From assembly GCA_963702535.1 (NCBI GenBank), contig CAVPDG010000007.1:4949-68948 (forward strand): a DNA stretch of 64,000 nt, written 5' to 3'. Of this stretch, positions 1 to 64,000 are shown piece by piece (positions within the stretch are counted from its first letter, which is position 1; each line of letters starts with the position of its first letter). This DNA is from an uncultured Chloroflexia bacterium (GTDB lineage Bacteria; Chloroflexota; Anaerolineae; Anaerolineales; UBA4823). The notes under the pieces are model-generated. The model did not search any database. It worked only from the letters and a program-made list of their open reading frames with translations, and was not told where the DNA came from. Both the position numbers and the translations under genes were made by a program.

Positions 1-603
1 GCGCATGAGCCGGTGGAAGAAATCCGGGTTGACCAGGGCGTCCACCAGCAGGTCGTCGACTTTGCGGTAGTAGTAGCCGATGAGGTTGAAGGCGCCCTGG
101 ATCCAGGGGGCGACCACGCCGTCCTCGCCGGTGGCTTCTTTGGCGCGGCGGATGTCGGAGACATCGACATGGGTGATTGGCGGCAGGTACTTGACCATCA
201 GGTCCAGGTCGGTCTCAGACTGGATGAAATATTTCGTGGGGGAGGTCTCAGCGTCGTACTCGTAGATCCAGCGCAGGGCTTCGGTGCAGTCCAGGTCGCC
301 CTCGGGGGTGCGGACGCTGGTGCGCTTGGTCTCGTCGCGACCTTCCGGCTGCGTCTCGATCGCCACCTGCCAGGCAGCGCCGGAGGGACCGTAAGCGTCG
401 TAGGCGGGGGTGCAGTTGCGGTGCATCACGTCGAAGCCGAAGTGCTTGTAAACCTCGGGGGTCTTTTCCACCCAGTCTACATCGTGCGTGCCGTAGAATT
501 CTTTGATGTAATTGACGTGGATGAAGGGCGAGACCGGGATGCGGTCGCCGGATTGCTGGTAGATGAGGCATAAGAGTAGCTGGCGAGGGGTTAGTGGGGT
601 CAT
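1..603 (-). CDS. URO-D (uroporphyrinogen decarboxylase / MtaA-like fold) family protein, 5' part only; the gene runs off the left window edge
   Basis: Not in the ORF track because no stop lies in the window. Hand translation of the minus strand from ATG 603..601 gives MTPLTPRQLLLCLIYQQSGDRIPVSPFIHVNYIKEFYGTHDVDWVEKTPEVYKHF...VAPWIQGAFNLIGYYYRKVDDLLVDALVNPDFFHRLMR. The GAFNLIGYY..VDDLLVDALVNPDF stretch parallels DAFSIPRYLRGTENILMDFVLNPGLL of the 33145..34173 product. Confidence 0.6.
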   Translation of the reverse strand, partial: MTPLTPRQLLLCLIYQQSGDRIPVSPFIHVNYIKEFYGTHDVDWVEKTPEVYKHFGFDVMHRNCTPAYDAYGPSGAAWQVAIETQPEGRDETKRTSVRTPEGDLDCTEALRWIYEYDAETSPTKYFIQSETDLDLMVKYLPPITHVDVSDIRRAKEATGEDGVVAPWIQGAFNLIGYYYRKVDDLLVDALVNPDFFHRLMR

Positions 604-720
604 AAGCTGCTCATCCTTGGTTCATTAGCGGTCTTATCCAAAGAGCTTTTATCCGCAGATTTCGCAGATTTGCGCAGATTATTTTTTATGATTCCTTGCT
701 GCGCGCAGAATGAGGAGTAA

Positions 721-1923
721 CTACCTGTTTCGACCATGCTGCCGGTAATAGTGTACGCCTTCGACCAACGTGCTGAGGTTCTCCCAGCTCACCTCGGGGG
801 TGATGGTGCTGGAGGCAGCCAGGAAGAGACCCGTGCGGGGACCTTTTTCGACCAGCCAGTCGATCTGTTGCTTGACATCTGCAGGCTTGCCGAAGGGCAG
901 GGTAACGCTGACAGAGACGCCGCCCATGATGACCAGGTCTTCGCCGTCTTTGGTCTTCATGGCGCAGATCTTCTCGTAATCCATGCCGAACTCGTACTGG
1001 AAGCCCTGGAAGCCCTTGAGACCCACCTCCAGCAGGCGGGGCACCATCTCCATCAGGTTGCCGTCGCAATGCCAGATGAGACGTAAATCCGTGTCCAGCA
1101 CAGGCTCCAGGCAGCGGGCAAAATGCGGCAGCCATATTTTATCCAGCGACTTGATGTTGACCAGCGTGCCGCGCCCATCCGCCATGTCGAAATCCAGGCG
1201 GTGGAGCGGGGGGAGGTTCCCTTCGCGGTAGGCGCGGGCGGCGGCGCGGTTGTTGAGCAGGGCGTACTCGGCTTGCAGGGCGAAGTGCTTCTCTGCCACT
1301 TCCGGGTAGAGGGCGTACGCCATGAAGTAGTTCTCATAGCCGTAAACGCCGTAGTAGAAATAGGGGAAGTAGATGAAGTTGAAGCCGGTTTTGAGGATAT
1401 CTGCGCCGAAGATATCCTGCACACGCTGCTCCTCGGCGAGGATCTCACGCACGCGGCGCTCTTCGTCGAAATTGGCGATGTCCTGCTCGATGTGGGGGAA
1501 GACGAAGCGCTCCAGGTGCTCGACGGTGGCTTCCGGGGAGTCGATGAGCATGCCATCCAGGATGATCTTTCCGGAGCCGGTGGTGGCGGCGTGGCTGGCG
1601 GCGCAATCCATGACCACCGGGTTGTAGGGGATGTAGTCGTTGGCGGGCGGGGGCTGACCGACCAATTCGTCATAGCCGGTGGCGCTCATGGTGAGCGGGT
1701 TATCGGCGATGAACTGGTCGAGCGAGCACACGCCGATGGCGCGTTGGGCGTCCAGGTAGACGCGCACGGGATCGCGGCGGTAATCGCCGGGATTGGCGCC
1801 CGCCAGGCGCTCGATGTGGCTGTGGTTCATCAGGTGCACCATCCAGCACGGGATGCCGTGGGTGGGCTTGAGGTGGATGGTATCCAGGGCGAGCTGGGCA
1901 GATTCGGAAAGATGCAGGGACAT
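721..1923 (-). CDS. URO-D family protein
   Basis: 400-aa ORF with a URO-D-like barrel end (LRLIWHCDGNLMEMVPRLLEVGLKGFQGFQYE...VIMGGVS). It lies 15 nt downstream of the isomerase gene on the same strand. Confidence 0.75.
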   Translation of the reverse strand: MSLHLSESAQLALDTIHLKPTHGIPCWMVHLMNHSHIERLAGANPGDYRRDPVRVYLDAQRAIGVCSLDQFIADNPLTMSATGYDELVGQPPPANDYIPYNPVVMDCAASHAATTGSGKIILDGMLIDSPEATVEHLERFVFPHIEQDIANFDEERRVREILAEEQRVQDIFGADILKTGFNFIYFPYFYYGVYGYENYFMAYALYPEVAEKHFALQAEYALLNNRAAARAYREGNLPPLHRLDFDMADGRGTLVNIKSLDKIWLPHFARCLEPVLDTDLRLIWHCDGNLMEMVPRLLEVGLKGFQGFQYEFGMDYEKICAMKTKDGEDLVIMGGVSVSVTLPFGKPADVKQQIDWLVEKGPRTGLFLAASSTITPEVSWENLSTLVEGVHYYRQHGRNR

Positions 1924-1938
1924 CAGGCGCTCCGTAGG

Positions 1939-3342
1939 CTAGATGCGGGCGTACTCAATGCCGGCAAGGTGGGCGACTTTCTCCAGGGTATCCGCCCAAC
2001 GCCCGTAAGCCAGCGCCTGGTGGTGCGAGCCGCCGGCGAGGCTGTAGCGGGTGAGGAAGTCAGAAAGGTCGCCATCCGGGCGGAACTTGTAATGTGGGCG
2101 AGCCAGGTCGGGGATGTAGGGGAAGTCGAGTACCTGCCCCTCGGTGACGATCATGCGCAGCCTGCCGTCCTGCACGGTGGTCAGGCTGAGCAGCGTGACA
2201 TCGCCGGGCTTGAGGCTGAAGGCAAGCAGGAGGGGATTATGTTTGACATCGAAGAGGCTGCCGATGGTGCTGCGCACGAGGTGGATGGGCTCATCCGGGC
2301 GCGCCATCTTCCAGTTGGCTTCGCCCATGTGCATCATCAGGGCGGCGTTGTTGGCGAAATCCATGGTGAACATCTCGGTGAAGTTGGCATCCCCCGCCAG
2401 GGCTTGCATCAGGCAGACGGCGGTGGCGCTGGTGACATCGCCCTCACCGCCGAAGCCGTAGCCCTCCGCCAGGAGCATCGAGGAGGCAAGGAAGGGCAGG
2501 GTTTCCAGGCGCCCCTCCTCGCCGACCGCCATGAAGTGCGAGGCAAAGCCCTGCATGCCGCGCTCATCCAGGAGCTGGCGCAACGCCCACTCCAGGCGGG
2601 CGCTGGCTGCGTACTCGTCTTCGGTGATCTCGGGATCAAACTGGAAGCGCTGGCGGTCTTCCTGCAGGCGAGCGGCGATGAGCCCGGCGGGTGCAGCCTG
2701 GGCGCGCTCAGCCAGGGTGCGCATCGAGAGGTGGTGGATCTCCACGCCGGTCTGGGTCAGGAAGGCGGTCTCATCCAAGCCAAAATCGCCCATGCCCTCC
2801 ATGGCGTAGCCGACCAGCCCAATGTGCGTGCGCTGAAGTTGGCGCACGAGGCGGGCGGCATCGCACCAGGCGCGCACCGCGGCGATCGTGCGCGGGTCGC
2901 GGGTGTGCCCGGTGACCACCTGGAAGGAGCGCCCGGCGCGCAGCAGGACATTGGCGAGGTCCTGGACGCCGTGCATGCCGTGGTTGCGGGTCGTGTCGTC
3001 GCCGGTCGTCCCGCTGGTGATTTCGTAGAGCTGTTGGGTGTTGAGGATCAGGATGGGCAGGCGGGTCTTGAGCAAGCCGCGCAGGGCGATATGGCTGGGG
3101 GCGTAGGTGAGCAGCACGACCAGCACCAGGTCTTTGCCCTCCGCTTCGAAGCGGCGCAGCGCCTCATCGACCTGCTCATGCGTGGTGCACACGCCGGGGA
3201 AATCGACCGCAGCGAAAGGGCTGAAAGCCTGCACAAGCTCGCCGGCGAACTGCGCCTCCTGGATCTTCAAATCGGGCCAGCGGTCGTACAGGTCGAACAT
3301 CAAGCCGATCATGCCCAGGCGGGCGCGGTTGGTTGCAGTCAT
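1939..3342 (-). CDS. L-arabinose isomerase (AraA) family protein
   Basis: 467 aa. GYGFGGEGDVTSA and GGSHHQALAYG resemble the AraA regions GYGFAGEGDWKTA and GGAHHTV, recalled from E. coli AraA. Confidence 0.75.
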   Translation of the reverse strand: MTATNRARLGMIGLMFDLYDRWPDLKIQEAQFAGELVQAFSPFAAVDFPGVCTTHEQVDEALRRFEAEGKDLVLVVLLTYAPSHIALRGLLKTRLPILILNTQQLYEITSGTTGDDTTRNHGMHGVQDLANVLLRAGRSFQVVTGHTRDPRTIAAVRAWCDAARLVRQLQRTHIGLVGYAMEGMGDFGLDETAFLTQTGVEIHHLSMRTLAERAQAAPAGLIAARLQEDRQRFQFDPEITEDEYAASARLEWALRQLLDERGMQGFASHFMAVGEEGRLETLPFLASSMLLAEGYGFGGEGDVTSATAVCLMQALAGDANFTEMFTMDFANNAALMMHMGEANWKMARPDEPIHLVRSTIGSLFDVKHNPLLLAFSLKPGDVTLLSLTTVQDGRLRMIVTEGQVLDFPYIPDLARPHYKFRPDGDLSDFLTRYSLAGGSHHQALAYGRWADTLEKVAHLAGIEYARI

Positions 3343-3354
3343 ATCTCATACCTC

Positions 3355-4854
3355 CTATGGCGCCGCCCCGGGGCGGGAGACCGCCGGGAGCAGCTCTTGA
3401 TAACGGTGATAAGCGCTTTCATAGGCCGCCTGTTGCTCGGGCAGCGGGGAATAGCGGCGCAGCTTGCCCTGCGGATGCGGGGCGTCGTCCAGCGAGGCGA
3501 AGGCGCCGCAGCCCACGCCGGCGATGACGGCTGCACCCCAGCCGGCAGCCTGCGTGACGGGCGGCACCTGCAGGTGGATTGCGCAGGCGCCGGCAACGAT
3601 CTGGGCCCAGATGCGGCTGCGGGCAGCCCCGCCGACCATGATCAGGTCATCCACGACAACACCATAGCGGCGGATGTCTTCAATCGCCCAACGCAGCTCG
3701 AAGGCGATGCCCTCCAGGGCGGCGCGCGCCAGGTCGTCACACGTGTGGTTAAGGTTCAAGCCGATAAAGCCGCCGCTGCCCATGCCGTAAGCCTCGGCGT
3801 GACCGCCCGCCAGGGGGAAGAAGAGCAAGCCGGATGCGCCGGGAGCGGCGCGGGTTGCGGCTTCATCCAGGTCACGGAAACCCAGGCGGCTGGCATCAGG
3901 CTGGCTCGGGGTGTTCCACAGGCGCTCGAGCAGCCATTCCAGCGACGAGCCCACGCCGCCCAGGCTGCGCAAGGCGCCCCAGCGCGCCGGGGCGGCGTGG
4001 CAGCTCACCGCCATGCCGCTCTTGAGTCCGGTCTCCAGGTCGGGTGGCGTGAGCAATAGCACCCATGCGGTGCCAGTGGAAAGCAGCATTGGTCCGGGGC
4101 GGGTGACTCCCAGCCCGACGGCGGCGCAGTACTGGTCGTGGGCGCCGTTGAAGAGCGGGGTGCCCTGGGGCAAGCCGGTGAGTCGGCTGGCTTCGGCGCT
4201 GAGCGCGCCGACCAGTCGCCCCGAGCGGCGCAAAGGCGATAACATTTCCGGGCGAATGCCCGCCAGGTCGAGCAGGCGCGGGTCCCAAGCGCCAGAGGCG
4301 ATCTCCAGGAGCTGGGTGATGCTGGCGTTTGAGGGATCCATGCACAGCTCGCCCACCAGGCGGTAACCGATGTAATCGTTGACGAAGGTGATATGGCGGG
4401 CGAGCGAGAAGACATCCGGCAGGTTGTTACGGAGCCAGCGGATGTGCATCAGCGGCAGGGCGGGCATGAGCGACCAGCCAGTGATGCGGTGGATCGCCTC
4501 TGCACCGAAGGATTCTTTGACCTGCAGGTATTCCTGCCGGGCGCGCTGGTCCATCCAGCTCATGGCGTTATACACCGGCTGCAGGGCAGCGTCGAGCGGG
4601 ATGGTGGTGCCGCCCTGGGAGGACAGCGAGATGCCCAAGACGGCGTCGCCAGGACCTAGGCTGTCTGCCACGGAGCGCAGCACAGCCACTACCGCCTGCC
4701 AGAGCGCCTGCGGGTCCTGCTCCACCCAGCCATCCTGCGGGGTGAGCAGGGTGTAAGACTGGCTGGCTTGCGCAAGCTGGCGCCCGTGCAGGTCGAAGAG
4801 CAGAGCTTTGGCGGCGGTGGTGCCGACATCCAGACCGATGAGGGTTTCCATCAC
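3355..4854 (-). CDS. FGGY-family carbohydrate kinase (xylulokinase/ribulokinase-like)
   Basis: 499 aa with N-terminal LIGLDVGTTAAKALLFD and C-terminal MVGGAARSRIWAQIVA, both typical FGGY motifs. Confidence 0.85.
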   Translation of the reverse strand: MMETLIGLDVGTTAAKALLFDLHGRQLAQASQSYTLLTPQDGWVEQDPQALWQAVVAVLRSVADSLGPGDAVLGISLSSQGGTTIPLDAALQPVYNAMSWMDQRARQEYLQVKESFGAEAIHRITGWSLMPALPLMHIRWLRNNLPDVFSLARHITFVNDYIGYRLVGELCMDPSNASITQLLEIASGAWDPRLLDLAGIRPEMLSPLRRSGRLVGALSAEASRLTGLPQGTPLFNGAHDQYCAAVGLGVTRPGPMLLSTGTAWVLLLTPPDLETGLKSGMAVSCHAAPARWGALRSLGGVGSSLEWLLERLWNTPSQPDASRLGFRDLDEAATRAAPGASGLLFFPLAGGHAEAYGMGSGGFIGLNLNHTCDDLARAALEGIAFELRWAIEDIRRYGVVVDDLIMVGGAARSRIWAQIVAGACAIHLQVPPVTQAAGWGAAVIAGVGCGAFASLDDAPHPQGKLRRYSPLPEQQAAYESAYHRYQELLPAVSRPGAAP

Positions 4855-4871
4855 GCATCCTGAAGCACAGG

Positions 4872-5739
4872 CTAGCCCTTGACGGCGCCAGCGGTGAGCC
4901 CCTGCACCAGGTATTTCTGGAAAAAGACGAACAAGATGACAACCGGGATGGTGACAAGGACGGAAGCCGCCATCACGTTAGGCCAGTTGAGGTAGAACTG
5001 CCCTACGAAGGACTGCAGGATGCCGGGCGGCAGGGTACGCATCTCCGGTTTGACCATCAGCGTGGCAGCGTACAGGTATTCGTCCCAGGCGATGAGGAAG
5101 GTATATACGCCTGCGGCAATCAGACCCGGGGCGATCATGGGCAGAACTACACGCGTCAGGGCGCCCATGCGGCTGCAGCCGTCGATCAGCGCTGCCTCTT
5201 CGATCTCTTTCGGGATGGTATCGAAGAAGCCCTTCAGAAATCCAGATGGCGAAGGGGATGGCAAAGGTGGTGTTCGCCAGGATGAGCGCCTCGTAGTGAT
5301 TGAGCATCTTGAGGCGCATGAAGGTCAGGTACAGGGAGATGAGCAGCATACCCTGTGGGAACATCTGGGTGCTGAGGATGCCGATCATGGTGCCGTTGCT
5401 GCCGCGGAAGGGGTAGCGCGAGAAGGCATAGGCTGCCAGCGTGGCAACCACCAGGCAGAGCATGGTGGTGCCGATGGTGACGATCAGGCTGTTCTTGAAA
5501 TAGACGGGGAAGAGGCTGCCACGCCCGTAGTCGCCGAAGATCACCGAGTTCATCGTGCTGAGCGTGGGGTTCTTGGGGATCCATTGTGGCGGGATGATAA
5601 ACAGGTCCTCGATGGGCTTGAAAGCAGACGAGATCATCCACAGGATGGGCAGGAAAGTGAAGATCAAAATTGCTACCAGGTATAGGTAGGAGAAGAACTT
5701 GGTCAGCCAACGCTTTTGATGAAGTGTAAGCATGATCAC
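4872..5739 (-). pseudogene. Carbohydrate ABC transporter permease (MalG/CUT1 type), frame broken once near 5238-5244
   Basis: ORF 4978..5739 is a good permease up to ...ANTTFAIPFAIW and then turns to nonsense. ORF 4872..5264 continues in another frame with FLKGFFDTIPKEIEEAALIDGCSR..., the EAA loop. Removing one base at TGGATTTCT restores IWFLKGFF. Confidence 0.85.
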
Positions 5740-6671
5740 AGCTCCAGTTTAGTGGTGCCGCCAATGATGCGCACGAAGACCACGCTGAAGATCAACATCG
5801 CCACCAGCCAGGTGGCGCCGATGGCAGCCCCCATGCCCATATCGAAAGCCTGGAAGGCGGTGCGGTAGATGCTGATTGCCAGGGTCGTTGTGGCGGTGAT
5901 GGGACCGCCCTCGGTCATCGTCCAGATGGTGGTGAAGCTCTGGAAGGTCCAGATGATGGAGATGAGCAGGTCGATCATGATGATGTAGCGCAGGTAGGGC
6001 AGGGTGATATAGCGGAAGCGTTGCAGGGCGGTAGCGCCGTCGATGACCGCCGCTTCGACGATATCGGTGGGGATGGTTTGCAGGGCAGCCAGTAGCACGA
6101 TCATATGGAAGGGAAAGCCCTTCCATATGTTCGCCAGGATGACGGAGAAGAGGGCGGTTTGGGGATTGCCGATCCAGGCGATGAAGTTGGGGATGATCCC
6201 CAGGCTGTTGAGGATGTAGTTGAACATGCCGTACTGCTGGTTGAAGATCCACTTCCACAATAGGGCGGAGACTACGGTCGGTACGACCCAGGGAGTGAGA
6301 AGCACGCCGCGGAACAGGTTGCGTGAGATGATGGACTGGTTGAGCACAATGGCTGTGATGAACCCCAACAGGAACTGCCCGGCAACCGAGCCAATGACGA
6401 AGATGATGGTGGTAACCCATACCTCCCAGTAAGCCGGGCTGGAGAGCAGCGTCTTGAAATTCTCCAAGCCGATCCACTGGACGCCCGCTCCCAGGTTTAC
6501 CAGGCTGTACGAGGTAAAGCTCAGGTAGATGCCGCGGATGAGCGGGTACAGCACCGTGAAAGTGAGGATGGCAAAGGTCGGAAGGAGGAGGAGGAGCGAA
6601 AATTGCGTATTGGTCAGGCGGAAGCCTTTGGAGCGCGGCCTGGAGGGTTCTACGGCTTGATCAACAGTCAT
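5736..6671 (-). CDS. Carbohydrate ABC transporter permease (MalF/UgpA type)
   Basis: 311 aa, polytopic, with an EAA-like TDIVEAAVIDGATALQRF. It overlaps the next permease gene by 4 nt. Confidence 0.85.
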   Translation of the reverse strand: MTVDQAVEPSRPRSKGFRLTNTQFSLLLLLPTFAILTFTVLYPLIRGIYLSFTSYSLVNLGAGVQWIGLENFKTLLSSPAYWEVWVTTIIFVIGSVAGQFLLGFITAIVLNQSIISRNLFRGVLLTPWVVPTVVSALLWKWIFNQQYGMFNYILNSLGIIPNFIAWIGNPQTALFSVILANIWKGFPFHMIVLLAALQTIPTDIVEAAVIDGATALQRFRYITLPYLRYIIMIDLLISIIWTFQSFTTIWTMTEGGPITATTTLAISIYRTAFQAFDMGMGAAIGATWLVAMLIFSVVFVRIIGGTTKLEL

Positions 6672-6768
6672 CTCGAGCGCACCTTTCCCGGGTGATTACC
6701 AGCAATGATGGACCCGGTGTTGGGATTGTAGGGATAACCTATTGGAAACCCCTACGCGTGGGCATTTC

Positions 6769-6825
6769 CAGGGGCGCGACATAGCGATGGTATGCGACGA
6801 TTAGGATGCAACTGCCGCGCCCCTG
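6769..6825 (-). other. Intercistronic GC-rich stem-loop between the SBP and permease genes
   Basis: CAGGGGCGCG (6769-6778) pairs perfectly with CGCGCCCCTG (6816-6825). Confidence 0.5.
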
Positions 6826-6888
6826 TTAGGGATGGCGCATGCCCTTACGGGAAGGAGCAGCGCCACCCCTGCACAACGGCGTAACTTT

Positions 6889-8319
6889 CTACTCAGACTG
6901 CTTGTAGAGCACTTTCAGGTTTGCAGCCGCCTCGTCCAAGGCTTCCTTCGGGTCGCCGCCGGAGAGCGCTTTGCTCACGGCGATGGCGATGAAGTCAACC
7001 GCCTGGGCATACTGCGGGGTCTTGCTGATGCCATACAGCTTGGCGCCTGCTAAGCCTTCCTGGAAGGTCTTGGCATAGGCATCCTGGCTGTAGTAGGGAT
7101 CTTCCAGGGCGGGTCCGTAGAGCGGGAAGAGGCTGGAGCCCTGGGCATAGTAGAGGGTGATGGCGGGATCGGTGCTCAGGAACTTGATGAAGTTGTAGGC
7201 TTCTTCAGGATACTCGCATTGGTTGAAGAGCACCAGGGTGTGGTGGTGGAAGATGGACTTGTGATCGGCAGGGTTCGCCGGGTCGCCAACTGCCACGGGG
7301 TGCAGAGCGACAGCCATATCCTTATCCCATTCCTCGCCCTTGCCGCTGGTGATGCGCAGCACGTCGCGGGCGTAAGAGCCGTCGGAGAAGCCGCCAGCCT
7401 GGTAGTTCGCCATCACGTTGTACTGGTCGCGGAAGGGGAAGCCGGCGGGCATAATGCCCTCGTCAACCAGCTTCTTCATGAAGGACAGGGCAGCCACACC
7501 GGCTTCGTTGTTGATGATGACCTTGCCGTCCGCATCCAGAACGTCGCCGCCAAAGTTGAACAGCCAGGCGTTGAAGATGTTGGCGGTCAGCTCGGAGCGG
7601 TCGGTGGAGGTGACATAACCCCAGATCTTGTTGCCATTGGCGTCGGTGCCCAATGCGGAGATCGCCTTGGCGGTCTCGTAGAACTCGTCCATGGTCTGCG
7701 GCAGCTTGGTGGGATCCAAACCGGCGTCGGTCATCAGTTTGGTGTTGTAGAACAGCACGTCATGCACGGCGACCCAGGGCAAGCCCCAGGTGTGTGTCTC
7801 GCCGCCCGCGCCGGGGAAGGTGTAGGAGTCGACAACGCCTTCTACGTAGTTGGGCAGAATGTCGGCGGCTTTTTCCTCGAGCGGAGCGATGGCGCCGGAG
7901 TAGGCAAACTGACCGATCCACGGCGCAGCAACCTGGGCGATGCAGGGCGGGTTACCGGAGGCAGCCTCCAGCAGGAGCTGCTGGCGGGTGTTCTCCCAGG
8001 CGATGCCTTCGTATTCGATCTTGACGCCGGGGTTCTGCTTCTGGAATTCTTCCACCATGTAGTTGAACTGCTTGGCGGTGGATTCTTCCATACCGATCCA
8101 GCCGGCAAAGCGGACGACCTTCTCCTCTTCGACGGGCGGCGGCGGTGTGGCGGTGATGACTTTCGTCTCACCTTCGACCTCGACAACGACGGTCTCAACG
8201 ACCTTTTCGCCGGGGACGACGACAGTCTGGACGACGGTTTGCGGAGCGCAGGCTGCGAGGACCAGCGAGAGGATGATCAGCAGTCCGGCAACGGCAAACA
8301 AGTTTTTACGTACGTTCAT
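6889..8319 (-). CDS. Extracellular solute-binding protein of a sugar ABC transporter (lipoprotein)
   Basis: Start chosen at MNVRKNLFAVAGLLIILSLVLAAC, a signal peptide with a lipobox Cys. The ORF track start at 8406 is upstream of the signal peptide. The rest is typical family-1 SBP sequence. Confidence 0.8.
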   Translation of the reverse strand: MNVRKNLFAVAGLLIILSLVLAACAPQTVVQTVVVPGEKVVETVVVEVEGETKVITATPPPPVEEEKVVRFAGWIGMEESTAKQFNYMVEEFQKQNPGVKIEYEGIAWENTRQQLLLEAASGNPPCIAQVAAPWIGQFAYSGAIAPLEEKAADILPNYVEGVVDSYTFPGAGGETHTWGLPWVAVHDVLFYNTKLMTDAGLDPTKLPQTMDEFYETAKAISALGTDANGNKIWGYVTSTDRSELTANIFNAWLFNFGGDVLDADGKVIINNEAGVAALSFMKKLVDEGIMPAGFPFRDQYNVMANYQAGGFSDGSYARDVLRITSGKGEEWDKDMAVALHPVAVGDPANPADHKSIFHHHTLVLFNQCEYPEEAYNFIKFLSTDPAITLYYAQGSSLFPLYGPALEDPYYSQDAYAKTFQEGLAGAKLYGISKTPQYAQAVDFIAIAVSKALSGGDPKEALDEAAANLKVLYKQSE

Positions 8320-8482
8320 TGTCATTCTCATCTTTAAAAGAATTTGACGATCGAATTGGGTTCCGTAGAACTGTGGGATTCTTGTAACCGTTTTTGCAGT
8401 ACTCACCTCCTTGTTTTCGGTTGCGGGTTACCGGCATCGATCCAGCAGAAAACATCCGGTCTCCCTCGGGTACCAGCATCAA

Positions 8483-9523
8483 TTATTTGCCGGCGGCATC
8501 GATCAGGCGGGCTCCATTGTTACAAAGAACATCTGCGACATCGGCGGGGCTCAAGCCGACCGCCTCGGCTGCGCGGCGGAAAGCCAGCAGCATCTCGTAG
8601 AGGAAAAAGGATAGCTGCTCGCCTTCTAACTGGCTCACATTACGCATGTGGGGATCGTCCGAGATATCACCGTACAAGCCGGGCGGCACAAGGTTGATGT
8701 ACGAGCCATTCTCGCAGATGCGGCGCATGCGCATGCGCACGATAGGCAGGTCGCTGCCGAAGAGCACGCGGCGGGCGCCGAAGGCGCGCAGGGCGCCTTC
8801 GATGACTACGGCGCTGGTGTTGGCGCTGAAGTCGAAGAGCATGCTCCGGCTGGCTTGCAGGACCTCGAAGGCGTCGCCGATGTCTTCGGGGCAGTCGGCG
8901 CGCCCGATGTGGGCGATCACCAACTGGATATTGGGGTAGCGCTGCTCGATCTCCAGCATCTGCTGCAGGTTGAGCGGGTCTTTCAGGCGGGCAGGGCGTG
9001 GGATGTGCAGGATGACGATCCAGCCATACCGGTCGGCGACCTCCAGGTGGGCAGGCGGCAGGAAATCGTAGATCTGGATATCTTGCGAGGGGATGTGCAG
9101 CGGCGCCCAGTTCAGGTAGGGCTTCAAGCCCAAGAAGCCGCCACTGAGCACACGCTGCTCCAGCTCTGCTGCCGTCCACTCGGGATTGGTCACCATCAGG
9201 CTGGGAAAGCCTGACTGGAGAGCGCTGTGGCTGGCGTAGGCGTTGGTCTTCTCCATATCGGCGTTCCGCTCAGGCCAGCCAAAGATAAGCGGGGTTACTT
9301 CCTGCTGCGGCAGGAGAAGGCGGTAGGTTTCCAGCAGGTCTTCGATGGCGTTGTCTTCTGCCACGAGGCGCGGCCAGTTCTGGCCACGCGTGCCAGCGGG
9401 CATGGGCACACGGAAAGCCTTGAGCCAGACGTGGGTGTGAATATCCACCATCTTGCTGGGCAAGAAGCCAGCCAGGTGCTCCTGGTAAAAACGGCGGTCG
9501 ACATCCTTGAGGGGAAATATCAA
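8483..9523 (-). CDS. Amidohydrolase-2 family metal-dependent hydrolase
   Basis: 346 aa with VDIHTHVW near the N-terminus and HIPRP / IAHIGR motifs of TIM-barrel amidohydrolases. It overlaps the upstream aldolase gene by 4 nt. Confidence 0.65.
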   Translation of the reverse strand: MIFPLKDVDRRFYQEHLAGFLPSKMVDIHTHVWLKAFRVPMPAGTRGQNWPRLVAEDNAIEDLLETYRLLLPQQEVTPLIFGWPERNADMEKTNAYASHSALQSGFPSLMVTNPEWTAAELEQRVLSGGFLGLKPYLNWAPLHIPSQDIQIYDFLPPAHLEVADRYGWIVILHIPRPARLKDPLNLQQMLEIEQRYPNIQLVIAHIGRADCPEDIGDAFEVLQASRSMLFDFSANTSAVVIEGALRAFGARRVLFGSDLPIVRMRMRRICENGSYINLVPPGLYGDISDDPHMRNVSQLEGEQLSFFLYEMLLAFRRAAEAVGLSPADVADVLCNNGARLIDAAGK

Positions 9524-10356
9524 GGAAACTCTCCTCTCGAAAAGTTATAAGACTTGTATTCTGCGGCTGCGTCGGCGGGCTTGGCAAGCCCCTGGACGAC
9601 AGCCTTGAGCCCGCGCAGGAAGGCGGTGGGATCGTCTGCCTGGATGACGTTGCGCCCAAAGACCACGCCACGCGCGCCGGCTTTCACGGCTTTGTACGCC
9701 AACTCGAGGGCGTCGATTGGGCGGGGGGTCTTTTCAGCCCCCAGGGCAAATATGGGGATGGGTGAGCCTTCCACCACCTCGGCAAAGCGCTCGCCAGTGT
9801 AGAAGGTTTTGATGGCGTCCGCCCCTAGCTCGCAGGTGATGCGGCACATCCTGCGGATGTAGTCGTGGAACTCGGCGGGGCGGGCGCGCAGCCCACCGAC
9901 GGGGAAGACCTCGCCCATCATGGGCACGCCCATGTGCGTGGCTTCTTCCGCAAGCGCGGAGAAGACGCTCACATTCTGGGCTTCATGGGCTTCATCGCCG
10001 GTCTGTAATACCAGGGATGCCATAACCACTTCGGCGCCGGCAGCAACGCCTGTGGCGACAGAGATGGCTTTCGTGGTGTACGCCTGGGTGTACTCCCAGG
10101 GCTCGCAGTGGATGGTGTTCCAGTTGAGACGGGTGATGAAGGTGGGGCTGCCTTTGCCGATGAAGAGGTTGCCGGTGAAGCGCACCATTTGCGAGGTGAG
10201 CAGTACGGCATCCGCTTCTTTGAGGCGCTCGGCAGCAACGGTGTATTTCTCCAGCCCTTCCATGGGACCAAAAGTCTGGCCGTGATCCATGGCGACGACG
10301 ACGGAGTTCTTGCCTTCTGGGAATAGCTTACTGAGTCGTATTTCTTTTCCGTTCAT
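9520..10356 (-). CDS. Class I aldolase of the DhnA/FbaB/LsrF family
   Basis: Start at MNGKEIRLSKLF, with an AGGAG motif 7 nt upstream. VVVAMDHG..., GADAIKTFYTG and ARGVVFGRNV are typical of DhnA-type aldolases. Paralog of 44052..44869. Confidence 0.75.
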   Translation of the reverse strand: MNGKEIRLSKLFPEGKNSVVVAMDHGQTFGPMEGLEKYTVAAERLKEADAVLLTSQMVRFTGNLFIGKGSPTFITRLNWNTIHCEPWEYTQAYTTKAISVATGVAAGAEVVMASLVLQTGDEAHEAQNVSVFSALAEEATHMGVPMMGEVFPVGGLRARPAEFHDYIRRMCRITCELGADAIKTFYTGERFAEVVEGSPIPIFALGAEKTPRPIDALELAYKAVKAGARGVVFGRNVIQADDPTAFLRGLKAVVQGLAKPADAAAEYKSYNFSRGEFP

Positions 10357-10457
10357 TGGATCTCCTGATGATTTATGTGCAGATTCTGCATAGCACCGCA
10401 TCCCTTACCCCCTGCCCTCGAGACTCGCTGGGGCAAGGGAGAAGGGAATGGGGTAGG

Positions 10458-11820
10458 CTACTTCGGTGAGAGCACCTGGACGATCTCTTCGAAGACTTCC
10501 ATGACCTTTTCTGCCTGGGCGTCGGTAATCACCAGGGGCGGCTTGATCTTGACCACGTTGCCCATGCCGGCGTACTTGGAGTTGCCGAAGAGCACGCCGC
10601 GCTGGATGCCCTCTTTCTCGAACTGGTAGGCTTCCTTGCGAGCGGGAGCTTTGGTCTTCTTATCGTAGACCAGCTCGATGCCGAGCATCAAGCCGGGACC
10701 GCGAATGTCGCCGATGAGCTCGTACTTATCCTTCATCTCGGTCAGCTTCTCGGTGAAGTAAGCGCCGACCTTCTGCGCTCGCTCCAACAAGCCCTCTTCC
10801 TGAAGGACTTTTATGGTGGCGATGGATGCGACCAGGGAGACGGGGAAGTGGGCGAAGGTGAAGGAGTGGTCGGCGGCTTTGAAGCCTTTCAGCCCGTCAC
10901 GCGAGAGGTGCCCGGCGATGGGGAAACCGCCGCCGAGGGCTTTGCCGAAGCACATGATATCTGGCACGGTATCATAGAGCTCGGAGGCAAACATGGTGCC
11001 CATGCGCCCGAAGCCGGTTTGCACCTCGTCCCAGATAAGCAGCATGTCGTACCGGTCGCACATCTCGCGGATCGCCTGGTGGTAAGCCTTGGGGAAGTTG
11101 ATCATACCGCCGCTGGCTTGCATCGAACTCCATGATCATGGCGATGGGCTGCCCGTCCATGGCGTTCTCGATGTGCTTGCCCATCATCTTGACGCAGAAG
11201 ACGTCGCATTCGGGGTAAGTGCGCTCGTAGGGGCAGCGGTAGCAGTAGCCCTGCGGGACGCGCACAACATTGCCGCTGTAATTCTGGAAGGGCCAGGGAT
11301 GGGGGTAGCTGAGGCTCATGCCCGCCAGCGTGCGCCCGGAGAAGGAATCCCAGGGTGCGACGAAGTACTTGCGCTCCGGGTACTCGCGCATGGCGAGCTT
11401 CATGGCGCCTTCGATGGCATTGGAGGCGTGCAGGCAGTAGTTGACGCGCTTGAGGTTGCCCGGGGGCGATCTCCGCCAACATGCGGGATAGCACCAGGCG
11501 GGGCATGGTCTCGAAGCTGGTGCGCACGTGGGTGAAGTAGTTGAGCTGCTCCTTGACGGCTGCCATCACCTTGGGGTGGCAGGCGCCAACGTTGAGGCTC
11601 CAGGCTTGCGAGGTGCAGTCGATGTACTCGCGGCCCTTCTGGTCCCAGAAGGAGGCGCCCGCGCCTTGGCGATCTGGATGGGCATCTCGCCGCCCACGGA
11701 GCCGCTGAGCAGGGCTTTCCGACCGGCTGCCATCTGCTCTTCGGAGGGGTTCTCGTACATGGCGCGCACCCAGGAAACATCTACATCTTTGGTAACGTCT
11801 TCGTACTCTAGCATGATCAC
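10458..11820 (-). pseudogene. Class-III (omega) aminotransferase, frame broken three times (about 11664, 11459-11466, 11123-11127)
   Basis: Four ORF fragments concatenate into one class-III aminotransferase: MIMLEYEDV...IQIAK | GAGASFWDQKGREYIDCTSQAWSLNVGACHPKVMAAVKEQLNYF...AEIAPG | NLKRVNYCLHASNAIEGAMKLAMREY...IAMIMEF | MQASGGMINFPKAYHQ...WDEVQTGFGRMG...FGKALGGG. The breaks at 11664 and 11459-11466 sit in G/C runs. Confidence 0.85.
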
Positions 11821-11845
11821 TTACTCCTTGATTGGATGGATATGA

Positions 11846-12868
11846 TTACGGTTCAACCACCACTTTGATGGCTTCGGGGTTGCGGGTAGCTAAGAAGCCC
11901 TGGGCGGTGTCCCCCAGGCTGAAGATATCCGAGACCAGGTCGCCCATGCGCAACTGGGGTAATAAGCTGACGGCGTTCTGGTAATCCTGGATGGTGCAGT
12001 CGATGGAGCCGTGGATGTGCAGCTCGCGGTAGTGCACGTCGTTGAGCTGCATGTTGAGCGTGGAGCCTTTGAGATAGCCGCTGAAGAAGAGCAGCGAGCC
12101 GCCGGCGCGCACCAGGTCGAAGGTCTGCTCGGTGGCAGGGACGCTGGCGGTGGCGACGATGACGCGGTCAAAGGCATAGCCGAAGCGGCTCTTGAGGTCG
12201 ACGACGGTGGGGTCCACAGCTTCGACGGCGCCCAGGTCGAGCGCCATCTCGCGCCGGCGGGGGAGCAGCTCGCTGCTGGTGACGCGCGCGCCCATCAGGC
12301 GGGCGAGCTGGATGAAGGTGGCGCCGATGGGTCCGCCGCCGACGACAAGCACCTGGTCGCCGATCTCGATGCCCACCTGGCGCAGGCCGTGCAGGCAGCA
12401 ACCCACAAGCTCCGCCAGGGCGGCGGCGCGGGGGCTGGCGCCGGCGGGCAGCTTGACGGCGCCGCCCACCTGCACCATCTGGGCAGGGATGTACATATAT
12501 TCAGCCATTGCGCCGTGCACGTTGCAGCCGATGACCTTGGCGGTGGCGCAGATGTTATCCTGCCCGTGCGAGCAGGGATAGCAGTGCATGCAGGGGATGA
12601 TGGGAGCGATGCCCACCAGGTCGCCGGGCTTGTAATCGCTGAGATCGGCGCCCACCGCCACCACCTCGCCGCAGACCTCGTGCCCCAGGATGACCGGGTT
12701 GATGTAGCGGGACGAGGGACCGTTGAAGTACATGCGCTGGTCCGAGCCGCAGATGCCGCAGGTGAGCACGCGGATCAGAAGCCCTTGCAATTCCATCTCC
12801 GGCAGAGCAAAGCGCTCGATGCGGATATCTTCCTTGCCGTACAGTAATGCTGCTTGCGTGTCTTTCAT
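11846..12868 (-). CDS. Zinc-dependent medium-chain alcohol/polyol dehydrogenase (sorbitol/threonine DH-like)
   Basis: 340 aa with CGICGSDQ, GHEVCGEV, a CMHCYPCSHGQDNIC structural-zinc motif and a GGGPIG Rossmann motif. Confidence 0.85.
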   Translation of the reverse strand: MKDTQAALLYGKEDIRIERFALPEMELQGLLIRVLTCGICGSDQRMYFNGPSSRYINPVILGHEVCGEVVAVGADLSDYKPGDLVGIAPIIPCMHCYPCSHGQDNICATAKVIGCNVHGAMAEYMYIPAQMVQVGGAVKLPAGASPRAAALAELVGCCLHGLRQVGIEIGDQVLVVGGGPIGATFIQLARLMGARVTSSELLPRRREMALDLGAVEAVDPTVVDLKSRFGYAFDRVIVATASVPATEQTFDLVRAGGSLLFFSGYLKGSTLNMQLNDVHYRELHIHGSIDCTIQDYQNAVSLLPQLRMGDLVSDIFSLGDTAQGFLATRNPEAIKVVVEP

Positions 12869-12949
12869 GTGCTGTCTCCTCGTAATTCGCAGTAAGCTGT
12901 CAGCGATCAGCGAACAGCTTCCAGATAAGATATAGGGTGAATACCCTTC

Positions 12950-13594
12950 TCAGGCGCCTGCCTGAGGTTTTTGACTGGTGAGCACTTCGCCAACGGCGCC
13001 GCCGGGGTGCGTGACGCCGAACTGCTTGGGGTCGAAGCCCTTCTCAGCGATGACCACGGCGCACAGGGCGTCGCACATGGCGGAGAAGGCGACGGTGCTG
13101 GTTGTGGCGAGGTAGCCGCCCAGCTCGTACTCCTGCAGGCTGGGGATGGGCAGGATATGCCCGCAGGCGCGCGCCAGGGTGGATGCGGTGTTGTTGACAA
13201 AAGCTACCGTGCTGGCGCCGCGCCCGTTGGCGATGATGACCATCTGGTTGACCTCTTTGCTCTCGCCGCCGCGCGACATGGCGACGAGCACATCGCCGGG
13301 CTGGATGACCAGCGTGTGCCCGTGCAGCCCGTCCTGGGTGGAGAGGAACATCGAGCGCCCGCCGGAGCAGGTGAGGATGTGGGCGAAGCGCTCCGCCACG
13401 GCAGCGGAGGTGCCTACCGCGGTGGTCCAAACCACGCCGGGGCAATCGCAAAGCAGGCGGGCAACCTGGGAGAACGGCTCGCCGAGCTGGTCTTGCAGCG
13501 CTTGCAGGGTCTCGACCTCTTGCTGGATGATCTGCTTGCCGGCGAGGATGGCTTGGGAGGGTGGCAAAGTTGGCATCAGGGTTCCTATTCTCAA
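12950..13594 (-). CDS. SIS-domain protein (phosphosugar isomerase / deglycase type)
   Basis: 214 aa with VWTTAVGTSAAVAERFA and VLVAMSRGGESKEV, which are SIS signatures. It overlaps the DeoR gene end by 4 nt. Confidence 0.7.
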   Translation of the reverse strand: MRIGTLMPTLPPSQAILAGKQIIQQEVETLQALQDQLGEPFSQVARLLCDCPGVVWTTAVGTSAAVAERFAHILTCSGGRSMFLSTQDGLHGHTLVIQPGDVLVAMSRGGESKEVNQMVIIANGRGASTVAFVNNTASTLARACGHILPIPSLQEYELGGYLATTSTVAFSAMCDALCAVVIAEKGFDPKQFGVTHPGGAVGEVLTSQKPQAGA

Positions 13595-14362
13595 ACCAGG
13601 ATCACTTCAATCCCCAGGTCGCGCAGGGCGGCGACGAAATCTGGGGGGGCATCGCTATCGGTGATGAGCTTGTCTATGCCGCTGACGGGCATGATGGTCG
13701 CCAGCCCGATGCCGCCGATCTTGCTCGAATCGGAGACGACGATGACCTCGGTAGCAGCCTGGACCATGGCGCGATCGACCTCGGCCTCCAGGACGTTGGC
13801 GGTAGTGAAGCCGTGGGAGAGGGTCATGCCGTCGGTGCCGAGGAACATCTTGTCGACATGCAGCCCTTTGAGCTGATCGACGGTTTGCGGACCGACCAGG
13901 ACTTCGTAGGCGTGGACGTAAATGCCGCCGAGCAGGATGAGGTGCACGCCAGGCCACTGACCGAACAGGCGCACGACGGGCAGGTGGGCGGTGACAACGG
14001 TGATGTTGCCGGAGGTGAGCAGCTCCTTATCCAGGAAGTGAGCGATCTGCAATGGCGTGGTGCCCGAGTTCGATGATCACCCTTTCGTCGCGGCGGATCA
14101 TCGCAGCGGCGGCGCGCCCGATGCGCTCCTTCTTCTCCCGCTCGGCGTCCAGGTACAGTGCCAGGGGGGTGGCGCTTTCCAGCGTGACCGCCCCACCATG
14201 CACGCGCTTCAGCAGCCCTTGCTCCTCCATGATCTGCAGATCACGGCGGATGGAGACTTCTGAAACACCCATATGCGTACTCAGGTCGGCAACGCGCACG
14301 GTGCGGTTGCGGCTCAGCTCATCCAGGATGGCAGAGCGGCGCTTATTGGTGAGGGCAGCCAT
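13591..14362 (-). pseudogene. DeoR-family transcriptional regulator, frame broken once at CCC 14063-14065
   Basis: The N-terminal HTH (ORF 14027..14362, ...RRDLQIMEEQGLLKRVHGGAV...VIIELG) joins the sugar-binding DeoR C-domain (ORF 13591..14052, TTPLQIAHFL...KMFLGTDG...VVSDSSKIG). Dropping one G restores LGTTPLQIA. Confidence 0.85.
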
Positions 14363-14573
14363 GGCTTGGGCGATTATCCTGAAAACCGATCGAATGCAAT
14401 TGAATATTTACGAATGAAACATTTTCAGGTTATTAATCTCGAAATATTGTACAATTATTCACCATTTCTGTCAATGCGGCTTTCATTAGAAACAAAAACT
14501 GTTTTCGTTTGGTGCGTTAAAAAAATTCAATTGAATGTGAGCGAGTAAGAGATGTTCTTGTTCGATTCGTTGA

Positions 14574-14775
14574 TTAAATTGGCTCGAATGGGTGGAAACC
14601 TGGCGCACGCTGCGCCTGTGGTACCGGGCGGGTCCGGGAGAGCCGTGGGCGATGCTCGGCGAGCCGCTGCAGCACCGCAATGGTGAGATCACCTTCAGCA
14701 CAGACCACTTTACCCAATTCGCCTTGTTCGGTGAGGCGGGCTACGAGATGAGACTTCCCGATGATTGTGCGCTAG
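14574..14775 (+). pseudogene. 3' remnant of a secreted-protein gene (C-terminal ~65 codons only)
   Basis: The open frame LNWLEWVETWRTLRLWYRAGPGEPWAMLGEPLQHRNGEITFSTDHFTQFALFGEAGYEMRLP... begins abruptly at an AT-rich/GC-rich boundary with no plausible N-terminus. Removing one C from CCC at 14757-14759 makes it end ...RLPMIVR-stop. Confidence 0.35.
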
Positions 14776-14947
14776 GGGGGCGAACAACTGCTGGCCCGGC
14801 GTTGAGCGCGCGCGACCATAACAGTTGACCGTCACAGATCCGGTGACTGCCGACTGGCAATCAGAAGAAGGTGGTTCAGGGGTTGTTACCCGTGAGCCAT
14901 CTTTTTTTGATCCCCTCGAATTGTTAAAACTTCGGTGAAAATGGCTG

Positions 14948-14976
14948 TTGACATACGACTGAAATTTCAGTATAAT
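14948..14976 (+). promoter_or_regulatory. Consensus sigma70-type promoter with an embedded 14-bp palindrome (candidate GntR operator)
   Basis: TTGACA (14948-14953), a 17-nt spacer, then TATAAT (14971-14976). The perfect palindrome ACTGAAATTTCAGT (14958-14971) fills the spacer and the first base of the -10. It lies 75-95 nt upstream of the GntR gene. Confidence 0.6.
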
Positions 14977-15050
14977 TTCAATAATATAGCACCAATGTTT
15001 TTGTTAGCCTGTACGTACGCCCGACCCGTAGAATAATGTGATCTTTATCC

Positions 15051-15752
15051 TTGAACGACTTGAATGGGTATATGCCAGAGCTGCTGCGGGACCAAATCTA
15101 CCAAAATATCAAGCGAGACATTTTGAGCGGCGTCTACCAGCCAGGCGAGCAACTGCTTGTCAGCCAGCTGGCGGAGCGTTACACCAGCAGCGTCACACCG
15201 GTGCGGGAAGCTCTGAGCTTGATGGAGCAGGAAGGCTTGGTGGATGTGCTGCCACGCGTGGGTTATTTCGTCTCGCATATCACGGTGCAGGATATTCGCG
15301 CCATGTACGACTACCGCATCATCCTGGAAGGGGCTTCGGCAGAGATGGCAGCCCGCTATATCACCCCAGAGGAGCTGGAAGCCCTGGCGAGAATACCGAG
15401 CGATTATATCCTGGGTGACAACGAGAGCTACCTGGAATATCTCAAGAACAACCGCGAGTTCCACCTTTCGATTGCCAGGGCATCCCACAACCATTTCCTT
15501 GCCCGAGCCGTTGCGATGATGTTAGACCAAACGCAGCGGCTCGTTTTTTTGGGGATTGGATCGCAGCAGCACACGGATGAGATCTTACAAGCCCATCCCC
15601 GGCTGGTCGAGGCGCTGCGGTACAGAGACGCTACATTCGCGCGTGAGATCATGATCGAAGGCATCAAGGCTGCGCGAGATGCAGCTATTGAGCAAATTAT
15701 TTACGGAAGCAACCTACCTGTTTACAAAACCGATTTGTCATCCATCGGTTGA
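15051..15752 (+). CDS. GntR-family transcriptional regulator (FadR/FCD subfamily)
   Basis: Winged HTH (LLVSQLAERYTSSVTPVREALSLMEQEGLVDVLPRVGYFV) followed by an all-helical FCD-like domain. The track start is TTG 15051; ATG 15072 (MPELLRD...) is an equally plausible start. Confidence 0.8.
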   Translation: MNDLNGYMPELLRDQIYQNIKRDILSGVYQPGEQLLVSQLAERYTSSVTPVREALSLMEQEGLVDVLPRVGYFVSHITVQDIRAMYDYRIILEGASAEMAARYITPEELEALARIPSDYILGDNESYLEYLKNNREFHLSIARASHNHFLARAVAMMLDQTQRLVFLGIGSQQHTDEILQAHPRLVEALRYRDATFAREIMIEGIKAARDAAIEQIIYGSNLPVYKTDLSSIG

Positions 15753-15915
15753 GTGAGAACCTTTCTGGCGGGGATGCTATCGGAAATAAAATCAAAGAGG
15801 AGGTCGTTATCGAGCTAACCACGATGCTTTACCCGAGTGCTGTCCAATGGATCGTAGGACAACAACCAATGTGTGTATCCTGTCACAGATATCGAAAAAC
15901 CTGGAGGAGTAAGCA

Positions 15916-17185
15916 ATGAAAGGAAAACTATTTACAATCGCCAGCATCTTGATGGTCATTTCCATGTTGCTGGCAGCCTGCGCCCAGACCCCCGCAGCCA
16001 CCACGGAAGCTGAAAAGGTTATCAAGATTGGATTGATCGCCCCTTACACCGGACCCAACTCGCGTGTAGGCGATGAGCTGAAAGCAATCCATGAGACGGC
16101 TTTCGGGGAAATCAACTGGGAAGTCTGCGGCTACAAGATCGAGCCGGTGTACATCGACGATGAGTCCGACCCGGAGAAAGCCGTGCGGGCGTTCAAGGAT
16201 GCCGTGCTCAAGGAGAACATCCAGGCGGCAACCGGCGGTTACCATAGCTCAGTCACCGTGGCGCTGATGGACCCGCTTGCCGAGAATAAGATCCCCTATT
16301 TCTTCCCACAGAACGAGTTCGAGCGTGATTGTTGAGAAGTGGAAGTCCGATCCTGTGAAATACGCCTACCACTCGTGGAAAGGTCGCCCGAGCCCCGTTA
16401 AGCTGATGGTGGGCTATGACCTGGCTTTGTTCAAGAAGGCGATTGCGAATGGCACCTGGGCGCCTGCCAACCAGAAGTTCTCCATCCTGTGCGAAGACAC
16501 CGATTTCGGTCGTGATATGTGCGCCGGCTTCAAGAATATGGCTGAAGGCAACGGCTGGGAGATGGTTACCGAGGACTATGTGCCTCTGGACGCCTCCGAT
16601 GTCTATCCTATCCTGACCAAGGTCCAGGCTGCAGACCCGTCCCTGTTCTTCATCTCCATGGGCGCCCCCGCAGTAGCCACGGGCATCATCAAGCAGACGC
16701 GTGAGGTTGGCTTAAACTCCTTGGTGATCAGCCACGGTTTGGGCTGGATCGGCGAGTGGTACGAGCTCACCGGCGATGCCGGCGATTACGTGCTGGATAT
16801 GATGCAGAAGTGGAGCTCACCCGAGCAAATCAAGTATCGTGACGCTTTCAAAGCGAAATACAACATGGACCCCAGCGCCAGCCTGTCGATCTCCTATGAC
16901 TACGATAAATTCTTCATCAAGATCATGGAGCGCGCTTGCGAGAAGTACGGCAAGCTGGACAAAGAGTCAATCTTCAACATCGGTAACGACGAAGTCAGCA
17001 AGGGCATTCTGACCTACAAGGATGGCTTGTGGTATGACGAGCTCAAGTGGGATGCCGACAGCCTGCCTGAGATGGTCGTAGGCGAAGGCTACTACCTCGA
17101 TCCTGTTGTCCAGTACTTCGGCGGCGAGGCCACGATCATCTGGCCCGAAAACAGAAAAGAAGCAGAGCTTCAGATTAAACAATAG
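15916..17185 (+). pseudogene. Periplasmic binding protein of a LIV/HAAT-type (branched-chain amino acid-like) ABC transporter, frame broken once around 16300-16325
   Basis: Lipoprotein signal MKGKLFTIASILMVISMLLAAC, then IKIGLIAPYTGPNS..., typical of LivJ-like type I binding proteins. The protein continues in a second frame (ORF 16277..17185: ...VIVEKWKSDP...FFISMGAPAVATGIIKQTREVGL...). Confidence 0.8.
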
Positions 17186-17204
17186 CTAGCCGGATGAAAC
17201 CAGT

Positions 17205-17232
17205 CCGGGGAGGCAAGCGATTGCCTCCCCGG
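17205..17232 (+). other. Perfect 12-bp stem-loop directly after the binding-protein gene
   Basis: CCGGGGAGGCAA, loop GCGA, then TTGCCTCCCCGG. It lies between the SBP stop (17185) and the ATPase start (17255). Confidence 0.55.
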
Positions 17233-17254
17233 CACTCATCTTGTCCTTAGGAAG

Positions 17255-18007
17255 GTGAGCATGTTACTACAAGTTGACGATGTAACGAAGCGTTTTGGTG
17301 GTTTGGTGGCATTGAGCCATGTCACGATGAACGTGGGTGAAGGCGAGATCTTTGGATTGATCGGACCCAACGGGGCAGGGAAGACCACCCTGCTCAATGC
17401 GATTGCCGGTGTGGGAAAACCCAACAGCGGTCATATTCGCTTTGATGGAAAAGACGTGACGGGCTGGACGCCTGAAAAAATGTGCCAGGCGGGCTTATCA
17501 CGGACCTTTCAGGTGCCGCGGAAATTTAAAAAGCTTACCGTACACGAAAATGTGCTCGTGGCGACGACATTCGGCTTGAAGAAGCCATCCAAGACCCTGG
17601 ATGAGCTTACCGATGAGGCATTGGAGTTTGTAAAGTTTCCACTGCCCTTCGACACGACTGCCAATAAATTGAACACATCGCAGCTCAAGCGGCTTGACCT
17701 GGCGCGCGCCCTGGCAAGCCAGCCGAAGCTGCTGTTGCTGGATGAGCCTGCTTCAGGTCTGACGCCGACGGAAGTGGAAAGCCTGATGGAGCTCATCCGC
17801 GAGGTCCGCAAGAGCGGTGTGACGATCATCCTGGTAGAGCACTTAATGAAAGTTATTATGAGCATTTGCGACCGCATGCTTGTGTTGGAGTACGGTTCGA
17901 TGATCGCCGAGGGTACTCCGAAAGAGATCTCCAGCAATCCCAAAGTGATCCAGGCTTACCTGGGTGAGGATTATCTTCAGGAGAAGGCAGCCGCTGCTGC
18001 CGGATAA
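17255..18007 (+). CDS. ABC transporter ATP-binding protein (LivG-like)
   Basis: Walker A GPNGAGKTT, signature-like LNTSQLKRLDLARAL and Walker B LLLLDEP. Confidence 0.85.
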   Translation: MSMLLQVDDVTKRFGGLVALSHVTMNVGEGEIFGLIGPNGAGKTTLLNAIAGVGKPNSGHIRFDGKDVTGWTPEKMCQAGLSRTFQVPRKFKKLTVHENVLVATTFGLKKPSKTLDELTDEALEFVKFPLPFDTTANKLNTSQLKRLDLARALASQPKLLLLDEPASGLTPTEVESLMELIREVRKSGVTIILVEHLMKVIMSICDRMLVLEYGSMIAEGTPKEISSNPKVIQAYLGEDYLQEKAAAAAG

Positions 18008-18018
18008 GGAGGGTAAGC

Positions 18019-18723
18019 GTGTTAGAAGTAAAAGGACTCCAGTCTGGGTACGGGGATTTGCAAATACTCTGGGAGGTTAACCTGGAGCTGGCGGAAGGCG
18101 AGCTCATCGTCCTGTTGGGTCCCAATGGGGCTGGCAAGACCACCACGCTGCGTACGATCTCCGGCTTGCTCAAACCGATAGCAGGTGAGATCAATTTCCT
18201 GGGCAAATCGATCCAGGGCATGCCTGCCAACGAAATCAGCAAGCTGGGGATCAGCTTTATCACCGAGGATCTCAACCTGTTCCCACAAATGTCCGTCAAG
18301 GATAATTTGCTGGTCGGCGCTTATGCGGTGAAAGACAAGCAAGGGATCAAGAAATCTATGGATTATGCCCTTGCACTCTTCCCCCGGTTGCAAGAGCGTT
18401 TCAGCCAGGAAGCGGGCACTTTGAGCGGCGGGGAGCGGAAGATGCTGGCGGTCGCGCGCGGCTTGATGGCGCAACCCAAGCTGATCCTGGTGGATGAGCC
18501 CTCCCTGGGACTCTCGCCGCTGATGACGAAGGCGACTTTTGACGCCCTGCAGACCTTAAAGAAGGATGGCACGACGATCCTGCTGGTAGAACAATTTCTG
18601 GGCAGAGCGCTGGAGATCGCCAGCCGGGGCTATATCCTGGAGCATGGCAAAATCGTGATGCATGCGCCAACCGTGGAGCTGGTAGAAAACGAGCGGGTAA
18701 AAGAAGTTTACCTGGGAATGTGA
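18019..18723 (+). CDS. ABC transporter ATP-binding protein (LivF-like)
   Basis: GTG start, Walker A GPNGAGKTT, signature LSGGERKML and Walker B LILVDEPS. Confidence 0.85.
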   Translation: MLEVKGLQSGYGDLQILWEVNLELAEGELIVLLGPNGAGKTTTLRTISGLLKPIAGEINFLGKSIQGMPANEISKLGISFITEDLNLFPQMSVKDNLLVGAYAVKDKQGIKKSMDYALALFPRLQERFSQEAGTLSGGERKMLAVARGLMAQPKLILVDEPSLGLSPLMTKATFDALQTLKKDGTTILLVEQFLGRALEIASRGYILEHGKIVMHAPTVELVENERVKEVYLGM

Positions 18724-18760
18724 TCCCATCTGGGCGAAGCCTCATAAAGGAGTGATATCA

Positions 18761-19657
18761 ATGGACATTGTTGCAGTGTGGAATGTTGTAGCGGTTGGGT
18801 TGGTGCGAGGTGGTTTATACGCTCAGATGGCGTTGATGCTTGCCCTCATCCTGGGTGTGATGAGCATCATCTCCATGATCAACGGCGAGATTTATATGAT
18901 CGGGGCGTACGTGGCTTACTTTGCTTTCACCAAGTATCACCTGAACCCCATCTTGGCGATCCTTTCCGCGGCGATTGTGACGTTTGTGGTGGGCGCGCTG
19001 ATCGAGCGCGGACCTCTGGCGGTGATGCGCAAACGCGCCGGTGAAGACTGGTACCTGAATACGTTTCTCATCACCGTGGGCTTGGCGTTTGTCATCCGCA
19101 ACCTGGCGGTGGTGCTCTGGACACCCGCGTACCGGGGCATTCAATGGTACTGGAAAGGCACGGTCAATATCGGCGGCATGGGCATATCCATCGACCGGCT
19201 GGTGGCTTTGACGATTGCAGCCATCTCGATTGTCGCACTACAGCTTTTCTTGCGGCGTACCCGCATGGGCCGGGCGATCCGCGCCGTGAGCCAGGATGAG
19301 CGTGGGGCAAAGCTGGCGGGAATCAACATTGCCAATATCTATACACTATCCTTCGGGATCGCCTGCATGTTGGGCGGTATTGCCGGAGCGAGCATGCTTT
19401 CCATCCTTCCAGCCTCACCCTACATGGGCATTGCTCCCAATAATTACGCCTGGCTGGTGGTTATGCTGGCTGGCTTGGGGAATATCGGTGGCGCGGTCGT
19501 CGGCGGGTTCTTGATCGGCATGGTGGAAGCCATATCCTATCAATTCTTTGGCGCTGGTTGGCCGTATGTGATCAGCATCTCCATCCTGATCCTCGTCATG
19601 GTGATCAAGCCGTCGGGTCTCTTCGGCACCTCTGTCAAGGGTGTTTGGGAAAGGTAG
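18761..19657 (+). CDS. LIV-type ABC transporter permease (LivH-like)
   Basis: Start moved to ATG 18761, with AAGGAG 9 nt upstream. Polytopic, with a typical LivH-like GNIGGAVVGGFLIG C-terminal motif. Confidence 0.8.
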   Translation: MDIVAVWNVVAVGLVRGGLYAQMALMLALILGVMSIISMINGEIYMIGAYVAYFAFTKYHLNPILAILSAAIVTFVVGALIERGPLAVMRKRAGEDWYLNTFLITVGLAFVIRNLAVVLWTPAYRGIQWYWKGTVNIGGMGISIDRLVALTIAAISIVALQLFLRRTRMGRAIRAVSQDERGAKLAGINIANIYTLSFGIACMLGGIAGASMLSILPASPYMGIAPNNYAWLVVMLAGLGNIGGAVVGGFLIGMVEAISYQFFGAGWPYVISISILILVMVIKPSGLFGTSVKGVWER

Positions 19658-19665
19658 GTCGAGCG

Positions 19666-20673
19666 ATGGCAATCGAACACGAGAGGGCTGTACCCATGCA
19701 CAATACCTTGAGCCGCTTTAACATCCGGGGCAACCTGCCGGTGATCCTGTTTTTTGTGCTGATTGGACTGGGACCGATATTCATCAAAGATGAATACTTG
19801 CGCCATCTGATGGTCGTATCGTTGCTCTTTGGCGCGCAGGGTATGGTATCTGACTTTACGGTTGGCTACATCAACATCTCCAACTTTGGTTTTGCTGCCT
19901 TCTTTGGATTGGGCGCATACACTGCCGGCATCCTGGTGGGCAATTACGATGTGAATCCATACCTCGGCATGGTGGCTGGGATGTTGATGGCGGGTTTACT
20001 GGGCTTATTCACCGGTGCGCTGACCATGCGCCTGCGCGGGCTGTATGTTGCCATCATGGCTTGGTTCATGGCGCTGGCGCTGCAGGCGTTAGCCCTGGCG
20101 ATGGTTGATCTCACGCGCGGTTCGAGGGGTTTGTTCGTGCCATCGCTCTTCGAGTCCGGGTCGATTATCCCGTATTTCTACGTGCTCTTCATCCTGGTGG
20201 TCATCATCTTCGTGGTGATCAAGCTGGTGATCGCCTCGCGGGTGGGCTTGGCGTTCAAAGCCATCGGCTATGATGTGGATTTTGCCCGGGCGTCTGGGGT
20301 GAATCCCACATATTACAAGATGGTCGCCTTCGTCCTTTCCTGCGGCTTCGCTGGTCTGCTGGGCTCGTTCTACGCCTACTTCGTTGGCATCCTGACGCCG
20401 GATGTGATGGGTACCCAGCACACCGTTGAGGTGATCGCGCTGAATGTGATCGGTGGGCGCGCCAGCCTGTGGGGTCCGCTCCTGGCTGGATTTGTGATCA
20501 TCCCGCCCTTCGAATACATGAAATCGCTGATGGAAGTGCGCTTGATCATCTACGGCAGCCTGCTGGTGCTGACGATGATCTTCTTCCCGCCGGGGTTGGC
20601 TGGCATCGTGTGGAGGATCGGTGGAAAGCTGGGTCTGGTGAAGCACAAGACTTACTTCGGGACGGATGACTAA
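19666..20673 (+). CDS. LIV-type ABC transporter permease (LivM-like)
   Basis: Start moved to ATG 19666 (MAIEHERAV...), 9 nt after the LivH-like stop. The 108 nt of track ORF upstream overlap the preceding gene. Polytopic. Confidence 0.8.
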   Translation: MAIEHERAVPMHNTLSRFNIRGNLPVILFFVLIGLGPIFIKDEYLRHLMVVSLLFGAQGMVSDFTVGYINISNFGFAAFFGLGAYTAGILVGNYDVNPYLGMVAGMLMAGLLGLFTGALTMRLRGLYVAIMAWFMALALQALALAMVDLTRGSRGLFVPSLFESGSIIPYFYVLFILVVIIFVVIKLVIASRVGLAFKAIGYDVDFARASGVNPTYYKMVAFVLSCGFAGLLGSFYAYFVGILTPDVMGTQHTVEVIALNVIGGRASLWGPLLAGFVIIPPFEYMKSLMEVRLIIYGSLLVLTMIFFPPGLAGIVWRIGGKLGLVKHKTYFGTDD

Positions 20674-20696
20674 CCGGGAGCCGGTGGGGAGCCAAG

Positions 20697-21713
20697 ATGC
20701 CAAGAAGAGCTTCAATCTCTGGGCTGGAACAGCAGATCGTCCAATACCTGGGGAAACTGCCAGGAAGCGTCCTGGGTGTTGACTCCACGCAACCGGTCGA
20801 GATTTTGGATATGACGCCGGGAGCGTACAACCTGAACTTCCATGTGGCGATCGACGGGAAGCGCTTCATCTTTCGGGTCAATATCCAGCAGCAGAGCGGG
20901 TTGGCGGAGCAGATCGATTACGAATTGGCAGTGATGCTGTACCTGTATCCCTATCACATCACACCGATGATTTACCACGTCGATAACACCAAGTCTTTCT
21001 TCGACTTCGACGTGCTGATCGAGGAATACCTGGAGGGTCCCTACATCTCCTTGACCGAGGAGGAGATGCCAGCCGTGGCAGCTTTGCTGGCAAAGCTGCA
21101 CTCCCTGGATCCGCACAAAGTGCCGCTGATCACCTGGTCGAAACCGCTGGAGGACACGCTGCAGCTCGTGCTGAGCGACTTGCAGGAATACAAAGCGAAG
21201 AAGAGCGCCGAGGCGCGGGTGATTGCCCTCACGGAGCGCTTCTTAGCCAAAGCGGAGCCGGTGGTCGCTGCCAAAGCCGGGCTGTTTACGCCAGACGGCA
21301 TCAATCACACGGATGTCGCTGTAGATAACTTCATCAAGACGCGAGATGGCTTGAAGCTGATCGATTGGGAGAAGCCGCGTTACGACGATTGCAGCTACGA
21401 CGTGTGCTGTTTCCTCTCCGAGCCATGCCAGCTCTGGTGCTTGCCGGAAGTACTGCCGCCGGCGGGTAGGGAAGTTTTCCTGCAGGAATATGTGCGCTTA
21501 TCGGGCAGGGATGAAGAGCTGTTCCGAGAGAAAGTGCGCGTGCGTGAGCCGCTGGTTTCCCTGCACTGGATCTTCTGGGGATTGAACCGGCTGTGCGATC
21601 TGAAAGACCAGACGACCGCCTCCGCTCTGCAAGAGGTGCACGGGGAGAAGGTCTCGCGCTGGGTGCGGATCGCTGAACCTTGTCTTATAGAGAAATTGAT
21701 CGACCAGGTTTGA
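20697..21713 (+). CDS. APH-fold small-molecule kinase (aminoglycoside phosphotransferase / choline kinase / fructosamine kinase superfamily)
   Basis: 338 aa. INHTDVAVDNFI...LKLIDWEKPRYDD matches the catalytic-loop HxDxxxxN plus the DWE metal-binding motif of this fold. Confidence 0.65.
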   Translation: MPRRASISGLEQQIVQYLGKLPGSVLGVDSTQPVEILDMTPGAYNLNFHVAIDGKRFIFRVNIQQQSGLAEQIDYELAVMLYLYPYHITPMIYHVDNTKSFFDFDVLIEEYLEGPYISLTEEEMPAVAALLAKLHSLDPHKVPLITWSKPLEDTLQLVLSDLQEYKAKKSAEARVIALTERFLAKAEPVVAAKAGLFTPDGINHTDVAVDNFIKTRDGLKLIDWEKPRYDDCSYDVCCFLSEPCQLWCLPEVLPPAGREVFLQEYVRLSGRDEELFREKVRVREPLVSLHWIFWGLNRLCDLKDQTTASALQEVHGEKVSRWVRIAEPCLIEKLIDQV

Positions 21714-21775
21714 TCAATTTCATAAGAATACTCGGCTGCTGGAAAGCAGCCTCCAACTAAAAAAGGAGATTTAGA

Positions 21776-22906
21776 ATGGCAAGAACTACTATCATGCTCG
21801 TCGGACTGGGAGAATTAGGTGGACACGTACTGGAAATGCTCGTGCGCGCTCCCGGGAACCGGCGCATCGTCACTGCAGATGTTGACGAAGACAGAGCGTA
21901 CCGCAAGACCCAAATTGCAATCTACGGCGCTTCCCAGATGGGTTACTACCCGGATGTGGAATTCACCAAGATCGACCTTAACAATAAAGAGCAATCCGCT
22001 GAGGTCATCAACCGCGTCAACCCCGACGTGATCTACAGCGCCGCCACATTGCAGTCGTGGTGGGTCATCACCACCCTGCCCAAGCCCGTCTTCGACGACC
22101 TGGACAAGGCGCGCTTCGGTCCCTGGCTGCCCATGCACCTGAGCGTGGTTTACAAGCTGATGCAGGCAGTCAAAGCCACCGGCAAGGATTACAAAGTCGT
22201 CAATTCAGCCTTCCCGGATGCCTGCGGGCCGATCCTGAAGACGCGTGGCTTGAACCCGACGGTAGGCATCGGCAACGTTGCCAACCCGGTCCCGGCGATC
22301 CGCCTGGGCATTGCCGACCAGCTGGGTGTAAAGCTGAGCGATGTGAAGATCTACCTCGCCTGCCAGCACTATGTCAGCCACTACATCCCGCGCTTCGGCA
22401 CAGCCGGCGGCGCGCCCTATTATCTCAGGGCGTATGTGGGCGGCAAGGATGTGACCAAGGAAGTGGATATCGACAAAGTATTTGCCGAAGCGCCTACGAA
22501 GTACCGCCGCACCGGCGGACTGGGCGGGCAGATCCTGACCGCTTCTTCTGCAGCCGCCATCACCCTGGCGATGGCAGACGACAAGCGCGAGTTCCTGCAC
22601 GCACCCGCTCCGGACGGCTTGCCCGGCGGTTACCCCGTGCGCGTGGATGCCAACGGCGCCACGCTCGACCTGCCCAACGACCTGTCTGTTGAAGAGGCCA
22701 TCCGCATCAACGAGGAAGGGCAAGCCATCGACGGCCTCGAGCGCATCGATAAGAATGGCACTGCCTATATCCCCGAGTGGTCTAACGACATCATGAAGCG
22801 CATGGTCGGCTTCGACTGCAAGGTGATGCCGCTGGACGACATTCACGAGATCGCAGCCGAGCTGGGCGCCAAGTTCAAGGCGTTTGCCGCTACGTACGCG
22901 AAATAG
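21776..22906 (+). CDS. Saccharopine dehydrogenase-like NAD(P)-binding oxidoreductase (function unknown)
   Basis: N-terminal Rossmann IMLVGLGELGGHVLEMLV...IVTADVDEDRA...VNPDVIYSAATL resembles the saccharopine-DH NADP-binding domain. The C-terminal half is not recognisable to me. Confidence 0.4.
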   Translation: MARTTIMLVGLGELGGHVLEMLVRAPGNRRIVTADVDEDRAYRKTQIAIYGASQMGYYPDVEFTKIDLNNKEQSAEVINRVNPDVIYSAATLQSWWVITTLPKPVFDDLDKARFGPWLPMHLSVVYKLMQAVKATGKDYKVVNSAFPDACGPILKTRGLNPTVGIGNVANPVPAIRLGIADQLGVKLSDVKIYLACQHYVSHYIPRFGTAGGAPYYLRAYVGGKDVTKEVDIDKVFAEAPTKYRRTGGLGGQILTASSAAAITLAMADDKREFLHAPAPDGLPGGYPVRVDANGATLDLPNDLSVEEAIRINEEGQAIDGLERIDKNGTAYIPEWSNDIMKRMVGFDCKVMPLDDIHEIAAELGAKFKAFAATYAK

Positions 22907-22925
22907 CAACACCCGCAACGATTTG

Positions 22926-23044
22926 GGAGATTGTCCCGTGCAATCCTGATGAGGGGCAATCTCCGTGCTGGAGGGGCGGCGCATCCCCAACATCCTCGAA
23001 CGACCATCATCGTACACGGGGAAGCAGCGCCGCCCTTCTTTTTC
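22926..23044 (+). promoter_or_regulatory. Two consecutive stem-loops, the second followed by a T-run (terminator/attenuator-like)
   Basis: GGAGATTG (22926-22933) pairs with CAATCTCC (22957-22964). GGGCGGCGC (22974-22982) pairs with GCGCCGCCC (23027-23035), followed by TTCTTTTTC. Confidence 0.4.
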
Positions 23045-23056
23045 AAAGAGGACCAA

Positions 23057-24058
23057 GTGAGCGCATTCAGCAAAGTTGAGTTCATTTACCTCTCGCAGGA
23101 GGATGTCATCCGAGTCGGGTTGACGATGCGTGAGGTAATTGCTGCTGTGGAAGCGGTGTTCGGCGAGCACGGCATGAAGCGCGTGGAAAACCCGCCCAAA
23201 CCCGGCATCCATCCCATACCGAGCGCATTCTTGCATGCCATGCCGGCTTTCCTGCCGGGGCTGGATGCGGCAGGGATGAAGTGGGTGAGCAGCTACCCCA
23301 CCAACGCGCAGCACAACCTGCCGGCGGTGATGGGGGTGATGATCCTGAACGAGGTGCAGACGGGCAGACCGCTGGCGATCATGGACTGTCGCTGGATCAC
23401 GGCGGCGCGCACCGGCGCAGCCTCAGCCGTGGCGGCGAAGTACCTGGCGCGGCAGGGGGCAGAGGTGGTAGGTATTGTGGGGGCGGGCGTGCAGGGACGC
23501 TTCAACCTGCTGGCGCTGCGGGAAACGCTGCCCGGGCTCAGGCTGGTGAAGTATTACGATCTCTACCCCGAGACGCTCAATGCAAGCGTGGAGGCGATGG
23601 GGGCAGGCGTCCATTACCAGGTGAAAGCTTGCGCATCTGCCAGGGAGGCGATTGAGGGTTCGGACGTGATCGTCACCTGCACCGGAAAGCTGGAGCAAGT
23701 GGTCTATTATGATGCCTGGGTCAAGCCGGGTGCCCTGGTGCTGCCGGTTCACCACCGCGGCTGGGAGAATAAGACCCTCCACAACGCCGATAAGTTCGTC
23801 ACCGATGATTGGGAGCAGCTCTCCAAGTCTGCGGCGGCGGTGGGCGGGTTCGACGGCGCGCTGCCGCTGCCGTACGCCGAGCTGGGCGAGATCGTCACGG
23901 GTCAGAAGCCCGGGCGCCAGCGGGATGATGAACGCATCATCGATTTCAATTACGGTCTGGCGATGGAGGATATCGCCGTCGCCAAGCAAATTTACGCCAA
24001 GGCGCTCGAGCGCGGCATGGGGCAACGCCTGACATTGATGGAGAAAGATTTCAGTTGA
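23057..24058 (+). CDS. Ornithine cyclodeaminase / mu-crystallin family protein
   Basis: Start chosen at GTG 23057 (VSAFSKVEFIYLSQEDV...), with AGAGGA upstream. ITAARTGAASAVAAKYLAR and VGIVGAGVQGRFNL are typical OCD-family motifs. Confidence 0.8.
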   Translation: MSAFSKVEFIYLSQEDVIRVGLTMREVIAAVEAVFGEHGMKRVENPPKPGIHPIPSAFLHAMPAFLPGLDAAGMKWVSSYPTNAQHNLPAVMGVMILNEVQTGRPLAIMDCRWITAARTGAASAVAAKYLARQGAEVVGIVGAGVQGRFNLLALRETLPGLRLVKYYDLYPETLNASVEAMGAGVHYQVKACASAREAIEGSDVIVTCTGKLEQVVYYDAWVKPGALVLPVHHRGWENKTLHNADKFVTDDWEQLSKSAAAVGGFDGALPLPYAELGEIVTGQKPGRQRDDERIIDFNYGLAMEDIAVAKQIYAKALERGMGQRLTLMEKDFS

Positions 24059-24099
24059 CCATCAGCGGCAAAACCTGGCGGATGGCAAATTCTTCTGGA

Positions 24100-24126
24100 C
24101 ACGGATAACCACGGATACCACGGATA
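24100..24126 (+). repeat. Three direct copies of CACGGATA at 10- and 9-bp spacing
   Basis: CACGGATA at 24100-24107, 24110-24117 and 24119-24126, about 30 nt upstream of the opine-DH-family gene start. Confidence 0.7.
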
Positions 24127-24156
24127 AAAAGAAGAAAACATTGCACGGAGGTTGAA

Positions 24157-25242
24157 ATGACAGTAAGCAAAATAGCTGTGTTGGGGGGCGGGAACGCCTC
24201 GCACACGATTTCCGCCGATCTGACCCTGAAGGGGCTATCGGTGAACTTGTTCGAGATGGAGCGCTTTGCCGACTCGATGCGCACCGTTTTTGAGACGGGC
24301 GAGATCGAGATGTCCGGCGTGGCGGGCTCGGGCAAAGCCAGGCTCAACATGGTGACGAGCGACATCGCACAAGCGGTGGCGGGGGTGGAGGTGATCTTCA
24401 TGCCGCTGCCTGGCTTTACGGTGGGACCCTACGCTGAGCTGCTGGCGCCGCACCTGGTGGACGGGCAGGCGGTAGTGATGCTGCCCGGCAGCCTTTCGGC
24501 GCTGGAGTTCCTCACCGCCATCCGCCGCCTGGGCTGCAAGAGCGATGTCATTGCCGCGGAGACGGGCGGGTTGCCCTTTGCCACGCGCCTGGTGGCGCCG
24601 GGCAAGGTTAAGACCTTCCACATCCGGGCGATCTGCACCCTGGCGACCGTACCGGGCAACCGCTGCCAGGAGCTGTACAAGAAGATCGAGGGGCTGTACC
24701 CGTTTGCGCCGCGCAAGACGGTGGTGGAGACGGGGCTGGCGCACCTGACGCCGCTGCTGCACCCCGTGGGCACGCTGCTCAACGCCGGGCGCATCGAGCG
24801 CTCGCACGGCGACTTTTACATGTACGAGGAAGGTATGACACCCGGCGTTGTGCGCGTAGCCGAGCGGGTGGACCAGGAGCGCCTGGCGATCGGTGAGAAG
24901 ATGGGCATCAAGCTGCCGACCGGCGTGGATATGATGGTCGAATTGGCTTATGGGCCGCGCGGCACGCTGTGGGAATTGGTCAACGGCAGCGCCGGGCTGA
25001 CGCCGGTGAGAGGACCCGATTCGCTGAGCAGTCGCTACCTCACCGAGGATGTGCCCTTCGGTTTGGTGCCGTGGGCGAGCCTGGGGCATGCCGTGGGCGT
25101 GGCAACGCCGATCATGGATGCGCTGGTCGCCATCGGCGGCGCGATCATGGGCGTAGATCCCTGGGAGCACGGGCGCAACTTGAAGAAGATGGGGCTGGAC
25201 GGCAAAGACTTGCAGGAGATCAAGGCATACCTCGAGGGGTAG
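24157..25242 (+). CDS. NAD/NADP octopine/nopaline (opine) dehydrogenase family protein
   Basis: 361 aa with N-terminal IAVLGGGNASHT Rossmann and C-terminal SRYLTEDVPFGLVPWASLG, typical of the octopine-DH domain. Confidence 0.75.
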   Translation: MTVSKIAVLGGGNASHTISADLTLKGLSVNLFEMERFADSMRTVFETGEIEMSGVAGSGKARLNMVTSDIAQAVAGVEVIFMPLPGFTVGPYAELLAPHLVDGQAVVMLPGSLSALEFLTAIRRLGCKSDVIAAETGGLPFATRLVAPGKVKTFHIRAICTLATVPGNRCQELYKKIEGLYPFAPRKTVVETGLAHLTPLLHPVGTLLNAGRIERSHGDFYMYEEGMTPGVVRVAERVDQERLAIGEKMGIKLPTGVDMMVELAYGPRGTLWELVNGSAGLTPVRGPDSLSSRYLTEDVPFGLVPWASLGHAVGVATPIMDALVAIGGAIMGVDPWEHGRNLKKMGLDGKDLQEIKAYLEG

Positions 25243-25263
25243 CCTGATTGAACCGAAAAATCT

Positions 25264-25301
25264 GACCGGATGCGGGCGCAATTCCGCATCCGGTCTTTTT
25301 A
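25264..25301. terminator. Bidirectional rho-independent terminator
   Basis: GACCGGATGCGG, an 8-nt loop, then CCGCATCCGGTC followed by TTTTTATTTTA. An A-run (GAAAAATCT) lies on the other side. It sits between convergent genes. Confidence 0.8.
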
Positions 25302-25303
25302 TT

Positions 25304-26179
25304 TTAATCGGCAAGATTGCGGAAGTAGCGCACGCTCAGCCACAGGGCGGCCAGGCTTAGGATGACAAAAGAGCCGACCATGCCGATCATCTGCCCGGGA
25401 TTGAGGAAAATGCCCACTATGCGCTGGAAAATCGTCTGCCCGATGACCACCAGCCCGATCAGCATACATAGCGTGAGCATGGAGGCTGAGAGCACCAGGG
25501 AAACCGGCAGGCGGCGGCGCAGCAGTAAGCCGGTGAGGATGAGCACGGGGGTGATGATGCCCAGGTCGAGAACATAGGTGACCTCGGTGGTGTAGCTTTC
25601 CAGGGTGGGAATGGGCTGACCGGAGAAAAGAGCGCCGAGCAAGCCGGACATCCACACCAGGAGCAGGATGGCGCCCGAGACGAGCATGAAGATCGATAGT
25701 CCACGGTAGGGCATGCCGGGCAGAACGTGGGAAGGTAAGACAACCAGGTCGACGGCGCAAAAAGCCAGGATGAAGGCAAACAGGCTAAGCGAGAATGTGA
25801 CGATGTAGAGCAGGAGCAGAGGGTTATAAGCCGCGCCTAATGCGAGGGAGGCGGCGTTATACAACGCATAGGTCAGGGCGCCCACCAGGAGCAGCAAACC
25901 GCGCAGCTTACCCCGGCGATAGAGCAAGAACGCCACTGACAGCAGGGGAACGCCCACCAGCAGGGTGATGGCGTCCGAGCCGCGCAGCGTGGCGCCTTTC
26001 ATCAGCGAATCGAAATGGTAGAGGCCGGAGCCGTACATCTGGATTGTCTGGCCATGCAGCGTGGTGAAGGTGAATGGTCCTCCGCCGCCGGCGGGCCAGA
26101 ATAGCCCGGCAGCCGCGGCAAGCAGGGTGAAGAGAGCGATGGGAGGGACGAGCCAATTGAGAGCAGGCTGGGGTTTCAT
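25304..26179 (-). CDS. Polytopic membrane protein, function unknown
   Basis: 291 aa with about 8 hydrophobic segments. I recognise no family motif. Confidence 0.6.
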   Translation of the reverse strand: MKPQPALNWLVPPIALFTLLAAAAGLFWPAGGGGPFTFTTLHGQTIQMYGSGLYHFDSLMKGATLRGSDAITLLVGVPLLSVAFLLYRRGKLRGLLLLVGALTYALYNAASLALGAAYNPLLLLYIVTFSLSLFAFILAFCAVDLVVLPSHVLPGMPYRGLSIFMLVSGAILLLVWMSGLLGALFSGQPIPTLESYTTEVTYVLDLGIITPVLILTGLLLRRRLPVSLVLSASMLTLCMLIGLVVIGQTIFQRIVGIFLNPGQMIGMVGSFVILSLAALWLSVRYFRNLAD

Positions 26180-26305
26180 GGGGAGTTCCTCGGTAGGAGT
26201 GGGATGGAGTTGCGGTGCTGAGGTTGATCTGATTATATAGTAAAAAACAGCCTTCCCTCGAGCCGAACTCGATGAAAGGCTGCGGGAAAGACAGGCTTTC
26301 GGTTT

Positions 26306-26885
26306 TCAGAGCTTCTGTTCTGCAGGTGTAAAGAGCCTGCCTGGCTTCCAGGGGGTGCCGAGGAGCGGCAGTAGCCAGCGGTCCAGGCCCCACCAGCCGG
26401 CGGTCTTCCAGGCGAGACGAGCAGCACCGCCAGGAAGAACAGCATCGGGTTGATGCTGGCTGAGCCTGCCATCATGAAGTTCCAGTTCATGAAGCCGCCA
26501 AAGAGGGCGGCGATGCCGGTGAACATGCCCAGGATGAGCGCCAGTCCGATGAGCAGCTCCCCGGCGACGACCAGCTTGGCAAACCAGGTGTAGCTGCCGC
26601 TTTCGAGAAGCGTCTCCAGGAAAGTGCGGTACCAACCGAAGGCGATCAGCGGGCGGGCGGGGGCTTCGGGAATGGCAACCGCCCGCTCCCAGAAGCCCTT
26701 CAGCGCTTCACCGCTCTGCACCCAGGCGGGATTGCTGAGCTTGCCCCAGCCGGATGTCAGCCAGGTATAACCAACGTACAGACGGAAATGAGCCAGATCC
26801 ATGCCCAGCGCGTGTTGCTGAAGAGCGCCTGCGCCACGGGCGGGTCTGTGATGGTGACGTTTTTATTCCAGGTTTGGGTAGCCAT
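26306..26885 (-). pseudogene. DoxX-family membrane protein, frame broken twice (about 26786-26788 and 26413-26420)
   Basis: Hand translation from ATG 26885 gives MATQTWNKNVTITDPPVAQALFSNTRWAWIWLI. This continues in the frame of ORF 26233..26802 (FRLYVGYTWLTSGWGKL...INPMLFFLAVLL), then in the frame of ORF 26306..26635 (LAWKTAGWWGLDRWLLPLLGTPW...). Confidence 0.7.
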
Positions 26886-27129
26886 AGTTCCTTCCTTGTT
26901 TGTTGGAAAATACCCACTGCCTGCCATCCCTTTAATCTAGGACTAGTTTACTCCAATTAGAAATCAGAGGGGATTAGCAATTACTCATCATCGCCAGCGG
27001 TGTTTGCGCCAGCAATTTTTTCCAGGTGCAGAAAAAAACCGTGTTATACTCCAGCGAACACTATGGCGACGACTATTTTCCACAACGACTAATTTCCCTA
27101 AAAATGCAGGGTTAATTTAGCGGTAGCCT

Positions 27130-27798
27130 ATGCCTCCCCCGATGAAGGAAGCCTACTTCACCCCAGATAACCTGGCGAGCCAGACCCAAGAGTTGTTGCA
27201 GGCGCCTGGCATCGTGCTCCGTCCGTCCACGCCCAAATTCAACCCGCAGGGAGCAGCCTTACTGGTGCTGGACATGCAGCTCTACTTCCTGGAGCCAGAA
27301 TCGCACGCATATATCCCCAGCGCGGCCGCTATCCTGCCGGGTATCGCGGAACTGACGCGCAGTTTTTATGCCCACGAGCTGCCGGTGGTATTCTCCCGGC
27401 ACACCAACACGCCCCAGGATGCAGGATGGATGGCAACCTGGTGGAAGGACTTGATCGCGCCGGATGAGAGGCGCAGCGCCATCACACCCCAGCTAGACAC
27501 CTCTCGGGCAAGGGTGATCGAGAAGAAGCGCTACGACGCATTCCTGGATACGCCACTGGAAGCGTACCTGCACAGCTTGCAGGTGGAGCAGGTGGTGATC
27601 ACAGGCGTGATGACGCACCTGTGCTGTGAAACCACTGCCCGCTCGGCATTCATGCGCGGTTTTTTGCCCTTCTTCCTGGTGGACGGCACCGCCACCTACA
27701 ACCGCTATTTCCATATCGCCACGCTCACCAACCTGGCGCACGGCTTCGCCCACCTGGCGCGGGTGCAGGATATCCTTGCCGCGCTGGAGGGCGAGTGA
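27130..27798 (+). CDS. Isochorismatase-family (cysteine hydrolase) protein
   Basis: AALLVLDMQLYF, KKRYDAF and VVITGVMTHLCCETTARSA give the D-K-C catalytic-triad context of isochorismatase/nicotinamidase-like hydrolases. Confidence 0.8.
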   Translation: MPPPMKEAYFTPDNLASQTQELLQAPGIVLRPSTPKFNPQGAALLVLDMQLYFLEPESHAYIPSAAAILPGIAELTRSFYAHELPVVFSRHTNTPQDAGWMATWWKDLIAPDERRSAITPQLDTSRARVIEKKRYDAFLDTPLEAYLHSLQVEQVVITGVMTHLCCETTARSAFMRGFLPFFLVDGTATYNRYFHIATLTNLAHGFAHLARVQDILAALEGE

Positions 27799-28702
27799 GC
27801 GTTTACGGCGTGGCAATCATCGGAGCGGGTCCAGCCGGGCTGGCAGCCGCCATCCAGCTTCAGCGCTACGGCATTGATGCGTTGCTGCTGGAGGCGGAAG
27901 CGGTCGGCGGGTTGCTGCGCAACGCCAACCTGGTGGAGAACTACCCCGGCTTCCCGCAGGGTATCCCTGGGATGCGAGCTGGCGCGCTTGTTCGCCGGGC
28001 AGCTCGACCAGCAGGGAGTGACCGTCACCTACGCTCGGGTGAGCGCAGTGAAGGACGAAGGCGATGCTTTCTGCCTGCAGAGCGACCGGGGCGCTTTTTC
28101 TGCCCGCATCCTGGTGATCGCCACGGGCAGCCAGGCGCTGACCTTGCAGGATTTCCCCATCCCCGAGGCGGCGAAGAGCAGGGTGCTGTACGAGATCCTG
28201 CCCGTGCTGGGTGTGGAGGGGCGGCGCTTCGCCATCGTGGGGGCGGGCGACCTGGCTTTCGATTACGCCCTCAACCTGGGCAAACGCAACGCCGTCACGA
28301 TCCTCAACCGGGGCAGCGAGACGCGCTGCCTGCCGCTGCTGCGCCAGCGAGCCGCAGACAACCCGCGAATTTCGTATAGGGAAAATACCTGGGTCGAAGG
28401 CGTGCGCCAGGCGCCGCAGGGCGAGCTGGAGCTCGCCTGCCGCAGCCCGCAGGGGGAGATTTCCATCGCCTGCGATTACCTGGTGGGGGCGATCGGGCGC
28501 AAGCCGCAGCTCGATTTTCTTTCAGAAGACTTCCTGCGTCACGCCGCCGGTTGGCAGCGGGAGGGCAGGCTTGTATCTCATTGGGGACGTGAAGAACCAG
28601 CAGTACCGCCAGGCATCCATCGCCATTGGGGATGGCGTGATGGCAGCCATGCAAATCCACCAGAGGAGCCATGAGCATGAACATCATCGCATCAACCGGT
28701 AA
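27795..28702 (+). pseudogene. FAD/NAD(P)-dependent pyridine-nucleotide oxidoreductase (thioredoxin-reductase-like), frame broken twice (GGG 27969-27971 and about 28555-28570)
   Basis: VAIIGAGPAGLAAAIQL...NYPGFPQGIPG | CELARLFAGQL...RFAIVGAGDLAFDYALNL... | GLYLIGDVKNQQYRQASIAIGDGVMAA. The GTG start overlaps the isochorismatase stop (GTGA). Confidence 0.8.
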
Positions 28703-29621
28703 GGAAGAGGTCGCTATCGTCTACATCGCCGAGTTTGGGGAGGGCAAGCGCATCGAGCTGGTCGAATCGCTGCAGCCGCCCATCCCACGCGAAGAGAAGT
28801 GGGTGCTGCTGGTCTCCTCCATGTTCGGCTGCCCGGTGGAGTGCATCATGTGCGATGCCGGCGGCTACTACCACGGCAAGCTGAGCAAAGACGAGCTCTT
28901 GGCGCAGATCGATTACCTGGTGTACAAGCGCTTCCCGGATGGGAACATCCCCTCCCGCCAGTTCAAGATCCAGTTCGCCCGCATGGGGGAGCCTTCGCTC
29001 AACCCGGCGGTGCTGGATGTGCTGGAGGAGCTGCCGCAGCGCTACCAGGCGCCCGGCTTGAAACCCTCCGTCTCCACCGTTGCGCCGTGCGGCACGAACC
29101 GCTTCTTCCGGCGGCTGCTCGATATAAAAAATGCGCTGTATTCCGGCGGCAATTTCCAGTTCCAGTTCTCGTTGCACACCACCGATCCCGCCCTGCGCGA
29201 CCAGATCATCCCGGTCAAGAAGTGGAGCTTCGACGAGATGGCGGAGTACGGCGAGCAGTTCTACGCCCCGGGCGACCTCAAGATCACGCTCAACTTCGCC
29301 CTGGCGGAGAGCTACCCGCTTGACCCGCAGGTGCTGCTGCGCACCTTCAACCCGCAGAAGTACCTGGTGAAGATCACGCCGCTCAACCCCACCTACAAAG
29401 CCTCGCGCAACAACTTGAATACCTATATCGACCCGCATGCCCAAGGCGCCGTTTACCCCAAGGTGCAGGCGCTGCAGGAGGCGGGCTATGATGTCATCGT
29501 CAGCATCGGCGAGGTGGAGGAGAATTACATCGGCAGCAACTGCGGGCAGTACCTGCGCAAGCACATGGAGTCCGCCGAGCCGCTGGGCAGCGGGTATACC
29601 TACCCGGTGCGGGAGATGTGA
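28671..29621 (+). CDS. Radical SAM protein with an RlmN/Cfr-like core
   Basis: CPVECIMC is a CxxxCxxC cluster motif. The order of blocks (LLVSSMFGCPVECIMC, FARMGEPSLNP, SVSTVAP, FQFSLHTTDP, KITPLNPT, IGSNCGQY) mirrors RlmN as I recall it (SSQVGC..C.FC, MGMGEPL, TVST.G, LAISLHA, NLIP.NP, AACGQL). Confidence 0.65.
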   Translation: MSMNIIASTGKEEVAIVYIAEFGEGKRIELVESLQPPIPREEKWVLLVSSMFGCPVECIMCDAGGYYHGKLSKDELLAQIDYLVYKRFPDGNIPSRQFKIQFARMGEPSLNPAVLDVLEELPQRYQAPGLKPSVSTVAPCGTNRFFRRLLDIKNALYSGGNFQFQFSLHTTDPALRDQIIPVKKWSFDEMAEYGEQFYAPGDLKITLNFALAESYPLDPQVLLRTFNPQKYLVKITPLNPTYKASRNNLNTYIDPHAQGAVYPKVQALQEAGYDVIVSIGEVEENYIGSNCGQYLRKHMESAEPLGSGYTYPVREM

Positions 29622-29642
29622 ACCCGATAAATCACAGGATTT

Positions 29643-30709
29643 GTGTCAGCGCTGCTGGCGTTGAGCCTGTCAGCCTGCGTGCTGCTCAGTGGCTGCTCTG
29701 CTCAACCAGCCACCCAACCGGTTGAGGTGACAGCAGTGTTCCAGACGACCAGCCCGCCCGAGACTGAGCAACCGGCGGCGACCAGCGCGCAGGATGTGCT
29801 TAACGATGTGATTAGCCTCCAGGTACCGGATAGCAGCCTGTTGGAGGGTTACGTCCTGGAAAGCACGAAGCTGGATGATGCGACGCAAAGCGCCTGCCTG
29901 GAGTACCGCCACCGTGGGGCGAACGGGGATAGCGTGCTGCTCATCGCCCAGGGACCCATCGCATCGGCGCCGCCGCTGGAGAAGATCCCGGACCTGCCGG
30001 AATACCTGTCCCTGCAAGAAGCGGTGACGATCGGTGGCGCTGAGAAAAGCAGCCGTGTAGCCGGCTGGAAGCGCAGTGCATGGGCGTGCAGCGAGCTCGC
30101 CGCGCAGGAGAATACCCCGTATTCCTACGCCCTGGCGCCCTGGCTCACCTGGCAGTCTGAAGGTCGCCAGTTCGACCTGTATTCCGCCAGCGGCGGCTGC
30201 GCCACGCCGGGCGGCATGACCCACCTGGACCTGCTGCGCGTGGCGGAGAGCATCACCGGGCAGTCGACGCACCCGGCGGATGAGCTGGACCCGGATTGCC
30301 TGCTGTCCGTCGCGGATGCGGAGAAGCTGGCGGGCTTCGACGTGCTGGAGCCTGGCGACCCTGCCGGAGAAGGCGCGCTTTTACTATGCCACATTCGCAA
30401 AGGCGCCCGAGCCCAGCGTGACCCTGCTGTTTTTACACGAAGACCATCCGGACATGGGCAGGTTTTTCCAGATCAGCCAGTTCACAAAAGCCCCCCCGTA
30501 CTTTTTAGCCTCTTGCGAGCAGGCGGGAAGCAACCCCTGCGAGACGCTACAGGTTGGGGATACGCTGGTAGTTTACCAATCCAGCGGACCGAGCGAGCAG
30601 CTCGACTGGCAGAAGGATGGCGTGTATTTTTCCCTGTTCAGGAGCGCCGGCGAGCCGGGTAAAAGCTACAAAGATCGAATTGTTGAAAGTGGTTGCAAGC
30701 ATGCGCTGA
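29643..30709 (+). pseudogene. Lipoprotein of unknown function (DUF4367-like C-terminal domain), frame broken at CCC 30360-30362 and probably at AAAA 30661-30664
   Basis: GTG start with lipobox LLSGC. The frame switches after ...KLAGFDVLEPGD to LPEKARFYYATFAKAPEPSVTLLFLHED...DWQKDGVYFSLFRSAGEPGK. A third frame gives ATKIELLKVVASMR-stop at 30709, just before the terminator. Without the second shift the ORF ends at 30753. Confidence 0.5.
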
Positions 30710-30724
30710 GAAAGTTCGCAAAAA

Positions 30725-30767
30725 AGGGGGTCAGGAGGGGATCTGACGCTTGACCTGACCCCCTTTC
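30725..30767. terminator. Bidirectional terminator hairpin between convergent genes
   Basis: AGGGGGTCAGG (30725-30735) pairs perfectly with CCTGACCCCCT (30754-30764). It is flanked by AAAA on the left and TTTCGG on the right. Confidence 0.65.
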
Positions 30768-30775
30768 GGATCGCG

Positions 30776-32110
30776 CTAGGTGACGATCACCTCCACGCCC
30801 AGCATCTGCCCGACCTGCTTCAATTCAGGGATGACGTTGCCGTAGGTGATGGCGTAGTGCTGGCTGGAGATGTTCTGCATGAAGGCTTCCACATCGCCAT
30901 CCATGGCGACATCCACAAACGGGTAGGTGGGGCAGCCGACCTCGTGGAAGGGAGGGGGCAGCTCTGCCATCCCGCTGGCGACGTGCAGCTTGAAGCCGCC
31001 TTTGCGGCTTCCCAGGCGCGCCAGTGTGACCGGACCCGTCTTGTAGGGCGAGCTGTTGAGCAATCCCTCATAAAGCGCCGTATGCTTGTTGATCAGCGGC
31101 TTGCCGTGGGCGTAGCTCAGCGGGGCGAAGCCGCAGGCGCCCCACAGGGTGTGGGTGGGCGTGGCGTTATGCAGGTCGCCGTAGCTGGTGGGCTCGCCGG
31201 TCAGGTAGTGCAGCAGGAGCTGCGAGACCACCAGGGGCACATCGCCCTCGCAGCTCGTCACGAATTCATCGCCCAGGATGGAGAGCGCCAGGCAGGGCGC
31301 CATGCCGAAGGTGCGCGATAGCTCGTACTGGCATTTGACCGTCAGGGCGTCCCAACGGTGCTCGCCGGCCAGCTCGCGGATGGCTTGCAGCATGCGCAGC
31401 GAGCGGCGGATATCCTTCTCAGCTACGTTTTCCCCTAACTGCCAGTTTGCGACCTGCGGCAGCGACTCCAGCGGCGGGTCTTCCGCTAGCTTGTTGAAAC
31501 GCGCCACGATCTCATACTGGTCCACCTGGTCGATCTCCGGACCGAGCTGGCTGCGCAATTGGGTGTGGTCGATGGTGCCGGTGTACATACCCATCGCAGC
31601 GTAGCCCAGCAGCCCGACGCGGGCGGTGGAGAGCGCCTGCACGGCGGCGGCCGAGCGCGCCAGGCGCTGCGTGCAGAGGCACACAGCCGGGTCGCCAGGC
31701 ATGCCGTAGGTGAACCAGAAGGTTGCGCCCATCTCTTCCAGTGTCTCGCGCAGCACGCCGGCGGCGGGCAGGGCGCCCAGGGTCAAGCCCACGCCGTCCT
31801 CGCTGTAAATTGTGTGGCTCCACAGCAGGATGGGGCGGTTAAAGAAAGGCTTCAACGTGGCGGTGAAGAGCGGCGCTTCGACCCAGCTCACCAGCAGGGC
31901 TACCAGCAAGTCGAAATCGGCTGTACGCAGGGAAGCCAGGGCTTTGGGAACATCCTCTGGGATGATGACGGGGGGCGTCGCGCTGACCTGCAAGCCGCAC
32001 TCGGCAAGGAAGGCAAGCGAGCTATCGATCTGGCGCTGGATATCGGCAGGAGGATAATCCGGATAAGCGAAGGGCACCACCTGCAGGCGCGGCAGAGACT
32101 GGCTTTTCAT
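30776..32110 (-). CDS. Short L-fucose/L-arabinose isomerase-family protein (FucI-like, paralog 1)
   Basis: 444 aa, clearly paralogous to 36666..38018 and 44893..46239. Shared blocks are VGLLGY/IGLFGY, LTVKCQYELS / LNVKCHYELS, SCEGD, YGD(L/I)H and HYA(I/V)(T/V)YG. Confidence 0.7.
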   Translation of the reverse strand: MKSQSLPRLQVVPFAYPDYPPADIQRQIDSSLAFLAECGLQVSATPPVIIPEDVPKALASLRTADFDLLVALLVSWVEAPLFTATLKPFFNRPILLWSHTIYSEDGVGLTLGALPAAGVLRETLEEMGATFWFTYGMPGDPAVCLCTQRLARSAAAVQALSTARVGLLGYAAMGMYTGTIDHTQLRSQLGPEIDQVDQYEIVARFNKLAEDPPLESLPQVANWQLGENVAEKDIRRSLRMLQAIRELAGEHRWDALTVKCQYELSRTFGMAPCLALSILGDEFVTSCEGDVPLVVSQLLLHYLTGEPTSYGDLHNATPTHTLWGACGFAPLSYAHGKPLINKHTALYEGLLNSSPYKTGPVTLARLGSRKGGFKLHVASGMAELPPPFHEVGCPTYPFVDVAMDGDVEAFMQNISSQHYAITYGNVIPELKQVGQMLGVEVIVT

Positions 32111-32196
32111 AGGGGACCTCCGGGGTCAGTTGATAGACTTGTGAATTTCAGGATGGGAATCACGGGTGATTAATCCCTGGCTGGGCGGATTGCTTA

Positions 32197-32225
32197 TTGA
32201 CAAGGGAAAGTGTTAATTCTATAAT
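32197..32225 (+). promoter_or_regulatory. Perfect consensus sigma70-type promoter upstream of the DeoR gene
   Basis: TTGACA (32197-32202), a 17-nt spacer, then TATAAT (32220-32225), inside an AT-rich divergent intergenic region. Further TTGACA/TTGACG hexamers lie at about 32248 and 32309. Confidence 0.55.
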
Positions 32226-32325
32226 CATTATACATTTCATTCGTAAACTTGACAACAATATTAAAACAAAAACAAGTACGAACAGGCGCCTGGGAAGCGC
32301 TTGCAAGTCTTGACGTGCTCAGTAG

Positions 32326-33154
32326 ATGACAATCACGGCAGAATCCCGGCGATCGGACATCCTGGAAGCGCTCATGGAAGAACGCTACCTGAAAGTAGCG
32401 GAGCTGAGCCAGCGCTTCGGCGTCTCCCAAATGTCCATCCGGCGGGATGTCTGCCAGCTCGAAGGGCAGGGGCTGGTGCGGCGCGTGCACGGCGGGCTGG
32501 TCGCCACGCCGCTCAGCCGCCTGGGGCTTGAGATCCCTGCCGGTTTCATTAGCACAGCTTCAAGAAGACAATCTGATCAAGGAAGAGATCGCGCGAGCCG
32601 CAGCCAGCCTGGTCGCGCCAGGCGACCACCTCATTTTCGATAGCGGAGAACTTTCCTATCTGGCTGCTTGCGCCCTATCCGGTGATCTGCTGGTGCGGGG
32701 CGACCTGGCTGCCATCACCAATTCGATACCGGTGGCGCTCGAGCTGGCGCCCTGGCAGGGGGTAGAGACCATCCTGCTGGGCGGCAAGTACCAGGCGACC
32801 AGCACGATGAGCCTGGTTGGGATGGATGCGCAGCGCGGGCTGGATGGTCTGCACGCCGATAAGATGTTCCTGACGCCGGCGGGGATTGCCTTCCAAGAGG
32901 GCATCCAGGTCTGGCCGAGAGCAGGTGAGGGTGAGCTGGCGCAGCACATGGTGGCGACATGCTCGCAAGTCATCCTGATGGCGACCGGCAATGTGATCGG
33001 ACCGGCGCTGCAGGGTAAAGGTCTGCAGCTCGGTGCAGGGCACATCCTGATAACGGGTGAAGATTGCCCACAGGAAGCCCTGGCTGCCCTCTCGGATGCC
33101 GATATGTATGTGATCCTGGTAAAACAAGCCTCAAGGAAGGAATTATGCCTGTAG
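32326..33154 (+). pseudogene. DeoR-family transcriptional regulator, frame broken once at CCC 32535-32537
   Basis: HTH part YLKVAELSQRFGVSQMSIRRDVCQLEGQGLVRRVHGG (ORF 32326..32643) joins the DeoR C-domain LQEDNLIKEEIARAAASLVAPGDHLIFDSG...KMFLTPAG (ORF 32447..33154). Confidence 0.8.
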
Positions 33155-34173
33155 GAGAGCACCTCGCCCGCGTGATGACCGCCCTGCATAGGGGACAGCC
33201 GGATCGCATCCCCTCCTTCGAGTGGGAGATCGACGAAAAGATCATCCAGGCGCTGACGCCTGGCGGTGATATCTACGATTTCATCGAGTGGGCAGACCTG
33301 GATGGGATTGCCATCTTTGCCGATAGCCGCAAGCGTTACCTCGACGAGGTGACCTACCTGGACGAGTGGGGGGTGACCCTGCGCAAGACGGAGGAGTACT
33401 ACCCCATCCCCATCGATGAGCCGATCAAGGACCCTGCCGACCTGGCTACGCTAAAGCCGCCCGACCCGTGCTCCGAGTGGCATTTCAAATCTCTGGCGGA
33501 AGCGGTGGAGCGCTTCAAGGGCAAGCGGGCGATCATCTTCCGCGTGCAGGATGCCTTCTCGATCCCACGCTACCTGCGCGGCACGGAGAACATTTTGATG
33601 GATTTTGTGCTCAACCCCGGGCTGCTGCGCGACCTGGTGGAGATTGGCGTGGAGTACAACTCGCGGTTGGCGCGCTGCGCCGTAGATCTGGGGGCAGACG
33701 CCATCTTCACCTCGGACGATTACGCCGACAACCGCGGCCCGATGATGTCGCCGCGCCACTTCCGCGAATTCTTGCTGCCCGGATTGCAACAGGTGGTCAA
33801 GGCGGTGCATGCCGCCGGGGTGCCGATGATCAAACACACGGACGGCAACATCATGCCCATCCTGGACGACATCATCCAGGCGGGGGTGGATTGCATCGAC
33901 CCCCTCGACCCGCTGGGTGGGATGAGCGTGCCGCTGGTGAAGGAGAAGTACGGCACGCGGGTGTGCCTGAAGGGCAATATCAACATCGGCGGGGCGCTCT
34001 CGCTCGGCACGCCGGACGAGGTGCGCCTCGAAACCCTGGCTTGCATCCAGGCGGGCAAGCCGGGCGGCGCATTCATCCTGTCGACATCGAACAGCATCAT
34101 GTCCTGCATTTTGCCTGAAAACTATGCAGCCATGATCGAGACATTACGGCAGTATGGGAGTTATGAGGGATGA
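33145..34173 (+). CDS. URO-D family protein (MT2/MtaA-like fold)
   Basis: Start at ATG 33145 (MPVGEHLARVMTAL...), with AAGGAAGG upstream. Typical URO-D blocks are RIPSFEW, AFSIPRYLRGTENILMDFVLNP, IFTSDDYADNRGPMMSP and MIKHTDGNI. The stop overlaps the MttB-like start (ATGA at 34170-34173). Confidence 0.75.
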   Translation: MPVGEHLARVMTALHRGQPDRIPSFEWEIDEKIIQALTPGGDIYDFIEWADLDGIAIFADSRKRYLDEVTYLDEWGVTLRKTEEYYPIPIDEPIKDPADLATLKPPDPCSEWHFKSLAEAVERFKGKRAIIFRVQDAFSIPRYLRGTENILMDFVLNPGLLRDLVEIGVEYNSRLARCAVDLGADAIFTSDDYADNRGPMMSPRHFREFLLPGLQQVVKAVHAAGVPMIKHTDGNIMPILDDIIQAGVDCIDPLDPLGGMSVPLVKEKYGTRVCLKGNINIGGALSLGTPDEVRLETLACIQAGKPGGAFILSTSNSIMSCILPENYAAMIETLRQYGSYEG

Positions 34174-35627
34174 TCGATTTTGAGCACAAGATCCAGCTTT
34201 TCACCAGCGCGGAGCGGGCGCAGATCCACGCCGCCTCGCTGGATATCCTTGCCGAGCCGGGCATGCGCATCGAGTCGCAAAGCCTGCGCCACGCGCTGCG
34301 CCTCGCCGGCGCGGCGGTGGATGACGAGCGCCGCCAGGTGCGCTTCCCCGCCAGCCTGGTGGAGGCGACCCTGGAGCAGATGAAAGCCAGCATTGCCGCC
34401 GGCAGGAAGCAGATCGTGCTGAACGGCGTGGTCGCATCGCTGACGCCGCGCTCGATGTGCCTCAAGTTCGGCGGGGCGTGCATCGAATACATGGACTGGA
34501 AGACCGGCGAGGTGCGCCTCCCCGCCCGCCAGGACCTGGTGGAGATGGTGCAGCTCGGCGAGGCGCTGCCGGAGGTGACCTTCGTCGGCAACCCGGTGGT
34601 GTACCTGAGCGAGGACGATGGCACGAAGATCGAACCGCGCATGCAGCGCGTCAAGACGGCGGCGCTGATCGCCCGCTACACCACCAAGGCAGGCTCGACG
34701 GAAGTATGGAACGCCGCCGAGCTGAAGTACCTCATGGAGCTGGGTGAGATCGTGCGCGGATCCCGGGCGGCTTACCTGGAGCGCCCGTGCTTCGTCACCG
34801 CCAAGGAAACGATCACCCCCTTGATCCTGGACGAGGCGGCTGGCGATGTGCTGCTGCTCCTGGCGCAGAACGACCTGCCGTGCGTCATCATCCCGATGCC
34901 CATCACGGGCACCTCCAGCCCGCTCAGCCTGGCGGCGAACGTCGCCCTGGGCAATGCCGAGATCATCGGCGCCTTCACCGCCATTCACGCCGCCTGCCCC
35001 GGCGCTAACCTGGTGGGCGGGGTGATCAGCGGCACGTTCAACATGCGCACCACCCAGGCGGTGTTTGCTTCGCCCGAATCCGTGCTGCAGGACCTGGGGC
35101 TGGCGGAGATCCACGAGCGCCTGTATGGCTTCGACTTCGGCGCCGGCGGCTATATCGACGCCAAGTACCCGGGGGCGCAGATCATGCTGGAGGTCTTCGC
35201 CCGCTTCTCGCTGCTGGCGCGCTCCGGGCGCTACAACGTGCCTGCCGGGCTGCTCAACAGCGGCAAGCGCTTCTCGCCGGTGCAAGCCATGCTGGATATC
35301 GAGGTCGAGCGCTGGATCGTGGAAGCCGGCAAGGGCATCCAGGTCTCGCCGGACAGCCTGCTGTTGGAACAGATCCGGCGGGTGGGCATCGGCGGGCACT
35401 CGCTGGCGGAGGATCACACGCTGGAGAACATGCGCAAGAACATCTGGTACCCACAGCTTATGGATCACACCAGCCCGGGTCTGGATCAGGAGCATGTTGG
35501 CGATATGGTCGCTGCGGCGGGTCGGCGGGTTGAGAAGGCGCTTTCACAGAGCGGGTTGTACGAAGCCGATTCTGCGAAGATCAAAGCCATCGACGCGGTG
35601 GTGCGCGCCGCGGAGAAGGAGCTGTAG
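34170..35627 (+). CDS. MttB-superfamily (trimethylamine methyltransferase-like, non-pyrrolysine) protein
   Basis: 485 aa. Length and blocks (FTSAERAQIHAASLDILAEPGMRIES..., PMPITGTSSPLSLAANVALGNAEII, MLDIEV) fit COG5598/MttB-type proteins such as quaternary-amine methyltransferases. There is no in-frame TAG. Confidence 0.7.
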   Translation: MIDFEHKIQLFTSAERAQIHAASLDILAEPGMRIESQSLRHALRLAGAAVDDERRQVRFPASLVEATLEQMKASIAAGRKQIVLNGVVASLTPRSMCLKFGGACIEYMDWKTGEVRLPARQDLVEMVQLGEALPEVTFVGNPVVYLSEDDGTKIEPRMQRVKTAALIARYTTKAGSTEVWNAAELKYLMELGEIVRGSRAAYLERPCFVTAKETITPLILDEAAGDVLLLLAQNDLPCVIIPMPITGTSSPLSLAANVALGNAEIIGAFTAIHAACPGANLVGGVISGTFNMRTTQAVFASPESVLQDLGLAEIHERLYGFDFGAGGYIDAKYPGAQIMLEVFARFSLLARSGRYNVPAGLLNSGKRFSPVQAMLDIEVERWIVEAGKGIQVSPDSLLLEQIRRVGIGGHSLAEDHTLENMRKNIWYPQLMDHTSPGLDQEHVGDMVAAAGRRVEKALSQSGLYEADSAKIKAIDAVVRAAEKEL

Positions 35628-35641
35628 AGAGGAGGTATTCT

Positions 35642-36646
35642 ATGAAAGATTGCCGCATCTCTGACCGCTGGACGCTCAACGGTCTGCAAACGATCGTCAT
35701 GGAGAACGAGCTGCTGCGCAGCAGCGTGCTGGTGGACCTGGGAGCGCGCATCCACGAGTTCATTTACAAGCCGCTCGACCGGGATTTCTTCTGGCATAAC
35801 CCGCGCATCGAGCCGCGCCCGCCGGTATTCCAGGCGGATATCGACGCCTGGCTGTCGGGCGGCATGGATGAAGCCATCCCCACCGGTCACCCATCTACCT
35901 ATAAGAACGAGCAGTACCCGTACATTGGCGAGGTGTGGTCCTTGCGCTGGGATTACGACATCTTGCAGCGCGGTCCGCAAGAGGTGGAGGTGCACCTTTG
36001 GCGCTACACACCCATCTCGCCGCTGCGCGTCGACCGCTGGATGCTGCTGCGCCGCGACGAGCCGCTGCTGCACATGCGCCATCGCGTGACGAACCTCTCC
36101 AGCGAAACTTTCGACTTCCTGTGGGGTTTACATCCTTGCTGGGATGTGCGCGAGACGACGCGCTTCGACATCCCCGCAGGCGAGATGCTGATCGAAAATT
36201 CAGCTCCCAACGATCGCCTTGGCGCCAAAGGCACGCGCTACCCGTGGCCCTTCGCAACGGAAGCCGCCACGGGTCGCCCCGTAGATGTGCGCCGGATGCC
36301 CCCCGCAAACGCCGGCACGGGAGAGTTCCAATTCGCCACCCAGCTCAACGCCGGCTGGCTGGCAGTGACCGATACCAGCATCAAGGCAGGCGCAGGGCTG
36401 GTTTTCCCCCATGAGATCTTCAAAGCTGCCTGGCTGTGGACCTGCGCCGGCAACTGGCGCGGCTATTACGTCGGCGCGCTGGAAGCCTGGACGGGCTACC
36501 CGCAGAAGCTGCATGACGCCGTGGATCACGGCGTGTTTTATTCGCTGCCCGGCAACCAGGTGGTGGAGTGTGAGACCGCCCTGCTGGCTTATCAAGGCGT
36601 CGGGAGTGTTAGCTATCTCGGCTTGGATGGGACCGTAAAAGAATAA
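35642..36646 (+). CDS. Galactose-mutarotase-like (aldose 1-epimerase superfamily) protein
   Basis: 334 aa, beta-rich. The LWGLHPCW and GALEAWTGYP blocks resemble mutarotase-like domains. The assignment is tentative. Confidence 0.45.
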   Translation: MKDCRISDRWTLNGLQTIVMENELLRSSVLVDLGARIHEFIYKPLDRDFFWHNPRIEPRPPVFQADIDAWLSGGMDEAIPTGHPSTYKNEQYPYIGEVWSLRWDYDILQRGPQEVEVHLWRYTPISPLRVDRWMLLRRDEPLLHMRHRVTNLSSETFDFLWGLHPCWDVRETTRFDIPAGEMLIENSAPNDRLGAKGTRYPWPFATEAATGRPVDVRRMPPANAGTGEFQFATQLNAGWLAVTDTSIKAGAGLVFPHEIFKAAWLWTCAGNWRGYYVGALEAWTGYPQKLHDAVDHGVFYSLPGNQVVECETALLAYQGVGSVSYLGLDGTVKE

Positions 36647-36665
36647 TCTACATGGAGGCATAAAG

Positions 36666-38018
36666 ATGAAACCCAAAGTCGTAATGGTGCCATTTGGCGA
36701 TCGCTTTTACCCGCAGGACCTGCTGGATTCGCTGATCGAGCGCAGCGTAGACATGCTCGCCGGGCTGGATTTCGACCTGGTGGTAACGCAGAAGGTCAAC
36801 AGCATCCCAGACGCCCAGGCGGTCGCCCGGCAGCTCGAGGAGACGCCCAGCGACCTGATCCTCGGCTTCATCTCCTGCTGGATGGAGCCGGTCAATTTCA
36901 TCACTGCATTGAAGAACATGTTTCACAAGCCGGTCATGCTGTGGAGCCTGGTGATGTTTCCCGCCGAAGAGGGCAGCGATGAGATGATCACCACCGGCGC
37001 TTTCGTGGCGGCAGCCGTGTTGCGCGAGACGATGGATGAGATGGGCGTGCAGCACAAGTTCACCTGGGGCATGCCGGAGAAGAAGGAAGTGCAGAAGGAG
37101 ATCGCCGACTACGCCCGCGTTGCCATGGCGAAACGCCGCCTCTCGGAGACGCGCATCGGGCTGTTCGGCTACCCGGCGCTGGGCATCTACACCGCCACCG
37201 CCGACCACGTCTCCCTGTGCCAGAAGATCGGTCCCGAGATCCACCACATGGACCAGTGGCTGATCATCAAGGGCATGGAAGAGGTGAGCGAGGCGGAAGC
37301 CGCGGAATTTGCCGACGATGTGCGCCGCCACTGCCGCATCGCCCCGGATGTGACCCAGGAGCTGCTGCTCAAGGGTGGGCGCATGGCGGCGACGCTGCGC
37401 AAGCTGGGGCGGGAGAACCAGTGCGACGCGCTGAATGTCAAGTGCCACTACGAGCTGTCCGAGATGTTCCAATTCACTGCCTGCGTGCCGCTCTCCTTCC
37501 TGAGCCGCGAGTTCGTGTGTAGCTGCGAAGGCGACCTGATGGCATCCGCCACACAGCTCATGCTGCACTACCTGACCGATAACCAGACCGTTTACGGCGA
37601 CATCCACGAGGTCTTCAGCGACCGGCTGACCTTCTCCTGCTGCGGGTTGAACCCCATCGGCATGTGCGACCCGTCGCGCTGCCTGATCTCGCGCTACAAC
37701 GCCGATTTCCAGGGCATCAGCAACTCCAGCCCCTACGTGTCCGGGCAGCGCGTCACCGTGGCGCGCCTGGCGGCGAAGGGCGATGACTACAAGATGCACA
37801 TCACCAGCGGTGTGACCACCGATACCTTCAACTGGCACGAAGTTAACTGCCCGCCGCCGCCGGCTACGGACGTGATCCTGGACGACGATGCGATGTGGTT
37901 TGCAAAGAACATCGCTTCCAACCACTACGGCATGGTGTACGGCGACGTGCGCAGCCAGCTCATCGACCTGTGCGAGATGCTGGGCGTGCGCGTGGTGACA
38001 TATCCGGGTAAAGGATAG
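36666..38018 (+). CDS. Short FucI-like isomerase-family protein (paralog 2)
   Basis: 450 aa. See the paralog blocks listed for 30776..32110. Confidence 0.7.
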   Translation: MKPKVVMVPFGDRFYPQDLLDSLIERSVDMLAGLDFDLVVTQKVNSIPDAQAVARQLEETPSDLILGFISCWMEPVNFITALKNMFHKPVMLWSLVMFPAEEGSDEMITTGAFVAAAVLRETMDEMGVQHKFTWGMPEKKEVQKEIADYARVAMAKRRLSETRIGLFGYPALGIYTATADHVSLCQKIGPEIHHMDQWLIIKGMEEVSEAEAAEFADDVRRHCRIAPDVTQELLLKGGRMAATLRKLGRENQCDALNVKCHYELSEMFQFTACVPLSFLSREFVCSCEGDLMASATQLMLHYLTDNQTVYGDIHEVFSDRLTFSCCGLNPIGMCDPSRCLISRYNADFQGISNSSPYVSGQRVTVARLAAKGDDYKMHITSGVTTDTFNWHEVNCPPPPATDVILDDDAMWFAKNIASNHYGMVYGDVRSQLIDLCEMLGVRVVTYPGKG

Positions 38019-38030
38019 GAGATCTGCTGC

Positions 38031-39569
38031 ATGGGCGATGAACTATTCCTCGGGTTGGATATCGGCATCTCTACGGTCAAGGTAGCCCTGTTCACCGGGC
38101 AGGGCGAGCTGGTGGCGCTGGAATCCGACGAGTACATGGTGATGCCGGAAGGCGAAGTGGTGGAGGCTGACCCGGAGATCTACTGGGCGCCCATGGCACG
38201 TTCCATCCGCAAGCTGCTGCAAAATTGGGGCGGCGATCCGCAGCGCATCGCCGCGGTTTCCATCTCCAGCCACGGGGAGACGATCTTCCCCATGCGGGCG
38301 GATGGCAAGCCGGTGCGCAAAGCCATCAACTGGATGGACAACCGCTCGCAGCTCGAATCGGACGAGCTGCTGGAGAGCCTGGGTAGCCAGAAGGTGCTGG
38401 AGATCACCGGGCAGCCGGAGGTGGGTCCCATCTGGCCCGTGACCAAATACCGCTGGATGAGCAAGCACGAGCCGGAGCTGGTAAAAGAGACCGCCAGCTT
38501 CCTGCTGCCGGAGGATTACATCCTCTTCCGCCTGAGCGGGCAGTTTGCCGGCGAATACACGCTGTGGTCTTCATCGCTGGTCTTCGACATCCGCCAGAAG
38601 CGCCTGTCGGACGAGCTGCTGGCGTTCGCCGGCATCTCGCCGGCGCAGATCCCCGCCATTTACCCGGCGGGCACGGCTTTTGGCAATATTTCAGCAGCTT
38701 GTGCGGCTGAAACCGGTCTGAGCGTGAAAACCCGCGTGGTGACCGGCGCCCTGGACCAGGTGTGCGCCGCCATCGGCGCCGGCAACGTGGCGCCGGGGAT
38801 GATCACCGAGAGCACCGGGTCGGTGCTGGCGCTGGTGGCTTCGATCCGCGAGCCGATCTTCGATAACGTGACCCGCCTGCCCTGCCACATCCACGCCGTG
38901 CCGGACACGTACTGCATGCTGCCCTGGAACCCGACGGGCGGCATGACCTTGAAGTGGTTCAAGGACACTTTTGCGCCCGACCTGACCCGCCAGGCGCAGG
39001 AGGAAGGCAAGGATGTTTACGACCTGCTGAGCATCCCGGCAGAGGGCGTCAAGCCGGGCAGCGATGGGCTGATCATGCTGCCGCACCTGGAAGGCGCCTT
39101 CTTCCCGGAGTTCGATACACAGGTGCGGGCAGTGTTCTTCGGCTTCACTCTCAGCCACACGCGGGCGCACTTTACCCGGGCGATCATGGAAGCCATCGCC
39201 TACATGCTGCGCCGCGACCTGGAAGGGCTGCAAAAGCTGGGCGTGGGGTCCAGCGAGCTGCGCGTGCTGGGCGGCGGAGCGAAGAGCCGCCTGTGGTCGC
39301 AGATCAAGGCGGACGTGTGCAATACACCGGTGATTATGCCCAGCCATCGCGAGGCGGCTGTGATGGGCGCCGCCATGCTGGCAGCCGTGGGCGTGGGCTA
39401 TTACCCGGATATCCCCTCGGCAGCCAGGGTGATGGCTCGCCCGGGCACGCGCCTGGAGCCGGACCCCGCCAACCGCCGCCTGTACGACGCGACGTTTGAC
39501 CTGTATGTCTCGATCTACGATGCGCTCAAGCCGCTCTTCCCCAGGCGCAGCGAAATCCTAAAAATGTAA
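38031..39569 (+). CDS. FGGY-family carbohydrate kinase (xylulokinase-like)
   Basis: 512 aa with LGLDIGISTVKVALF, VLGGGAKSRLWSQIKADV and GAAMLAAVGVG. Confidence 0.85.
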   Translation: MGDELFLGLDIGISTVKVALFTGQGELVALESDEYMVMPEGEVVEADPEIYWAPMARSIRKLLQNWGGDPQRIAAVSISSHGETIFPMRADGKPVRKAINWMDNRSQLESDELLESLGSQKVLEITGQPEVGPIWPVTKYRWMSKHEPELVKETASFLLPEDYILFRLSGQFAGEYTLWSSSLVFDIRQKRLSDELLAFAGISPAQIPAIYPAGTAFGNISAACAAETGLSVKTRVVTGALDQVCAAIGAGNVAPGMITESTGSVLALVASIREPIFDNVTRLPCHIHAVPDTYCMLPWNPTGGMTLKWFKDTFAPDLTRQAQEEGKDVYDLLSIPAEGVKPGSDGLIMLPHLEGAFFPEFDTQVRAVFFGFTLSHTRAHFTRAIMEAIAYMLRRDLEGLQKLGVGSSELRVLGGGAKSRLWSQIKADVCNTPVIMPSHREAAVMGAAMLAAVGVGYYPDIPSAARVMARPGTRLEPDPANRRLYDATFDLYVSIYDALKPLFPRRSEILKM

Positions 39570-39585
39570 AGGTGAGAAATCCGTT

Positions 39586-40344
39586 GTGACCGACCCATCC
39601 AAGCCGTTAGCAGAAATACACGATGAAGCCCTGCGGGTAGCCGAGGCGCTGGATCAAACCCACGCCCCGCTGCGCCTGCTCGGCGGGGCAGCCATCTGGC
39701 TGCGCTGCCCGAGCGCCGAGCACCCCCTGCTGCGCCGCAACTACGCCGACCTGGATTTCATCTGCCTGCGCTCTGCTGGACCGGATACCAAGCGCTTCCT
39801 CGTCGGGCTGGGCTACGAGGCGGATAAGTATTTCAATTCCCTGCACGGGCGCAGCCGCTTGCTGTTCCACGACCCGCTAAACCAGCGCCAGGTGGACGTC
39901 CTGTTCGACGAGATGCTGATGTGCCACCGGCTGGACTTCCGCAAGCGCATCAGCGTCGACCCGCGCACGCTGTCCCTGGCAGACCTGCTGCTCACCAAGT
40001 TGCAGATCGTCGAGACCAACCCCAAGGACATGTCCGACATGGCGACGATCCTCTTCGACCATGCCATCGGCGAACGGGACGGCGACGATATCAACGCGGC
40101 TTATATCGCCGGTCTGACTGCCAACGATTGGGGGCTGTACCGCACCATCCAGCTCAACCTGGAGGCTGTGCGCCAGCATGCCGGTTCCCTGCCGCAGGTG
40201 GGTCCGTTTGCAATCAATGACCAGGTTGAGGCGCTGTGGGCGATGATCGAAGCGGCGCCGAAATCATTGAAGTGGAAGATGCGCGCCCAGGTGGGCGACC
40301 GGGTGAAATGGTACGAATTACCGGAAGAGGTACGCAGGAGCTGA
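39586..40344 (+). CDS. Nucleotidyltransferase-fold protein, function unknown
   Basis: GTG start. LRLLGGAAIWL...YADLDFIC fits the minimal NTase G[GS]...DxD pattern. The rest is helical and not recognisable to me. Confidence 0.45.
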   Translation: MTDPSKPLAEIHDEALRVAEALDQTHAPLRLLGGAAIWLRCPSAEHPLLRRNYADLDFICLRSAGPDTKRFLVGLGYEADKYFNSLHGRSRLLFHDPLNQRQVDVLFDEMLMCHRLDFRKRISVDPRTLSLADLLLTKLQIVETNPKDMSDMATILFDHAIGERDGDDINAAYIAGLTANDWGLYRTIQLNLEAVRQHAGSLPQVGPFAINDQVEALWAMIEAAPKSLKWKMRAQVGDRVKWYELPEEVRRS

Positions 40345-40358
40345 GAAAGGGACGCATC

Positions 40359-41323
40359 ATGATCTTTAAGAAACAAAACGTTACCCGTTTATTTTTCGCT
40401 ACAGATATTCACGGATCGGAGCGTTTGTTCCGTAAGTTTATCAACGGCGCCAAGGTCTATGGCGTCCAGGTGCTCGTGCTGGGCGGCGATATCACCGGTA
40501 AGGCGCTGGTGCCGTGCATACACCAGGGCGGAAAATACACCTGCCAGTTAATGGGCAGGGAGTACAGCGCCAGCACCCAGGCGGAACTGGACGAGGTGTT
40601 CCGGCTGATCAACTACAACGGTTTTTACCCGCGCGTGATGGAGCCGGATGAGGTGATGCGCATGCAAAGCGATCACGCCTACCATGAAGAGGTTTTCCAG
40701 GATACGCTGCTTTCCTCGGTGAGGAGCTGGCTGGATGTGGCGCAGGAGAAGCTCAAGGGTACCCGATTGCCCTGTACATGATGCCCGGCAATGACGACCC
40801 GCCGCAAGTGGTCCAGCTCATCAACGAATCGCAGGTAGCGGTCTGCGCGGAAGGGCGCTGCGTGCAGCTCGACGAGACGCACGAGATGATCTCCATGGGC
40901 TATTCCAACCCCACGCCCTGGCACACCGAGCGCGAGCTTCCCGAGGAAGAGCTATTGGAGAAGCTGGAGGCGATGGCGCCGCTGGTCAAAGCGCCGCAGA
41001 ACCTGGTGGTCAACTTCCACGCCCCACCCTACGATAGCCGCCTGGACACCGCACCAGAGCTCAAGGGAGATTTTCAGATCAACACCCAGATGGGGCAGCC
41101 GGTTCTGGTGCCGGTGGGCAGCAAATCGGTGCGGGCTTATATCGAGAAACACCAGCCCTTGTTAGGGCTGCACGGGCACGTTCATGAATCCGATGGCATG
41201 GCCCGCATTGGCCGTACGTTGTGCATCAATCCTGGCAGCGCATACACGGACGGGATGCTGTGCGGAGCAATCGTTGGACTCAAGAAGGACGGATTGGATA
41301 CTTACCAGATGGTGCGCGGATAG
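40359..41323 (+). pseudogene. Calcineurin-like metallophosphoesterase, frame broken once at CCC 40762-40764
   Basis: Start at MIFKKQNVTRLFFATDIHGSE. The motifs are D-x-H, GGDITGK, then (second frame) LYMMPGNDD, FHAPPY and LHGHVHES. Adding one C restores KGTPIALYMMPGNDD. Confidence 0.8.
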
Positions 41324-41450
41324 GGAGATGCCTGCCGGGGGGAAGGAGGTCGCTTGCCGGAAAAATACTTGACTTCGTATCAGCACTGTAACTGCACGCA
41401 GTAAAGAATTCTGAATTCGATGGAGTAGGTCAATCAAGAGGAGATTTGCA

Positions 41451-43091
41451 ATGGCTACTACGTCAACTGATCAACCTCCCAGCGCACCCGGCGGGCTTTA
41501 CCTACGCAAAGCCACCGGTCTGGTGCGCGAGATCACGATGAGCAATATCATCGTGTACAACATGCTGCCGGCGGTCCCTGGCTTGATCCTGGCGTTCTCG
41601 CTGTTCTGGATTCTGGGCGCCTTCCCCGGCGTAAATATGATCCTGGGCATGGTGATCGCGTTCGTGCTGGGGGCGTTCATCGCCACGGCTTTCGGTCTGC
41701 TGGCGGTGGCGATGCCGCGCACGGGCGGCGATTACATCCTGGTCAGCCGCACCCTGCACCCTGCGCTGGGCATGGTTAGCAGCATCAGCCTGATGTTCTC
41801 CGGCTTCCTGTCTATCGGCTACTGGGGCTGGGCGTGGACTGTCTTCGGCCTGGTGCCAGCCTTTATGGTGGTCGGCTCGATCACCGGCAACGCCACGTTG
41901 CTGGCGATCGGAACAGCCCTGGGTGGCAAGGGCGCAATGCTGATCGTCGGTCTGATCGCCATCGGCATCTGCGTGGCGATGCTCTCGGTGGGCATGCGCA
42001 CAACCATGAAAGTGCAGATGGTGTTGTGGTGGGTCGCCTTCGGCGGTCTGGCGCTGATGGCGATCATCCTGCTCTTCAACAGCCAGGCAAGCTTTGTCCA
42101 AGCATTTAACGCTTACGCCCAGCCATATACGGGGGCGGCAAACTCATACCAGTACATGATTGATCAAGCGGCTGCCGCCGGCATGTCCTGGCCCGGGACT
42201 TATTCGCTGGGTCCCACCCTGGCTGCCGTCGGCGCTTTGCTGACTTTCGGCATGTGGTCCTGGTGGTCGGTACATATGTCCGGCGAGATCAAGGGCGGCG
42301 CCACCCGCAAGCAGTGGTACGCTATCCTGTGGGCAACCGTGATCCAGTACACGATCTTCATCGTCATGACCCTGCTGCTCTACAAGACGGTCGGACAGCA
42401 GTTCATTGCTTCTTTGAACTACCTGAGCGCTGCTAATCCTGCCGCGTACGCCCTGCCGTCGCCGCCCTACCTGGTGCTTTTGACCAGCGTTATGCCGAGC
42501 GGCTTTATACTGCCGTTCCTCATCTCTTTCTCGTTCATTTGTTGGCTGCCGCTGGTGCACTATATCCAGTTCGTCCAGCCGATCCGCGCCTTCTTTGCTA
42601 TGGCGTTCGACCGCGTTGCCCCGGCAAAGCTGGCGGATGTGAACGAGCGCACCCATGCCCCGATCACGGGCTTGGTTGTCTGCACGGTCATCGGCATCGT
42701 ATGCCTGATCTGGGCTATCTTCTCGCCCAGCTTCATGACCGTGATCGTCATTGCCGGTCTGTTCGGCATCCCGCCCATCACGCTGGTTGGTATCTCAGCC
42801 ATCGTGTTCCCATACCGTCTCAAGGATCTGTACAAGACTTCCGCCGCCAAGCTGGAGGTGTTGGGCATCCCGCTCTTGGTGATTGCCGGTGTTGTCTCGG
42901 TGCTGGCTGAGGTTCTCTACGGCTATATCGCGTACAAATACTTGCTGCCTCAATCCCAGTGGGTAAACGCCACCATCATCACAGTGGGTGTCATCGTCAT
43001 TTCCGCGGTGCTGTATTTTGTGGCTTACGCGGTGCGCAAGCGTGAAGGGATCGACCTGGGCTTGGTCTTCAAAGAGCTGCCGCCCGAATAG
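41451..43091 (+). CDS. APC-superfamily (amino acid/polyamine/organocation) permease
   Basis: 546 aa with about 12-14 TM segments. AVAMPRTGGDYILVSR is the typical APC signature context. Confidence 0.8.
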   Translation: MATTSTDQPPSAPGGLYLRKATGLVREITMSNIIVYNMLPAVPGLILAFSLFWILGAFPGVNMILGMVIAFVLGAFIATAFGLLAVAMPRTGGDYILVSRTLHPALGMVSSISLMFSGFLSIGYWGWAWTVFGLVPAFMVVGSITGNATLLAIGTALGGKGAMLIVGLIAIGICVAMLSVGMRTTMKVQMVLWWVAFGGLALMAIILLFNSQASFVQAFNAYAQPYTGAANSYQYMIDQAAAAGMSWPGTYSLGPTLAAVGALLTFGMWSWWSVHMSGEIKGGATRKQWYAILWATVIQYTIFIVMTLLLYKTVGQQFIASLNYLSAANPAAYALPSPPYLVLLTSVMPSGFILPFLISFSFICWLPLVHYIQFVQPIRAFFAMAFDRVAPAKLADVNERTHAPITGLVVCTVIGIVCLIWAIFSPSFMTVIVIAGLFGIPPITLVGISAIVFPYRLKDLYKTSAAKLEVLGIPLLVIAGVVSVLAEVLYGYIAYKYLLPQSQWVNATIITVGVIVISAVLYFVAYAVRKREGIDLGLVFKELPPE

Positions 43092-43112
43092 ACCTTTCCT
43101 TATTCCATGACT

Positions 43113-43155
43113 GGAGGATCCCTTGCGGGAATATTTACCCCACAAGGGACCCTCC
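43113..43155 (+). other. Stem-loop after the APC permease gene
   Basis: GGAGGATCCCTTG pairs with CAAGGGACCCTCC (13 bp, one mismatch). There is no clear T-run. Confidence 0.35.
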
Positions 43156-43169
43156 CCCGAGGGTGATGT

Positions 43170-43949
43170 ATGGGCACCCTGGCAGACCGCAGGCGGACGG
43201 AAATACTGGCGCTGCTGGACAGCCAGCGCAGCCTGAGCCTGGGCGAGCTGAGCGTACAGCTCGGCGTGCCCGAAGCGACGCTGCGCAAAGACCTGCCGCT
43301 GCTGGCTGAGCTGGGGCTGCTCAAACTGCTGAGCGACGGGGCGGCAGCCATCCCACACTACCGCATCTCCCGCGAGCGCCAGGAGCGCATGCAGCTGAAC
43401 CGGGAGAAGAAGGAGCGCATCGGGGAGGCGGCTGCCGGCTTGATCCACCCCGGCGAGAGTGTCATCCTGGATGCCGGCACCACCCCGCTGCAGGTAGCCA
43501 GCCACATTTGTTCCGACCTGCGCCTTGCGGGTGGGCTGACCATGGTTACATCCTCTTTAAGAATTTTCCGTGAGATCGGCGCCTGCCCCGGCATCCGCAC
43601 GCACCTGCTAGGGGGCATCTACCTGCCCGAATACGAATCGCTGGCAGGTCCGCAGACTGTGGAGACTCTGAAAGGCATCCGCGCCGATAAAGTCTTCCTC
43701 GGGTCGGATGGTATCACGCTCTCGAACGGCGTCACCACCTCCGACATCCTGGAAGCGGACGTGGACCGTTACATCATCCAGGCTTCCCGGCAGGTGATCG
43801 TCGTCGCCGATTCGAGCAAGATCGGCGTGATCGGGCTGGTGACCCTGCTGCAGATCGAGCAGGTGGACACCCTGGTCACCGACCGGGACGCCTCGCCCGA
43901 GTTCGTCGACCTGGTTGAGAGCCTGGGTGTGCAAGTGATCCTGGCTTGA
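43170..43949 (+). CDS. DeoR-family transcriptional regulator
   Basis: 259 aa with an HTH plus DeoR C-domain (ILDAGTTPLQVA, KVFLGSDG, VVADSSKIG). Confidence 0.85.
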   Translation: MGTLADRRRTEILALLDSQRSLSLGELSVQLGVPEATLRKDLPLLAELGLLKLLSDGAAAIPHYRISRERQERMQLNREKKERIGEAAAGLIHPGESVILDAGTTPLQVASHICSDLRLAGGLTMVTSSLRIFREIGACPGIRTHLLGGIYLPEYESLAGPQTVETLKGIRADKVFLGSDGITLSNGVTTSDILEADVDRYIIQASRQVIVVADSSKIGVIGLVTLLQIEQVDTLVTDRDASPEFVDLVESLGVQVILA

Positions 43950-43969
43950 ACAGACGAATAAACCGAAAA

Positions 43970-44015
43970 ACAGGGCGCAGGGTGGGCTGCGCTTACGCTG
44001 CGCCCTGTCTTTCGG
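43970..44015 (+). terminator. Terminator-like hairpin after the DeoR gene
   Basis: ACAGGGCGCAG (43970-43980) pairs with CTGCGCCCTGT (43998-44008), followed by CTTTCGGATTTATT. An outer AT-rich arm also pairs partly. Confidence 0.6.
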
Positions 44016-44051
44016 ATTTATTCCAATATATTGCTCTGAAAGGAAAATGAT

Positions 44052-44869
44052 ATGCCAACAACCGGAGAAAAAATCAGATTGAGCCGCCTGTTCTCAGGCG
44101 GGCAGAACGCCGTCGTCGTCGCCATTGACCACGGTCTGTACTTTGGACCGCTGCCGGGGATGATCAACCTGCCGCAGGTGGTCAAATCACTGGGCGGGGC
44201 GGACGCCGTGCTGATGGCGCCTGGGGCTGCGGCGCACTGCTCCAGCATCTTCGAGCAGCGCGGCGCGCCGCCGCTGGTGCTGCGCCTGAATTTTGCATCG
44301 AATTATCTCTCGCCCTGGAAATACACACACTCGCACAGCGTGCCCATGCTCTCGGTGGCCGAGGCCGTAGCGCAGGGAGCGGATATCGTTCTGGCGAGCA
44401 TGACGTTACAGAATCCGGACGAGAAAGAAGACGCTAAAAATGTGGAGCTATTGGCGCATTTCATCAACGAAAAGCGCCTGCTGGGCATCCCGTTGATCGG
44501 CGAGGTTTTCCCCACCGGTGGTGATGACGCTAATCCTGCCGACCTGCACGAGCAGGTGCTCACCGGCTGCCGCATGATGGCGGAGCTGGGCGCCGATGCG
44601 GTCAAGACCTTCTACACCGGCGAGAAGTTCGAAGAAGTGACCGCCGGCACGCCGATCCCCATCCTGGCGCTGGGCGCCAAGAAGACCCCGCTGGAGAGGG
44701 ACGCCCTGCGCCTGGCGGCGACGGCGGTGCGCGCCGGGCGCGCGGCGTGGTCTTCGGCAGGAACGTGGTCCAGGCGAAGGAGCCGGAGCGCTTCCTGGAA
44801 GCGCTCAAGGAAGTGGTCAAGGTCCACGCCGACCCGGATAAGACGGCAGCCAAGTTCGGATTACAATGA
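44052..44869 (+). pseudogene. DhnA/FbaB-family class I aldolase (paralog of 9520..10356), frame broken once at GGG 44736-44738
   Basis: IRLSRLFSGGQNAVVVAIDHG...GADAVKTFYTGEKF...AVRAG, then in a second frame ARGVVFGRNVVQAKEPERFLEALKEVVKVHADPDKTAAKFGLQ-stop (TGA 44867-44869). Compare ARGVVFGRNVIQADDP in the paralog. Confidence 0.85.
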
Positions 44870-44892
44870 GAATAACCCTGGAGGGTATCTGC

Positions 44893-46239
44893 ATGCTTGA
44901 AAATATTCGTGTAGCTTTTTCGCCTTTTGGTTTTTACGGTTATCCCATTGAAGTGGTCTCCCGGCTGGGGCACGAAGCCGCCGAAGCGCTGCGCGGCATG
45001 GGCATCCAGGTCACCGAGACCGACCCGATGACCGGCTTCGATGACGTGCCGCGCGGCTTGCAACAGCTCGCCGGCAAGGAGTACGACGCCATCATCGCCT
45101 GCGTGGTAGCCTGGACGGAGACGCCGGTGATCACCGGCATCCTGCGCGATTACCTGCACCTGCCCATCTTGCTCTGGGGCAGGGGCGGCTACACGGTGAA
45201 CGGGCGCCTGGTATCGCCCGCCGCCCAGGCAGGCACATCCGCCGTGCTGGACACGCTCAAGTTCCTCGGGGCGAAGTTCAAGTACATCTACGATTACCCC
45301 GACAGCCCAATGAGCCTGGATAAAGTAGCCGATTTCTGCACGGCGGCAAAAGCGGTGAGCACACTGGCGCACGCCCGCATCGGCATGATGGGCTATGCGG
45401 ATATGGGTCTCTACTCGCTCATGTTCGACGGCTTGCAGGTGCGCAAAAAGCTGGGCGTGGAGGTGGAGAGCTACGATATGCTCGAGATCGAGCAGGCGAT
45501 GCAGGCGCTGCCCGCGGAAACCGTGCAGGCGCAGATCGCCGAGTGGAAGCAGGATTGGGTCTTCGAGCAACCGGTATTGCCGCCCATCCTGGAGCGGGTG
45601 GCGCGCCTGACGCTGGCGCTCAACGCCAAGATCGAGGCGAGGGGTTACCTGGCTTGCTCCACCAAGTGCGTTTATGGGGTGACCAAGTACATGGGCTGCA
45701 CGGCTTGCATGGCGCAGTCCATGCTGGGCGATAAAGCGCACTTCGTGTGCGAAAACGACGTGCCCGGCATGATCACGCAGACCATGCTGGGGCTGCTCAC
45801 GGGGCAGTCCACCACCTTCCTGGAAATGTACGAGTATTACCCGGACCGCATGTTGGCCGGCGTTTGCGGCTTTACGCCCACTTCCTTTGTCGATGGCGGC
45901 AAGGTGAGCGTGCGCGGCCACACCTGGGGCGGCTCGTCCGGCGGCATCGTCAACACCGCCCAAATGAAGACCGGCAGGGTGACCCTGGCGCGCATCTCGC
46001 TGCATGGGGAGCGCTACCGCATGCACGTCCTCACCGGCGAGGGCGTGAAGCCGCGCGATTGGGAAGAGCTGGGCTGGGCGCCGCCTGCGCCTTACTTCCC
46101 CTCGCTGGAGGTCATCCCGGATGGCGGCATGGAAGAATTCGCTCACAAGGCGCTGGCGCAGCACTATGCGGTGGTCTACGGCGACCACCGCCAGCGGCTG
46201 GTGGATCTGTGTGATTTGCTGGATATCGATGTGATTTAG
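44893..46239 (+). CDS. Short FucI-like isomerase-family protein (paralog 3)
   Basis: Start moved to ATG 44893 (MLENIRVAF...), with GGAGGG upstream. Paralog blocks as for 30776..32110. Confidence 0.7.
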   Translation: MLENIRVAFSPFGFYGYPIEVVSRLGHEAAEALRGMGIQVTETDPMTGFDDVPRGLQQLAGKEYDAIIACVVAWTETPVITGILRDYLHLPILLWGRGGYTVNGRLVSPAAQAGTSAVLDTLKFLGAKFKYIYDYPDSPMSLDKVADFCTAAKAVSTLAHARIGMMGYADMGLYSLMFDGLQVRKKLGVEVESYDMLEIEQAMQALPAETVQAQIAEWKQDWVFEQPVLPPILERVARLTLALNAKIEARGYLACSTKCVYGVTKYMGCTACMAQSMLGDKAHFVCENDVPGMITQTMLGLLTGQSTTFLEMYEYYPDRMLAGVCGFTPTSFVDGGKVSVRGHTWGGSSGGIVNTAQMKTGRVTLARISLHGERYRMHVLTGEGVKPRDWEELGWAPPAPYFPSLEVIPDGGMEEFAHKALAQHYAVVYGDHRQRLVDLCDLLDIDVI

Positions 46240-46272
46240 TCAACCTCGGTTTGGTTCCACAATCGCGAGGGT

Positions 46273-46323
46273 GAAAATTTGAAGACTGCGTGCGGCGGAG
46301 CCGGACGCAGTCTTCAAATTTTC
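46273..46323. terminator. 19-bp perfect inverted repeat at the high-GC / low-GC boundary
   Basis: GAAAATTTGAAGACTGCGT (46273-46291), a 13-nt loop, then ACGCAGTCTTCAAATTTTC (46305-46323). It begins 34 nt after the isomerase stop. Confidence 0.5.
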
Positions 46324-46344
46324 GTAACTACTCAGTCCCCTATG

Positions 46345-46530
46345 CAGCAAAAAAGGTGGAACGTAAGGCTTACCAACCACTGCCTTGTAAAGCACATCCA
46401 ATACGGGCTGACCATTTTTTACGAGCCGTGGAGATGTAACTGCGAATATGGCAGAAAACCTTTCCCCCTCCTCAGTCTGAAAACCACCTGACACCTTTTG
46501 CTCCACCTTTGAGACTGCCAGCAAAAAGTG
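46345..46530 (-). mobile_element. Degraded C-terminal remnant of an IS66-family-like transposase
   Basis: ...KVEQKVSGGFQTEEGERFSAIFAVTSPRLVKNGQPVLDVLYKAVVGKPYVPPFL resembles, from memory, the IS66-type C-terminus (...K(V/I)SGCFRS.EGA..F..IRSY(I/L)ST.RK.G........L..G.P). No catalytic domain is present upstream. Confidence 0.4.
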
Positions 46531-46622
46531 GTCGAAAAACGAGGTGGCAGCAATTCGGCTGCAACCGCTTGTTAAGTATGATTTATGGCTATAAGACCCA
46601 CAAACGGGATAATATAATGTGG

Positions 46623-48131
46623 TTAAGCCTGCGATGTCCCGCAGTATGGGCAAAAAGCACAATTAATTGGGATTGGTTTACTGCAAGAGATACAGCTTTT
46701 TTCGGTAGCCGTTGGTTGCCCACAAACCGGACAATATTTATACTCAGATGGAACTTCATCACCACATTTTGAGCAAGTTATGGTTGACTTTCCCAAAACA
46801 GCAGGTTTGCTTTCATCATCTTTCTTACGAGTAAAGACCTTACCAAACGAACCTTTAACTTTCACACCTGCTCCCGCGGCTGTACCTTTGACACTATCGG
46901 CCGCTTGCCCAGCTGCACCTACGGCCTTAACGGCTACCCCTCCGGCGATGCCAGCTGTTTTTTCAAACACGTTCTTCTGAATGATGATTTGATAATCTTG
47001 AGTTCGTCGCTCAATTTCAGCCATATCCAAAGATACTTGCAAACACTCGGCGATGCCCTCTAAAAATGCACGCTCCTTGTCGGCCAGTTCGCCATCATAG
47101 ATCGCCATCAAGATCAATGTTTCCATTAAACCGTGCTTTACTTCCACATCCTCAATATCAGCAATAGCGGGAAGAATATTATCCTCACTGGCGATCATCT
47201 TTTGAAATTCTGCTTGAGAATGTTCATCAAAGGACATCCGTGATAGCATCGCCTTGTAAAATTCTTTTTCTTTTGAGGAGAACTGACCATCTGCTTGGGC
47301 CACATACATCACTGCGGCTGGAAATGCTAAATCGTAGGTATTTTGACGTGATACCAAAACCCGTAACTCATCCGTAACTTTACCTCTATTTTTTAGATGC
47401 GCTTTGGCAATTCTACCGACTGATTTGGTCGTGACATAATTGTAACTGCTGCCTACAGCTGCCGAAGCCAGAGGAACGGCATATTTCAGAATGGTTTTCT
47501 GTAAAATCCTGATACCCAATCGACGGGCAAAATCCTGGACAGCTTTAAGTGTGCCCTTACTGATGTATTGTTTGACTGCACCTTTTGCACCAGCTCCCGC
47601 TGCCACCTGAAGCCCCCTGCCCAGCATTGCTGTAGGCGTCACTCCTAATGCATACCCAAAAATCATCATCACATCTTCGGGGTCTTCTGGATCAAGTTGG
47701 AGATCATAAACAACGGAAAGATCGAGAACAAGGCGCATTTGAATTTGAGCCAGATAAAGCATCTCGGCTCCAATTGCACCGACGAAGATTGCTGCTGTCA
47801 TTCCCGCAGAAGCTAATGCACTAATTTGATTTGCAGAAGCTACAACCCCGGTAACGGCTCCGGCAATGGTCGCATATCTAACCGTAACGGAGGTCAAGAT
47901 CTCAGCAATTTCATCCGGAGGTAATCCAGGATACTTTTTTTGAAAATATGCCGCTGTAGCATTACGATCATATGCTCGAATAACTTTTTGTAATAATTGA
48001 GTGAACCATTCTCCGCTTTTGACGTCTTCAATATTAAACGATTTGGCGAGTTGTTTGGCTTGATCAAGCTCGGAAGCGACTTGGGTTTTGAGAGCCTCAT
48101 CTTCTGGAATGGTGGTTTCTGATGTTGACAT
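46623..48131 (-). CDS. EcsC-like / TerB-like / double zinc-ribbon fusion protein
   Basis: 502 aa in an AT-rich gene. The N-terminal two thirds are EcsC-like (EWFTQLLQKVIRAY..., MRLVLDLSVVYDLQLDPEDPEDVMMIFGYALGV). The middle is TerB-like (AQADGQFSSKEKEFY...MAIYDGELADKERAFLEGIA). The C-terminus reads CSKCGDEV...YCPVCG...CISCSKPI...FCPYCG. Confidence 0.6.
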   Translation of the reverse strand: MSTSETTIPEDEALKTQVASELDQAKQLAKSFNIEDVKSGEWFTQLLQKVIRAYDRNATAAYFQKKYPGLPPDEIAEILTSVTVRYATIAGAVTGVVASANQISALASAGMTAAIFVGAIGAEMLYLAQIQMRLVLDLSVVYDLQLDPEDPEDVMMIFGYALGVTPTAMLGRGLQVAAGAGAKGAVKQYISKGTLKAVQDFARRLGIRILQKTILKYAVPLASAAVGSSYNYVTTKSVGRIAKAHLKNRGKVTDELRVLVSRQNTYDLAFPAAVMYVAQADGQFSSKEKEFYKAMLSRMSFDEHSQAEFQKMIASEDNILPAIADIEDVEVKHGLMETLILMAIYDGELADKERAFLEGIAECLQVSLDMAEIERRTQDYQIIIQKNVFEKTAGIAGGVAVKAVGAAGQAADSVKGTAAGAGVKVKGSFGKVFTRKKDDESKPAVLGKSTITCSKCGDEVPSEYKYCPVCGQPTATEKSCISCSKPIPINCAFCPYCGTSQA

Positions 48132-48477
48132 AATTACCTCGTGTGCCTTTTTAAATCATTTATTAGGTGCCTGATATTGAAGGTAAATTCGATCTATATG
48201 CGGCTAACAATTTATTATATTGTATTTTTAATGAATCCTGTAATTAGCTTTGCCAAATAATGTGATTTTCTTCACCCAATCTGTTGTCGCCCTCCATGAA
48301 AAAGATATTTGCGTGACCAACACTATTATTTACTTTGGTCTTAATGTCCGAATTACGTCCGAACAATTCGGACTCCTACATCCTGCATCAAGCTCTTACT
48401 GCGACCGATTGAACGCTTACGATCTTCTTTAGATTTTTATCTTTTCTCTGTTAGAAGGCTGAGTAGTTACAAATTTT

Positions 48478-49467
48478 CTATACAACAGACCAGCTGCCAC
48501 TGCGGGCGCTGGCGAAGAGGGCGTCGATGGCAGCCATGTTAGCGATGGCGTCCTCAAGCGGCGTTGGCACGGGGGTATTGTCCAGGATGGCTTTGGAGAA
48601 CAGGTCGCCCTGGATCGTGTACTGGTCGCAAACCCCCAGCTCGTGAGTCTGTTTCCCGTTGGCGGTGTAAACGTTGAGATAAGTGGGGCGGTCGATGGGG
48701 GGGTTGAAGGGGAGCTCGATCTCCAGCCTGCCGTCTGTGCCCAGGATATTCACCTGCTGGAAGTCGGATAGCTGCGTGGCGCAGGTAAACGTGGCGATGC
48801 CCTGTGCGAACTCCATGATGCCGCTGGCAATGCGGTCGGTCTTGAAGCGCGGGTCGAGATCCAGGATAGCGAAAGCGCGAGACGGCTCGCCGGCGAAGAC
48901 CAGGCGCGAGAGGGATACGGCGTAGCAGCCCACATCCAGCAAGCCGCCGCCGCCGATGTCGGCCATGTTGCGCACGTTAGCAGGATCATCCAGGTAATAG
49001 TTGAAGAAAGCGTGGACGGCGCGCACCTGCCCCAACTCCCCGCTCTGGACGATCTGCTGCGCCAGCTTCCACTGCGGGTGGTGGCGGTACATGAATGCCT
49101 CCATCACCTTCAGCTCAGGATGCCGTTTTGCCGCATCCAGCAAGCGGCGCGCGTCCGCCACGTCCAGCCCGAGCGGTTTCTCGCACAGCACATGCTTGCC
49201 GGCTTCCAGCGCCTTGAGCGACCAGGGCACATGCAGGTGGTTGGGCAGCGGGTTGTAGATCGCTTCGATGGCAGGGTCAGCCAGCAGCTCCTCATAGGAT
49301 CCGTAGGCTTTGGAGATGCCGAGCTGCTGCGCGGCAGCCTGCGCCTTTTCCAGGCTGCGCGAGGCAATGGCGGTCACCTGGCTGTATTGCCCTTTCTGCA
49401 TGGCGGGCAGGACTTCGCTCAAAGCGATATTGGCGGTGCTGATCACGCCCCAATTGATTTTTCTCAT
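48478..49467 (-). CDS. Gfo/Idh/MocA-family NAD(P)-dependent oxidoreductase
   Basis: INWGVISTANIA..., the EKPL motif (VLCEKPLGL), and a dimerisation-domain C-terminal half. Confidence 0.85.
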   Translation of the reverse strand: MRKINWGVISTANIALSEVLPAMQKGQYSQVTAIASRSLEKAQAAAQQLGISKAYGSYEELLADPAIEAIYNPLPNHLHVPWSLKALEAGKHVLCEKPLGLDVADARRLLDAAKRHPELKVMEAFMYRHHPQWKLAQQIVQSGELGQVRAVHAFFNYYLDDPANVRNMADIGGGGLLDVGCYAVSLSRLVFAGEPSRAFAILDLDPRFKTDRIASGIMEFAQGIATFTCATQLSDFQQVNILGTDGRLEIELPFNPPIDRPTYLNVYTANGKQTHELGVCDQYTIQGDLFSKAILDNTPVPTPLEDAIANMAAIDALFASARSGSWSVV

Positions 49468-49512
49468 AGGTCACCTCGGAATAATCTCGCGATCCTGCAT
49501 CCACCTGAAAGT

Positions 49513-50241
49513 TTATTCCTCGGGGGTTGCATGGATCTCCTGTACCAGTATGATGGGAAACGGCAATTTTTCAGATTCGAGAACGGCTGCTAAATTATTG
49601 GCAGATTGTTGGGAAAAATCTCCAGTGATTACTACTGACCCATCTGATATTGGGGCGTTAATTACCGGTTCTGAGATAATCACTTTATCCAGGACAATTG
49701 CAAGAATGGATCCAATATTTGCTCGGGTATGTTCTTCCAGGATACTTGCAGCCTCTGGCTTAAGTGTGAATGCAATCTCGTAACCGCCGTTTTCCGTTTT
49801 CAAGACATTTGCACTCTGAAAATCTTCGTTTATTAGGATCGTATGCCATGCATCTCCCTGCGCCTGAGGTAGATAACCAATTTCTTGGTCGGTCTTGATG
49901 ACGCTACTCAATGGCAGCCTATTTTTCCCCAGGTCTACTAATTCGAGAAATCCGATTGAGCTAAGGCGATCAAGCAAAGCCTGCCTGTCAATATGTTTTG
50001 GAATTTTGCCAACGATTTGTCCCTTGTTATTCACGGAAAAATTTACACCGGAAAACCCTGCGTCGGAAGCCCGATTGGTAAGAATGGTTGCGGTTTTCAT
50101 AAGTAGCGCAGCGTCTGGAGCTGTCACTCTGGAAGTATCGGGCTCATAGATGATTCTTTCAGTATTTATTCGCTGATCAAGCAAGCGAATATACCTGCTT
50201 CCTAAGGTCACGAGTGCACTAACCGCTAGTAGGCAAATCAT
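49513..50241 (-). CDS. SecD periplasmic-head (P1)-like domain protein with an N-terminal TM anchor
   Basis: ILAIVLDKVIISEPVINAPISDGSVVITGDFSQQSANNLAAVLESEKLPFPI matches the SecD P1 block (lAivLDg.visaP.i...I.gG.a.I.G.f...eA..La..L..G.LP) as I recall it. The open frame extends upstream of the ATG without a start codon. Confidence 0.55.
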   Translation of the reverse strand: MICLLAVSALVTLGSRYIRLLDQRINTERIIYEPDTSRVTAPDAALLMKTATILTNRASDAGFSGVNFSVNNKGQIVGKIPKHIDRQALLDRLSSIGFLELVDLGKNRLPLSSVIKTDQEIGYLPQAQGDAWHTILINEDFQSANVLKTENGGYEIAFTLKPEAASILEEHTRANIGSILAIVLDKVIISEPVINAPISDGSVVITGDFSQQSANNLAAVLESEKLPFPIILVQEIHATPEE

Positions 50242-50297
50242 GCCCGCCAGGAATGCCAGGCAGGGGAATGAGCCAGGCAGGCTTTCTTCTGGCGTCT

Positions 50298-50699
50298 CTA
50301 CTTCCTGTTTGACTCTGCACCGCGCCCTGTGTATTGGCGAGCCGCAGATTTTCGTTCGGCTTCTTTATACTCGGGATCGAGCCTCAGGGCTTCTTGATAA
50401 TCGTTAATTGCTTCGTTTATTTGACCCAATTCTTCCAAAAGAAGCCCACGCAGGTTATGCGCTTCTGCAGAATTGGGTTCATATTGAATGGCTTGATCGA
50501 TATTTTTCAGGGCGTTCTTGATATTGCCTTGATCAATATCTTTCTGCGTCCGGTCTAAATAGAATTGGAACAACTCCAGGCGCTTCGTGTTATCAAGGGG
50601 AGCATCTAGATCAGTGCCGCAATGGGGGCATATGCTATCTGCTTCGCTGATCTTGTTTCCACAATCTGGACATCGTAATGGAAAGAGATATCTGCTCAT
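50298..50699 (-). CDS. Zinc-ribbon + TPR-repeat protein
   Basis: CPDCGNKI...CPHCG followed by TPR-like repeats (AEAHNLRGLLLEELGQINEAINDYQEALRLDP). Confidence 0.6.
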   Translation of the reverse strand: MSRYLFPLRCPDCGNKISEADSICPHCGTDLDAPLDNTKRLELFQFYLDRTQKDIDQGNIKNALKNIDQAIQYEPNSAEAHNLRGLLLEELGQINEAINDYQEALRLDPEYKEAERKSAARQYTGRGAESNRK

Positions 50700-50873
50700 C
50701 TGGTGCTCACCATAAGCCGGCGATATTCTAATCCAACCAGTCCATTTGTTTTGTCACGGCTGTGCTCATAGCCGTTACCAGGGAAATTTGCGTGTCCGAT
50801 AGGTGTCTCCGGACTTCGAATTATAATTTTATCATTTCATACGTGGTTGAGTACCCTGGCTGCCGCATCAATG

Positions 50874-52181
50874 ATGGCTTTCTCAAGAAAGGGAATTACT
50901 TGCAATCAGCAAGGCGAAAGCTTCCTGAAGATGTCCGGCAAACCACCTTCGGGCATGAGCGGCATTCGTGAAACCGGCCATCTTGAGCAAGCCCAGAACC
51001 AGATTATGTACGATCGCAAGAATCCGTCCTGCCGCACCTTTGGTCATGCGAGTCGCATCTTCATGGAAAGTGACATCCCGCCGATAATGCAAGCCTGTTT
51101 CGATCAACGAATGTTTTCGTCTCACCGCAAGCACTTTTTCAGGCGAAGCTTTCTCCCTGGTGAGGCTGGTAATGCCGAACTCCACTTCACAACTGGTTTT
51201 GTAGACCTTCCCTGGCGTATCCAGGTGAACTTGCGCTCCAGGCGATACACTTGTCCTATCCCAGGCCAACCGAGATAGTCATTGAGCATGGCGCTCGTTT
51301 GGAGGGTGCGTTTTTCGATCCGTCCGTGTCCGCAGTTGACCTTTTCGGTGCCTTGAAAGTCGGTTGCGATCTTACCAAATCCAGGTTTGGGCTGGTCGGG
51401 GGCAAACAGGCGCTGAATATCTTCATACAGGCGTTCCTGGTTCTCCTTGACCGGCCACAGATAGTCGCCGCCTCGCTCAACAATGTGCGCCGAAATGGCT
51501 CGCTGCGTATGCATGGCATCGCCCGTGACGATTTTTCCCGCTATCGACACGTGCCCCAATGCTTTCGGCGCTGCAACAATCTCGTTTTCCTTGATATCTA
51601 CCACCTCCTGAGCTATCACGTGTTGGCTTTGTCCATCGTACACGCTCAAAACATGGTCGCCGCGTTCTTGATCAGCAACCCGTGTACCCCGCAACGTTTT
51701 GCCATCCATTGCCAGTGTTTCTCCGGTTTCATCAGCTTGCGGTTGGTGATACTCCTGCATCAGTTGCTCAAATTCGGCTTCGCTAATAATATCCTGGAAC
51801 ATCCGCCGGTAGGTGTTATGATGCGGCATCCAGCTACGGCGCAACTTCAACAACTTGGCCAATTCTTCCGCATGATTCTTGGCCCAATCGGCAATCGCTA
51901 CGGGTGTGTCCTGGTTGCACAGCTTTGCCAGAAAGATCAACACCATCAATGTCACCAGACTGTAACGTTTCCCTTTAGCCTTGCGCGGATCGCTAATCCG
52001 CTGAAAACGGTCATACAAGCTGCCAAGCGAATATACAATCCCTGTCTCACTGATCTCTTGCCAAAACTCAAGCGTGCTATACTCCATAAGATCCTCTCGG
52101 TGATTCGGCTGTTTAGACGCAACCAATTTTACCGAAGAGGATCATTTTGTCTACCTGTCAAGGTTTCTTGAGAAAGCCATT
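50874..52181 (-). mobile_element. ISAs1-family insertion sequence with 17-bp terminal inverted repeats and an 11-bp target duplication
   Basis: Left repeat ATGGCTTTCTCAAGAAA (50874-50890) and right repeat TTTCTTGAGAAAGCCAT (52164-52180). CCGCATCAATG flanks both ends (50863-50873 and 52182-52192). Confidence 0.8.
50883..52087 (-). pseudogene. ISAs1-family (H-repeat-associated, IS4-like DDE) transposase, frame broken once at 51210-51212
   Basis: MEYSTLEFWQEIS...DPRKAKGKRYSLVTLMVLIFLAKL...LAMDGKTLRG...IVTGDAMHTQR...YRLERKFTWIR, then in a second frame GKVYKTSCEVEFGITSL...HSLIETGLHYRRDVTFHEDATRM.... Adding one G (GGG to GGGG) rejoins the frames. Confidence 0.8.
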
Positions 52182-52208
52182 CCGCATCAATGCCAGCCCT
52201 CAAAACCG

Positions 52209-54224
52209 CTACTCACTGCATAAGATCGAAACGACCGTCTCATAGGCATAACCGGCGGGAGCATCCGGCTTCTTCTCGAGCTGGGCGCAGATGAAATCCT
52301 GGACGGTGAGGTCAGCCTTGAGCGCCTCAGCAAGCTGGCGGGCTTTCTCAACCTGACCGGCGCTGGCGTAGCCTTCCAGGAAGGGCATCCATTCCGATAC
52401 ATCGGATGGCGCCAGCCCTTTTTGCTCCGCCTCAGCGCCCAGCCTGGCAATGCCTGCCCAATCGCCGACCTGGCGGGCGAACCCCGCTTTTTGGTAATAG
52501 TAGCACCAGGTGTGCTGCGGCTCGCTGCCGAAGATCGCCTGTGGCGGGGTGGTAAAAGGTACGTCCGTCTTGATCAGGTCCGTCCTGGAGTATGGCGCGA
52601 ACGCCTGCACCAGCGGGTCTTCGGAGCTGGAAAGTTCGTATTGCTGCCTGTCGATCACGTGCAGGCAGGCGGCGCTATCCGGCATGCTCAGCACCAGCGG
52701 GCGGGCAAAATTGCGGTTGATCCAGATCTCGCGGTGCGTCTTGGGCTTGCGGATGCCGCCTCGCAGATAGGGCAAGAAGGAGCGGTCCAGGATCTCCCCA
52801 CTGAGGGTGGGGAACTCGGAATCGGGGTAATAGATCAGGTTCGCCGGCGCCCACGCCTGGTAGCCTTCGGCAAAATCGAGCAAGGAGGGTGGCTTCAAGA
52901 AGAGCAGCGTGGCTTTCTCCAGGCTCGGGGCGCGCCAGCTCAGCTGCCACCACACTTGTTTCTGGATGGTCCAGTCGTGCGCGCTTCATCAATGCCGCGT
53001 TGTAGTGCGCCAGCACCCCCATGCCGACCAGGATGGCGATCGCCCACGGGCGTAGCCGCGGTTTGATTGCCAGGAAAACCAGTCCGCCCAGCAGCAGGCT
53101 GGCGCCGATCATCGCCGGGAGGGTATAGCGGGCATCGCGCGCCTGGAAGACCACGTTGCGGTTGGAGAAGAGCACCGGGAGCAAGCCAAAGACAACGGAT
53201 AGCGCTCCGATCCAGACCCAGCTCAGGCTTACCCGGCGCTCCTCAGCGTTGGCTTGGGCTGTAGGTTTGCCGTAGCGGAAATACAGCCAGGGAGCCGCGC
53301 CCGCCAGCAAAGCGATGACCAGACCCGCCAGGAGCTGCTGGTAGCTGGGGTAGTACCAGTCGCGGTACAGCGGCACCACCCACGCCATGAATGCGCTCTC
53401 GATGAAGTCTCGCCCCATCTCGAGCGCCAGGCGGAGTAGCATACCGGCTTTATCGCTGGAGTAGGCAAGCAGCAGCCGGTCCACGTCGGTGGTGGGACGG
53501 GTGCTGTTGAAGAAGAAAAAGCGCCAGATGATAAATAATCCGCTCAGCAGGACGAACGGCGCCCACCAGAGCAGCAAGCGCAGCAGGGCTCGCTTGGGCG
53601 GGAGCTTCTCCCGGTTTTCCAGGGCGACCCAAAGCAGCATCAGGCGCAGCGCTTCGAGCCCCACGGCGTACTCCACCAGAAGCTGGTAGAGGAACATCAG
53701 CGTCAGGGAGGCGGCGTAGAGCAAGAGGATGACCGGCAGGCTCTTCAGCCGCGCGGCGTAGACCATCAGCCCGATGGAGAGGGTTGCCAGCAGCATGACC
53801 GTCAGCGAGACCTGGAAGGTGAGCGCCTGGGTCTGCTCCAGGAAGCCGGGATACACGGCGTAAAGCAGGGTCGCTGCGGTGGTCATTAACGTATGCTGGG
53901 GCCAGAGCATGCGCAGCAGCCAGAAGAGCGAAAAAACCATCAGCAGGCGCAAGAGCAGGGCGTAGAGGTGCCAGTGCAGCGGGCTCTCGCCAAGCAGGGG
54001 GTAGATCAGGGAGAACAGGTAGCCGATCGCCGGGCGGTCCTCGGCGAACATGGGGATGAAGTCTGCGCGCCCCGGGCGACGCCCGACCAGACGACGTACA
54101 GGTCTTCGAGGTAAAACCCGAGCTGGTGGATAAACGGTAGGTAAGCCAGCAGGGTGACGAACCCGACCAGCAGCGCAGAAAGCATGCCTTCATGCCGTGC
54201 GGGCTGCTCCAACCAACGTTTCAT
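52209..54224 (-). pseudogene. Large polytopic membrane protein, GT-C (ArnT/PMT-like) glycosyltransferase candidate with a soluble C-terminal domain, frame broken twice (about 54062-54070 and 52976-52984)
   Basis: Start at MKRWLEQPARHEGMLSALLVGFVTLLAYLP. Three frames concatenate: ...YVVWSGVARGA | DFIPMFAEDRPAIGYLFSLIYPLLG...(about 12 TM)...LAHYNAALMKRA | HDWTIQKQVWWQLSW...QHTWCYYYQKAGFARQVGDWAGIARLGAEAEQKGL.... Confidence 0.55.
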
Positions 54225-54293
54225 AGAGATTAAATTTATCCTATCTGACGGGATTTTATCCCTGGAAACCCAGGTTGAGGGAATCGCCGCGGA

Positions 54294-54333
54294 CCCCAAA
54301 ATCCGGGAATCATCACGGTAAATCCCAATCAGC
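54294..54333. repeat. Repeat-family module X, copy 1
   Basis: CCCCAAAATCCGGGAATCATCACGGTAAATCCCAATCAG is nearly identical to 59462-59500 and to the reverse complement of 58245-58283. Confidence 0.75.
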
Positions 54334-54354
54334 TAAAACCCAAAGCGGGGCGGT

Positions 54355-55626
54355 TCAAACCATAGCGAAGGATGCGTAGGTTGCGTATAGATAAGACGGT
54401 TTGCTGGGGAACAACGCCTCGATCAGATTGAGCAATTGCGGCTTGACAATGATGTCAGGCCAGGCATCCATCAGCTCGTCCAGTGTCCGGTGAGCCAACA
54501 GCAGGCGAACGAACGCCTCCGGCGGGATGCACAGTTCGCCGCCATCAGCACCCATCGAGGAGTCCACGAACCCCAGCGGTTCCACGCTCACCAACCTTCC
54601 CGCTAGAAAAGACAGCCGGTATGCCTGGCGGAACAGGTTGAGGGTGAGCTCTTGGGTCAGCCCGGAAAAGCCCGCTTCGAAAGCTCGTTTCTCGAATACG
54701 GGCGCCAGTTTCATCAGGAATTTTGGCAGATCGTGGAAATGGAACAGCCATTGTCCCACCAGGGTAGCATGGCTGCCGAGGCTGCGCGCCATGCGCGCCA
54801 GCGCAGACTCGTTCGGCCAAAACACCTGGATATCTCCGGTTGTGCGCAATTTGAGATGCTGCAGGATGGGCAGCGCTGCCTGGGCATCGAGCGTGGCGCT
54901 CTCTACCACGCTGAAACCGGGGATATCGGGGTGGGCGCAAGCCCCAAAATAGCCGCACGCCTCCCCGTTGTGGGCATTGATCACCAGTTCTACCGGGAAG
55001 CGCGCCTGTTCCAGCAGGTAGCGCCAGTGTTCGGGTGTGCGGGTAAGCGTTAGAGCGTAAGGCTGCATAGCCTGCCGGTACAGGTCCGTTAGCAGTTGGC
55101 AATCCGCAGCCGTCGCATTGCGGAACGAGTAAGCGCTGCCATTGGGTGGTTGGGCGTCCGGGATACGGCTGCTGGGCAGCGATTCATAACAATTGCCTTC
55201 GATGGCGTAGGCATACCCGTATTGCCGGTAGTAGTAGGGGATGCCCCAGATAAAGCTCAAATCATAGCCGCCTTCCTGCACGGCTTGCATGAACCTCCGG
55301 ACCAGGATTTTAATCAGCCCCTGGCGGCGGTAATCGGGGTGCGAGAGCACCTGCTCCATCTGGGCGGCGCGCAGGGGCACGCCTTCGAAGCCCATCTCCC
55401 AGGGGATCAGGCAGGTGGTGGCGACGATCTGACCGGTTGTTGCCTCTTCGATCAGCCAGAAGTTCTCGTAGCTCCCTCCGGGATAATTGCGCAACAGGAT
55501 GCCGGTATTCAACCCTTCATTAGGGTTGTTGTAGGTTGTATTGAATGCGACGTACTTTTGGATATCCGTCTCATCCCGCACCGTGCGTAGCAGTAAATCT
55601 TTTTCCAGCATCGTCACAGAACTCAT
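54355..55626 (-). CDS. Eis-like GNAT N-acetyltransferase with a C-terminal SCP2-like domain
   Basis: 423 aa. The GNAT core reads QMEQVLSHPDYRRQGLIKILVRRFM. Overall length and tripartite layout resemble Eis-type acetyltransferases. Confidence 0.6.
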   Translation of the reverse strand: MSSVTMLEKDLLLRTVRDETDIQKYVAFNTTYNNPNEGLNTGILLRNYPGGSYENFWLIEEATTGQIVATTCLIPWEMGFEGVPLRAAQMEQVLSHPDYRRQGLIKILVRRFMQAVQEGGYDLSFIWGIPYYYRQYGYAYAIEGNCYESLPSSRIPDAQPPNGSAYSFRNATAADCQLLTDLYRQAMQPYALTLTRTPEHWRYLLEQARFPVELVINAHNGEACGYFGACAHPDIPGFSVVESATLDAQAALPILQHLKLRTTGDIQVFWPNESALARMARSLGSHATLVGQWLFHFHDLPKFLMKLAPVFEKRAFEAGFSGLTQELTLNLFRQAYRLSFLAGRLVSVEPLGFVDSSMGADGGELCIPPEAFVRLLLAHRTLDELMDAWPDIIVKPQLLNLIEALFPSKPSYLYATYASFAMV

Positions 55627-55697
55627 CCCAGCACCTCCCCAGGAAGATCAGAAGGATCAGTCATATTTTTGAACTTGTCCGAAAATTCGTGGGGTTC

Positions 55698-55742
55698 CGA
55701 TTTTGAGGTGTGTGCAGCGAAGCCGCACACACCTCAAAATCG
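55698..55742. repeat. Perfect 18-bp-stem palindrome (repeat-family hairpin)
   Basis: CGATTTTGAGGTGTGTGC, loop AGCGAAGCC, then GCACACACCTCAAAATCG. It shares GGTGTGTGCAGCGAAGCC with 58275-58295. Confidence 0.8.
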
Positions 55743-55769
55743 TTTCTCCCATCCGTTTTTGGTAGATAC

Positions 55770-56831
55770 TTAGAGCGTATCCAGGTCTACCAGAGGCAGG
55801 CTCACAAGGCGATGTTCCGCGCTGGAGATGACTGCCGCCCAGCATGCCTCAGCCACGCGGATGGCGTCGATCGCTTTGCACAGTACCTTCCCCTCGCTTT
55901 TGCCCAATACCCAGTCCACAAATTCGCACACCTCCACATCCCAGGGTTCGGTGATCCCGGCGGTGTTATTCGGCATCCAGTTGGGGTACACGATTTCATT
56001 ATCCTGGTTGGTCGGATCGTTATATTGGGGTATGCTATCCAGGATCAGGCGGTTGTTGCGCATGGTGCCTTTGGTGCCATACACCTCGATATTGAAGTTG
56101 AAAGATGCGACTGGCTTGAGAACCAGCGACATTACCTTGCCGATCTGCCCGCTACGGAAACGATATAGAGCAACCGTCTCGGCTTCTGTCTCGCAGGTTG
56201 GGTAATTGAAATTGCTGACGAATGCGCAGCATTCCACGATCTCATCGTTCATCAGGTAACGGATGGTATCTACGCAATGCCCGCCGCCGGCGTGGTAAAG
56301 CGAGGGATTGAACTCTTTTTTGCCGATCCAATCCCAGATGGGGAGCTCATCTGGCAGGTTATGGATGTAATCGGATTGGGCAAAATAGATCTGCCCCAGC
56401 TTGCCATCCTCTCTCAACCGTACGATCTCTTTACAAATCGGGTTGAAGCGGCGGTGATAACCCACGGCGCATTTCACCCCAGACCTGGTTAATGCCGCAT
56501 AGGATGCCCGGGCTTCATCCGGGTTGGTGACGAAGGGTTTCTCGGCGAGGATATGCTTTCCGGCGTTGGCCGCGGCGATAGTAATCTCGCTGTGGAATTT
56601 ATTGGGGGCGCAGATCGAGACGGATTGCACAGTCGGATCGGCCAGGAGATCACGATAATCCGGGTAATATTTGCAATCCAGGCCGTTGGTCTGGATGAAA
56701 TCCGAGGCTGATTTTTGATTTGGGTCGGCGACAGCCACAACCTGCGCTTTTCCGCTGCGGCGGTACCCGCGCAGATGATGCCCGGCAATCCAGCCCGCCC
56801 CGATGATGCCAACACGAAGTCTGTCTTCCAT
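55770..56831 (-). CDS. Gfo/Idh/MocA-family oxidoreductase
   Basis: LRVGIIGAGWIAGHH..., the ILAEKPF motif, 353 aa. Confidence 0.85.
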   Translation of the reverse strand: MEDRLRVGIIGAGWIAGHHLRGYRRSGKAQVVAVADPNQKSASDFIQTNGLDCKYYPDYRDLLADPTVQSVSICAPNKFHSEITIAAANAGKHILAEKPFVTNPDEARASYAALTRSGVKCAVGYHRRFNPICKEIVRLREDGKLGQIYFAQSDYIHNLPDELPIWDWIGKKEFNPSLYHAGGGHCVDTIRYLMNDEIVECCAFVSNFNYPTCETEAETVALYRFRSGQIGKVMSLVLKPVASFNFNIEVYGTKGTMRNNRLILDSIPQYNDPTNQDNEIVYPNWMPNNTAGITEPWDVEVCEFVDWVLGKSEGKVLCKAIDAIRVAEACWAAVISSAEHRLVSLPLVDLDTL

Positions 56832-56888
56832 CTACGGCCTCCTGAAATTTGGAAAAACTCCCTTGGATCGGTAAATTTCTAGCCGGGC

Positions 56889-58220
56889 TCAATGACTCAG
56901 ATCGTGATAAATGAATTTGCGTGGGCCGGCGTGCGATAACTTGTACGGTGTGCGACCGCGCAGATCTTCCATCATCATGAACATGGTGTGCTCATCGAGG
57001 TGTTCCCAGCCTCTTTCATCGAAATAGTGTATCACTTCGATCGGCTCGGATGGGCCGAGCTGTTTGATCGTATCGAGGATTTTCTTATCCAGGTCCGTAT
57101 ATGACAGGGGTTGGACTTCCCCGCTTTCCACAAGTTGGATCGCTTCCTTTATGGTTGCTGCAACTTTGCGCGCCTTATCCGGCCAGATCATGTTATTGGT
57201 GTGCACGATGCGCGGGATTACATCCTCTGCCACCGGGCACAGGCCAACCGGGTAGTCCGTTATGCCGGAATAGATGCGGAACAAGTCGTATAGATAAGCA
57301 GGCACCTGCAGGAAACCGGTGCCGAAGGGTGCTTTTACCTGGCGGAGTGCAGCTTTAAAAGAATTGATCTCGATGCCCTTTCGTTCGCCATGGAAGAGGC
57401 AGCTCCAGAAATATGGCGCAATCACGTTGCCGGAGATCGGGAGGCGTGGATCGAGCCAGGCACAACCCGAAATAGCTTCATCCAAGATATCTGCAGAGGT
57501 TCGATATTCTTCCAGGTAGCCGGGGAGTTTCTTGAGCTGTGGCACGGCTACGGCTGCCGCAAATTCCGTCATGCGGTAGTTCGAGCTGAGAACTTCAGGG
57601 CTTTCGCCGAAGATGATACGGCGGTTGAGCTCGAAGAACAGCTTGTCGTCATTCATGATTGCCACGCCGCCCTCGCCGGTGGCGAGCTGCTTTACCCATG
57701 TTGAAGGAGAAATGTGCCGATATGCCCCCAGGTGCCTAACTTTCTTGCCTTTGTACTCGCCCAGGCAGGTGTGGGCGCAGTCTTCCAGCAGGTAAATACC
57801 GTGCCGGTCGCAGATCGCTCGCAGTTTATCCACCTCGGCGGCGTAGCCCCATAGATGTGTGACCCAAATTGCCCTGGTGCGGGGGGTGATGAGTGCCTCG
57901 ACCTTATTGGCGTCCATCAGGAAATTGTCCGGGCGGACGTCCGCCCATACCGGAGTCAGGCGGGTGTGCATGCATGCGATGCCGTGGAACTGCACCACCG
58001 GATCGCAGATGATCTCGTCGCCATCTTTCGCTCCGATGGCGCCCGGAATGGCTTGCATGAGCAGCATGGCGGTGGCAGCGGTGATGGCGTACTTTGCACC
58101 ATGGGCTGCGGCAAAGTCCTGGCGTAACTGGTCCATGAAACCCCCAGCATGATCGGCAAAGTCATTGCTTTCAATGACTTTCGTGAGATTTCTGATCTCT
58201 TCAAGCCCATATTTTTCCAT
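56889..58220 (-). CDS. DegT/DnrJ/EryC1/StrS-family PLP-dependent sugar aminotransferase with a ~70-aa C-terminal extension
   Basis: Start moved to MEKYGLEEIRN (ATG 58220), with AGGAGG upstream. It has DegT-like blocks. The region 57691-57729 is locally scrambled; see the finding on the three insertions. Confidence 0.8.
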   Translation of the reverse strand: MEKYGLEEIRNLTKVIESNDFADHAGGFMDQLRQDFAAAHGAKYAITAATAMLLMQAIPGAIGAKDGDEIICDPVVQFHGIACMHTRLTPVWADVRPDNFLMDANKVEALITPRTRAIWVTHLWGYAAEVDKLRAICDRHGIYLLEDCAHTCLGEYKGKKVRHLGAYRHISPSTWVKQLATGEGGVAIMNDDKLFFELNRRIIFGESPEVLSSNYRMTEFAAAVAVPQLKKLPGYLEEYRTSADILDEAISGCAWLDPRLPISGNVIAPYFWSCLFHGERKGIEINSFKAALRQVKAPFGTGFLQVPAYLYDLFRIYSGITDYPVGLCPVAEDVIPRIVHTNNMIWPDKARKVAATIKEAIQLVESGEVQPLSYTDLDKKILDTIKQLGPSEPIEVIHYFDERGWEHLDEHTMFMMMEDLRGRTPYKLSHAGPRKFIYHDLSH

Positions 58221-58244
58221 CGCAGACCTCCTGAATAATTTGGC

Positions 58245-58305
58245 CCATTGGGATTTACCTTGATGATTTCCGGATTTGGGGGTGTGTGCAGCGAAGCCCT
58301 CACAC
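58245..58305. repeat. Repeat-family module X (inverted orientation) plus a truncated hairpin, copy 2
   Basis: CATTGGGATTTACCTTGATGATTTCCGGATTTGGGGGTGTGTGCAGCGAAGCCCTCACACC, starting 25 nt upstream of the DegT start codon. Confidence 0.75.
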
Positions 58306-58508
58306 CAACAAGACACTCTTTTCCTGGACTCTCGTTGTTTATTATAGGTAATTGGCAAAGAATTGTCGTTAAAGTAAAGAGCATCAATCTCGTGTAGTTT
58401 GTTAAATATTCGGACATTTCGGATTTCTGGCAGGATATAATGGTCAAAATACTGAGAAAAGGGATCAGGCTTTACAGAGCAGCAGCCTGTGAAGTCCAAC
58501 CGGACAAG

Positions 58509-59414
58509 ATGAACAGCGAAGATGAACTCCTCTCCAAGTTGATATCGGCGTCTATTCTGCCTCCGCCAGCCTCAACAGCAAGCATCCACGTATCCCAGCC
58601 CGGATTCCAATTCAAATATCATTCCTATAACAATGAAGTGGAAATTGTGCGGGTACTGCATGGGACGAGTTTTGTGGGTATCAATAACCAATTTATCCGC
58701 ATCCAGAAAAACGAATGCCTGATCATTTTTCCCGGGGTCACGCATAACTACTTTCTCAGGGAAAATGAAAGCTGCAGGATGATCGACCTGGTATTTACAC
58801 CCGGTGATCTCTCGAGTTTTCACCCAGGCGAGCTGAAAAATCACCTGCCATTTCTACATGAGCTGCTGAACCCGAGGATTGAATTTACGCGGTTTGTGGA
58901 TGATGGTGGTGTCAGGATAGTTCTGGAGCATATCCTTGCCCAGTATGATCACCCTATCCAGCAATCCCGCATGCTCCTGAAAACACATTATCTGGAGCTT
59001 TACATCATCCTCTCAAAAGTCGTGGCGGAATCGCTCAGTGAGGCTGGTAGAGCACAAAATCAGTACATTAAGACTGGGCTGGAATTGATGGTGAATTTTT
59101 TCTCCACGAACCTGACGGTTGCGCAAATTGCAGGAGAAGCGGGGATTTCCACCAGGCATTTCTCCCGATTGTTTGTAAAGGAGGTGGGTATGTCTGTGCC
59201 CGATTACCTTAACCTATTGCGGATCAAGAAGGCAAAAGAGCTGCTGCTCAACACGGATATGGACATCACCCGCATCGCATTTGCCGTTGGCTATAACTCC
59301 AGCCAATACTTTACAACCCGTTTCAAACGGTTGGAGCATGTAAGCCCTAAAGTTTTTCGTGAAAAAATGGCTTTAATGATACCCGTCAGGTTAGATGATT
59401 CCACAGAGTATTAA
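58509..59414 (+). CDS. AraC-family transcriptional regulator (cupin sensor + HTH)
   Basis: The C-terminal tandem HTH reads VAQIAGEAGISTRHFSRLFVKEVGMSVPDYLNLLRIKKAKELLLNTDMDITRIAFAVGYNSSQYFTTRFKR. An alternative start at ATG 58440 is possible. Confidence 0.85.
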   Translation: MNSEDELLSKLISASILPPPASTASIHVSQPGFQFKYHSYNNEVEIVRVLHGTSFVGINNQFIRIQKNECLIIFPGVTHNYFLRENESCRMIDLVFTPGDLSSFHPGELKNHLPFLHELLNPRIEFTRFVDDGGVRIVLEHILAQYDHPIQQSRMLLKTHYLELYIILSKVVAESLSEAGRAQNQYIKTGLELMVNFFSTNLTVAQIAGEAGISTRHFSRLFVKEVGMSVPDYLNLLRIKKAKELLLNTDMDITRIAFAVGYNSSQYFTTRFKRLEHVSPKVFREKMALMIPVRLDDSTEY

Positions 59415-59421
59415 CAAGTAC

Positions 59422-59503
59422 CCGGATTTGGGGGTGTGAAGGCGGCGTAGCCGCCTTCACACCCCCAAATCCGGAAATCATCACGGTAAATCCCAATGAG
59501 CCT
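59422..59503. repeat. Perfect 25-bp-stem palindrome plus module X, copy 3
   Basis: CCGGATTTGGGGGTGTGAAGGCGGC (59422-59446), loop GTA, then GCCGCCTTCACACCCCCAAATCCGG (59450-59474), followed by AAATCATCACGGTAAATCCCAATGAG. Confidence 0.85.
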
Positions 59504-59544
59504 ATTAATGATGTTGATTATTGTTGTTTTTTGTAAAATAGTAG

Positions 59545-59574
59545 TTGACAATCCCCAATATTAGTGATTAAATT
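59545..59574 (+). promoter_or_regulatory. Sigma70-like promoter upstream of the DeoR gene
   Basis: TTGACA (59545-59550), a 17-18 nt spacer, then TTAAAT/TAAATT (59568-59574), about 60 nt before ATG 59632. Confidence 0.5.
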
Positions 59575-59631
59575 AACAAGTAAACGGTCGTAAATCTCAT
59601 AAATTTGTGCATTTGTCCAACCTGGTACTGA

Positions 59632-60477
59632 ATGCTCGCAGAGCTGAGAAGATTACGCATCGCTGAGTATGTGCGGCAGCATGAGAGCGGCGTCGTCACC
59701 GTTGCCGAGCTGGGCCAGTTGCTTGCCGTATCGGATATGACCATTCGCCGCGACCTGGCATTGCTGGAGCGCCAGTCGTTCTTGCGCCGGGTGCATGGCG
59801 GGGCGGTTGCCTACCTGCAAAACAACGGCGATAAATCATTCCTCTACCGCACCCGGCGCGCCGACCCGCAAAAGCAGATCATCGGCTGGCTGGCGGCGCA
59901 GCTTGTCAACGACGGCGACCGCATCATCCTGGACGCCGGCACCACCACCCTACAACTGGCGAACAACCTTACCTGTAAGAACCAGCTCACCGTTATCACC
60001 AACAACATCCCCGTCGCCAATGAGTTGGCGCAGTGCGGCAATATCCTCATCATCCTGCTTGGCGGCATCGTCAAGCATAACGAGTCCTGCACCGTGGGCA
60101 ACATGGTGCGCCAATCACTCTCCCTGCTCTCTGCGGATAAGTATTTTTTGAGCGCCACCAATTTCTCCCTGCGCATGGGCGCCATGGAGACCGATATGGC
60201 GGAGACGGAGGTCAAGCAAGCCATGCTGCGCTCTGCCAGCCAGACCATCCTGCTCGCCGACAGCACCAAGTTCGATGTCTCCGCCCTCATCCAGGTGGCG
60301 CCTCTCCAGCAGATCCACAAGATCGTCTGCGACGATGGCTTGCCGCCAGAGGCGATGCGGGCGATCGAAGCCGAAGGCGTGCAGGTCATCACCCCCAGCC
60401 GGCAGCCCTTCGGCGCGCTGCCCGAGCATATCCGTCTCCTGCTGGATTGCACCACGCCGTTGAAGGCGCTGGCATGA
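59632..60477 (+). CDS. DeoR-family transcriptional regulator
   Basis: 281 aa with VTVAELGQLLAVSDMTIRRDLALLERQSFLRRVHGGA, ILDAGTTTLQLA and LLADSTKF. Confidence 0.85.
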   Translation: MLAELRRLRIAEYVRQHESGVVTVAELGQLLAVSDMTIRRDLALLERQSFLRRVHGGAVAYLQNNGDKSFLYRTRRADPQKQIIGWLAAQLVNDGDRIILDAGTTTLQLANNLTCKNQLTVITNNIPVANELAQCGNILIILLGGIVKHNESCTVGNMVRQSLSLLSADKYFLSATNFSLRMGAMETDMAETEVKQAMLRSASQTILLADSTKFDVSALIQVAPLQQIHKIVCDDGLPPEAMRAIEAEGVQVITPSRQPFGALPEHIRLLLDCTTPLKALA

Positions 60478-60505
60478 GTGGCTGCGTGGAAATGGAGATA
60501 TCATC

Positions 60506-62034
60506 TTGACTGAATTACTGCTTGGCTTGGACGCAGGCACCACCTCGGTGAAAGCCGCGCTATTCGATCGCCGGGGGAGATGCCTGGGGTTCAGCCGAGA
60601 AGAGTACCAGCTCATCACCCCGTCTGCCGAGCAAGCCGAGCTAGATGCTGAGATTTACTGGCATGCGAGCCTCCAAGCCATGCGCGCCGCGCTGGCGACG
60701 GCTGGCGTCGACCCGGCAAGCGTGCGGGCGATCTCCGTCTCCAGCCAGGGCGAGACGACCATCACCCTGGATGCCGGCGGCAAACCTTTGCGCCCGGCGC
60801 TGGTCTGGCTGGACAACCGCTCGGCGCCGCAGGCGCAGCGCCTTGCAGCTCAATTCGACAGCCAGACAGTCTACGAGACGACCGGCATCACCGAGATCCT
60901 GCCCACCTGGACGGCGTGCAAGATCCTGTGGATCAAGGAGAACGAGCCGGAGATCTTCGCCCGGGCGCGCAAGTTCCTGCTGGTCAAGGATTACCTGGTT
61001 TATCGCCTTTCCGGCGAGTACACCACTGAAGGCTCCATCGCCTGCACCACGCTGCTCTACGACATCTGCCGCCACCGCTGGTGGGACGAGATGCTGGCAG
61101 CGGTGGGCATTTCCAGCGACCACCTGCCCGCGATCACAGCCCCGGGCGGGATCGCCGGCACGCTCTCTGCTGAGACGGCAGCCCTGCTGGGCATGGGCGC
61201 GGATACCCTGGTGGTCAACGGCGGCATGGACCAGGCTACCGGCGCCATCGGCGCGGGCAGCGTCTCCAGCGATATCATCTCCGAGACAACCGGCGCTGCT
61301 ATGGCGGTGCAGGTGACAACGCCCCTGCCGGATCTGCGCTCCGGCGAGCGCATCGCCCTTTACGCGCACAGCTTGCCGGGGTTGTACCTGTACGTGCCCA
61401 CCCTGCCCACCGGCGGCATGTCTTTCAAATGGTTCCGCGATGCTTTTGGCGTTGCCGAGATGCAAGCCGCCGCGGCAAGCGGGCAGGACGCTTACGACTT
61501 GCTCACCGCACTGGCAGCCACAGCGCCACCGGGCAGCGACGGGCTGGTGATGCTGCCCTACCTGATGGGCTCGCTCAGCCCGGAGGAGAACCCGGCAGCG
61601 CGCGGCGTCTTCAGCGGCTTCACCCTGCGGCATACGCGCGCTCACTTCGTGCGCGCCATACTGGAGGGCGTGGCTTTCAACCTGCGCCATAACATGGATG
61701 TGCTGGGCAAAGCCGGGCTGCACTTTAGCGAGCTGCGCAGCAGCGGCGGCGGCGCCCGCAGCCGGTTGTGGAGCCAGATCAAGGCGGATGTGTGCGGCTT
61801 GCCGGTGGTCACGCTGGCGAACGCCGAAGCCGCCCTGCTCGGCGACGCCATCCTGGCGGCGGCAGCTTGCGGCATGTACAGCTCAGCAGCCGAAGCCTGC
61901 GCCCAAATGGTTGCTATCGAGACGCGCATCCTGCCCGGCGAGGCGCAGCGCGGAGTATGAAAAAGCTTACCGGAAGCTACATCGAGCTCAACGCCTGCCT
62001 GGGACCTTACTTCCGGGCGAATTATCTGGGCTGA
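60506..62034 (+). pseudogene. FGGY-family carbohydrate kinase, C-terminal ~30 codons frame-broken twice (about 61946-61953 and 61971-61978)
   Basis: TTG start (MTELLLGLDAGTTSVKAALFD). The main ORF stops at 61960 after ...ILPGEAQRGV. The other two frames continue AEYEKAYRK and then YIELNACLGPYFRANYLG-stop (62032-62034), the usual FGGY C-terminal helix. Confidence 0.8.
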
Positions 62035-62269
62035 TGCGTCGGCTGGGCGAGCCAGCGTGTCAGCTCGCCGCAACATGCAAGGATTTACAGAGTAGACGAA
62101 GAGGAGGCGCACAGGCGAAATCATCAACTTGTAAAGGATCGTCCTTCACAAATCGAAGCCCTGTGTAGATTTTTATCATGAAAGGAGAAGCAGCAAAAAC
62201 AGAGAAGGAAGAGAAGTCTTGTGAAATCAGGCAAAGAGAATCCAATCTGACTAGAAAAAGGACAAAAAA

Positions 62270-63586
62270 ATGAACAAAAAGTTTCGCATACTGGTCTACA
62301 TGCTCATCGTCCTGTCAGTCGTACTATCGGCTGCAGGGTGCGCCCAAAAACCCGAAGAACAGAAGCTGACCTTGTGGGTCAACGGGCGTGACAGCTTCAT
62401 CGGTCCGAACGAGCAGCAGCTCCCCCAGGAGGAGTGGTACATCTCCCAGGCGATCAAGCGCTTCGAAGAAGCCAATCCAGGGGTAAAGATTGAGCTGGTC
62501 GTCCAGGCGGATGCTTATGGAGCCCTTCAAACCTACGGAACTGCCGGGTTGGCTGGCAATGCGCCTGATATTGCCAACTTATGGTCAGGACAGTTCGTCT
62601 TCCCGAACGCCGAGGTCATCGTTGACATCAAAGACAAGATCCCTGCGGAAGACAAGGAAAAAATCCTGGGCTGGAATACCATCACACTCGACTTCAAAGA
62701 AGGCAATCCAATCCTCGGTTACCCGACTCCGGATAACCAGATGACCATGTTCATCTACAATAAGAAGATCGTGGAAGAGGTAGGTCTGGATTGGGAGGCC
62801 GATCCACCGCGCACCATGGAGCGCTTCTTTGCCGACATGGAGAAGCTCAAGAACGCCGGCTACATCCCCATCGGAGCCGACGAAGCCATCGATGGCTACG
62901 CCTATTACTTCTTCCAGATCGCCGCCTACTGGTGGGTCCAGCAGAACGGTTTTGATCCGATCCTGGCTGCCGACCGGGGCGAGGGCAACTTCGCCGATGA
63001 CCAGGCGCTGCTCACCGCCTTGCGAGCCTACCAGGAGATCTGGTCCAAGGGCTACATCAACCAGGATGCCGCTACCTCCAGCGATTCATGGCAGAAGTTC
63101 CTGCAGGGCAAAGTGGTCATGAGCCCGCGGGTTAACTCCTTTGTGAAAGATGCCCAGGACGCGCTAGGTGTGGAAAATGTCGGTGTGATCATCCCTCCCA
63201 ACATCTCTGACAGCGCCGTGATCAAGGATGCCACCATCGGCGGACCTGGGCAAGCCCTGGTTCTTGCGAAAAATTCCAAGTACCCTGATACTGCGCTTAA
63301 GTTCATGTCCTTCATGAATTCCAAGGCAGAGGTACTGGAGTTGAATAAGTTCCAGACCAAAGTGCCCGTGCGCACGGATGTCACCCCTGAGGATCTGGGT
63401 TTGGAGCCTGGCTCTGTGGCTGAAAAAATCAATGGATGGGCATCAAACTATGTCTTCTGGGTGGATAACTCGCTCTCGGCGAATGTTGTCAACGAGTTCA
63501 ATAAGCAGCTGCCCCTGGTGCTGACCGGCAAGATGACCCCCGAGGAGCTTGTCGCCTCGCTCGATAAGGTCAAAGGACAGCAATAA
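62270..63586 (+). CDS. Extracellular solute-binding protein of a sugar ABC transporter (lipoprotein)
   Basis: Signal/lipobox LSVVLSAAGC, 438 aa, family-1 SBP style. Confidence 0.8.
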   Translation: MNKKFRILVYMLIVLSVVLSAAGCAQKPEEQKLTLWVNGRDSFIGPNEQQLPQEEWYISQAIKRFEEANPGVKIELVVQADAYGALQTYGTAGLAGNAPDIANLWSGQFVFPNAEVIVDIKDKIPAEDKEKILGWNTITLDFKEGNPILGYPTPDNQMTMFIYNKKIVEEVGLDWEADPPRTMERFFADMEKLKNAGYIPIGADEAIDGYAYYFFQIAAYWWVQQNGFDPILAADRGEGNFADDQALLTALRAYQEIWSKGYINQDAATSSDSWQKFLQGKVVMSPRVNSFVKDAQDALGVENVGVIIPPNISDSAVIKDATIGGPGQALVLAKNSKYPDTALKFMSFMNSKAEVLELNKFQTKVPVRTDVTPEDLGLEPGSVAEKINGWASNYVFWVDNSLSANVVNEFNKQLPLVLTGKMTPEELVASLDKVKGQQ

Positions 63587-63655
63587 GATTTTGTTCAAGC
63601 TGCACGGTCAACCGGGGTAGCTTAACAAAATCACACATTGAATTACCAAAGCAGC

Positions 63656-63710
63656 GTAGGGGCGACCTGCCCTGGCCAAGAGCTGCCAGGACTCGCCAGG
63701 TCGCCCCTAC
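63656..63710 (+). other. Intercistronic nested stem-loop between the SBP and permease genes
   Basis: GTAGGGGCGACCTG (63656-63669) pairs perfectly with CAGGTCGCCCCTAC (63697-63710). There is an inner CCTGGC/GCCAGG pair. Confidence 0.55.
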
Positions 63711-63746
63711 AGTTGGATTATTATTACAGATAATTTGCTGGATATC

Positions 63747-64000
63747 ATGAGGGTTATGAGCTCAAATGTAACAGTTGGTAGACGCAAGTTCAAGATCTCC
63801 GAGGGGTGGCTATCCATCCTGCCGGTGATATTCGTATTAATATTTATCCGTTTCTACCCAATGGTCATGGCATTCTACCGCAGCTTCACTAACTGGGATG
63901 GGATGTATCGCAGCGACTGGGTCGGTTTAAAGAATTACATCCAGATTTTTACAGACAGCCCCTTCTGGACGCTGTTCAGGAATAGCCTGGTGCTGTTGTT
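63747..64000 (+). CDS. Sugar ABC transporter permease (MalF/UgpA type), 5' part; it runs off the right window edge
   Basis: Hand translation from ATG 63747 gives MRVMSSNVTVGRRKFKISEGWLSILPVIFVLIFIRFYPMVMAFYRSFTNWDGMYRSDWVGLKNYIQIFTDSPFWTLFRNSLVLL, a typical N-terminus of CUT1 permeases. Confidence 0.75.
   Translation, partial: MRVMSSNVTVGRRKFKISEGWLSILPVIFVLIFIRFYPMVMAFYRSFTNWDGMYRSDWVGLKNYIQIFTDSPFWTLFRNSLVLL

Follow-up and report, generated by a model that had tools for sequence, protein, structure and literature searches.

Members of the MttB superfamily and methyltransferases of the URO-D type are, to our knowledge, known only for vitamin-B12-linked methyl transfer. The characterised MttB-family substrates that we know of are all trimethylamine or small quaternary amines, with no methyl ether or sugar among them; we likewise know of no superfamily member that is not a methyltransferase, and of no substrate for most of its thousands of pyrrolysine-free homologues. 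Pyrrolysine-free MttB TIM barrels serve in the bacterial quaternary-amine systems MtgB-MtgC-MtgA, MtpB/MtcB/MtyB with MtqC-MtqA, and MthB-MthC-MthA-MthK (Eubacterium limosum). In E. limosum, a single corrinoid protein serves MtpB, MtcB and MtyB alike (PMC12155760), which suggests that an MT1 gene need not adjoin its corrinoid protein and may be distant from it, while MthB accepts only phosphocholine, the kinase product, such that a kinase step can precede demethylation (PMC12155760). An MttB fold is paired with a URO-D fold in the methanogen MttB-MttC-MtbA system, and demethylases acting on O-, S- and halide-bound methyl groups are known from the UroD superfamily (PMC10418091), with an MT I / corrinoid protein / MT II / activator organisation and many paralogues. 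On the side of sugar catabolism, the L-fucose (FucI/FucK/FucA), L-rhamnose and sulfo-EMP routes use an aldose-to-ketose isomerase, an FGGY-type kinase and a DHAP-yielding aldolase. A cytochrome P450 6-O-methyl-D-galactose demethylase of marine bacteria unmasks its methylated sugar before catabolism (PMC6292453); it is oxygen-dependent, belongs to a family unrelated to MttB or URO-D, and no anaerobic counterpart of it was found in the literature searched.

The locus described here, in a 64-kb window (the whole stretch of DNA analysed), shares elements with each of the corrinoid systems: the pyrrolysine-free barrel and the distance from a corrinoid protein with the first, the pairing of folds with the second (best structural matches 7xcl and 4ay7), and the URO-D fold with many paralogues with the third. 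The logic of its remaining genes is that of the isomerase-kinase-aldolase routes. MttB and URO-D lie within a sugar isomerase-kinase-aldolase operon that is found again in uncultured members of six or more phyla; this suggests a route not yet described, possibly for anaerobic sugar demethylation. No description of the cluster was found in the literature searched, in keeping with the statement of an earlier note on this DNA that no described pathway combines these families.

The ORF list of the window confirmed all the genes named in that note at their coordinates, including the + strand series of DeoR, URO-D, MttB, mutarotase-like, FucI-like and FGGY genes and the FucI-like gene divergent to it on the - strand (Table 1). 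From URO-D to FGGY they form a single tightly packed run, in which the URO-D stop and the MttB start overlap as ATGA on direct reading of the sequence and the intergenic gaps are 12-19 bp. The unit had been thought to end at 39569; the run in fact continues to 46239, taking in two genes for unknown proteins, an APC permease, a second DeoR regulator, a DhnA-type class I aldolase and a third FucI-like isomerase. The DeoR gene ahead of URO-D is present as claimed, but compared with the intact gene of a 97% identical strain (locus L004) it carries one extra base, which splits it. The divergent intergenic region contains matches to promoter consensus sequences, and only that, of 12/12 positions on the + strand (TTGACA-17-TATAAT) and 11/12 on the - strand (TTGTCA-17-TATAAT). 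Of the downstream genes, c32 is syntenic in L004, L005, L007, L017 and L122, c25 has a 323-aa orthologue with a faint Metallophos_3 match in L123, and the APC permease adjoins the MttB gene in L007. When the layout was compared with L123 and L122, the position of the third FucI-like isomerase was found to be taken by a corrinoid protein in the syntenic L123.

Table 1. Features of the operon and of the second related cluster in the window
Feature	Coordinates	Strand	Evidence or remark
FucI/AraA-like short isomerase, divergent	30776..32110	-	Fucose_iso_C 31.9 bits (cut-off 29.3); SftI 113 bits (cut-off 700)
Back-to-back sigma-70-like promoters, divergent intergenic region	32197..32255	.	consensus matches only
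DeoR-family regulator, split by +1 indel near 32550	32326..33154	+	HTH_DeoR in ORF 32326-32643, DeoRC in ORF 32447-33154
URO-D superfamily protein, KHTDGN / STSNS type	33145..34173	+	Pfam PF01208, fold match to MtaA
Non-Pyl MttB-superfamily protein, distinct clade	34170..35627	+	Pfam PF06253, TM 0.81 to MttB
Galactose-mutarotase-like protein	35642..36646	+	homologues carry PF01263, PF14486 or PF17128
FucI/AraA-like short isomerase	36666..38018	+	Fucose_iso_C 25 bits; SftI 99 bits (cut-off 700)
FGGY sugar kinase	38031..39569	+	FGGY_N + FGGY_C match; XylB 320 bits (cut-off 380)
Conserved unknown protein c32	39586..40344	+	NTP_transf_5 match, sub-threshold only
Conserved unknown protein c25, possibly metallophosphoesterase	40356..41323	+	frameshift near 40780, two ORFs in different frames
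APC-superfamily (amino acid/organocation) permease	41451..43091	+	AA_permease_2, AA_permease matches
Second DeoR regulator	43170..43949	+	ORF; groups in DeoR cluster
DhnA-type class I aldolase (ADH-synthase / LsrF / FbaB family)	44052..44900	+	NF005556 123 bits; C-terminal reading probably disturbed by indel
Third FucI-like isomerase	44866..46239	+	SftI 95 bits
Second cluster, URO-D to DeoR	1..14362	-	components listed below
URO-D, cut by window end	1-603	-	second cluster
URO-D, WHCDGN type	721-1923	-	second cluster
AraA-like isomerase	1939-3342	-	second cluster
FGGY	3355-4854	-	second cluster
Two ABC permeases	4978-6671	-	second cluster
SBP	6889-8406	-	second cluster
Amidohydro_2	8483-9523	-	second cluster
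DhnA aldolase	9520-10401	-	second cluster
Class-III aminotransferase, split	10458-11403	-	second cluster
Zn-ADH	11846-12868	-	second cluster
SIS	12950-13594	-	second cluster
DeoR	13591-14362	-	second cluster

Profile searches bore out both proposed family assignments: the MttB-clade protein matches PF06253 with E = 1.5e-48 (165.5 bits against a cut-off of 25, residues 8-477) and the URO-D protein matches PF01208 with E = 3e-33 (115.6 bits against 23.9), which places the latter in its superfamily. The AlphaFold model of the former (pLDDT 85) is an MttB/MtgB-type TIM barrel, with TM scores of 0.81 to 7xcl, 0.80 to 9yce and 2qne, and 0.78 to 4yyc, and the MttB scaffold is kept over the full length (profile score to MttB 198 bits) at an identity of 20-24% to characterised MttB and MtgB. 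It is not an MttB sensu stricto, scoring 229.6 bits on TIGR02369 (cut-off 525) and having neither pyrrolysine, with no in-frame stop at the pyrrolysine position of the gene, nor an equivalent of MttB Tyr364; Tyr328, invariant in the clade, aligns with Pyl334. The clade is marked by the motifs KFGGAC, TEVWN and PCF[VI]TAKE. In MttB, G110-T111 and G372 contact the corrinoid (PMC9842639); the invariant KFGGAC loop and G365 align at these positions, and the corrinoid-contacting loops are among the best conserved segments of the clade. The glycine-betaine ligands of MtgB are Y97, R312, H348 and F356 (PMC13080624), of which R312 is replaced by Gly/Ala, H348 by Val/Phe and F356 by the invariant G365, so that a glycine betaine methyltransferase of the MtgB type was rejected. 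Given the low identity and the absent MtgB ligands, the tight clustering with a characterised betaine methyltransferase that had been weighed against the proposal was not found. The region of Y97 gave no alignment to the MttB-clade protein.

The model of the URO-D protein (pLDDT 94) has MtaA (4ay7) as its best fold match at a TM score of 0.78, with about 0.75 to UroD structures. In alignment with MtaA, its KHTDGN segment, with H231, D233, G234 and N235 all invariant, falls on the HICGN zinc motif; the third Cys is missing too (STSNS segment). This loss of the zinc Cys residues upholds the view of the earlier note that a thiol-methylating MT2 is unlikely: compared with the methanogen MtbA-type MT2, the protein has no His-x-Cys...Cys site as needed for thiol activation, and on the MtaA/CmuA model it scores 78.9 bits (cut-off 235.4), which removes MtaA/MtbA (TIGR01463) as an assignment. 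HemE (TIGR01464) was also rejected, at 26.8 bits against 303 and with only the C-terminal half aligning to UroD structures. The same H-[ST]-D-G and SSxNS motifs are seen in URO-D proteins whose genes immediately precede those of corrinoid proteins in L042, L043, L044 and L103. These proteins score no better on the MtaA/CmuA models than the window protein, and their type is a common immediate neighbour of corrinoid proteins. Hence, the H-x-D motif argues only against a thiol-methylating MT2 and not against corrinoid chemistry. These motif-sharing relatives are themselves uncharacterised.

Profile searches for B12-binding, RamA (DUF4445) and pterin-binding/MtrH domains found none on any major ORF of the 64 kb, nor did tblastn with a real corrinoid protein as query detect one in the window; the absence of a corrinoid-binding protein and of a reductive activator, as first reported, is thus borne out. 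A jointly encoded three-component corrinoid methyltransferase system was therefore rejected, with corrinoid protein, second methyltransferase and activator all absent from the 64-kb window. The locus differs from the bacterial quaternary-amine systems (no local corrinoid protein, THF methyltransferase or activator), from the methanogen system (no MttC, Tyr for pyrrolysine, and fermentative bacterial hosts) and from the UroD-superfamily demethylases (no adjacent corrinoid protein, MT II or activator, and sugar enzymes rather than aromatic-compound genes as neighbours). Among about 38 related loci, a motif and tblastn search placed a corrinoid protein within 10 kb in only two (L007 and L017/L123). 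Profile scans covered a minority of the ORFs of these loci, and neither a methyl acceptor enzyme of the THF or CoM type nor an activator resembling RamA was recognised in any. In L123, with an 80% identical MttB and the same gene order, a protein with B12-binding_2 and B12-binding domains sits between the DhnA aldolase and FGGY genes. L007 has the order APC permease, MttB, PDH-like E1/E2 and a 211-aa corrinoid protein with the DxHxxG..SxL..GG signature, 3.7 kb from MttB. In 80 loci, the corrinoid-protein family of L007 never occurred with this clade; its usual partners are MttB and URO-D proteins of other, distant types, so that the two adjacencies could be a coincidence in the corrinoid-rich Chloroflexota.

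These absences bear on a serious rival to demethylation, in which both TIM-barrel folds were recruited to corrinoid-independent sugar or sugar-phosphate chemistry other than methyl transfer, such as epimerisation, dehydration, decarboxylation or C-N/C-O lyase reactions, as ordinary steps of a new pathway. It would account for the lack of a corrinoid protein, activator and methyl acceptor in the window and of a corrinoid protein in 36 of the ~38 loci (motif, tblastn), for the lost MT2 Zn-thiolate site and for the lack of conservation at the substrate-binding residues known from MtgB and MttB; moreover, either family can be found by itself with a kinase and aldolase, like another pathway enzyme, and the UroD superfamily already includes a cofactor-free decarboxylase. 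Set against this are the lack, as far as we know, of any non-methyltransferase in the MttB superfamily, the corrinoid protein embedded in the syntenic L123 cluster, the H-x-D URO-D proteins as typical neighbours of corrinoid proteins and the conserved corrinoid-contact loops of MttB (PMC9842639), and we regard the recruitment of both folds as rather unlikely. The earlier note had taken the missing corrinoid protein together with H-x-D as a sign of unusual chemistry; both observations are real, but the argument is weakened by L123, L007, the H-x-D proteins beside corrinoid proteins and the corrinoid protein shared by three MttB-family enzymes in E. limosum.

We examined conservation in 33 species-level contigs carrying the MttB clade, from Chloroflexota, Actinomycetota, Lentisphaerota, Planctomycetota, Spirochaetota and Bacillota. 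FucI-like and DhnA aldolase genes are each present in 19 of them, FGGY in 13, URO-D in 12, class-III aminotransferase and GFO in 10 each and GH4 in 8; directly next to MttB, the identifiable genes seen most often are DhnA (10), FucI (8), GH4 (8) and URO-D (6). In a control set of 80 loci centred on corrinoid proteins, there was no FucI-like gene and one each of DhnA and FGGY. Since the association with sugar genes recurs in six phyla against 0-1/80 controls, the arrangement is not due to chance, and the conserved MttB, URO-D, FucI-like and FGGY neighbourhood speaks against the chance adjacency that the earlier note had considered. Thus, an ordinary, independently regulated betaine or quaternary-amine methyltransferase that merely lies beside sugar genes appears very improbable and, judging by the conservation data, largely refuted: an APC (organocation-type) permease in the cluster and L007, with its permease, MttB and corrinoid protein and no sugar genes within 15 kb, would suit such a enzyme, but the 12-19 bp gaps with the ATGA overlap, the missing glycine-betaine ligands and the distance of the clade from characterised enzymes do not. 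The module is also flanked by GH4, GH38-like, GH29/95/97 and sulfatase genes, and its operons of sugar isomerase, kinase, aldolase and glycosidase contrast with the C1 or acetogenic contexts of the bacterial quaternary-amine systems.

The sugar enzymes themselves are related to known ones at the family level only. The FucI-like proteins at 30776-32110 and 36666-38018, which are 37% identical to each other, have weak Fucose_iso_C matches (25-32 bits around a cut-off of 29.3, indicating family-level relatedness only), and among NCBIfam models they match that of the sulfoquinovose isomerase SftI best. True FucI or SftI enzymes were rejected, with SftI scores of 95-113 bits against 700 and FucI scores of less than 18 bits (cut-off 775). 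For 35642-36646, the mutarotase-like assignment holds through homologues with Aldose_epim, DUF4432 or DUF5107 domains; the protein itself has no Pfam match. FGGY has a strong family match, and the DhnA-type aldolase, at 123-150 bits against cut-offs of 241-430 (ADH-synthase, LsrF and FbaB models), clearly belongs by its sequence to the class I family with no assignable subfamily. Among the isomerase-kinase-aldolase routes, the isomerases are nearest to the SftI and AraA models; the locus departs from these routes in scores far below all equivalog cut-offs, in a DhnA-type class I aldolase instead of class II FucA/RhaD, and in the addition of MttB and URO-D, with an aminotransferase and GFO in relatives.

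The gene set, its tight packing, the family and fold assignments and the conservation across phyla are observed features; in the preferred reading, the module is a conserved catabolic unit for a substituted sugar, and the likeliest such substrate is a methylated sugar or amino-sugar released from glycans. We tentatively favour corrinoid-type demethylation of a methylated sugar or amino-sugar, whose product would then be isomerised, phosphorylated and cleaved by the aldolase. The substrate would enter through the APC permease here, and in relatives through ABC systems of the sugar type. As substrate-specific methyltransferases, the MttB-clade protein and the URO-D protein of the H-x-D type would move methyl groups onto or via a Co(I) corrinoid, while the genes for the corrinoid protein, its activator and the last methyl acceptor would mostly lie in other parts of the genome. 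The mutarotase-like protein may then anomerise the unmasked sugar, the FucI/AraA-like isomerase convert aldose to ketose, the FGGY kinase phosphorylate the ketose and the DhnA-type aldolase yield DHAP and an aldehyde, while the class-III aminotransferase and GFO/IDH/MocA dehydrogenase of many relatives could turn an amino position into a hydroxyl. Expression would proceed from divergent promoters under DeoR regulators. We prefer demethylation because of the cross-phyla conservation with sugar genes in a glycosidase/sulfatase context, the corrinoid links in L123 and L007 and of the H-[ST]-D-G URO-D proteins, the retained MttB scaffold and corrinoid-contact loops, the diversity of MttB and URO-D paralogues in sugar loci, and the precedents of a shared corrinoid protein, MthB and the UroD-superfamily demethylases (PMC12155760, PMC10418091). 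Counting against it are the rarity of corrinoid proteins in the related loci, as a phylum-crossing module is expected to carry an obligatory partner, the restriction of known MttB-family substrates to trimethylamine and small quaternary amines, the unconserved MtgB ligands and MttB Tyr364, and the finding of URO-D and MttB each without the other.

The latter point also affects the idea that MttB (MT1) and URO-D (MT2) form a self-contained pair, using a free or tightly bound cobamide and passing the methyl group to an O- or N-nucleophile at the His/Asp site. The ATGA overlap fits it, as does the fact that the two genes are repeatedly next to each other, namely in L004, L005, L017, L027, L029, L035, L038 and the P0027 contig, and it would mirror the methanogen MttB and MtbA without MttC. 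Nevertheless, URO-D is present in only 12/33 contigs; relatives of it accompany aminotransferase, GFO, FGGY and DhnA genes in loci that lack MttB, and the MttB clade occurs without URO-D, so that the two need not act as a pair. We know of no precedent for a methyl-transfer system free of a corrinoid protein in vivo and consider such a pair improbable, although sequence alone gives no separation between it and the preferred demethylation through a corrinoid protein. In its favour, free cobalamin was reportedly used as methyl acceptor in assays of MtgB variants (PMC13080624).

It is conceivable, if somewhat doubtful, that the first anaerobic carbohydrate demethylases (O- or N-methyl) are to be seen in the MttB-clade and H-x-D URO-D proteins, maybe paired without a dedicated corrinoid protein, in uncultured glycan degraders. 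Demethylation of sugars would serve the same physiological purpose as the P450 enzyme (PMC6292453), the only carbohydrate demethylase found in the literature searched, and would provide its anaerobic counterpart; it would add a new substrate class to the MttB superfamily and explain the use of methylated glycans in sediments and soils by fermentative Chloroflexota, Planctomycetota, Lentisphaerota and Spirochaetota. Should the two proteins prove to have a function other than methyl transfer, they would mark the first case of an MttB fold working outside corrinoid chemistry. In either case, such genes would lose the labels 'trimethylamine methyltransferase' and 'uroporphyrinogen decarboxylase' that they now carry across the board, and which can mislead metagenomic inference on methylamine cycling. 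The context of the clade (transporter, glycosidases, isomerase, kinase and aldolase) is unusually informative, and it narrows the substrate search to sugar-like compounds in an experimentally approachable manner.

Within sugar loci both families are present as several diverged paralogues, namely five or more URO-D subtypes and as many as three copies of MttB, a pattern expected of substrate-specific methyltransferases. A further related cluster, which contributes two more URO-D genes, lies in the window itself at 1-14400.

All the genes that an earlier note had named in the plus-strand sugar gene run are present in the window, with the FucI-like isomerase genes and the FGGY kinase as described there. 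Profile searches and predicted structures agree with its assignment of two products to the URO-D and MttB families, and the stop and start of their genes overlap as ATGA. The model of the URO-D-like protein (pLDDT 94) finds as its top match among solved structures 4ay7, the methylcobalamin:CoM methyltransferase MtaA (TM 0.78), followed by uroporphyrinogen decarboxylases (TM about 0.75), while that of the MttB-like protein (pLDDT 85) superposes on MttB, MtgB and a Sinorhizobium homologue at TM 0.78-0.81. The MttB-like gene is free of UAG codons and Tyr328 of its product aligns with Pyl334 of MttB, as expected of a non-Pyl member; this tyrosine was dropped as a clade marker, being widespread in intermediate MttB relatives. 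In the URO-D-like protein HTDGN aligns with HICGN, the zinc motif of MtaA, and no counterpart of the third cysteine is present, which bears out the replacement of the H-x-C motif of MT2 enzymes. Both proteins belong to their respective superfamilies by profile and fold, and the module falls outside MttB sensu stricto, MtgB, MtaA/MtbA, HemE, FucI and SftI. No record identical to the window MttB was found, and relatives at 97%, 90% and 80% identity served in its place.

While the genes of the run stand as reported, its extent does not: gaps of 12-19 bp run on through two conserved unknown genes, followed by an APC-family permease, a second DeoR regulator, a DhnA-type class I aldolase and a third FucI-like gene, which ends the unit at 46239. 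Compared with a 97% identical strain (L004), in which the first DeoR gene is intact, the window copy has one extra base near 32550 that breaks its frame; a genuine frameshift there would imply constitutive expression. Similar splits affect several further genes of the window, which suggests that they are likely to be indel errors of long-read assembly rather than pseudogenes. Genes are likewise split between frames in the related contigs L004, L017 and L122. An Rfam search at gathering thresholds of the window and seven related loci recovered just two tRNAs and no riboswitch or other regulatory RNA, and thus offers no clue to a ligand.

Features of the window, with strand where assigned
Feature	Coordinates	Strand	Remarks
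Second related cluster	1-14362 (about 14400)	-	no MttB gene visible
Apparent amine- or opine-type module	15051-25242		between the two sugar clusters
316-residue ORF	28671-29621		cysteine motif (CPVECIMCD) that recalls radical-SAM enzymes; unmatched in Pfam at E <= 1e-4
Divergent FucI-like gene	30776-32110		
Sigma-70 promoter matches	32197-32255	opposite strands	one perfect, one near-perfect (consensus matches only), in the 216-bp divergent region
Sugar gene run as first reported	32326-39569	+	
URO-D-like gene	33145-34173	+	PF01208, E = 3e-33
MttB-like gene	34170-35627	+	PF06253, E = 1.5e-48
Mutarotase-like gene	35642-36646	+	no Pfam hit of its own; homologues carry Aldose_epim, DUF4432 or DUF5107
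Conserved unknown genes	39586-40344; 40356-41323	+	
Stretch of lower GC	46240-52126		
DDE transposase	51122-52126		
Another sugar or amino-sugar unit	54355-63586		
Split genes	about 32550; 10458-11403; 15916-17185; 40236-41323; 44052-44900		

The MttB-like protein is a member of a distinct clade. A search recovered about 260 clusters at 90% identity; at 50% identity, about 16 clusters have scores well clear of those of the remaining superfamily. When 185,579 species genomes were scanned by pattern, the clade turned up in 34 loci. Every one of them belongs to an uncultured bacterium, of Chloroflexota, Actinomycetota, Lentisphaerota/Victivallales, Planctomycetota, Spirochaetota or Bacillota. Clustering of all ORFs in these loci (33 distinct contigs) placed a FucI-like isomerase and a DhnA-type aldolase on 19 contigs each, an FGGY kinase on 13, a URO-D protein on 12, a class-III aminotransferase and a GFO/IDH/MocA dehydrogenase on 10 each and a GH4 protein on eight. 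Aldolase, isomerase, GH4 and URO-D are the most frequent identifiable direct neighbours of MttB, and independent contigs with Pfam annotation carry a matching gene set. An incidental adjacency of MttB to sugar genes was weighed against 80 control loci, queried identically, around metagenome homologues of a corrinoid protein from a related locus (L007): here the FucI-like isomerase was never found, and the aldolase and FGGY kinase once each. Given this difference, chance adjacency is close to excluded, and the sugar-gene neighbourhood is conserved across six phyla. Relatives of the window URO-D also occur without MttB, beside aminotransferase, GFO, FGGY and DhnA genes, and the clade MttB is likewise seen in loci that lack URO-D. 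The core thus consists of kinase, aldolase and isomerase, accompanied by one or both methyltransferase-family barrels.

Many of these loci are flanked by sulfatases and glycoside hydrolases (GH4, GH38-like, GH29, GH95 and GH97). The aminotransferase (GABA/acetylornithine type), GFO dehydrogenase (levoglucosan-dehydrogenase-like) and GH4 (AglA-like) give generic matches only, from which no substrate can be deduced. In two loci from Victivallales (L026, L030) and one from Christensenellaceae (L029) the clade MttB adjoins very large glycosidase-like proteins, with GH38-like alpha-mannosidase N-termini, a cupin and LacI/GntR regulators among the neighbours; three genes for MttB and four for URO-D share one contig (L029/L035).

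A Pfam sweep of the major ORFs of the 64-kb window recovered no B12-binding domain, RamA-type activator or pterin-binding/MtrH methyltransferase, and tblastn with a genuine corrinoid protein found no match there, in line with the absence reported from the sequence alone. Among about 38 related loci a corrinoid protein is found nearby in only two (L007 and L017), as detected by tblastn and the pattern DxHxxG..SxL..GG, which divergent or His-off corrinoid proteins could escape; a methyl-acceptor enzyme or activator was recognised in none, with profile scans covering a minority of their ORFs. This MttB clade is absent from all 80 corrinoid-centred loci, where the usual partners of the L007-type corrinoid protein are other MttB and URO-D types. 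These observations count against corrinoid chemistry. The main rival reading, in which both barrels have been recruited for non-methyl chemistry, is less likely than the one preferred below, and a variant, a self-contained MttB/URO-D pair operating with free cobamide, is quite improbable.

Retained corrinoid chemistry is favoured by three findings. First, corrinoid proteins are occasionally embedded in the module: on L123 (the contig of L017), whose MttB is 80% identical and whose gene order matches the window, a protein with B12-binding_2 and B12-binding domains sits between the DhnA aldolase and an FGGY gene. In L007 (3541-9373, a Chloroflexi MAG) the two conserved unknown genes and the APC permease, a trio as in the window, precede the clade MttB. 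In place of the sugar genes there follow E1 alpha-beta (a PDH/acetoin-dehydrogenase-like fusion), E2 and a corrinoid protein of 211 aa and canonical type, which lies 3.7 kb downstream of the clade MttB. Second, the H-[ST]-D-G and SSxNS motifs of the window URO-D recur (for instance as LHSDGR/SSGNS) in URO-D proteins whose genes immediately precede those of corrinoid proteins in unrelated metagenome loci from the same set of 80, the MtaA-like HxC...C proteins forming a separate group; the H-x-D type thus comprises non-thiol members that accompany corrinoid proteins. Third, the clade-invariant KFGGAC loop and G365 align with G110-T111 and G372 of MttB, which contact the corrin ring (PMC9842639). 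The earlier note had read the missing corrinoid protein and the H-x-D motif as signs of exotic chemistry; the first two findings weaken that argument.

In four of the metagenome loci (L042 6332-8248, L043 1787-3598, L044 8725-10624 and L103 96-1842) the LHSDGR/SSGNS URO-D lies just upstream of an MtgC-like corrinoid protein, often with an HxC-type URO-D gene in the same locus, in what looks like a widespread arrangement of MT1, corrinoid protein and MT2.

Ordinary betaine methyltransfer is disfavoured on alignment and profile grounds. The MttB-like protein is 20-24% identical to characterised enzymes, reaches 230 bits with the MttB equivalog model (cut-off 525), and groups with no characterised betaine methyltransferase; in the clade alignment the MtgB ligands R312, H348 and F356 (PMC13080624) are replaced by Gly/Ala, Val/Phe and Gly.

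Taken together, we tentatively prefer the reading that the module breaks down a methylated sugar or amino-sugar, with chemistry, step order and substrate class as we infer them here. The MttB-clade and H-x-D URO-D proteins would strip methyl groups by corrinoid-type transfer, with corrinoid partners usually encoded outside the module; the demethylated sugar would then be handled in turn by the mutarotase, the isomerase, the FGGY kinase and the class I aldolase, and in many relatives the aminotransferase and dehydrogenase pair might act on an amino position. We know of no sugar or ether substrate for the MttB family. As specific substrates we considered rhizopine or O-methyl-inositols, Amadori compounds and opines, methylthio-sugars (by analogy with the DHAP shunt), glycosyl-choline, and trimethylammonio sugars; none was adopted, as supporting evidence was lacking.

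The module resembles a corrinoid methyltransferase front end fused to a fucose- or sulfoquinovose-style isomerase-kinase-aldolase route. Among known systems, MtpB, MtcB and MtyB have one corrinoid protein in common, and MthB accepts only phosphocholine, a kinase product (PMC12155760), while O-, S- and halide-demethylases belong to the UroD superfamily (PMC10418091). The only carbohydrate demethylase that our literature searches found is an oxygen-dependent P450 (PMC6292453). Full-text searches returned no account of sugar operons that contain MttB or URO-D, nor any report of sugars being demethylated anaerobically, and the proposal of a candidate undescribed module holds for the literature searched. 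The mlp clusters (Kountz and Balskus) are a different system, with MtaA-like proteins tied to methyl-sulfur metabolism.

Elsewhere in the window, the second related cluster has two URO-D genes, one truncated at the edge of the window and one of the WHCDGN type, along with an AraA-like isomerase, FGGY, ABC transporter, amidohydrolase (Amidohydro_2), DhnA aldolase, class-III aminotransferase, Zn-ADH, SIS protein and DeoR; an MttB gene could lie beyond the left edge. The amine- or opine-type module encodes a GntR/FCD regulator, a Liv-type ABC transporter (with a split Peripla_BP_6 gene), an APH/choline-kinase-like phosphotransferase, a 376-aa protein, and ornithine cyclodeaminase/mu-crystallin and octopine/nopaline-dehydrogenase-family proteins. 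Directly after the third FucI-like gene GC falls from about 0.62 to 0.48-0.51, and besides the transposase this stretch encodes a TerB/zinc-ribbon protein, a GFO dehydrogenase, a SecDF-head-like protein and a TPR/zinc-ribbon protein; it may be an insertion or rearrangement where L123 carries the corrinoid protein and another FGGY gene. The last unit comprises a GNAT protein, a GFO/IDH/MocA dehydrogenase, a 536-aa DegT/DnrJ/EryC1 aminotransferase and an AraC regulator, followed by DeoR, FGGY and a sugar SBP.

Follow-up and report, generated by a model that had tools for sequence, protein, structure and literature searches.

EcsC-like and TerB Proteins in Described Systems

EcsC-family proteins are widespread and without known function, and PADLOC lists them as defence candidates. 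In Bacillus subtilis, EcsC (PF12787) belongs to the ecsABC operon. [quoted passage not shown] Another preprint places EcsC-like genes in putative operons alongside JukA defence genes and reports fusions of JukA to TerB and Zn-finger domains (bioRxiv 10.1101/2022.09.17.508391). A Leptospira-type protein of about 352 aa that combines an EcsC-like part with TerB is catalogued as LBF_2804 (NCBIfam NF047767) and is uncharacterised. The TerB domains of the ter-operon TerB, DjlA, and YebE/DUF533 are membrane-proximal, and cation or stress sensing has been proposed for TerB in DjlA and Ter proteins. In our literature search, no work on the function of EcsC-TerB fusions, of LBF_2804, or of PDC-S29/S30/S48 came up; the Juk preprint was the only source found that names EcsC-like, TerB, and zinc-finger modules together, and the fusion is not described there.

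The protein described here joins all three modules, whereas in the Juk preprint they are separate partners of JukA. It is encoded by a complete ORF of 502 aa on the minus strand at 46623..48131 of the window (the whole 64-kb stretch of DNA that was analysed), with an EcsC-like domain, TerB, a linker, and a double zinc ribbon delineated from the ORF listing, Pfam, and homologs. With PDC-S29 and PDC-S30 it shares a homologous EcsC-like helical domain and a stand-alone gene, but the PDC-S29 profile has 220 positions and by size leaves no room for TerB or zinc ribbons, and embedding of the kind that defines these candidates is not seen for the gene's family (46 loci, 150 neighbours). LBF_2804 is collinear with TerB and with the C-terminal portion of the EcsC-like domain, but the window protein differs in an N-terminus that extends further, in its roughly 70-aa linker, and in the double zinc ribbon, all of which fall outside the 352-position profile. 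It scores 25.7 bits against the LBF_2804 cut-off of 80, over profile positions 175–348 of 352, and is thus a non-member. The same profile matches 40 of 72 diverse relatives, a set drawn from an exhaustive profile search and used for both domain tests and structure alignment.

The remaining comparisons concern single domains. The TerB fold and both of its DG...E motifs are common to the window protein, TerB of the ter operon, the DjlA N-terminal domain, YebE/DUF533, 2ou3, and 2h5n, although the window protein differs from DjlA and the Ter proteins in lacking a J domain and ter partners and in carrying a different membrane module. The DjlA and DUF533 profiles match its TerB region weakly (DjlA at 23.2 bits against a cut-off of 162, TerB part only), and Pfam returned no DnaJ match in the protein, which sets it apart from DjlA. 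Its N-terminal domain shares a superfamily with B. subtilis EcsC, but falls below the Pfam threshold, has no ABC transporter genes nearby, and is fused to TerB and ribbons. The window protein is best described as a zinc-ribbon-tailed variant of a catalogued, uncharacterised EcsC-like plus TerB family. The original prediction, accurate in most of its description, had not recognised the architecture as a described one; this stands insofar as no paper on the fusion was found, but catalogues already contain relatives of the core, as NCBIfam LBF_2804 and PADLOC PDC-S29/S30.

Domain Architecture and Predicted Structure

Profile searches bore unevenly on the proposed combination of EcsC, TerB, and double-ribbon domains. 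TerB (PF05099, residues 269–367) scored 29.7 bits against a cut-off of 24.4 and DZR (PF12773, residues 453–498) 38.2 bits against 27.3, so that both pass, but EcsC (PF12787, residues 100–249) reached 18.3 bits against 30.4 (E 0.0019) and holds at superfamily level only. Among the 72 diverse relatives, EcsC is matched by 34 at E ≤ 0.001 (best 1e-11) and TerB by 41. Because these relatives match EcsC, transitive homology supports placing the window protein's N-terminal domain in the EcsC superfamily, at that level only. C-terminal tails vary across the set, with a SHOCT tail in five of the 72 and the DZR tail in the window protein's own clade, and a few relatives match the inner-membrane family DUF697.

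AlphaFold2 run with 19 close homologs gave an unusable model (pLDDT 46.7), which was replaced by a confident one built on the 72-sequence diverse alignment (pLDDT 80.4, pTM 0.72). The EcsC-superfamily domain (about residues 10–260; 47352..48104, minus strand), assigned from the below-cut-off Pfam match and from relatives that match EcsC and PDC-S29, is predicted to be all-helical over residues 9–259, with a long central hairpin formed by helices 72–108 and 112–141. This Ala/Gly-rich hydrophobic hairpin (residues 72–141; 47709..47918, minus strand) is a putative membrane-interacting element on the basis of the model, hydropathy, and dN/dS. Its hydrophobicity is moderate: averaged over 19 residues, the Kyte-Doolittle value reaches at most 1.76 (residues 103–121), on the borderline for a transmembrane span, and the hairpin could instead lie buried at the core of a soluble bundle of helices. 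Foldseek searches of the PDB and of the viral models in BFVD returned no analogue for the EcsC-like N-terminal domain.

The TerB domain (residues 261–380; 46992..47351, minus strand) is modelled as helical over residues 269–379 and is supported by Pfam, PDB profile, Foldseek, and invariant residues. The family profile matches 2ou3 at E 1.1e-7 and 2h5n at E 7.3e-6, and Foldseek found a local match to 2h5n with probability 0.99. Both DG...E motifs (D281-G282-E288 and D346-G347-E353) are intact, are invariant in 19 homologs, and align with those of 2ou3 and 2h5n. There follows an Ala/Gly/Lys-rich linker (residues 381–448; 46788..46991, minus strand), modelled at low confidence over residues 380–447 as helix and then disorder (pLDDT 20–65). 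The C-terminal double zinc ribbon (residues 449–502; 46626..46787, minus strand) consists of two small CxxC...CxxC units whose eight cysteines, C453/456/467/470 and C480/483/494/497, are invariant in the same 19 homologs, and Foldseek matched it locally to double-zinc-ribbon proteins in BFVD with probability 1.00.

A Proposed Membrane-Associated Sensor-Effector

The reading that we favour, and to which we give about an even chance of being right, is that the protein is a membrane-associated sensor-effector of stress or membrane state, its physiological role being left unspecified. The N-terminal helical domain would sit on or in the cytoplasmic membrane by way of the Ala/Gly-rich hydrophobic hairpin; the membrane assignment is drawn from this hairpin together with the few relatives that match DUF697. 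TerB, with its two acidic DG...E motifs, might, by analogy with DjlA and the Ter proteins, respond to a divalent cation or to some other stress signal close to the membrane. The zinc ribbons, carried on a flexible basic linker, may mediate oligomerisation or partner binding, and as output the membrane domain would switch state, for instance by oligomerising or by permeabilising the membrane. Thus the protein would act as a one-protein stress or defence sensor-effector, and would be neither a transporter accessory nor a classical tellurite-resistance protein.

The clade is a compact, highly conserved single-gene version of the EcsC-type proteins in which the EcsC-like domain is covalently linked to a TerB sensor domain and zinc ribbons. 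Such a fusion suggests which modules cooperate, and as a clean construct it could serve to test the function of EcsC-type proteins for the first time. Its practical value is that of a lead on an uncharacterised conserved protein.

Family Size and Relatives

The architecture is neither rare nor a lone one: there are hundreds of near-full-length homologs, and the core is present in thousands of clusters. A word-indexed search in which 8000 candidates were scored returned at least 592 homologs at E ≤ 1e-3, most of them 499–505 aa long, and the best 120 of the 592 are 69–89% identical to the window protein. Where named, their sources are Anaerolineae or Chloroflexi metagenome genomes, and their labels are "zinc ribbon domain-containing protein" or, from JGI, "tellurite resistance protein". 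An exhaustive search of 1.84 billion cluster representatives returned 3153 matches at E ≤ 1e-3 and 135 at E ≤ 1e-30. Many of these are about 380 aa long and span residues 10–380, that is, the EcsC-like plus TerB core without the ribbon tail, and further matches are EcsC-only proteins. In this Anaerolineae-centred clade the core is extended by a flexible Lys/Gly/Ala-rich linker and the double zinc ribbon, and the zinc-ribbon tail is specific to the clade. As a separate observation, sequence conservation as high as that of the clade is unusual for a defence gene.

The Gene and Its Conserved Flanks

Reading of the sequence and an upstream alignment bear out the 502-aa ORF at 46623–48131 on the minus strand as real, with an ATG start and a GGAG 8 nt upstream. 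The next gene upstream lies 346 bp away and the convergent one downstream 383 bp; these intervals, together with different neighbours at every other locus, support the view that the gene is monocistronic. In the window it adjoins one gene for a Gfo/Idh/MocA oxidoreductase and one resembling those of sugar isomerases. No paralog of the 502-aa gene was found within the 64-kb window.

Homology between the window and other loci at the DNA level comprises the ORF, approximately 65–95 bp upstream, and approximately 90–110 bp downstream, and then ends. On the 5′ side the conserved flank that travels with the gene (48132..48224, minus strand; delineated by blastn, upstream alignment, and sequence reading) holds a Shine-Dalgarno sequence, a leader, and a TATAAT-like box (48219–48214). 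In blastn, the homology with loci L002, L004, and L006 reaches 48197–48224 on this side, and all further flanking DNA differs. The conserved 3′ flank (46510..46622, minus strand; blastn and alignment) carries a small hairpin after the stop codon, and its homology with L004, L006, and L031 reaches 46510–46534 in blastn. This hairpin has 5 bp and one compensatory pair, which lends it weak support. RNAalifold found no structure in a gappy alignment of the conserved 3′ flank and two tiny hairpins with weak covariation in a trimmed one; neither an RNA element nor an attC-like site is claimed there. A Rfam search of 46000–48700 gave chance-level matches only, and a promoter/terminator scan gave no signal above shuffled expectation.

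Mobile-element debris next to the gene was part of the original prediction and is partly confirmed. A frameshifted ISAs1 transposase lies at 50883–52126, 2.7 kb from the gene. The adjoining fragment of about 60 aa (46330..46521, minus strand) is a probable C-terminal remnant of an IS66-family transposase that was recognised by weak tblastn matches (E 0.07–1), with no Pfam or NCBIfam match over the fragment. Its annotated tblastn matches are transposases, mostly named IS66-family or ISGka4. This weakly supported fragment starts exactly where the gene-associated 3′ homology ends.

Genomic Neighbourhoods

The gene's surroundings were compared at other loci, of which 58 were fetched; ORFs within 6 kb were clustered at 46 of them, and Pfam families were tallied for 150 immediate neighbours. 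No neighbour family is common to more than three of the 46 loci. The 150 neighbours include three to five integrases or transposases and two PemK toxins, and are otherwise ordinary genes, without enrichment of defence families; embedding of the gene in or next to known defence systems is not seen. The suggested defence-island context is not supported, with no more than a handful of integrase, transposase, and toxin genes among these neighbours. Consistently housekeeping contexts, which had been named as grounds for abandoning a defence or stress-response role, were not found either: the contexts are merely unrelated to one another. The gene is a self-contained unit of 5′ leader, promoter-like box, ORF, and 3′ flank, with no conserved partner gene.

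These neighbourhoods bear directly on another possibility: that the protein serves in tellurite or metal resistance as part of a classical Ter system, or that it assists an Ecs-type ABC transporter as an accessory subunit. Only names speak for it, those of the domains (TerB above cut-off, EcsC-like) and the JGI label given to homologs, and the EcsC score is below threshold. No Ter family (terZ/A/C/D/E) recurs at the 46 loci or appears among the top 25 families of the Pfam tally, and no ecsA/ecsB-type ABC transporter gene is recurrent at the 46 loci or among the 150 neighbours. The sole P-loop family in that top 25, PF09818 (ABC_ATPase), is a single isolated match, and the window copy itself adjoins the oxidoreductase and isomerase-like genes named above. 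We regard such a role as very improbable.

A second alternative is single-gene anti-phage defence of the abortive-infection type, in which the zinc ribbons or TerB would sense infection and the EcsC-like hairpin domain would damage the membrane. The EcsC-like domain is homologous to PDC-S29 and PDC-S30, which match 48 and 23 of the 72 relatives, respectively (best E 1.7e-13), and the window protein itself weakly matches PDC-S29 (21.1 bits, E 4.3e-5) and PDC-S48; PADLOC supplies no curated cut-off for judging membership in PDC-S29 or PDC-S30. The association of EcsC-like genes and of TerB and Zn-finger fusions with JukA (bioRxiv 10.1101/2022.09.17.508391) points in the same direction, and so does a gene that is AT-rich, transfer-prone, and stand-alone beside IS debris. 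However, the PDC families are themselves guilt-by-embedding predictions, the PADLOC matches are domain-level and weak at about 21 bits, and nothing in PADLOC matches the window protein beyond PDC-S29, PDC-S48, and a marginal REase_II. The lack of defence-gene enrichment among neighbours at the 46 loci, the low dN/dS (given below), and an unusual conservation of 70–89% identity over hundreds of copies likewise weigh against defence, which we consider unlikely.

A bolder version of this idea can be formulated. EcsC-like domains in general might be conditional membrane-inserting effectors, in which a bundle of amphipathic helices encloses the hydrophobic hairpin, much as in the pore domains of colicin or Bcl-2; the protein would then be a complete one-polypeptide immune or stress switch, and the gene a mobile, self-sufficient abortive-infection module that circulates among Anaerolineae without a recognisable vehicle. 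Ribbons and TerB accompany EcsC-type or JukA genes elsewhere, whether separate or fused, and are here joined to the effector, so by "Rosetta-stone" reasoning the modules would work together. This is speculative, and the chance that it is right in full appears slim.

Composition, Selection, and Probable Horizontal Transfer

The gene is AT-rich, as had been noted, with 44.7% GC (GC3 0.37) in a window of 58.8% GC. At some 20 close loci the gene has 41–45% GC and its flanks 41.5–60.7%. The dS to the nearest relatives is 0.32–0.50, and the flanks of these relatives have 46%, 50%, 54%, and 61% GC; the flank GC of the hosts compared differs by up to 15 points despite a dS of 0.3–0.5. A motif-anchored scan of 185,579 species representatives, which was not exhaustive, found at least 55 loci, and the 502-aa type was present in about 20 species representatives. 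No synteny was seen even between copies at 83–88% nucleotide identity.

From the patchy distribution, the constant GC of about 44% in hosts of 42–61% GC, and the low dS between hosts, we infer a functional accessory gene that probably came from a low-GC source and spread repeatedly between Anaerolineae. Flank GC serves here as a proxy for host divergence; among the fetched loci, no close homolog of the window's other genes was found that could calibrate it. The earlier description of a stand-alone, AT-rich unit beside IS debris is supported, and in composition, dS, homology limits, and distribution the gene behaves as an accessory gene prone to transfer. The composition and dS pattern would provide a clear example of how a chromosomal gene spreads through uncultured Chloroflexota as a promoter-to-3′-flank unit. 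Copies were searched for in phage records and IMG/VR contigs, and none was found; a plasmid search gave no close copy, only distant Streptomyces megaplasmid relatives at 24–26% identity.

Over the whole gene dN/dS is 0.08–0.27, and per domain it is 0.12–0.29, lowest (0.13–0.14) in the hairpin and the rest of the EcsC part and highest in the linker, where a value of 0.29 still indicates constraint. All domains are thus, by these substitution ratios, under purifying selection. Four loci (L018, L020, L031, and L056) carry frameshifted copies, which may be pseudogenes or long-read assembly errors.

Conservation of this kind raises the possibility that the protein is instead a vertically inherited housekeeping protein of envelope or membrane homeostasis in Anaerolineae, and that its low GC stems from a constraint peculiar to the gene, for example on codon choice or mRNA features. 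Very strong conservation with purifying selection in every domain fits such a role, and so do the neighbours, most of which have ordinary metabolic, regulatory, or housekeeping functions. Throughout almost all Chloroflexota subfamilies, deeply divergent ones included, gene GC is lower than flank GC, which could likewise reflect constraint. Transcription is suggested by one sediment metatranscriptome run (X9), which holds contigs identical to 46878–47141 and 47211–47407; these are assembled contigs in which DNA carry-over is possible. Against vertical inheritance, the 502-aa type occurs in so few species representatives, synteny is absent even between copies at 83–88% nucleotide identity, dS is low between hosts whose flank GC lies up to 15 points apart, and several copies are frameshifted. 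In the Actinomycetota clade, moreover, gene and flanks have the same GC of about 60%, so low GC is no inherent property of the family. A housekeeping role therefore seems doubtful, and transfer of an accessory gene, as set out above, is the preferred account of the composition.

As for environmental distribution, none of the public sequencing runs contains the whole stretch, and parts of it are present in many sediment, soil, freshwater, and wetland metagenomes.

Composition and Neighbors of the EcsC-TerB Gene

Two further low-GC genes (44-48%) lie at 49513-50699 in the window, encoding a stand-alone SecD/SecDF P1-head-like protein of 242 aa and a zinc-ribbon and TPR protein of 133 aa. Between this pair and the EcsC-TerB gene (46623-48131) is a Gfo/Idh/MocA oxidoreductase gene of 62% GC, and because it parts the low-GC genes, the region reads as a mosaic in which native segments alternate with others that look foreign. 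An ISAs1-family transposase gene at 50883-52126 (NCBIfam transpos_ISAs1, 156.6 bits) carries a frameshift and now reads as a pair of ORFs, one at 51122-52126 and the other at 50883-51269. Among the fetched loci carrying homologs, partial local synteny beside the gene is confined to a single subclade (L003, L014, L016, and L054), whose members have two or three of three recurring neighbor families in common, adjoining the gene; according to Pfam tables, the L003 neighbors are thiolase-like and ChsH2-type OB-fold/zinc-ribbon genes.

Interrupted and Truncated Copies

At four other loci (L018, L020, L031, and L056), copies with 82-87% nucleotide identity are broken by frameshifts or stops, and are either decaying pseudogenes or products of homopolymer errors in long-read assembly. 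A Flavobacteriaceae MAG chromosome (CP070731.1; L041, 10001-10834) retains only the first 278 residues, at 81% identity, cut off by an opposite-strand ORF. This partial copy has 44% GC and the surrounding Bacteroidota “chromosome” 39%; either the gene crossed between phyla and was then disrupted, or the assembly is chimeric. In several cases, gene-bearing contigs of 2-3 kb are placed in bins of phyla unrelated to one another (Phycisphaerae, Planctomycetota, Babeliaceae), a pattern that points to mis-binning driven by composition.

Inverted Repeat and Hairpin on the 3′ Side

The FucI-like gene at 44866-46239 is convergent with the EcsC-TerB gene, and shortly past its stop is a near-perfect inverted repeat, GAAGACTGCGT...ACGCAGTCTTC (46275-46321), which is probably its terminator; an Rfam search at the repeat returned only a chance-level miRNA match. 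Starting directly 3′ of the EcsC-TerB stop codon, a 5-bp hairpin occupies 46598-46622 (CCACA...TGTGG in the window), with a compensatory change from C-G to G-C in other aligned loci (CCAGA...TCTGG). Across the alignment, double changes occur in three of the eight predicted pairs, lending the structure weak support.

Follow-up and report, generated by a model that had tools for sequence, protein, structure and literature searches.

Palindromic repeats around a GNAT/Gfo/DegT/AraC gene cluster are very probably decayed copies of a Chloroflexota MITE family

Introduction

Four neighbouring gene gaps in the GNAT/Gfo/DegT/AraC cluster of an uncultured Chloroflexia bacterium carry long palindromes and a conserved sequence of about 38 nt (module X). 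The question raised by this locus is whether these are control sites that belong to the cluster or members of a more general repeat. A first-pass annotation of the window, by which is meant the whole 64 kb stretch of DNA that was analysed, had suggested REP/MITE-like elements, RNA elements, or protein-binding sites specific to the cluster. The four sites are very probably copies, variously decayed, of one non-coding MITE family of the Chloroflexota. This classification follows from the terminal inverted repeats, an 8-bp duplication, the unrelated gene contexts of other copies and a high metagenome depth.

Structure of the element

The intact unit is an imperfect palindrome of 108–111 nt (about 109 bp) with the sequence GGGTCATTGGGATTTACCGTGATGATTCCCAGATTTGGGGGTGTGTAGGCGGC-GTA/TAC-GCCGCCTACACACCCCCAAATCTGGGTACTTCCACGGCGATTCCCAAAGAGCC. 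The left end is GGGTCATTGGGATTTACCGTGATGATT and the right end, reading inward, is GGCTCTTTGGGAATCGCCGTGGAAGTA; together these form outer imperfect terminal inverted repeats, which are asymmetric (27–36 nt) and enclose a perfect palindrome of 26–27 bp with a 3-nt loop. By manual count on the consensus, the left end agrees with the reverse-complemented right end at 26 of 36 outer positions, and at 10 of the first 12. The whole intact unit folds as a single long imperfect palindrome (−47 kcal/mol, z = −12.9) with outer helices that are 93–98% paired. Size variants of 38–85 nt are found among the related copies.

Module X is present three times in the window, as had been described, at 54295–54330 (− strand), 58246–58281 (+) and 59463–59498 (−), each with no more than 3 mismatches. 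In 100 dinucleotide-preserving shuffles no match was seen (0 expected by chance), and a repeat search returned the same pairs (D14, 93%; I3, 52 nt, 90%; I5, 45 nt, 87%). The perfect stems reported at the locus are also present, one of 25 bp (59422–59446/59450–59474, inverted repeat I22) and one of 18 bp (55698–55742). The copy at 58270–58305 is truncated, as claimed, and folds no better than shuffles. The loop context said to be common to two copies, TGCAGCGAAGCC, occurs exactly at 55713–55724 and 58287–58298 only. While the sites with module and hairpin are thus real, the module is no separate entity joined to hairpins but consists of the element's left terminal repeat (27 nt) and the outer 12 nt, or foot, of the hairpin arm.

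Searched with a profile HMM trained on 28 full-length copies, the window gave just these four sites (E <= 4e-4; next match E = 2.1), in agreement with the earlier statement that the 64 kb holds no further copies. A palindrome at 46273–46323 with a 19-bp stem was considered as a fifth member and was left out of the family, because its alignment score (26) falls inside the null range and because it is absent from related metagenomes. A search of Rfam gave only sub-threshold microRNA-hairpin look-alikes and STnc540, at 23–29 bits against cut-offs of 38–80. No Rfam family is matched, and the repeat is of the ordinary mobile-element kind rather than a control element special to the cluster.

The four copies in the window

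All four copies are incomplete (54274–54334, 55688–55751, 58242–58311 and 59416–59502; hereafter w54, w55, w58 and w59), and their local alignment scores were judged against a null maximum of 32. Copy w54 (54274–54334, − strand) is located in the gap that separates the GNAT stop codon from the start of the following minus-strand gene (profile E = 1e-10; alignment score 75). Both ends are present, module X as the left one and CCGCGGCGATTCCCTCAACC (− strand) as the right one, and the central hairpin has been deleted. In architecture the copy is similar to other hairpin-deleted copies such as L080; its folding is no better than that of shuffles. The first-pass annotation had placed this copy at 54294–54333, which is correct as to its presence and too short as to its extent, as the right end and a flanking duplication are also kept. 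The duplication comprises gaaaccca at 54266–54273 and aaaaccca at 54335–54342 (+ strand), two 8-bp direct repeats that match at 7 of 8 positions, and is the only convincing target duplication among the window copies. Relatives in the X1 and X2 metagenomes have w54 with a 2-nt insertion, and one X2 contig skips the region (54248–54365).

Copy w55 (55688–55751, no strand assigned) is a relic of a diverged hairpin subfamily with an inner GC-GAA-GC, in which the terminal sequences persist as traces only. It is intercistronic, following the stop codon of Gfo/Idh/MocA and preceding the start codon of GNAT, and scores 60 in alignment with a profile E of 3e-4 on both strands. Its stem at 55698–55742 folds with −25.2 kcal/mol (z = −7.1). 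Metagenome depth at w55 has a bin mean of 61–66, with 166–302 at variant sites and mostly about 3–5 in the flanking bins. In other copies 55706 A>T and 55734 T>A occur as a paired change.

Copy w58 (58242–58311, + strand) has kept its left end together with the left hairpin arm and a loop of the w55 type, followed by a degenerate right arm and right end with a possible remnant to about 58345. It sits in the spacer between the divergently oriented DegT and AraC genes, 20 nt upstream of DegT's start codon (profile E = 1e-13; alignment score 90) and has no stable fold. The contig of an X6 relative begins inside w58, at 58280.

Copy w59 (59416–59502, − strand) has a profile E of 1.5e-27 and an alignment score of 140, with a left end and the complete 25-bp perfect hairpin at 59422–59474, loop GTA (+ strand), which as DNA folds with −36.2 kcal/mol (z = −10.4). 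Past the hairpin 8 nt are kept (GGGTACTT), but not the canonical right end (about 22 nt); in related metagenomes the loose ends before 59416 read GGCTCTTTGGGAATCGCCGTGG, which is this absent right end. The copy abuts the AraC gene, 8 nt past its stop codon, with TATTAA on either side (59409–59414 and 59503–59508). One X6 contig appears to be without 59392–59511 and has 26 other letters instead, a net loss of 94 nt that keeps a single TATTA-like site; together with the X2 contig at w54 it may reflect presence/absence polymorphism among related strains.

Distribution and insertion sites

Scans for TGGGATTTACCNTGATGATT, 20 nt of the module, found 11 genome loci and 82 metagenome loci. About 75 of these matches share the whole element, including some in Chloroflexia and Anaerolineales MAGs (L003, L004, L005, L008), and the family is scattered through Chloroflexi genomes from sediments, wetlands and wastewater. 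The neighbouring genes of the other copies (SIS, saccharopine dehydrogenase, kelch, HTH, phasin, fumarase, UvrC, RecX, Maf) are related neither to each other nor to the cluster in the window, and of 50 copies only 2 fall within a long open frame.

In 36 of 50 unique complete copies the two flanking 8-mers are identical or one position apart (permutation about 1.1), this total being made up of 24 perfect pairs and 12 with one mismatch (permutation about 0.6 of each). These target-site duplications are 78% A+T, compared with 46% in the surrounding loci. In related metagenomes depth climbs from about 5 to hundreds or thousands over just the extent of w59 (59416–59502). The word depth over 59414–59501 is 2342–6391 in X6, 438–1225 in X5 and 27–175 in X3, with flanks of about 3–20; the ratios describe whole communities in related metagenomes and not the copy number of the source genome itself. 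The 217 contig pieces that carry the sequence in X6 have heterogeneous outer flanks, while their inner continuation is the canonical right end.

These findings refute the proposal that the repeats are protein-binding sites specific to the cluster, since the same sequence stands beside unrelated genes in other Chloroflexi and single metagenomes have hundreds of contig pieces that carry it; a large number of dispersed copies is also what the first-pass annotation had named as its refutation. That the four copies cluster here is probably due to a stretch of lower G+C with AT-rich spacers, which are the preferred sites of the element, and the DegT-Gfo-GNAT and AraC genes would be affected, if at all, only as a side effect. 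For annotation this removes a false lead: the sites are not regulatory sites of the sugar-modification cluster, and both the module and the palindromes are best masked as members of a repeat family.

Mobilization and the search for a parent element

The termini, the duplication, the copy number and the dispersal are observed; for the movement we infer a DDE-type transposase that in trans would bind the terminal repeats and move the element, which would insert into AT-rich intergenic DNA and duplicate 8 bp of the target. An autonomous element with the same termini was found neither in the window nor among the approximately 75 copies. Similarly, no parent element was found in 132 frames (<=800 codons) picked from related loci, in viral contigs (four end patterns, which gave chance coding matches only) or in plasmids (BLAST, no match).

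Three transposase genes were considered as the parent and rejected. Close homologues of the IS1182-family transposase in locus L002 have ends of their own, GGGGCTGTCC...GGACAGCCCC, and no module; therefore in L002 that element inserted into the MITE hairpin. The ISAs1/IS4-like element in the window (51122–52126) has unrelated 17-bp ends, ATGGCTTTCTCAAGAAA. The IS110 family is not known to make either terminal repeats or 8-bp duplications, and the IS110-family gene in locus L073 is therefore more likely to have inserted separately, next to what is left of a MITE.

The ISL3, IS6, IS256, IS1595 and ISKra4/ISMich2 groups comprise insertion sequences that have GG...CC ends and duplicate 8 bp, and the element is like these in its 8-bp duplication and in termini that start with GG. 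Its right end GGCTCTTTG resembles the GGCTCTT ends of the ISL3 family, which makes that family a possible lead; a literature string search on ISL3-type ends gave nothing usable. As no transposase gene bounded by the MITE termini was found in these searches, no IS family is assigned.

The central palindrome

The observation that both arms of the hairpins had changed together is right, and it holds across the whole family. The inner stem is 97.3% paired, with 18 of 27 pairs changed on both sides, a value reached by 0 of 500 shuffles, while variation in the outer helices is on one side only. Compensated changes number 45 against 28 one-sided changes, a count that includes changes inherited within subfamilies. 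Divergence is 7.0% in the inner part and 3.8% in the outer, and few G-T intermediates are found except at the outermost pair. The loop is as often GTA as TAC (10:10), and flips at the same locus are seen in the pairs L013/L051 and L003/L061, for which an assembly artefact at a perfect palindrome is possible in principle. About 40% of complete copies have lost the hairpin by deletion, and hairpin-less copies of 38 nt retain their duplications. L025 (111 nt) and L082 (69 nt) represent one locus with and without the hairpin.

The palindrome drifts faster in sequence than the termini while its arms remain complementary, the loop flips orientation, and frequent deletion of the hairpin produces the 38-nt and other short forms. 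The likeliest cause of the complementarity would be hairpin-templated correction during replication (quasipalindrome template-switch), with selection for the hairpin possibly helping. Quasipalindrome template-switch mutation is an established mechanism, with Escherichia coli and yeast as models (PMC7202029); it transfers a change that arises in one arm of an inverted repeat to the partner arm and so preserves a perfect palindrome. We propose that such copying makes the arms change together here too, a proposal that, in contrast to those models, is drawn from sequence patterns. The pattern could also arise through selection for the hairpin, or if a few perfect master copies had been amplified.

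It is also conceivable, though we consider it unlikely, that a hairpin or cruciform of any sequence is required for recognition or movement by an enzyme or host factor, such that the palindrome is kept perfect, flipped and re-made. If this were true the core of the MITE would be specified by structure and not by sequence. The family offers a clean natural data set on the survival of long perfect palindromes in bacteria, covering concerted change in both arms, loop flip-flop and recurrent deletion, with pairs from the same locus in different states.

A further reading is that these are primarily RNA elements, as transcript-end, stabilizing or processing hairpins, and that the repeats spread by that function. 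Both w59 and w55 form very stable hairpins, pairing in the family is retained through changes in both arms, and their positions (w55 intercistronic, w59 8 nt past a stop codon) would suit such a role. However, no T-run follows the stems, the tails after the hairpins being AAATCATC and TTTCTCCC, and a terminator scan calls none of the four copies. Rfam matches do not rise above chance, G-T intermediates are few away from the outermost pair, the hairpin is often lost, as described above, two of the four window copies do not fold, and orientation is not fixed. RNA function as the primary role is therefore very unlikely; a secondary effect of the hairpins on mRNA is possible.

Comparison with other bacterial repeats

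The Neisseria Correia elements, enterobacterial ERIC/IRU and pneumococcal RUP are bacterial MITEs with a long internal palindrome. The family described here is like them in being short (they are about 100–150 bp) and non-coding, with terminal inverted repeats and a duplication of fixed length, and in having many intergenic copies that form a hairpin when single-stranded or transcribed as well as internally deleted size variants. It differs in its unrelated sequence, its Chloroflexota hosts, its AT-rich 8-bp duplication, its perfect 26–27-bp stem with both-arm change and loop flipping, and in that no parent IS was found. The searchable literature gave no match to the element's sequence string and no description of the family under MITEs in Chloroflexi or Anaerolinea.

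The MITE half of the suggested REP/MITE-like class thus stands on the terminal inverted repeats, 8-bp duplication and dispersed copies, and the REP half falls on the length of about 109 nt and the target duplications. The latter reading, in which REP/BIME-type palindromes are spread by a RAYT acting on single-stranded hairpins, would account for intergenic, palindromic, multi-copy sequences whose hairpin structure is strongly conserved while the stem sequence varies. According to PMC3733652, REPs measure 20–40 bp, have GTAG or CGTC as their head and are not accompanied by target duplications, in contrast to the 27–36-nt asymmetric terminal repeats and the 8-bp duplications found here, which persist even in the 38-nt copies that have no hairpin. 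No GTAG/CGTC head was noted on reading the element by eye. Among the Pfam families listed for the window's frames (for 1–54 kb, the best 25 of 50) there is no Y1 (RAYT) transposase, and the only transposase family is DDE_Tnp_1/DDE_Tnp_1_assoc. We regard spread by a RAYT as highly improbable; the target duplications alone come near to refuting it.

There is hardly any likelihood that the sites are operators, or other protein-binding sites, for AraC- or DeoR-family regulators of the GNAT/Gfo/DegT cluster: all four are in gaps of this cluster and two flank the AraC gene, but the sequence recurs with target duplications of its own beside unrelated genes in other Chloroflexi, it occurs in both orientations relative to the downstream gene, and one relative appears to be without w59. 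A composite transposon with the AraC gene as cargo, bounded by the inverted left ends at 58242 and 59502, can be given equally little credence, even though these ends form the 52-nt, 90% complementary inverted repeat I3 around that gene and the small element also occurs in a left-left form (L034); it is rejected because there is no outer 8-bp duplication (AATAATTT and TATTAATG match at 4 of 8 positions), and moreover w58 and w59 come from different hairpin subfamilies, each with its own loop, and one relative appears to have the AraC gene but no w59.

The family is a marker for variable regions, rich in AT and lower in G+C, of uncultured Anaerolineae-like bacteria from wastewater and sediments. 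Many contigs end inside the element, which explains assembly breaks at such sites in these Chloroflexi.

Module X as the left end of a longer palindromic unit

A 36-nt consensus of module X, the ~38-nt repeat of the first-pass annotation, matches the window three times with at most three mismatches, at 54295-54330 (minus strand), 58246-58281 (plus strand) and 59463-59498 (minus strand), and has no match in 100 dinucleotide-preserving shuffles. A repeat finder recovered the same module X pairs (D14, I3 and I5) and a 25-bp perfect inverted repeat at 59422-59446/59450-59474 (I22). When the whole window was scanned for perfect stems the 59422-59474 hairpin ranked first and the 18-bp stem at 55698-55742 third, so that both the threefold module and the long stems first described are borne out. 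Folded as DNA, these two hairpins greatly exceed shuffles in stability (z = -10.4 and z = -7.1, respectively); the other two copies, at 58.2 and 54.3 kb, show no such excess. The gene identities originally guessed match the annotation of the five genes at 54355-60477: GNAT (54355-55626), Gfo/Idh/MocA (55770-56831) and DegT (56889-58220) on the minus strand, and AraC family (58440-59414) and DeoR family (59632-60477) on the plus strand.

Rfam contains no family for the module X and hairpin sites. Scanning one genome per species with 20 nt of module X, TGGGATTTACCNTGATGATT, gave 11 loci, the window's own genome not being among these. True homologues account for five of them: two "Chloroflexia" MAGs supply three contigs, and one locus each comes from an Anaerolineales MAG and from a 2.5-kb contig in a Bacteroidetes bin. 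The remaining six are chance matches in coding DNA. The same pattern gave 82 loci in metagenomes, about half of them from the sample series Ga0209254. Once the copies are aligned in register, module X is seen to form the left terminus of a larger unit, GGGTCATTGGGATTTACCGTGATGATTCCCAGATTTGGGGGTGTGTAGGCGGC-GTA-GCCGCCTACACACCCCCAAATCTGGGTACTTCCACGGCGATTCCCAAAGAGCC. The intact unit is an imperfect palindrome of 109-111 nt, in which the outer 36 nt of each side form inverted repeats with 26 of 36 positions in common (our own count from the consensus) and the inner 26-27 bp pair without a mismatch. The outer 15-18 nt of the two ends read GGGTCATTGGGATTTACC and GGCTCTTTGGGAATCGCC.

With a profile built from 28 full-length copies, four sites and no others are detected in the 64 kb, each with a score far exceeding those of random window segments used as the null, in keeping with the initial impression that no copies lie elsewhere. 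Copy w59 (59416-59502, minus strand) retains the left end, the intact hairpin and 8 nt beyond, the final ~22 nt of the right end being missing; it is flanked on both sides by TATTAA (59409-59414 and 59503-59508), and the AraC stop codon falls within the left of these. Copy w58 (58242-58311, plus strand), 20 nt upstream of the DegT start codon, consists of the left end and left arm with a decayed right half. Copy w54 (54274-54334, minus strand) has kept both ends and lost the hairpin, like many metagenome copies, and its duplication matches at 7 of 8 positions (54266-54273 and 54335-54342). Copy w55 (55688-55751) is a hairpin of a diverged subfamily that retains no more than traces of the ends and has the loop TGCAGCGAAGCC in common with w58.

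Target duplication and dispersal

With the boundaries set at GGGTCAT... and ...AGAGCC, 50 unique complete copies were available. The 8-nt flanks are identical in 24 of these and differ by one mismatch in 12 more, where permuted right flanks lead to an expectation of ~0.6 copies in each class. The duplicated 8-mers are 78% A+T, compared with 46% in their loci. Only two of the 50 lie within a long open frame, and on several contigs two copies are a few kb or less apart. The genes beside the copies, among them SIS, saccharopine dehydrogenase, kelch, HTH, phasin, fumarase, UvrC, RecX, Maf and ABC ATPase genes, are related neither to one another nor to the window cluster.

Relatives of the window's organism are present in public wastewater, sediment and freshwater metagenomes (X1-X6 below), whose contigs were aligned to the window. 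Contig depth is ~3-20 in genes and rises over 59414-59501 to 2342-6391 in X6, 438-1225 in X5 and 27-175 in X3. The edges of this rise are sharp, with 217 contig pieces in X6; the pieces are heterogeneous outside the left end and beyond 59416 read GGCTCTTTGGGAATCGCCGTGG, the canonical right end. The bins containing the 55.7-kb hairpin (X4 and X6) and the 54.3-kb copy (X6) are also over-represented. Both w54 and w55 occur in the X1 and X2 relatives, and w59 also in X2. On one X6 contig 59392-59511 is absent and 26 other letters stand in its place; since the net difference of 94 nt is about that of the element plus one flanking repeat, the absence of w59 looks like an insertion polymorphism. The AraC frame of that lineage would stop seven codons earlier, owing to the divergent 14 nt beside the element rather than to the element itself.

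Target duplication, AT-rich targets, dispersal, intergenic position and metagenome copy number are the defining properties of a MITE, and the four window repeats are copies of a MITE family. Of the interpretations offered in the first-pass annotation, the MITE-like option is thus upheld by the 8-bp duplications, dispersal and metagenome depth, and the cluster-specific role falls. It is possible that the two intact hairpins stabilize or process the DegT-Gfo-GNAT and AraC transcripts as a side effect. The inverted pair of left ends around AraC could be taken for a composite transposon, which is unlikely because an outer duplication is absent and the pair mixes two subfamilies. REP/RAYT elements, as defined in PMC3733652, conflict with the element size and target duplications; an operator specific to the cluster fails on the dispersal of the copies beside unlike genes, and a terminator on the missing T-run.

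Literature searches yielded no match to the element's sequence string and no paper on MITEs in these bacteria, and the family seems undescribed, although the kind of element is well known. It is of modest further interest as a clean data set on how palindromes change and because its partner element is missing.

Dynamics of the central palindrome

Aligned full-length copies show 97.3% pairing in the inner stem, and 18 of its 27 pairs have changed on both sides, values reached by no shuffle; sliding the partner columns abolishes the pairing. In the outer helices variation is on one side only. Relative to the consensus there are 45 compensated pair changes and 28 one-sided ones, about 10 of the latter, by our estimate, at the outermost pair. 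The early remark that both arms had changed together therefore holds across the family. Divergence per site is 7.0% in the inner stem compared with 3.8% in the termini and, together with the pairing, indicates that conservation is of sequence in the termini and of structure in the core.

The 3-nt loop occurs as GTA and TAC in a ratio of 10:10, and rarer loops are likewise found in both orientations. Two loci, each recovered from different samples, have opposite loop orientations (L013/L051, 99.6% identical over 2.4 kb, and L003/L061); such flips between assemblies could be assembly artefacts. A further locus (L025/L082) is found with and without 42 nt of the hairpin. Thirteen of the 50 complete copies are a 38-nt form in which left and right ends meet at the 8-nt direct repeat GATTCCCA, and seven more have other internal deletions.

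We take these patterns of pairing, flips and deletions to be what normally happens to long palindromes. Template-switch correction, a mechanism established at quasipalindromes (PMC7202029), would keep or restore perfect symmetry, intramolecular events would flip the loop, and slippage or hairpin processing would delete the core. Selection to keep the hairpin would give a similar picture, as would repeated amplification from perfect master copies.

Search for a transposase partner

No autonomous partner was found in the window, the related loci or the viral and plasmid collections, the last two holding nothing relevant to the MITE. Several DDE families would fit the 8-bp duplication and the GG...CC ends, and the right end GGCTCTTTG bears a possible resemblance to ISL3 ends.

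The only transposase among the Pfam families listed for the window (DDE_Tnp_1_assoc and DDE_Tnp_1, 51122-52126, minus strand) was rejected, as the 17-bp ends of its element are unrelated. That insertion sequence (50863-52192) appears complete, with perfect terminal inverted repeats ATGGCTTTCTCAAGAAA at 50874-50890 and 52164-52180 and the direct repeat CCGCATCAATG on its flanks (50863-50873 and 52182-52192). A second overlapping frame (50883-51269, minus strand) suggests that the transposase gene may be frameshifted.

A Pfam screen of 132 frames of up to 800 codons from related loci revealed an IS1182-family transposase directly adjoining module X in L002. Close homologues on other contigs have their own ends (GGGGCTGTCC...) and lack module X; L002 is therefore an insertion into the MITE and not its parent. 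The inserted element, with ends GGGGCTGTCC...GGACAGCCCC and a transposase of ~542 aa, lies in the MITE hairpin (L002 1880-1990, minus strand). An element of the same kind in L096 is flanked by a direct duplication of ~78 bp (1820-1897 and 3673-3750), and the type is very common on ~2-kb contigs. In L073 an IS110-family transposase gene adjoins a MITE remnant; it lies just inside the left end (573-2123), and the hairpin is replaced by GGGCAAAGGGGTTTGGGGTGCAC...GGCTCCCAATCT. The same replacement segment occurs in L022 (800-1013) with different downstream sequence, an arrangement that may reflect targeted insertion into the palindrome.

Unusual copies and neighbouring features

Locus L058 (1-160, minus strand) differs from L032, the same locus, in having a second MITE in opposite orientation directly after the first, with the duplication TAAATCTA common to both copies; this is a tandem or nested insertion. 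In L034 (2667-2775) both termini are of the left-end type, giving a nearly perfect 109-nt palindrome without an 8-bp duplication.

The second-longest perfect palindrome of the window (46273-46323) has a 19-bp stem, GAAAATTTGAAGACTGCGT, with an inner CGGC-GGA-GCCG. It looks like a bidirectional terminator, as it lies in a gene gap with A/T runs at both feet; it shows no significant similarity to the MITE, and the related metagenomes lack it. Contigs of the closest relatives (X1 and X3) match until 46238 and are unlike the window thereafter. G+C falls to the window's minimum (0.45-0.53) at ~46.2-52.2 kb, a region that contains the insertion sequence and probably represents a strain-specific island.

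Neither of two overlapping frames on the minus strand, 52675-54051 and 53450-54193, matches a Pfam family, and at full depth the X1 and X2 relatives carry an additional C after 54061; the window gene at 52675-54193 probably contains a frameshift at a C/G run, which would reflect either a pseudogene or a sequence error. In DegT, single bases at 57694, 57713 and 57741 are missing from X1, X2 and X6 relatives (three 1-nt differences in 48 nt), and the reading frame looks locally shifted and then restored. Finally, the window contains a second, diverged pair of DeoR-family and FGGY-kinase genes (38.3-39.4 kb against 60.8-61.9 kb, and 43.4-43.9 kb against 59.9 kb); the direct repeats D2 and D8 have a constant spacing of 22475 and 70-77% identity, and D3 connects both DeoR genes.
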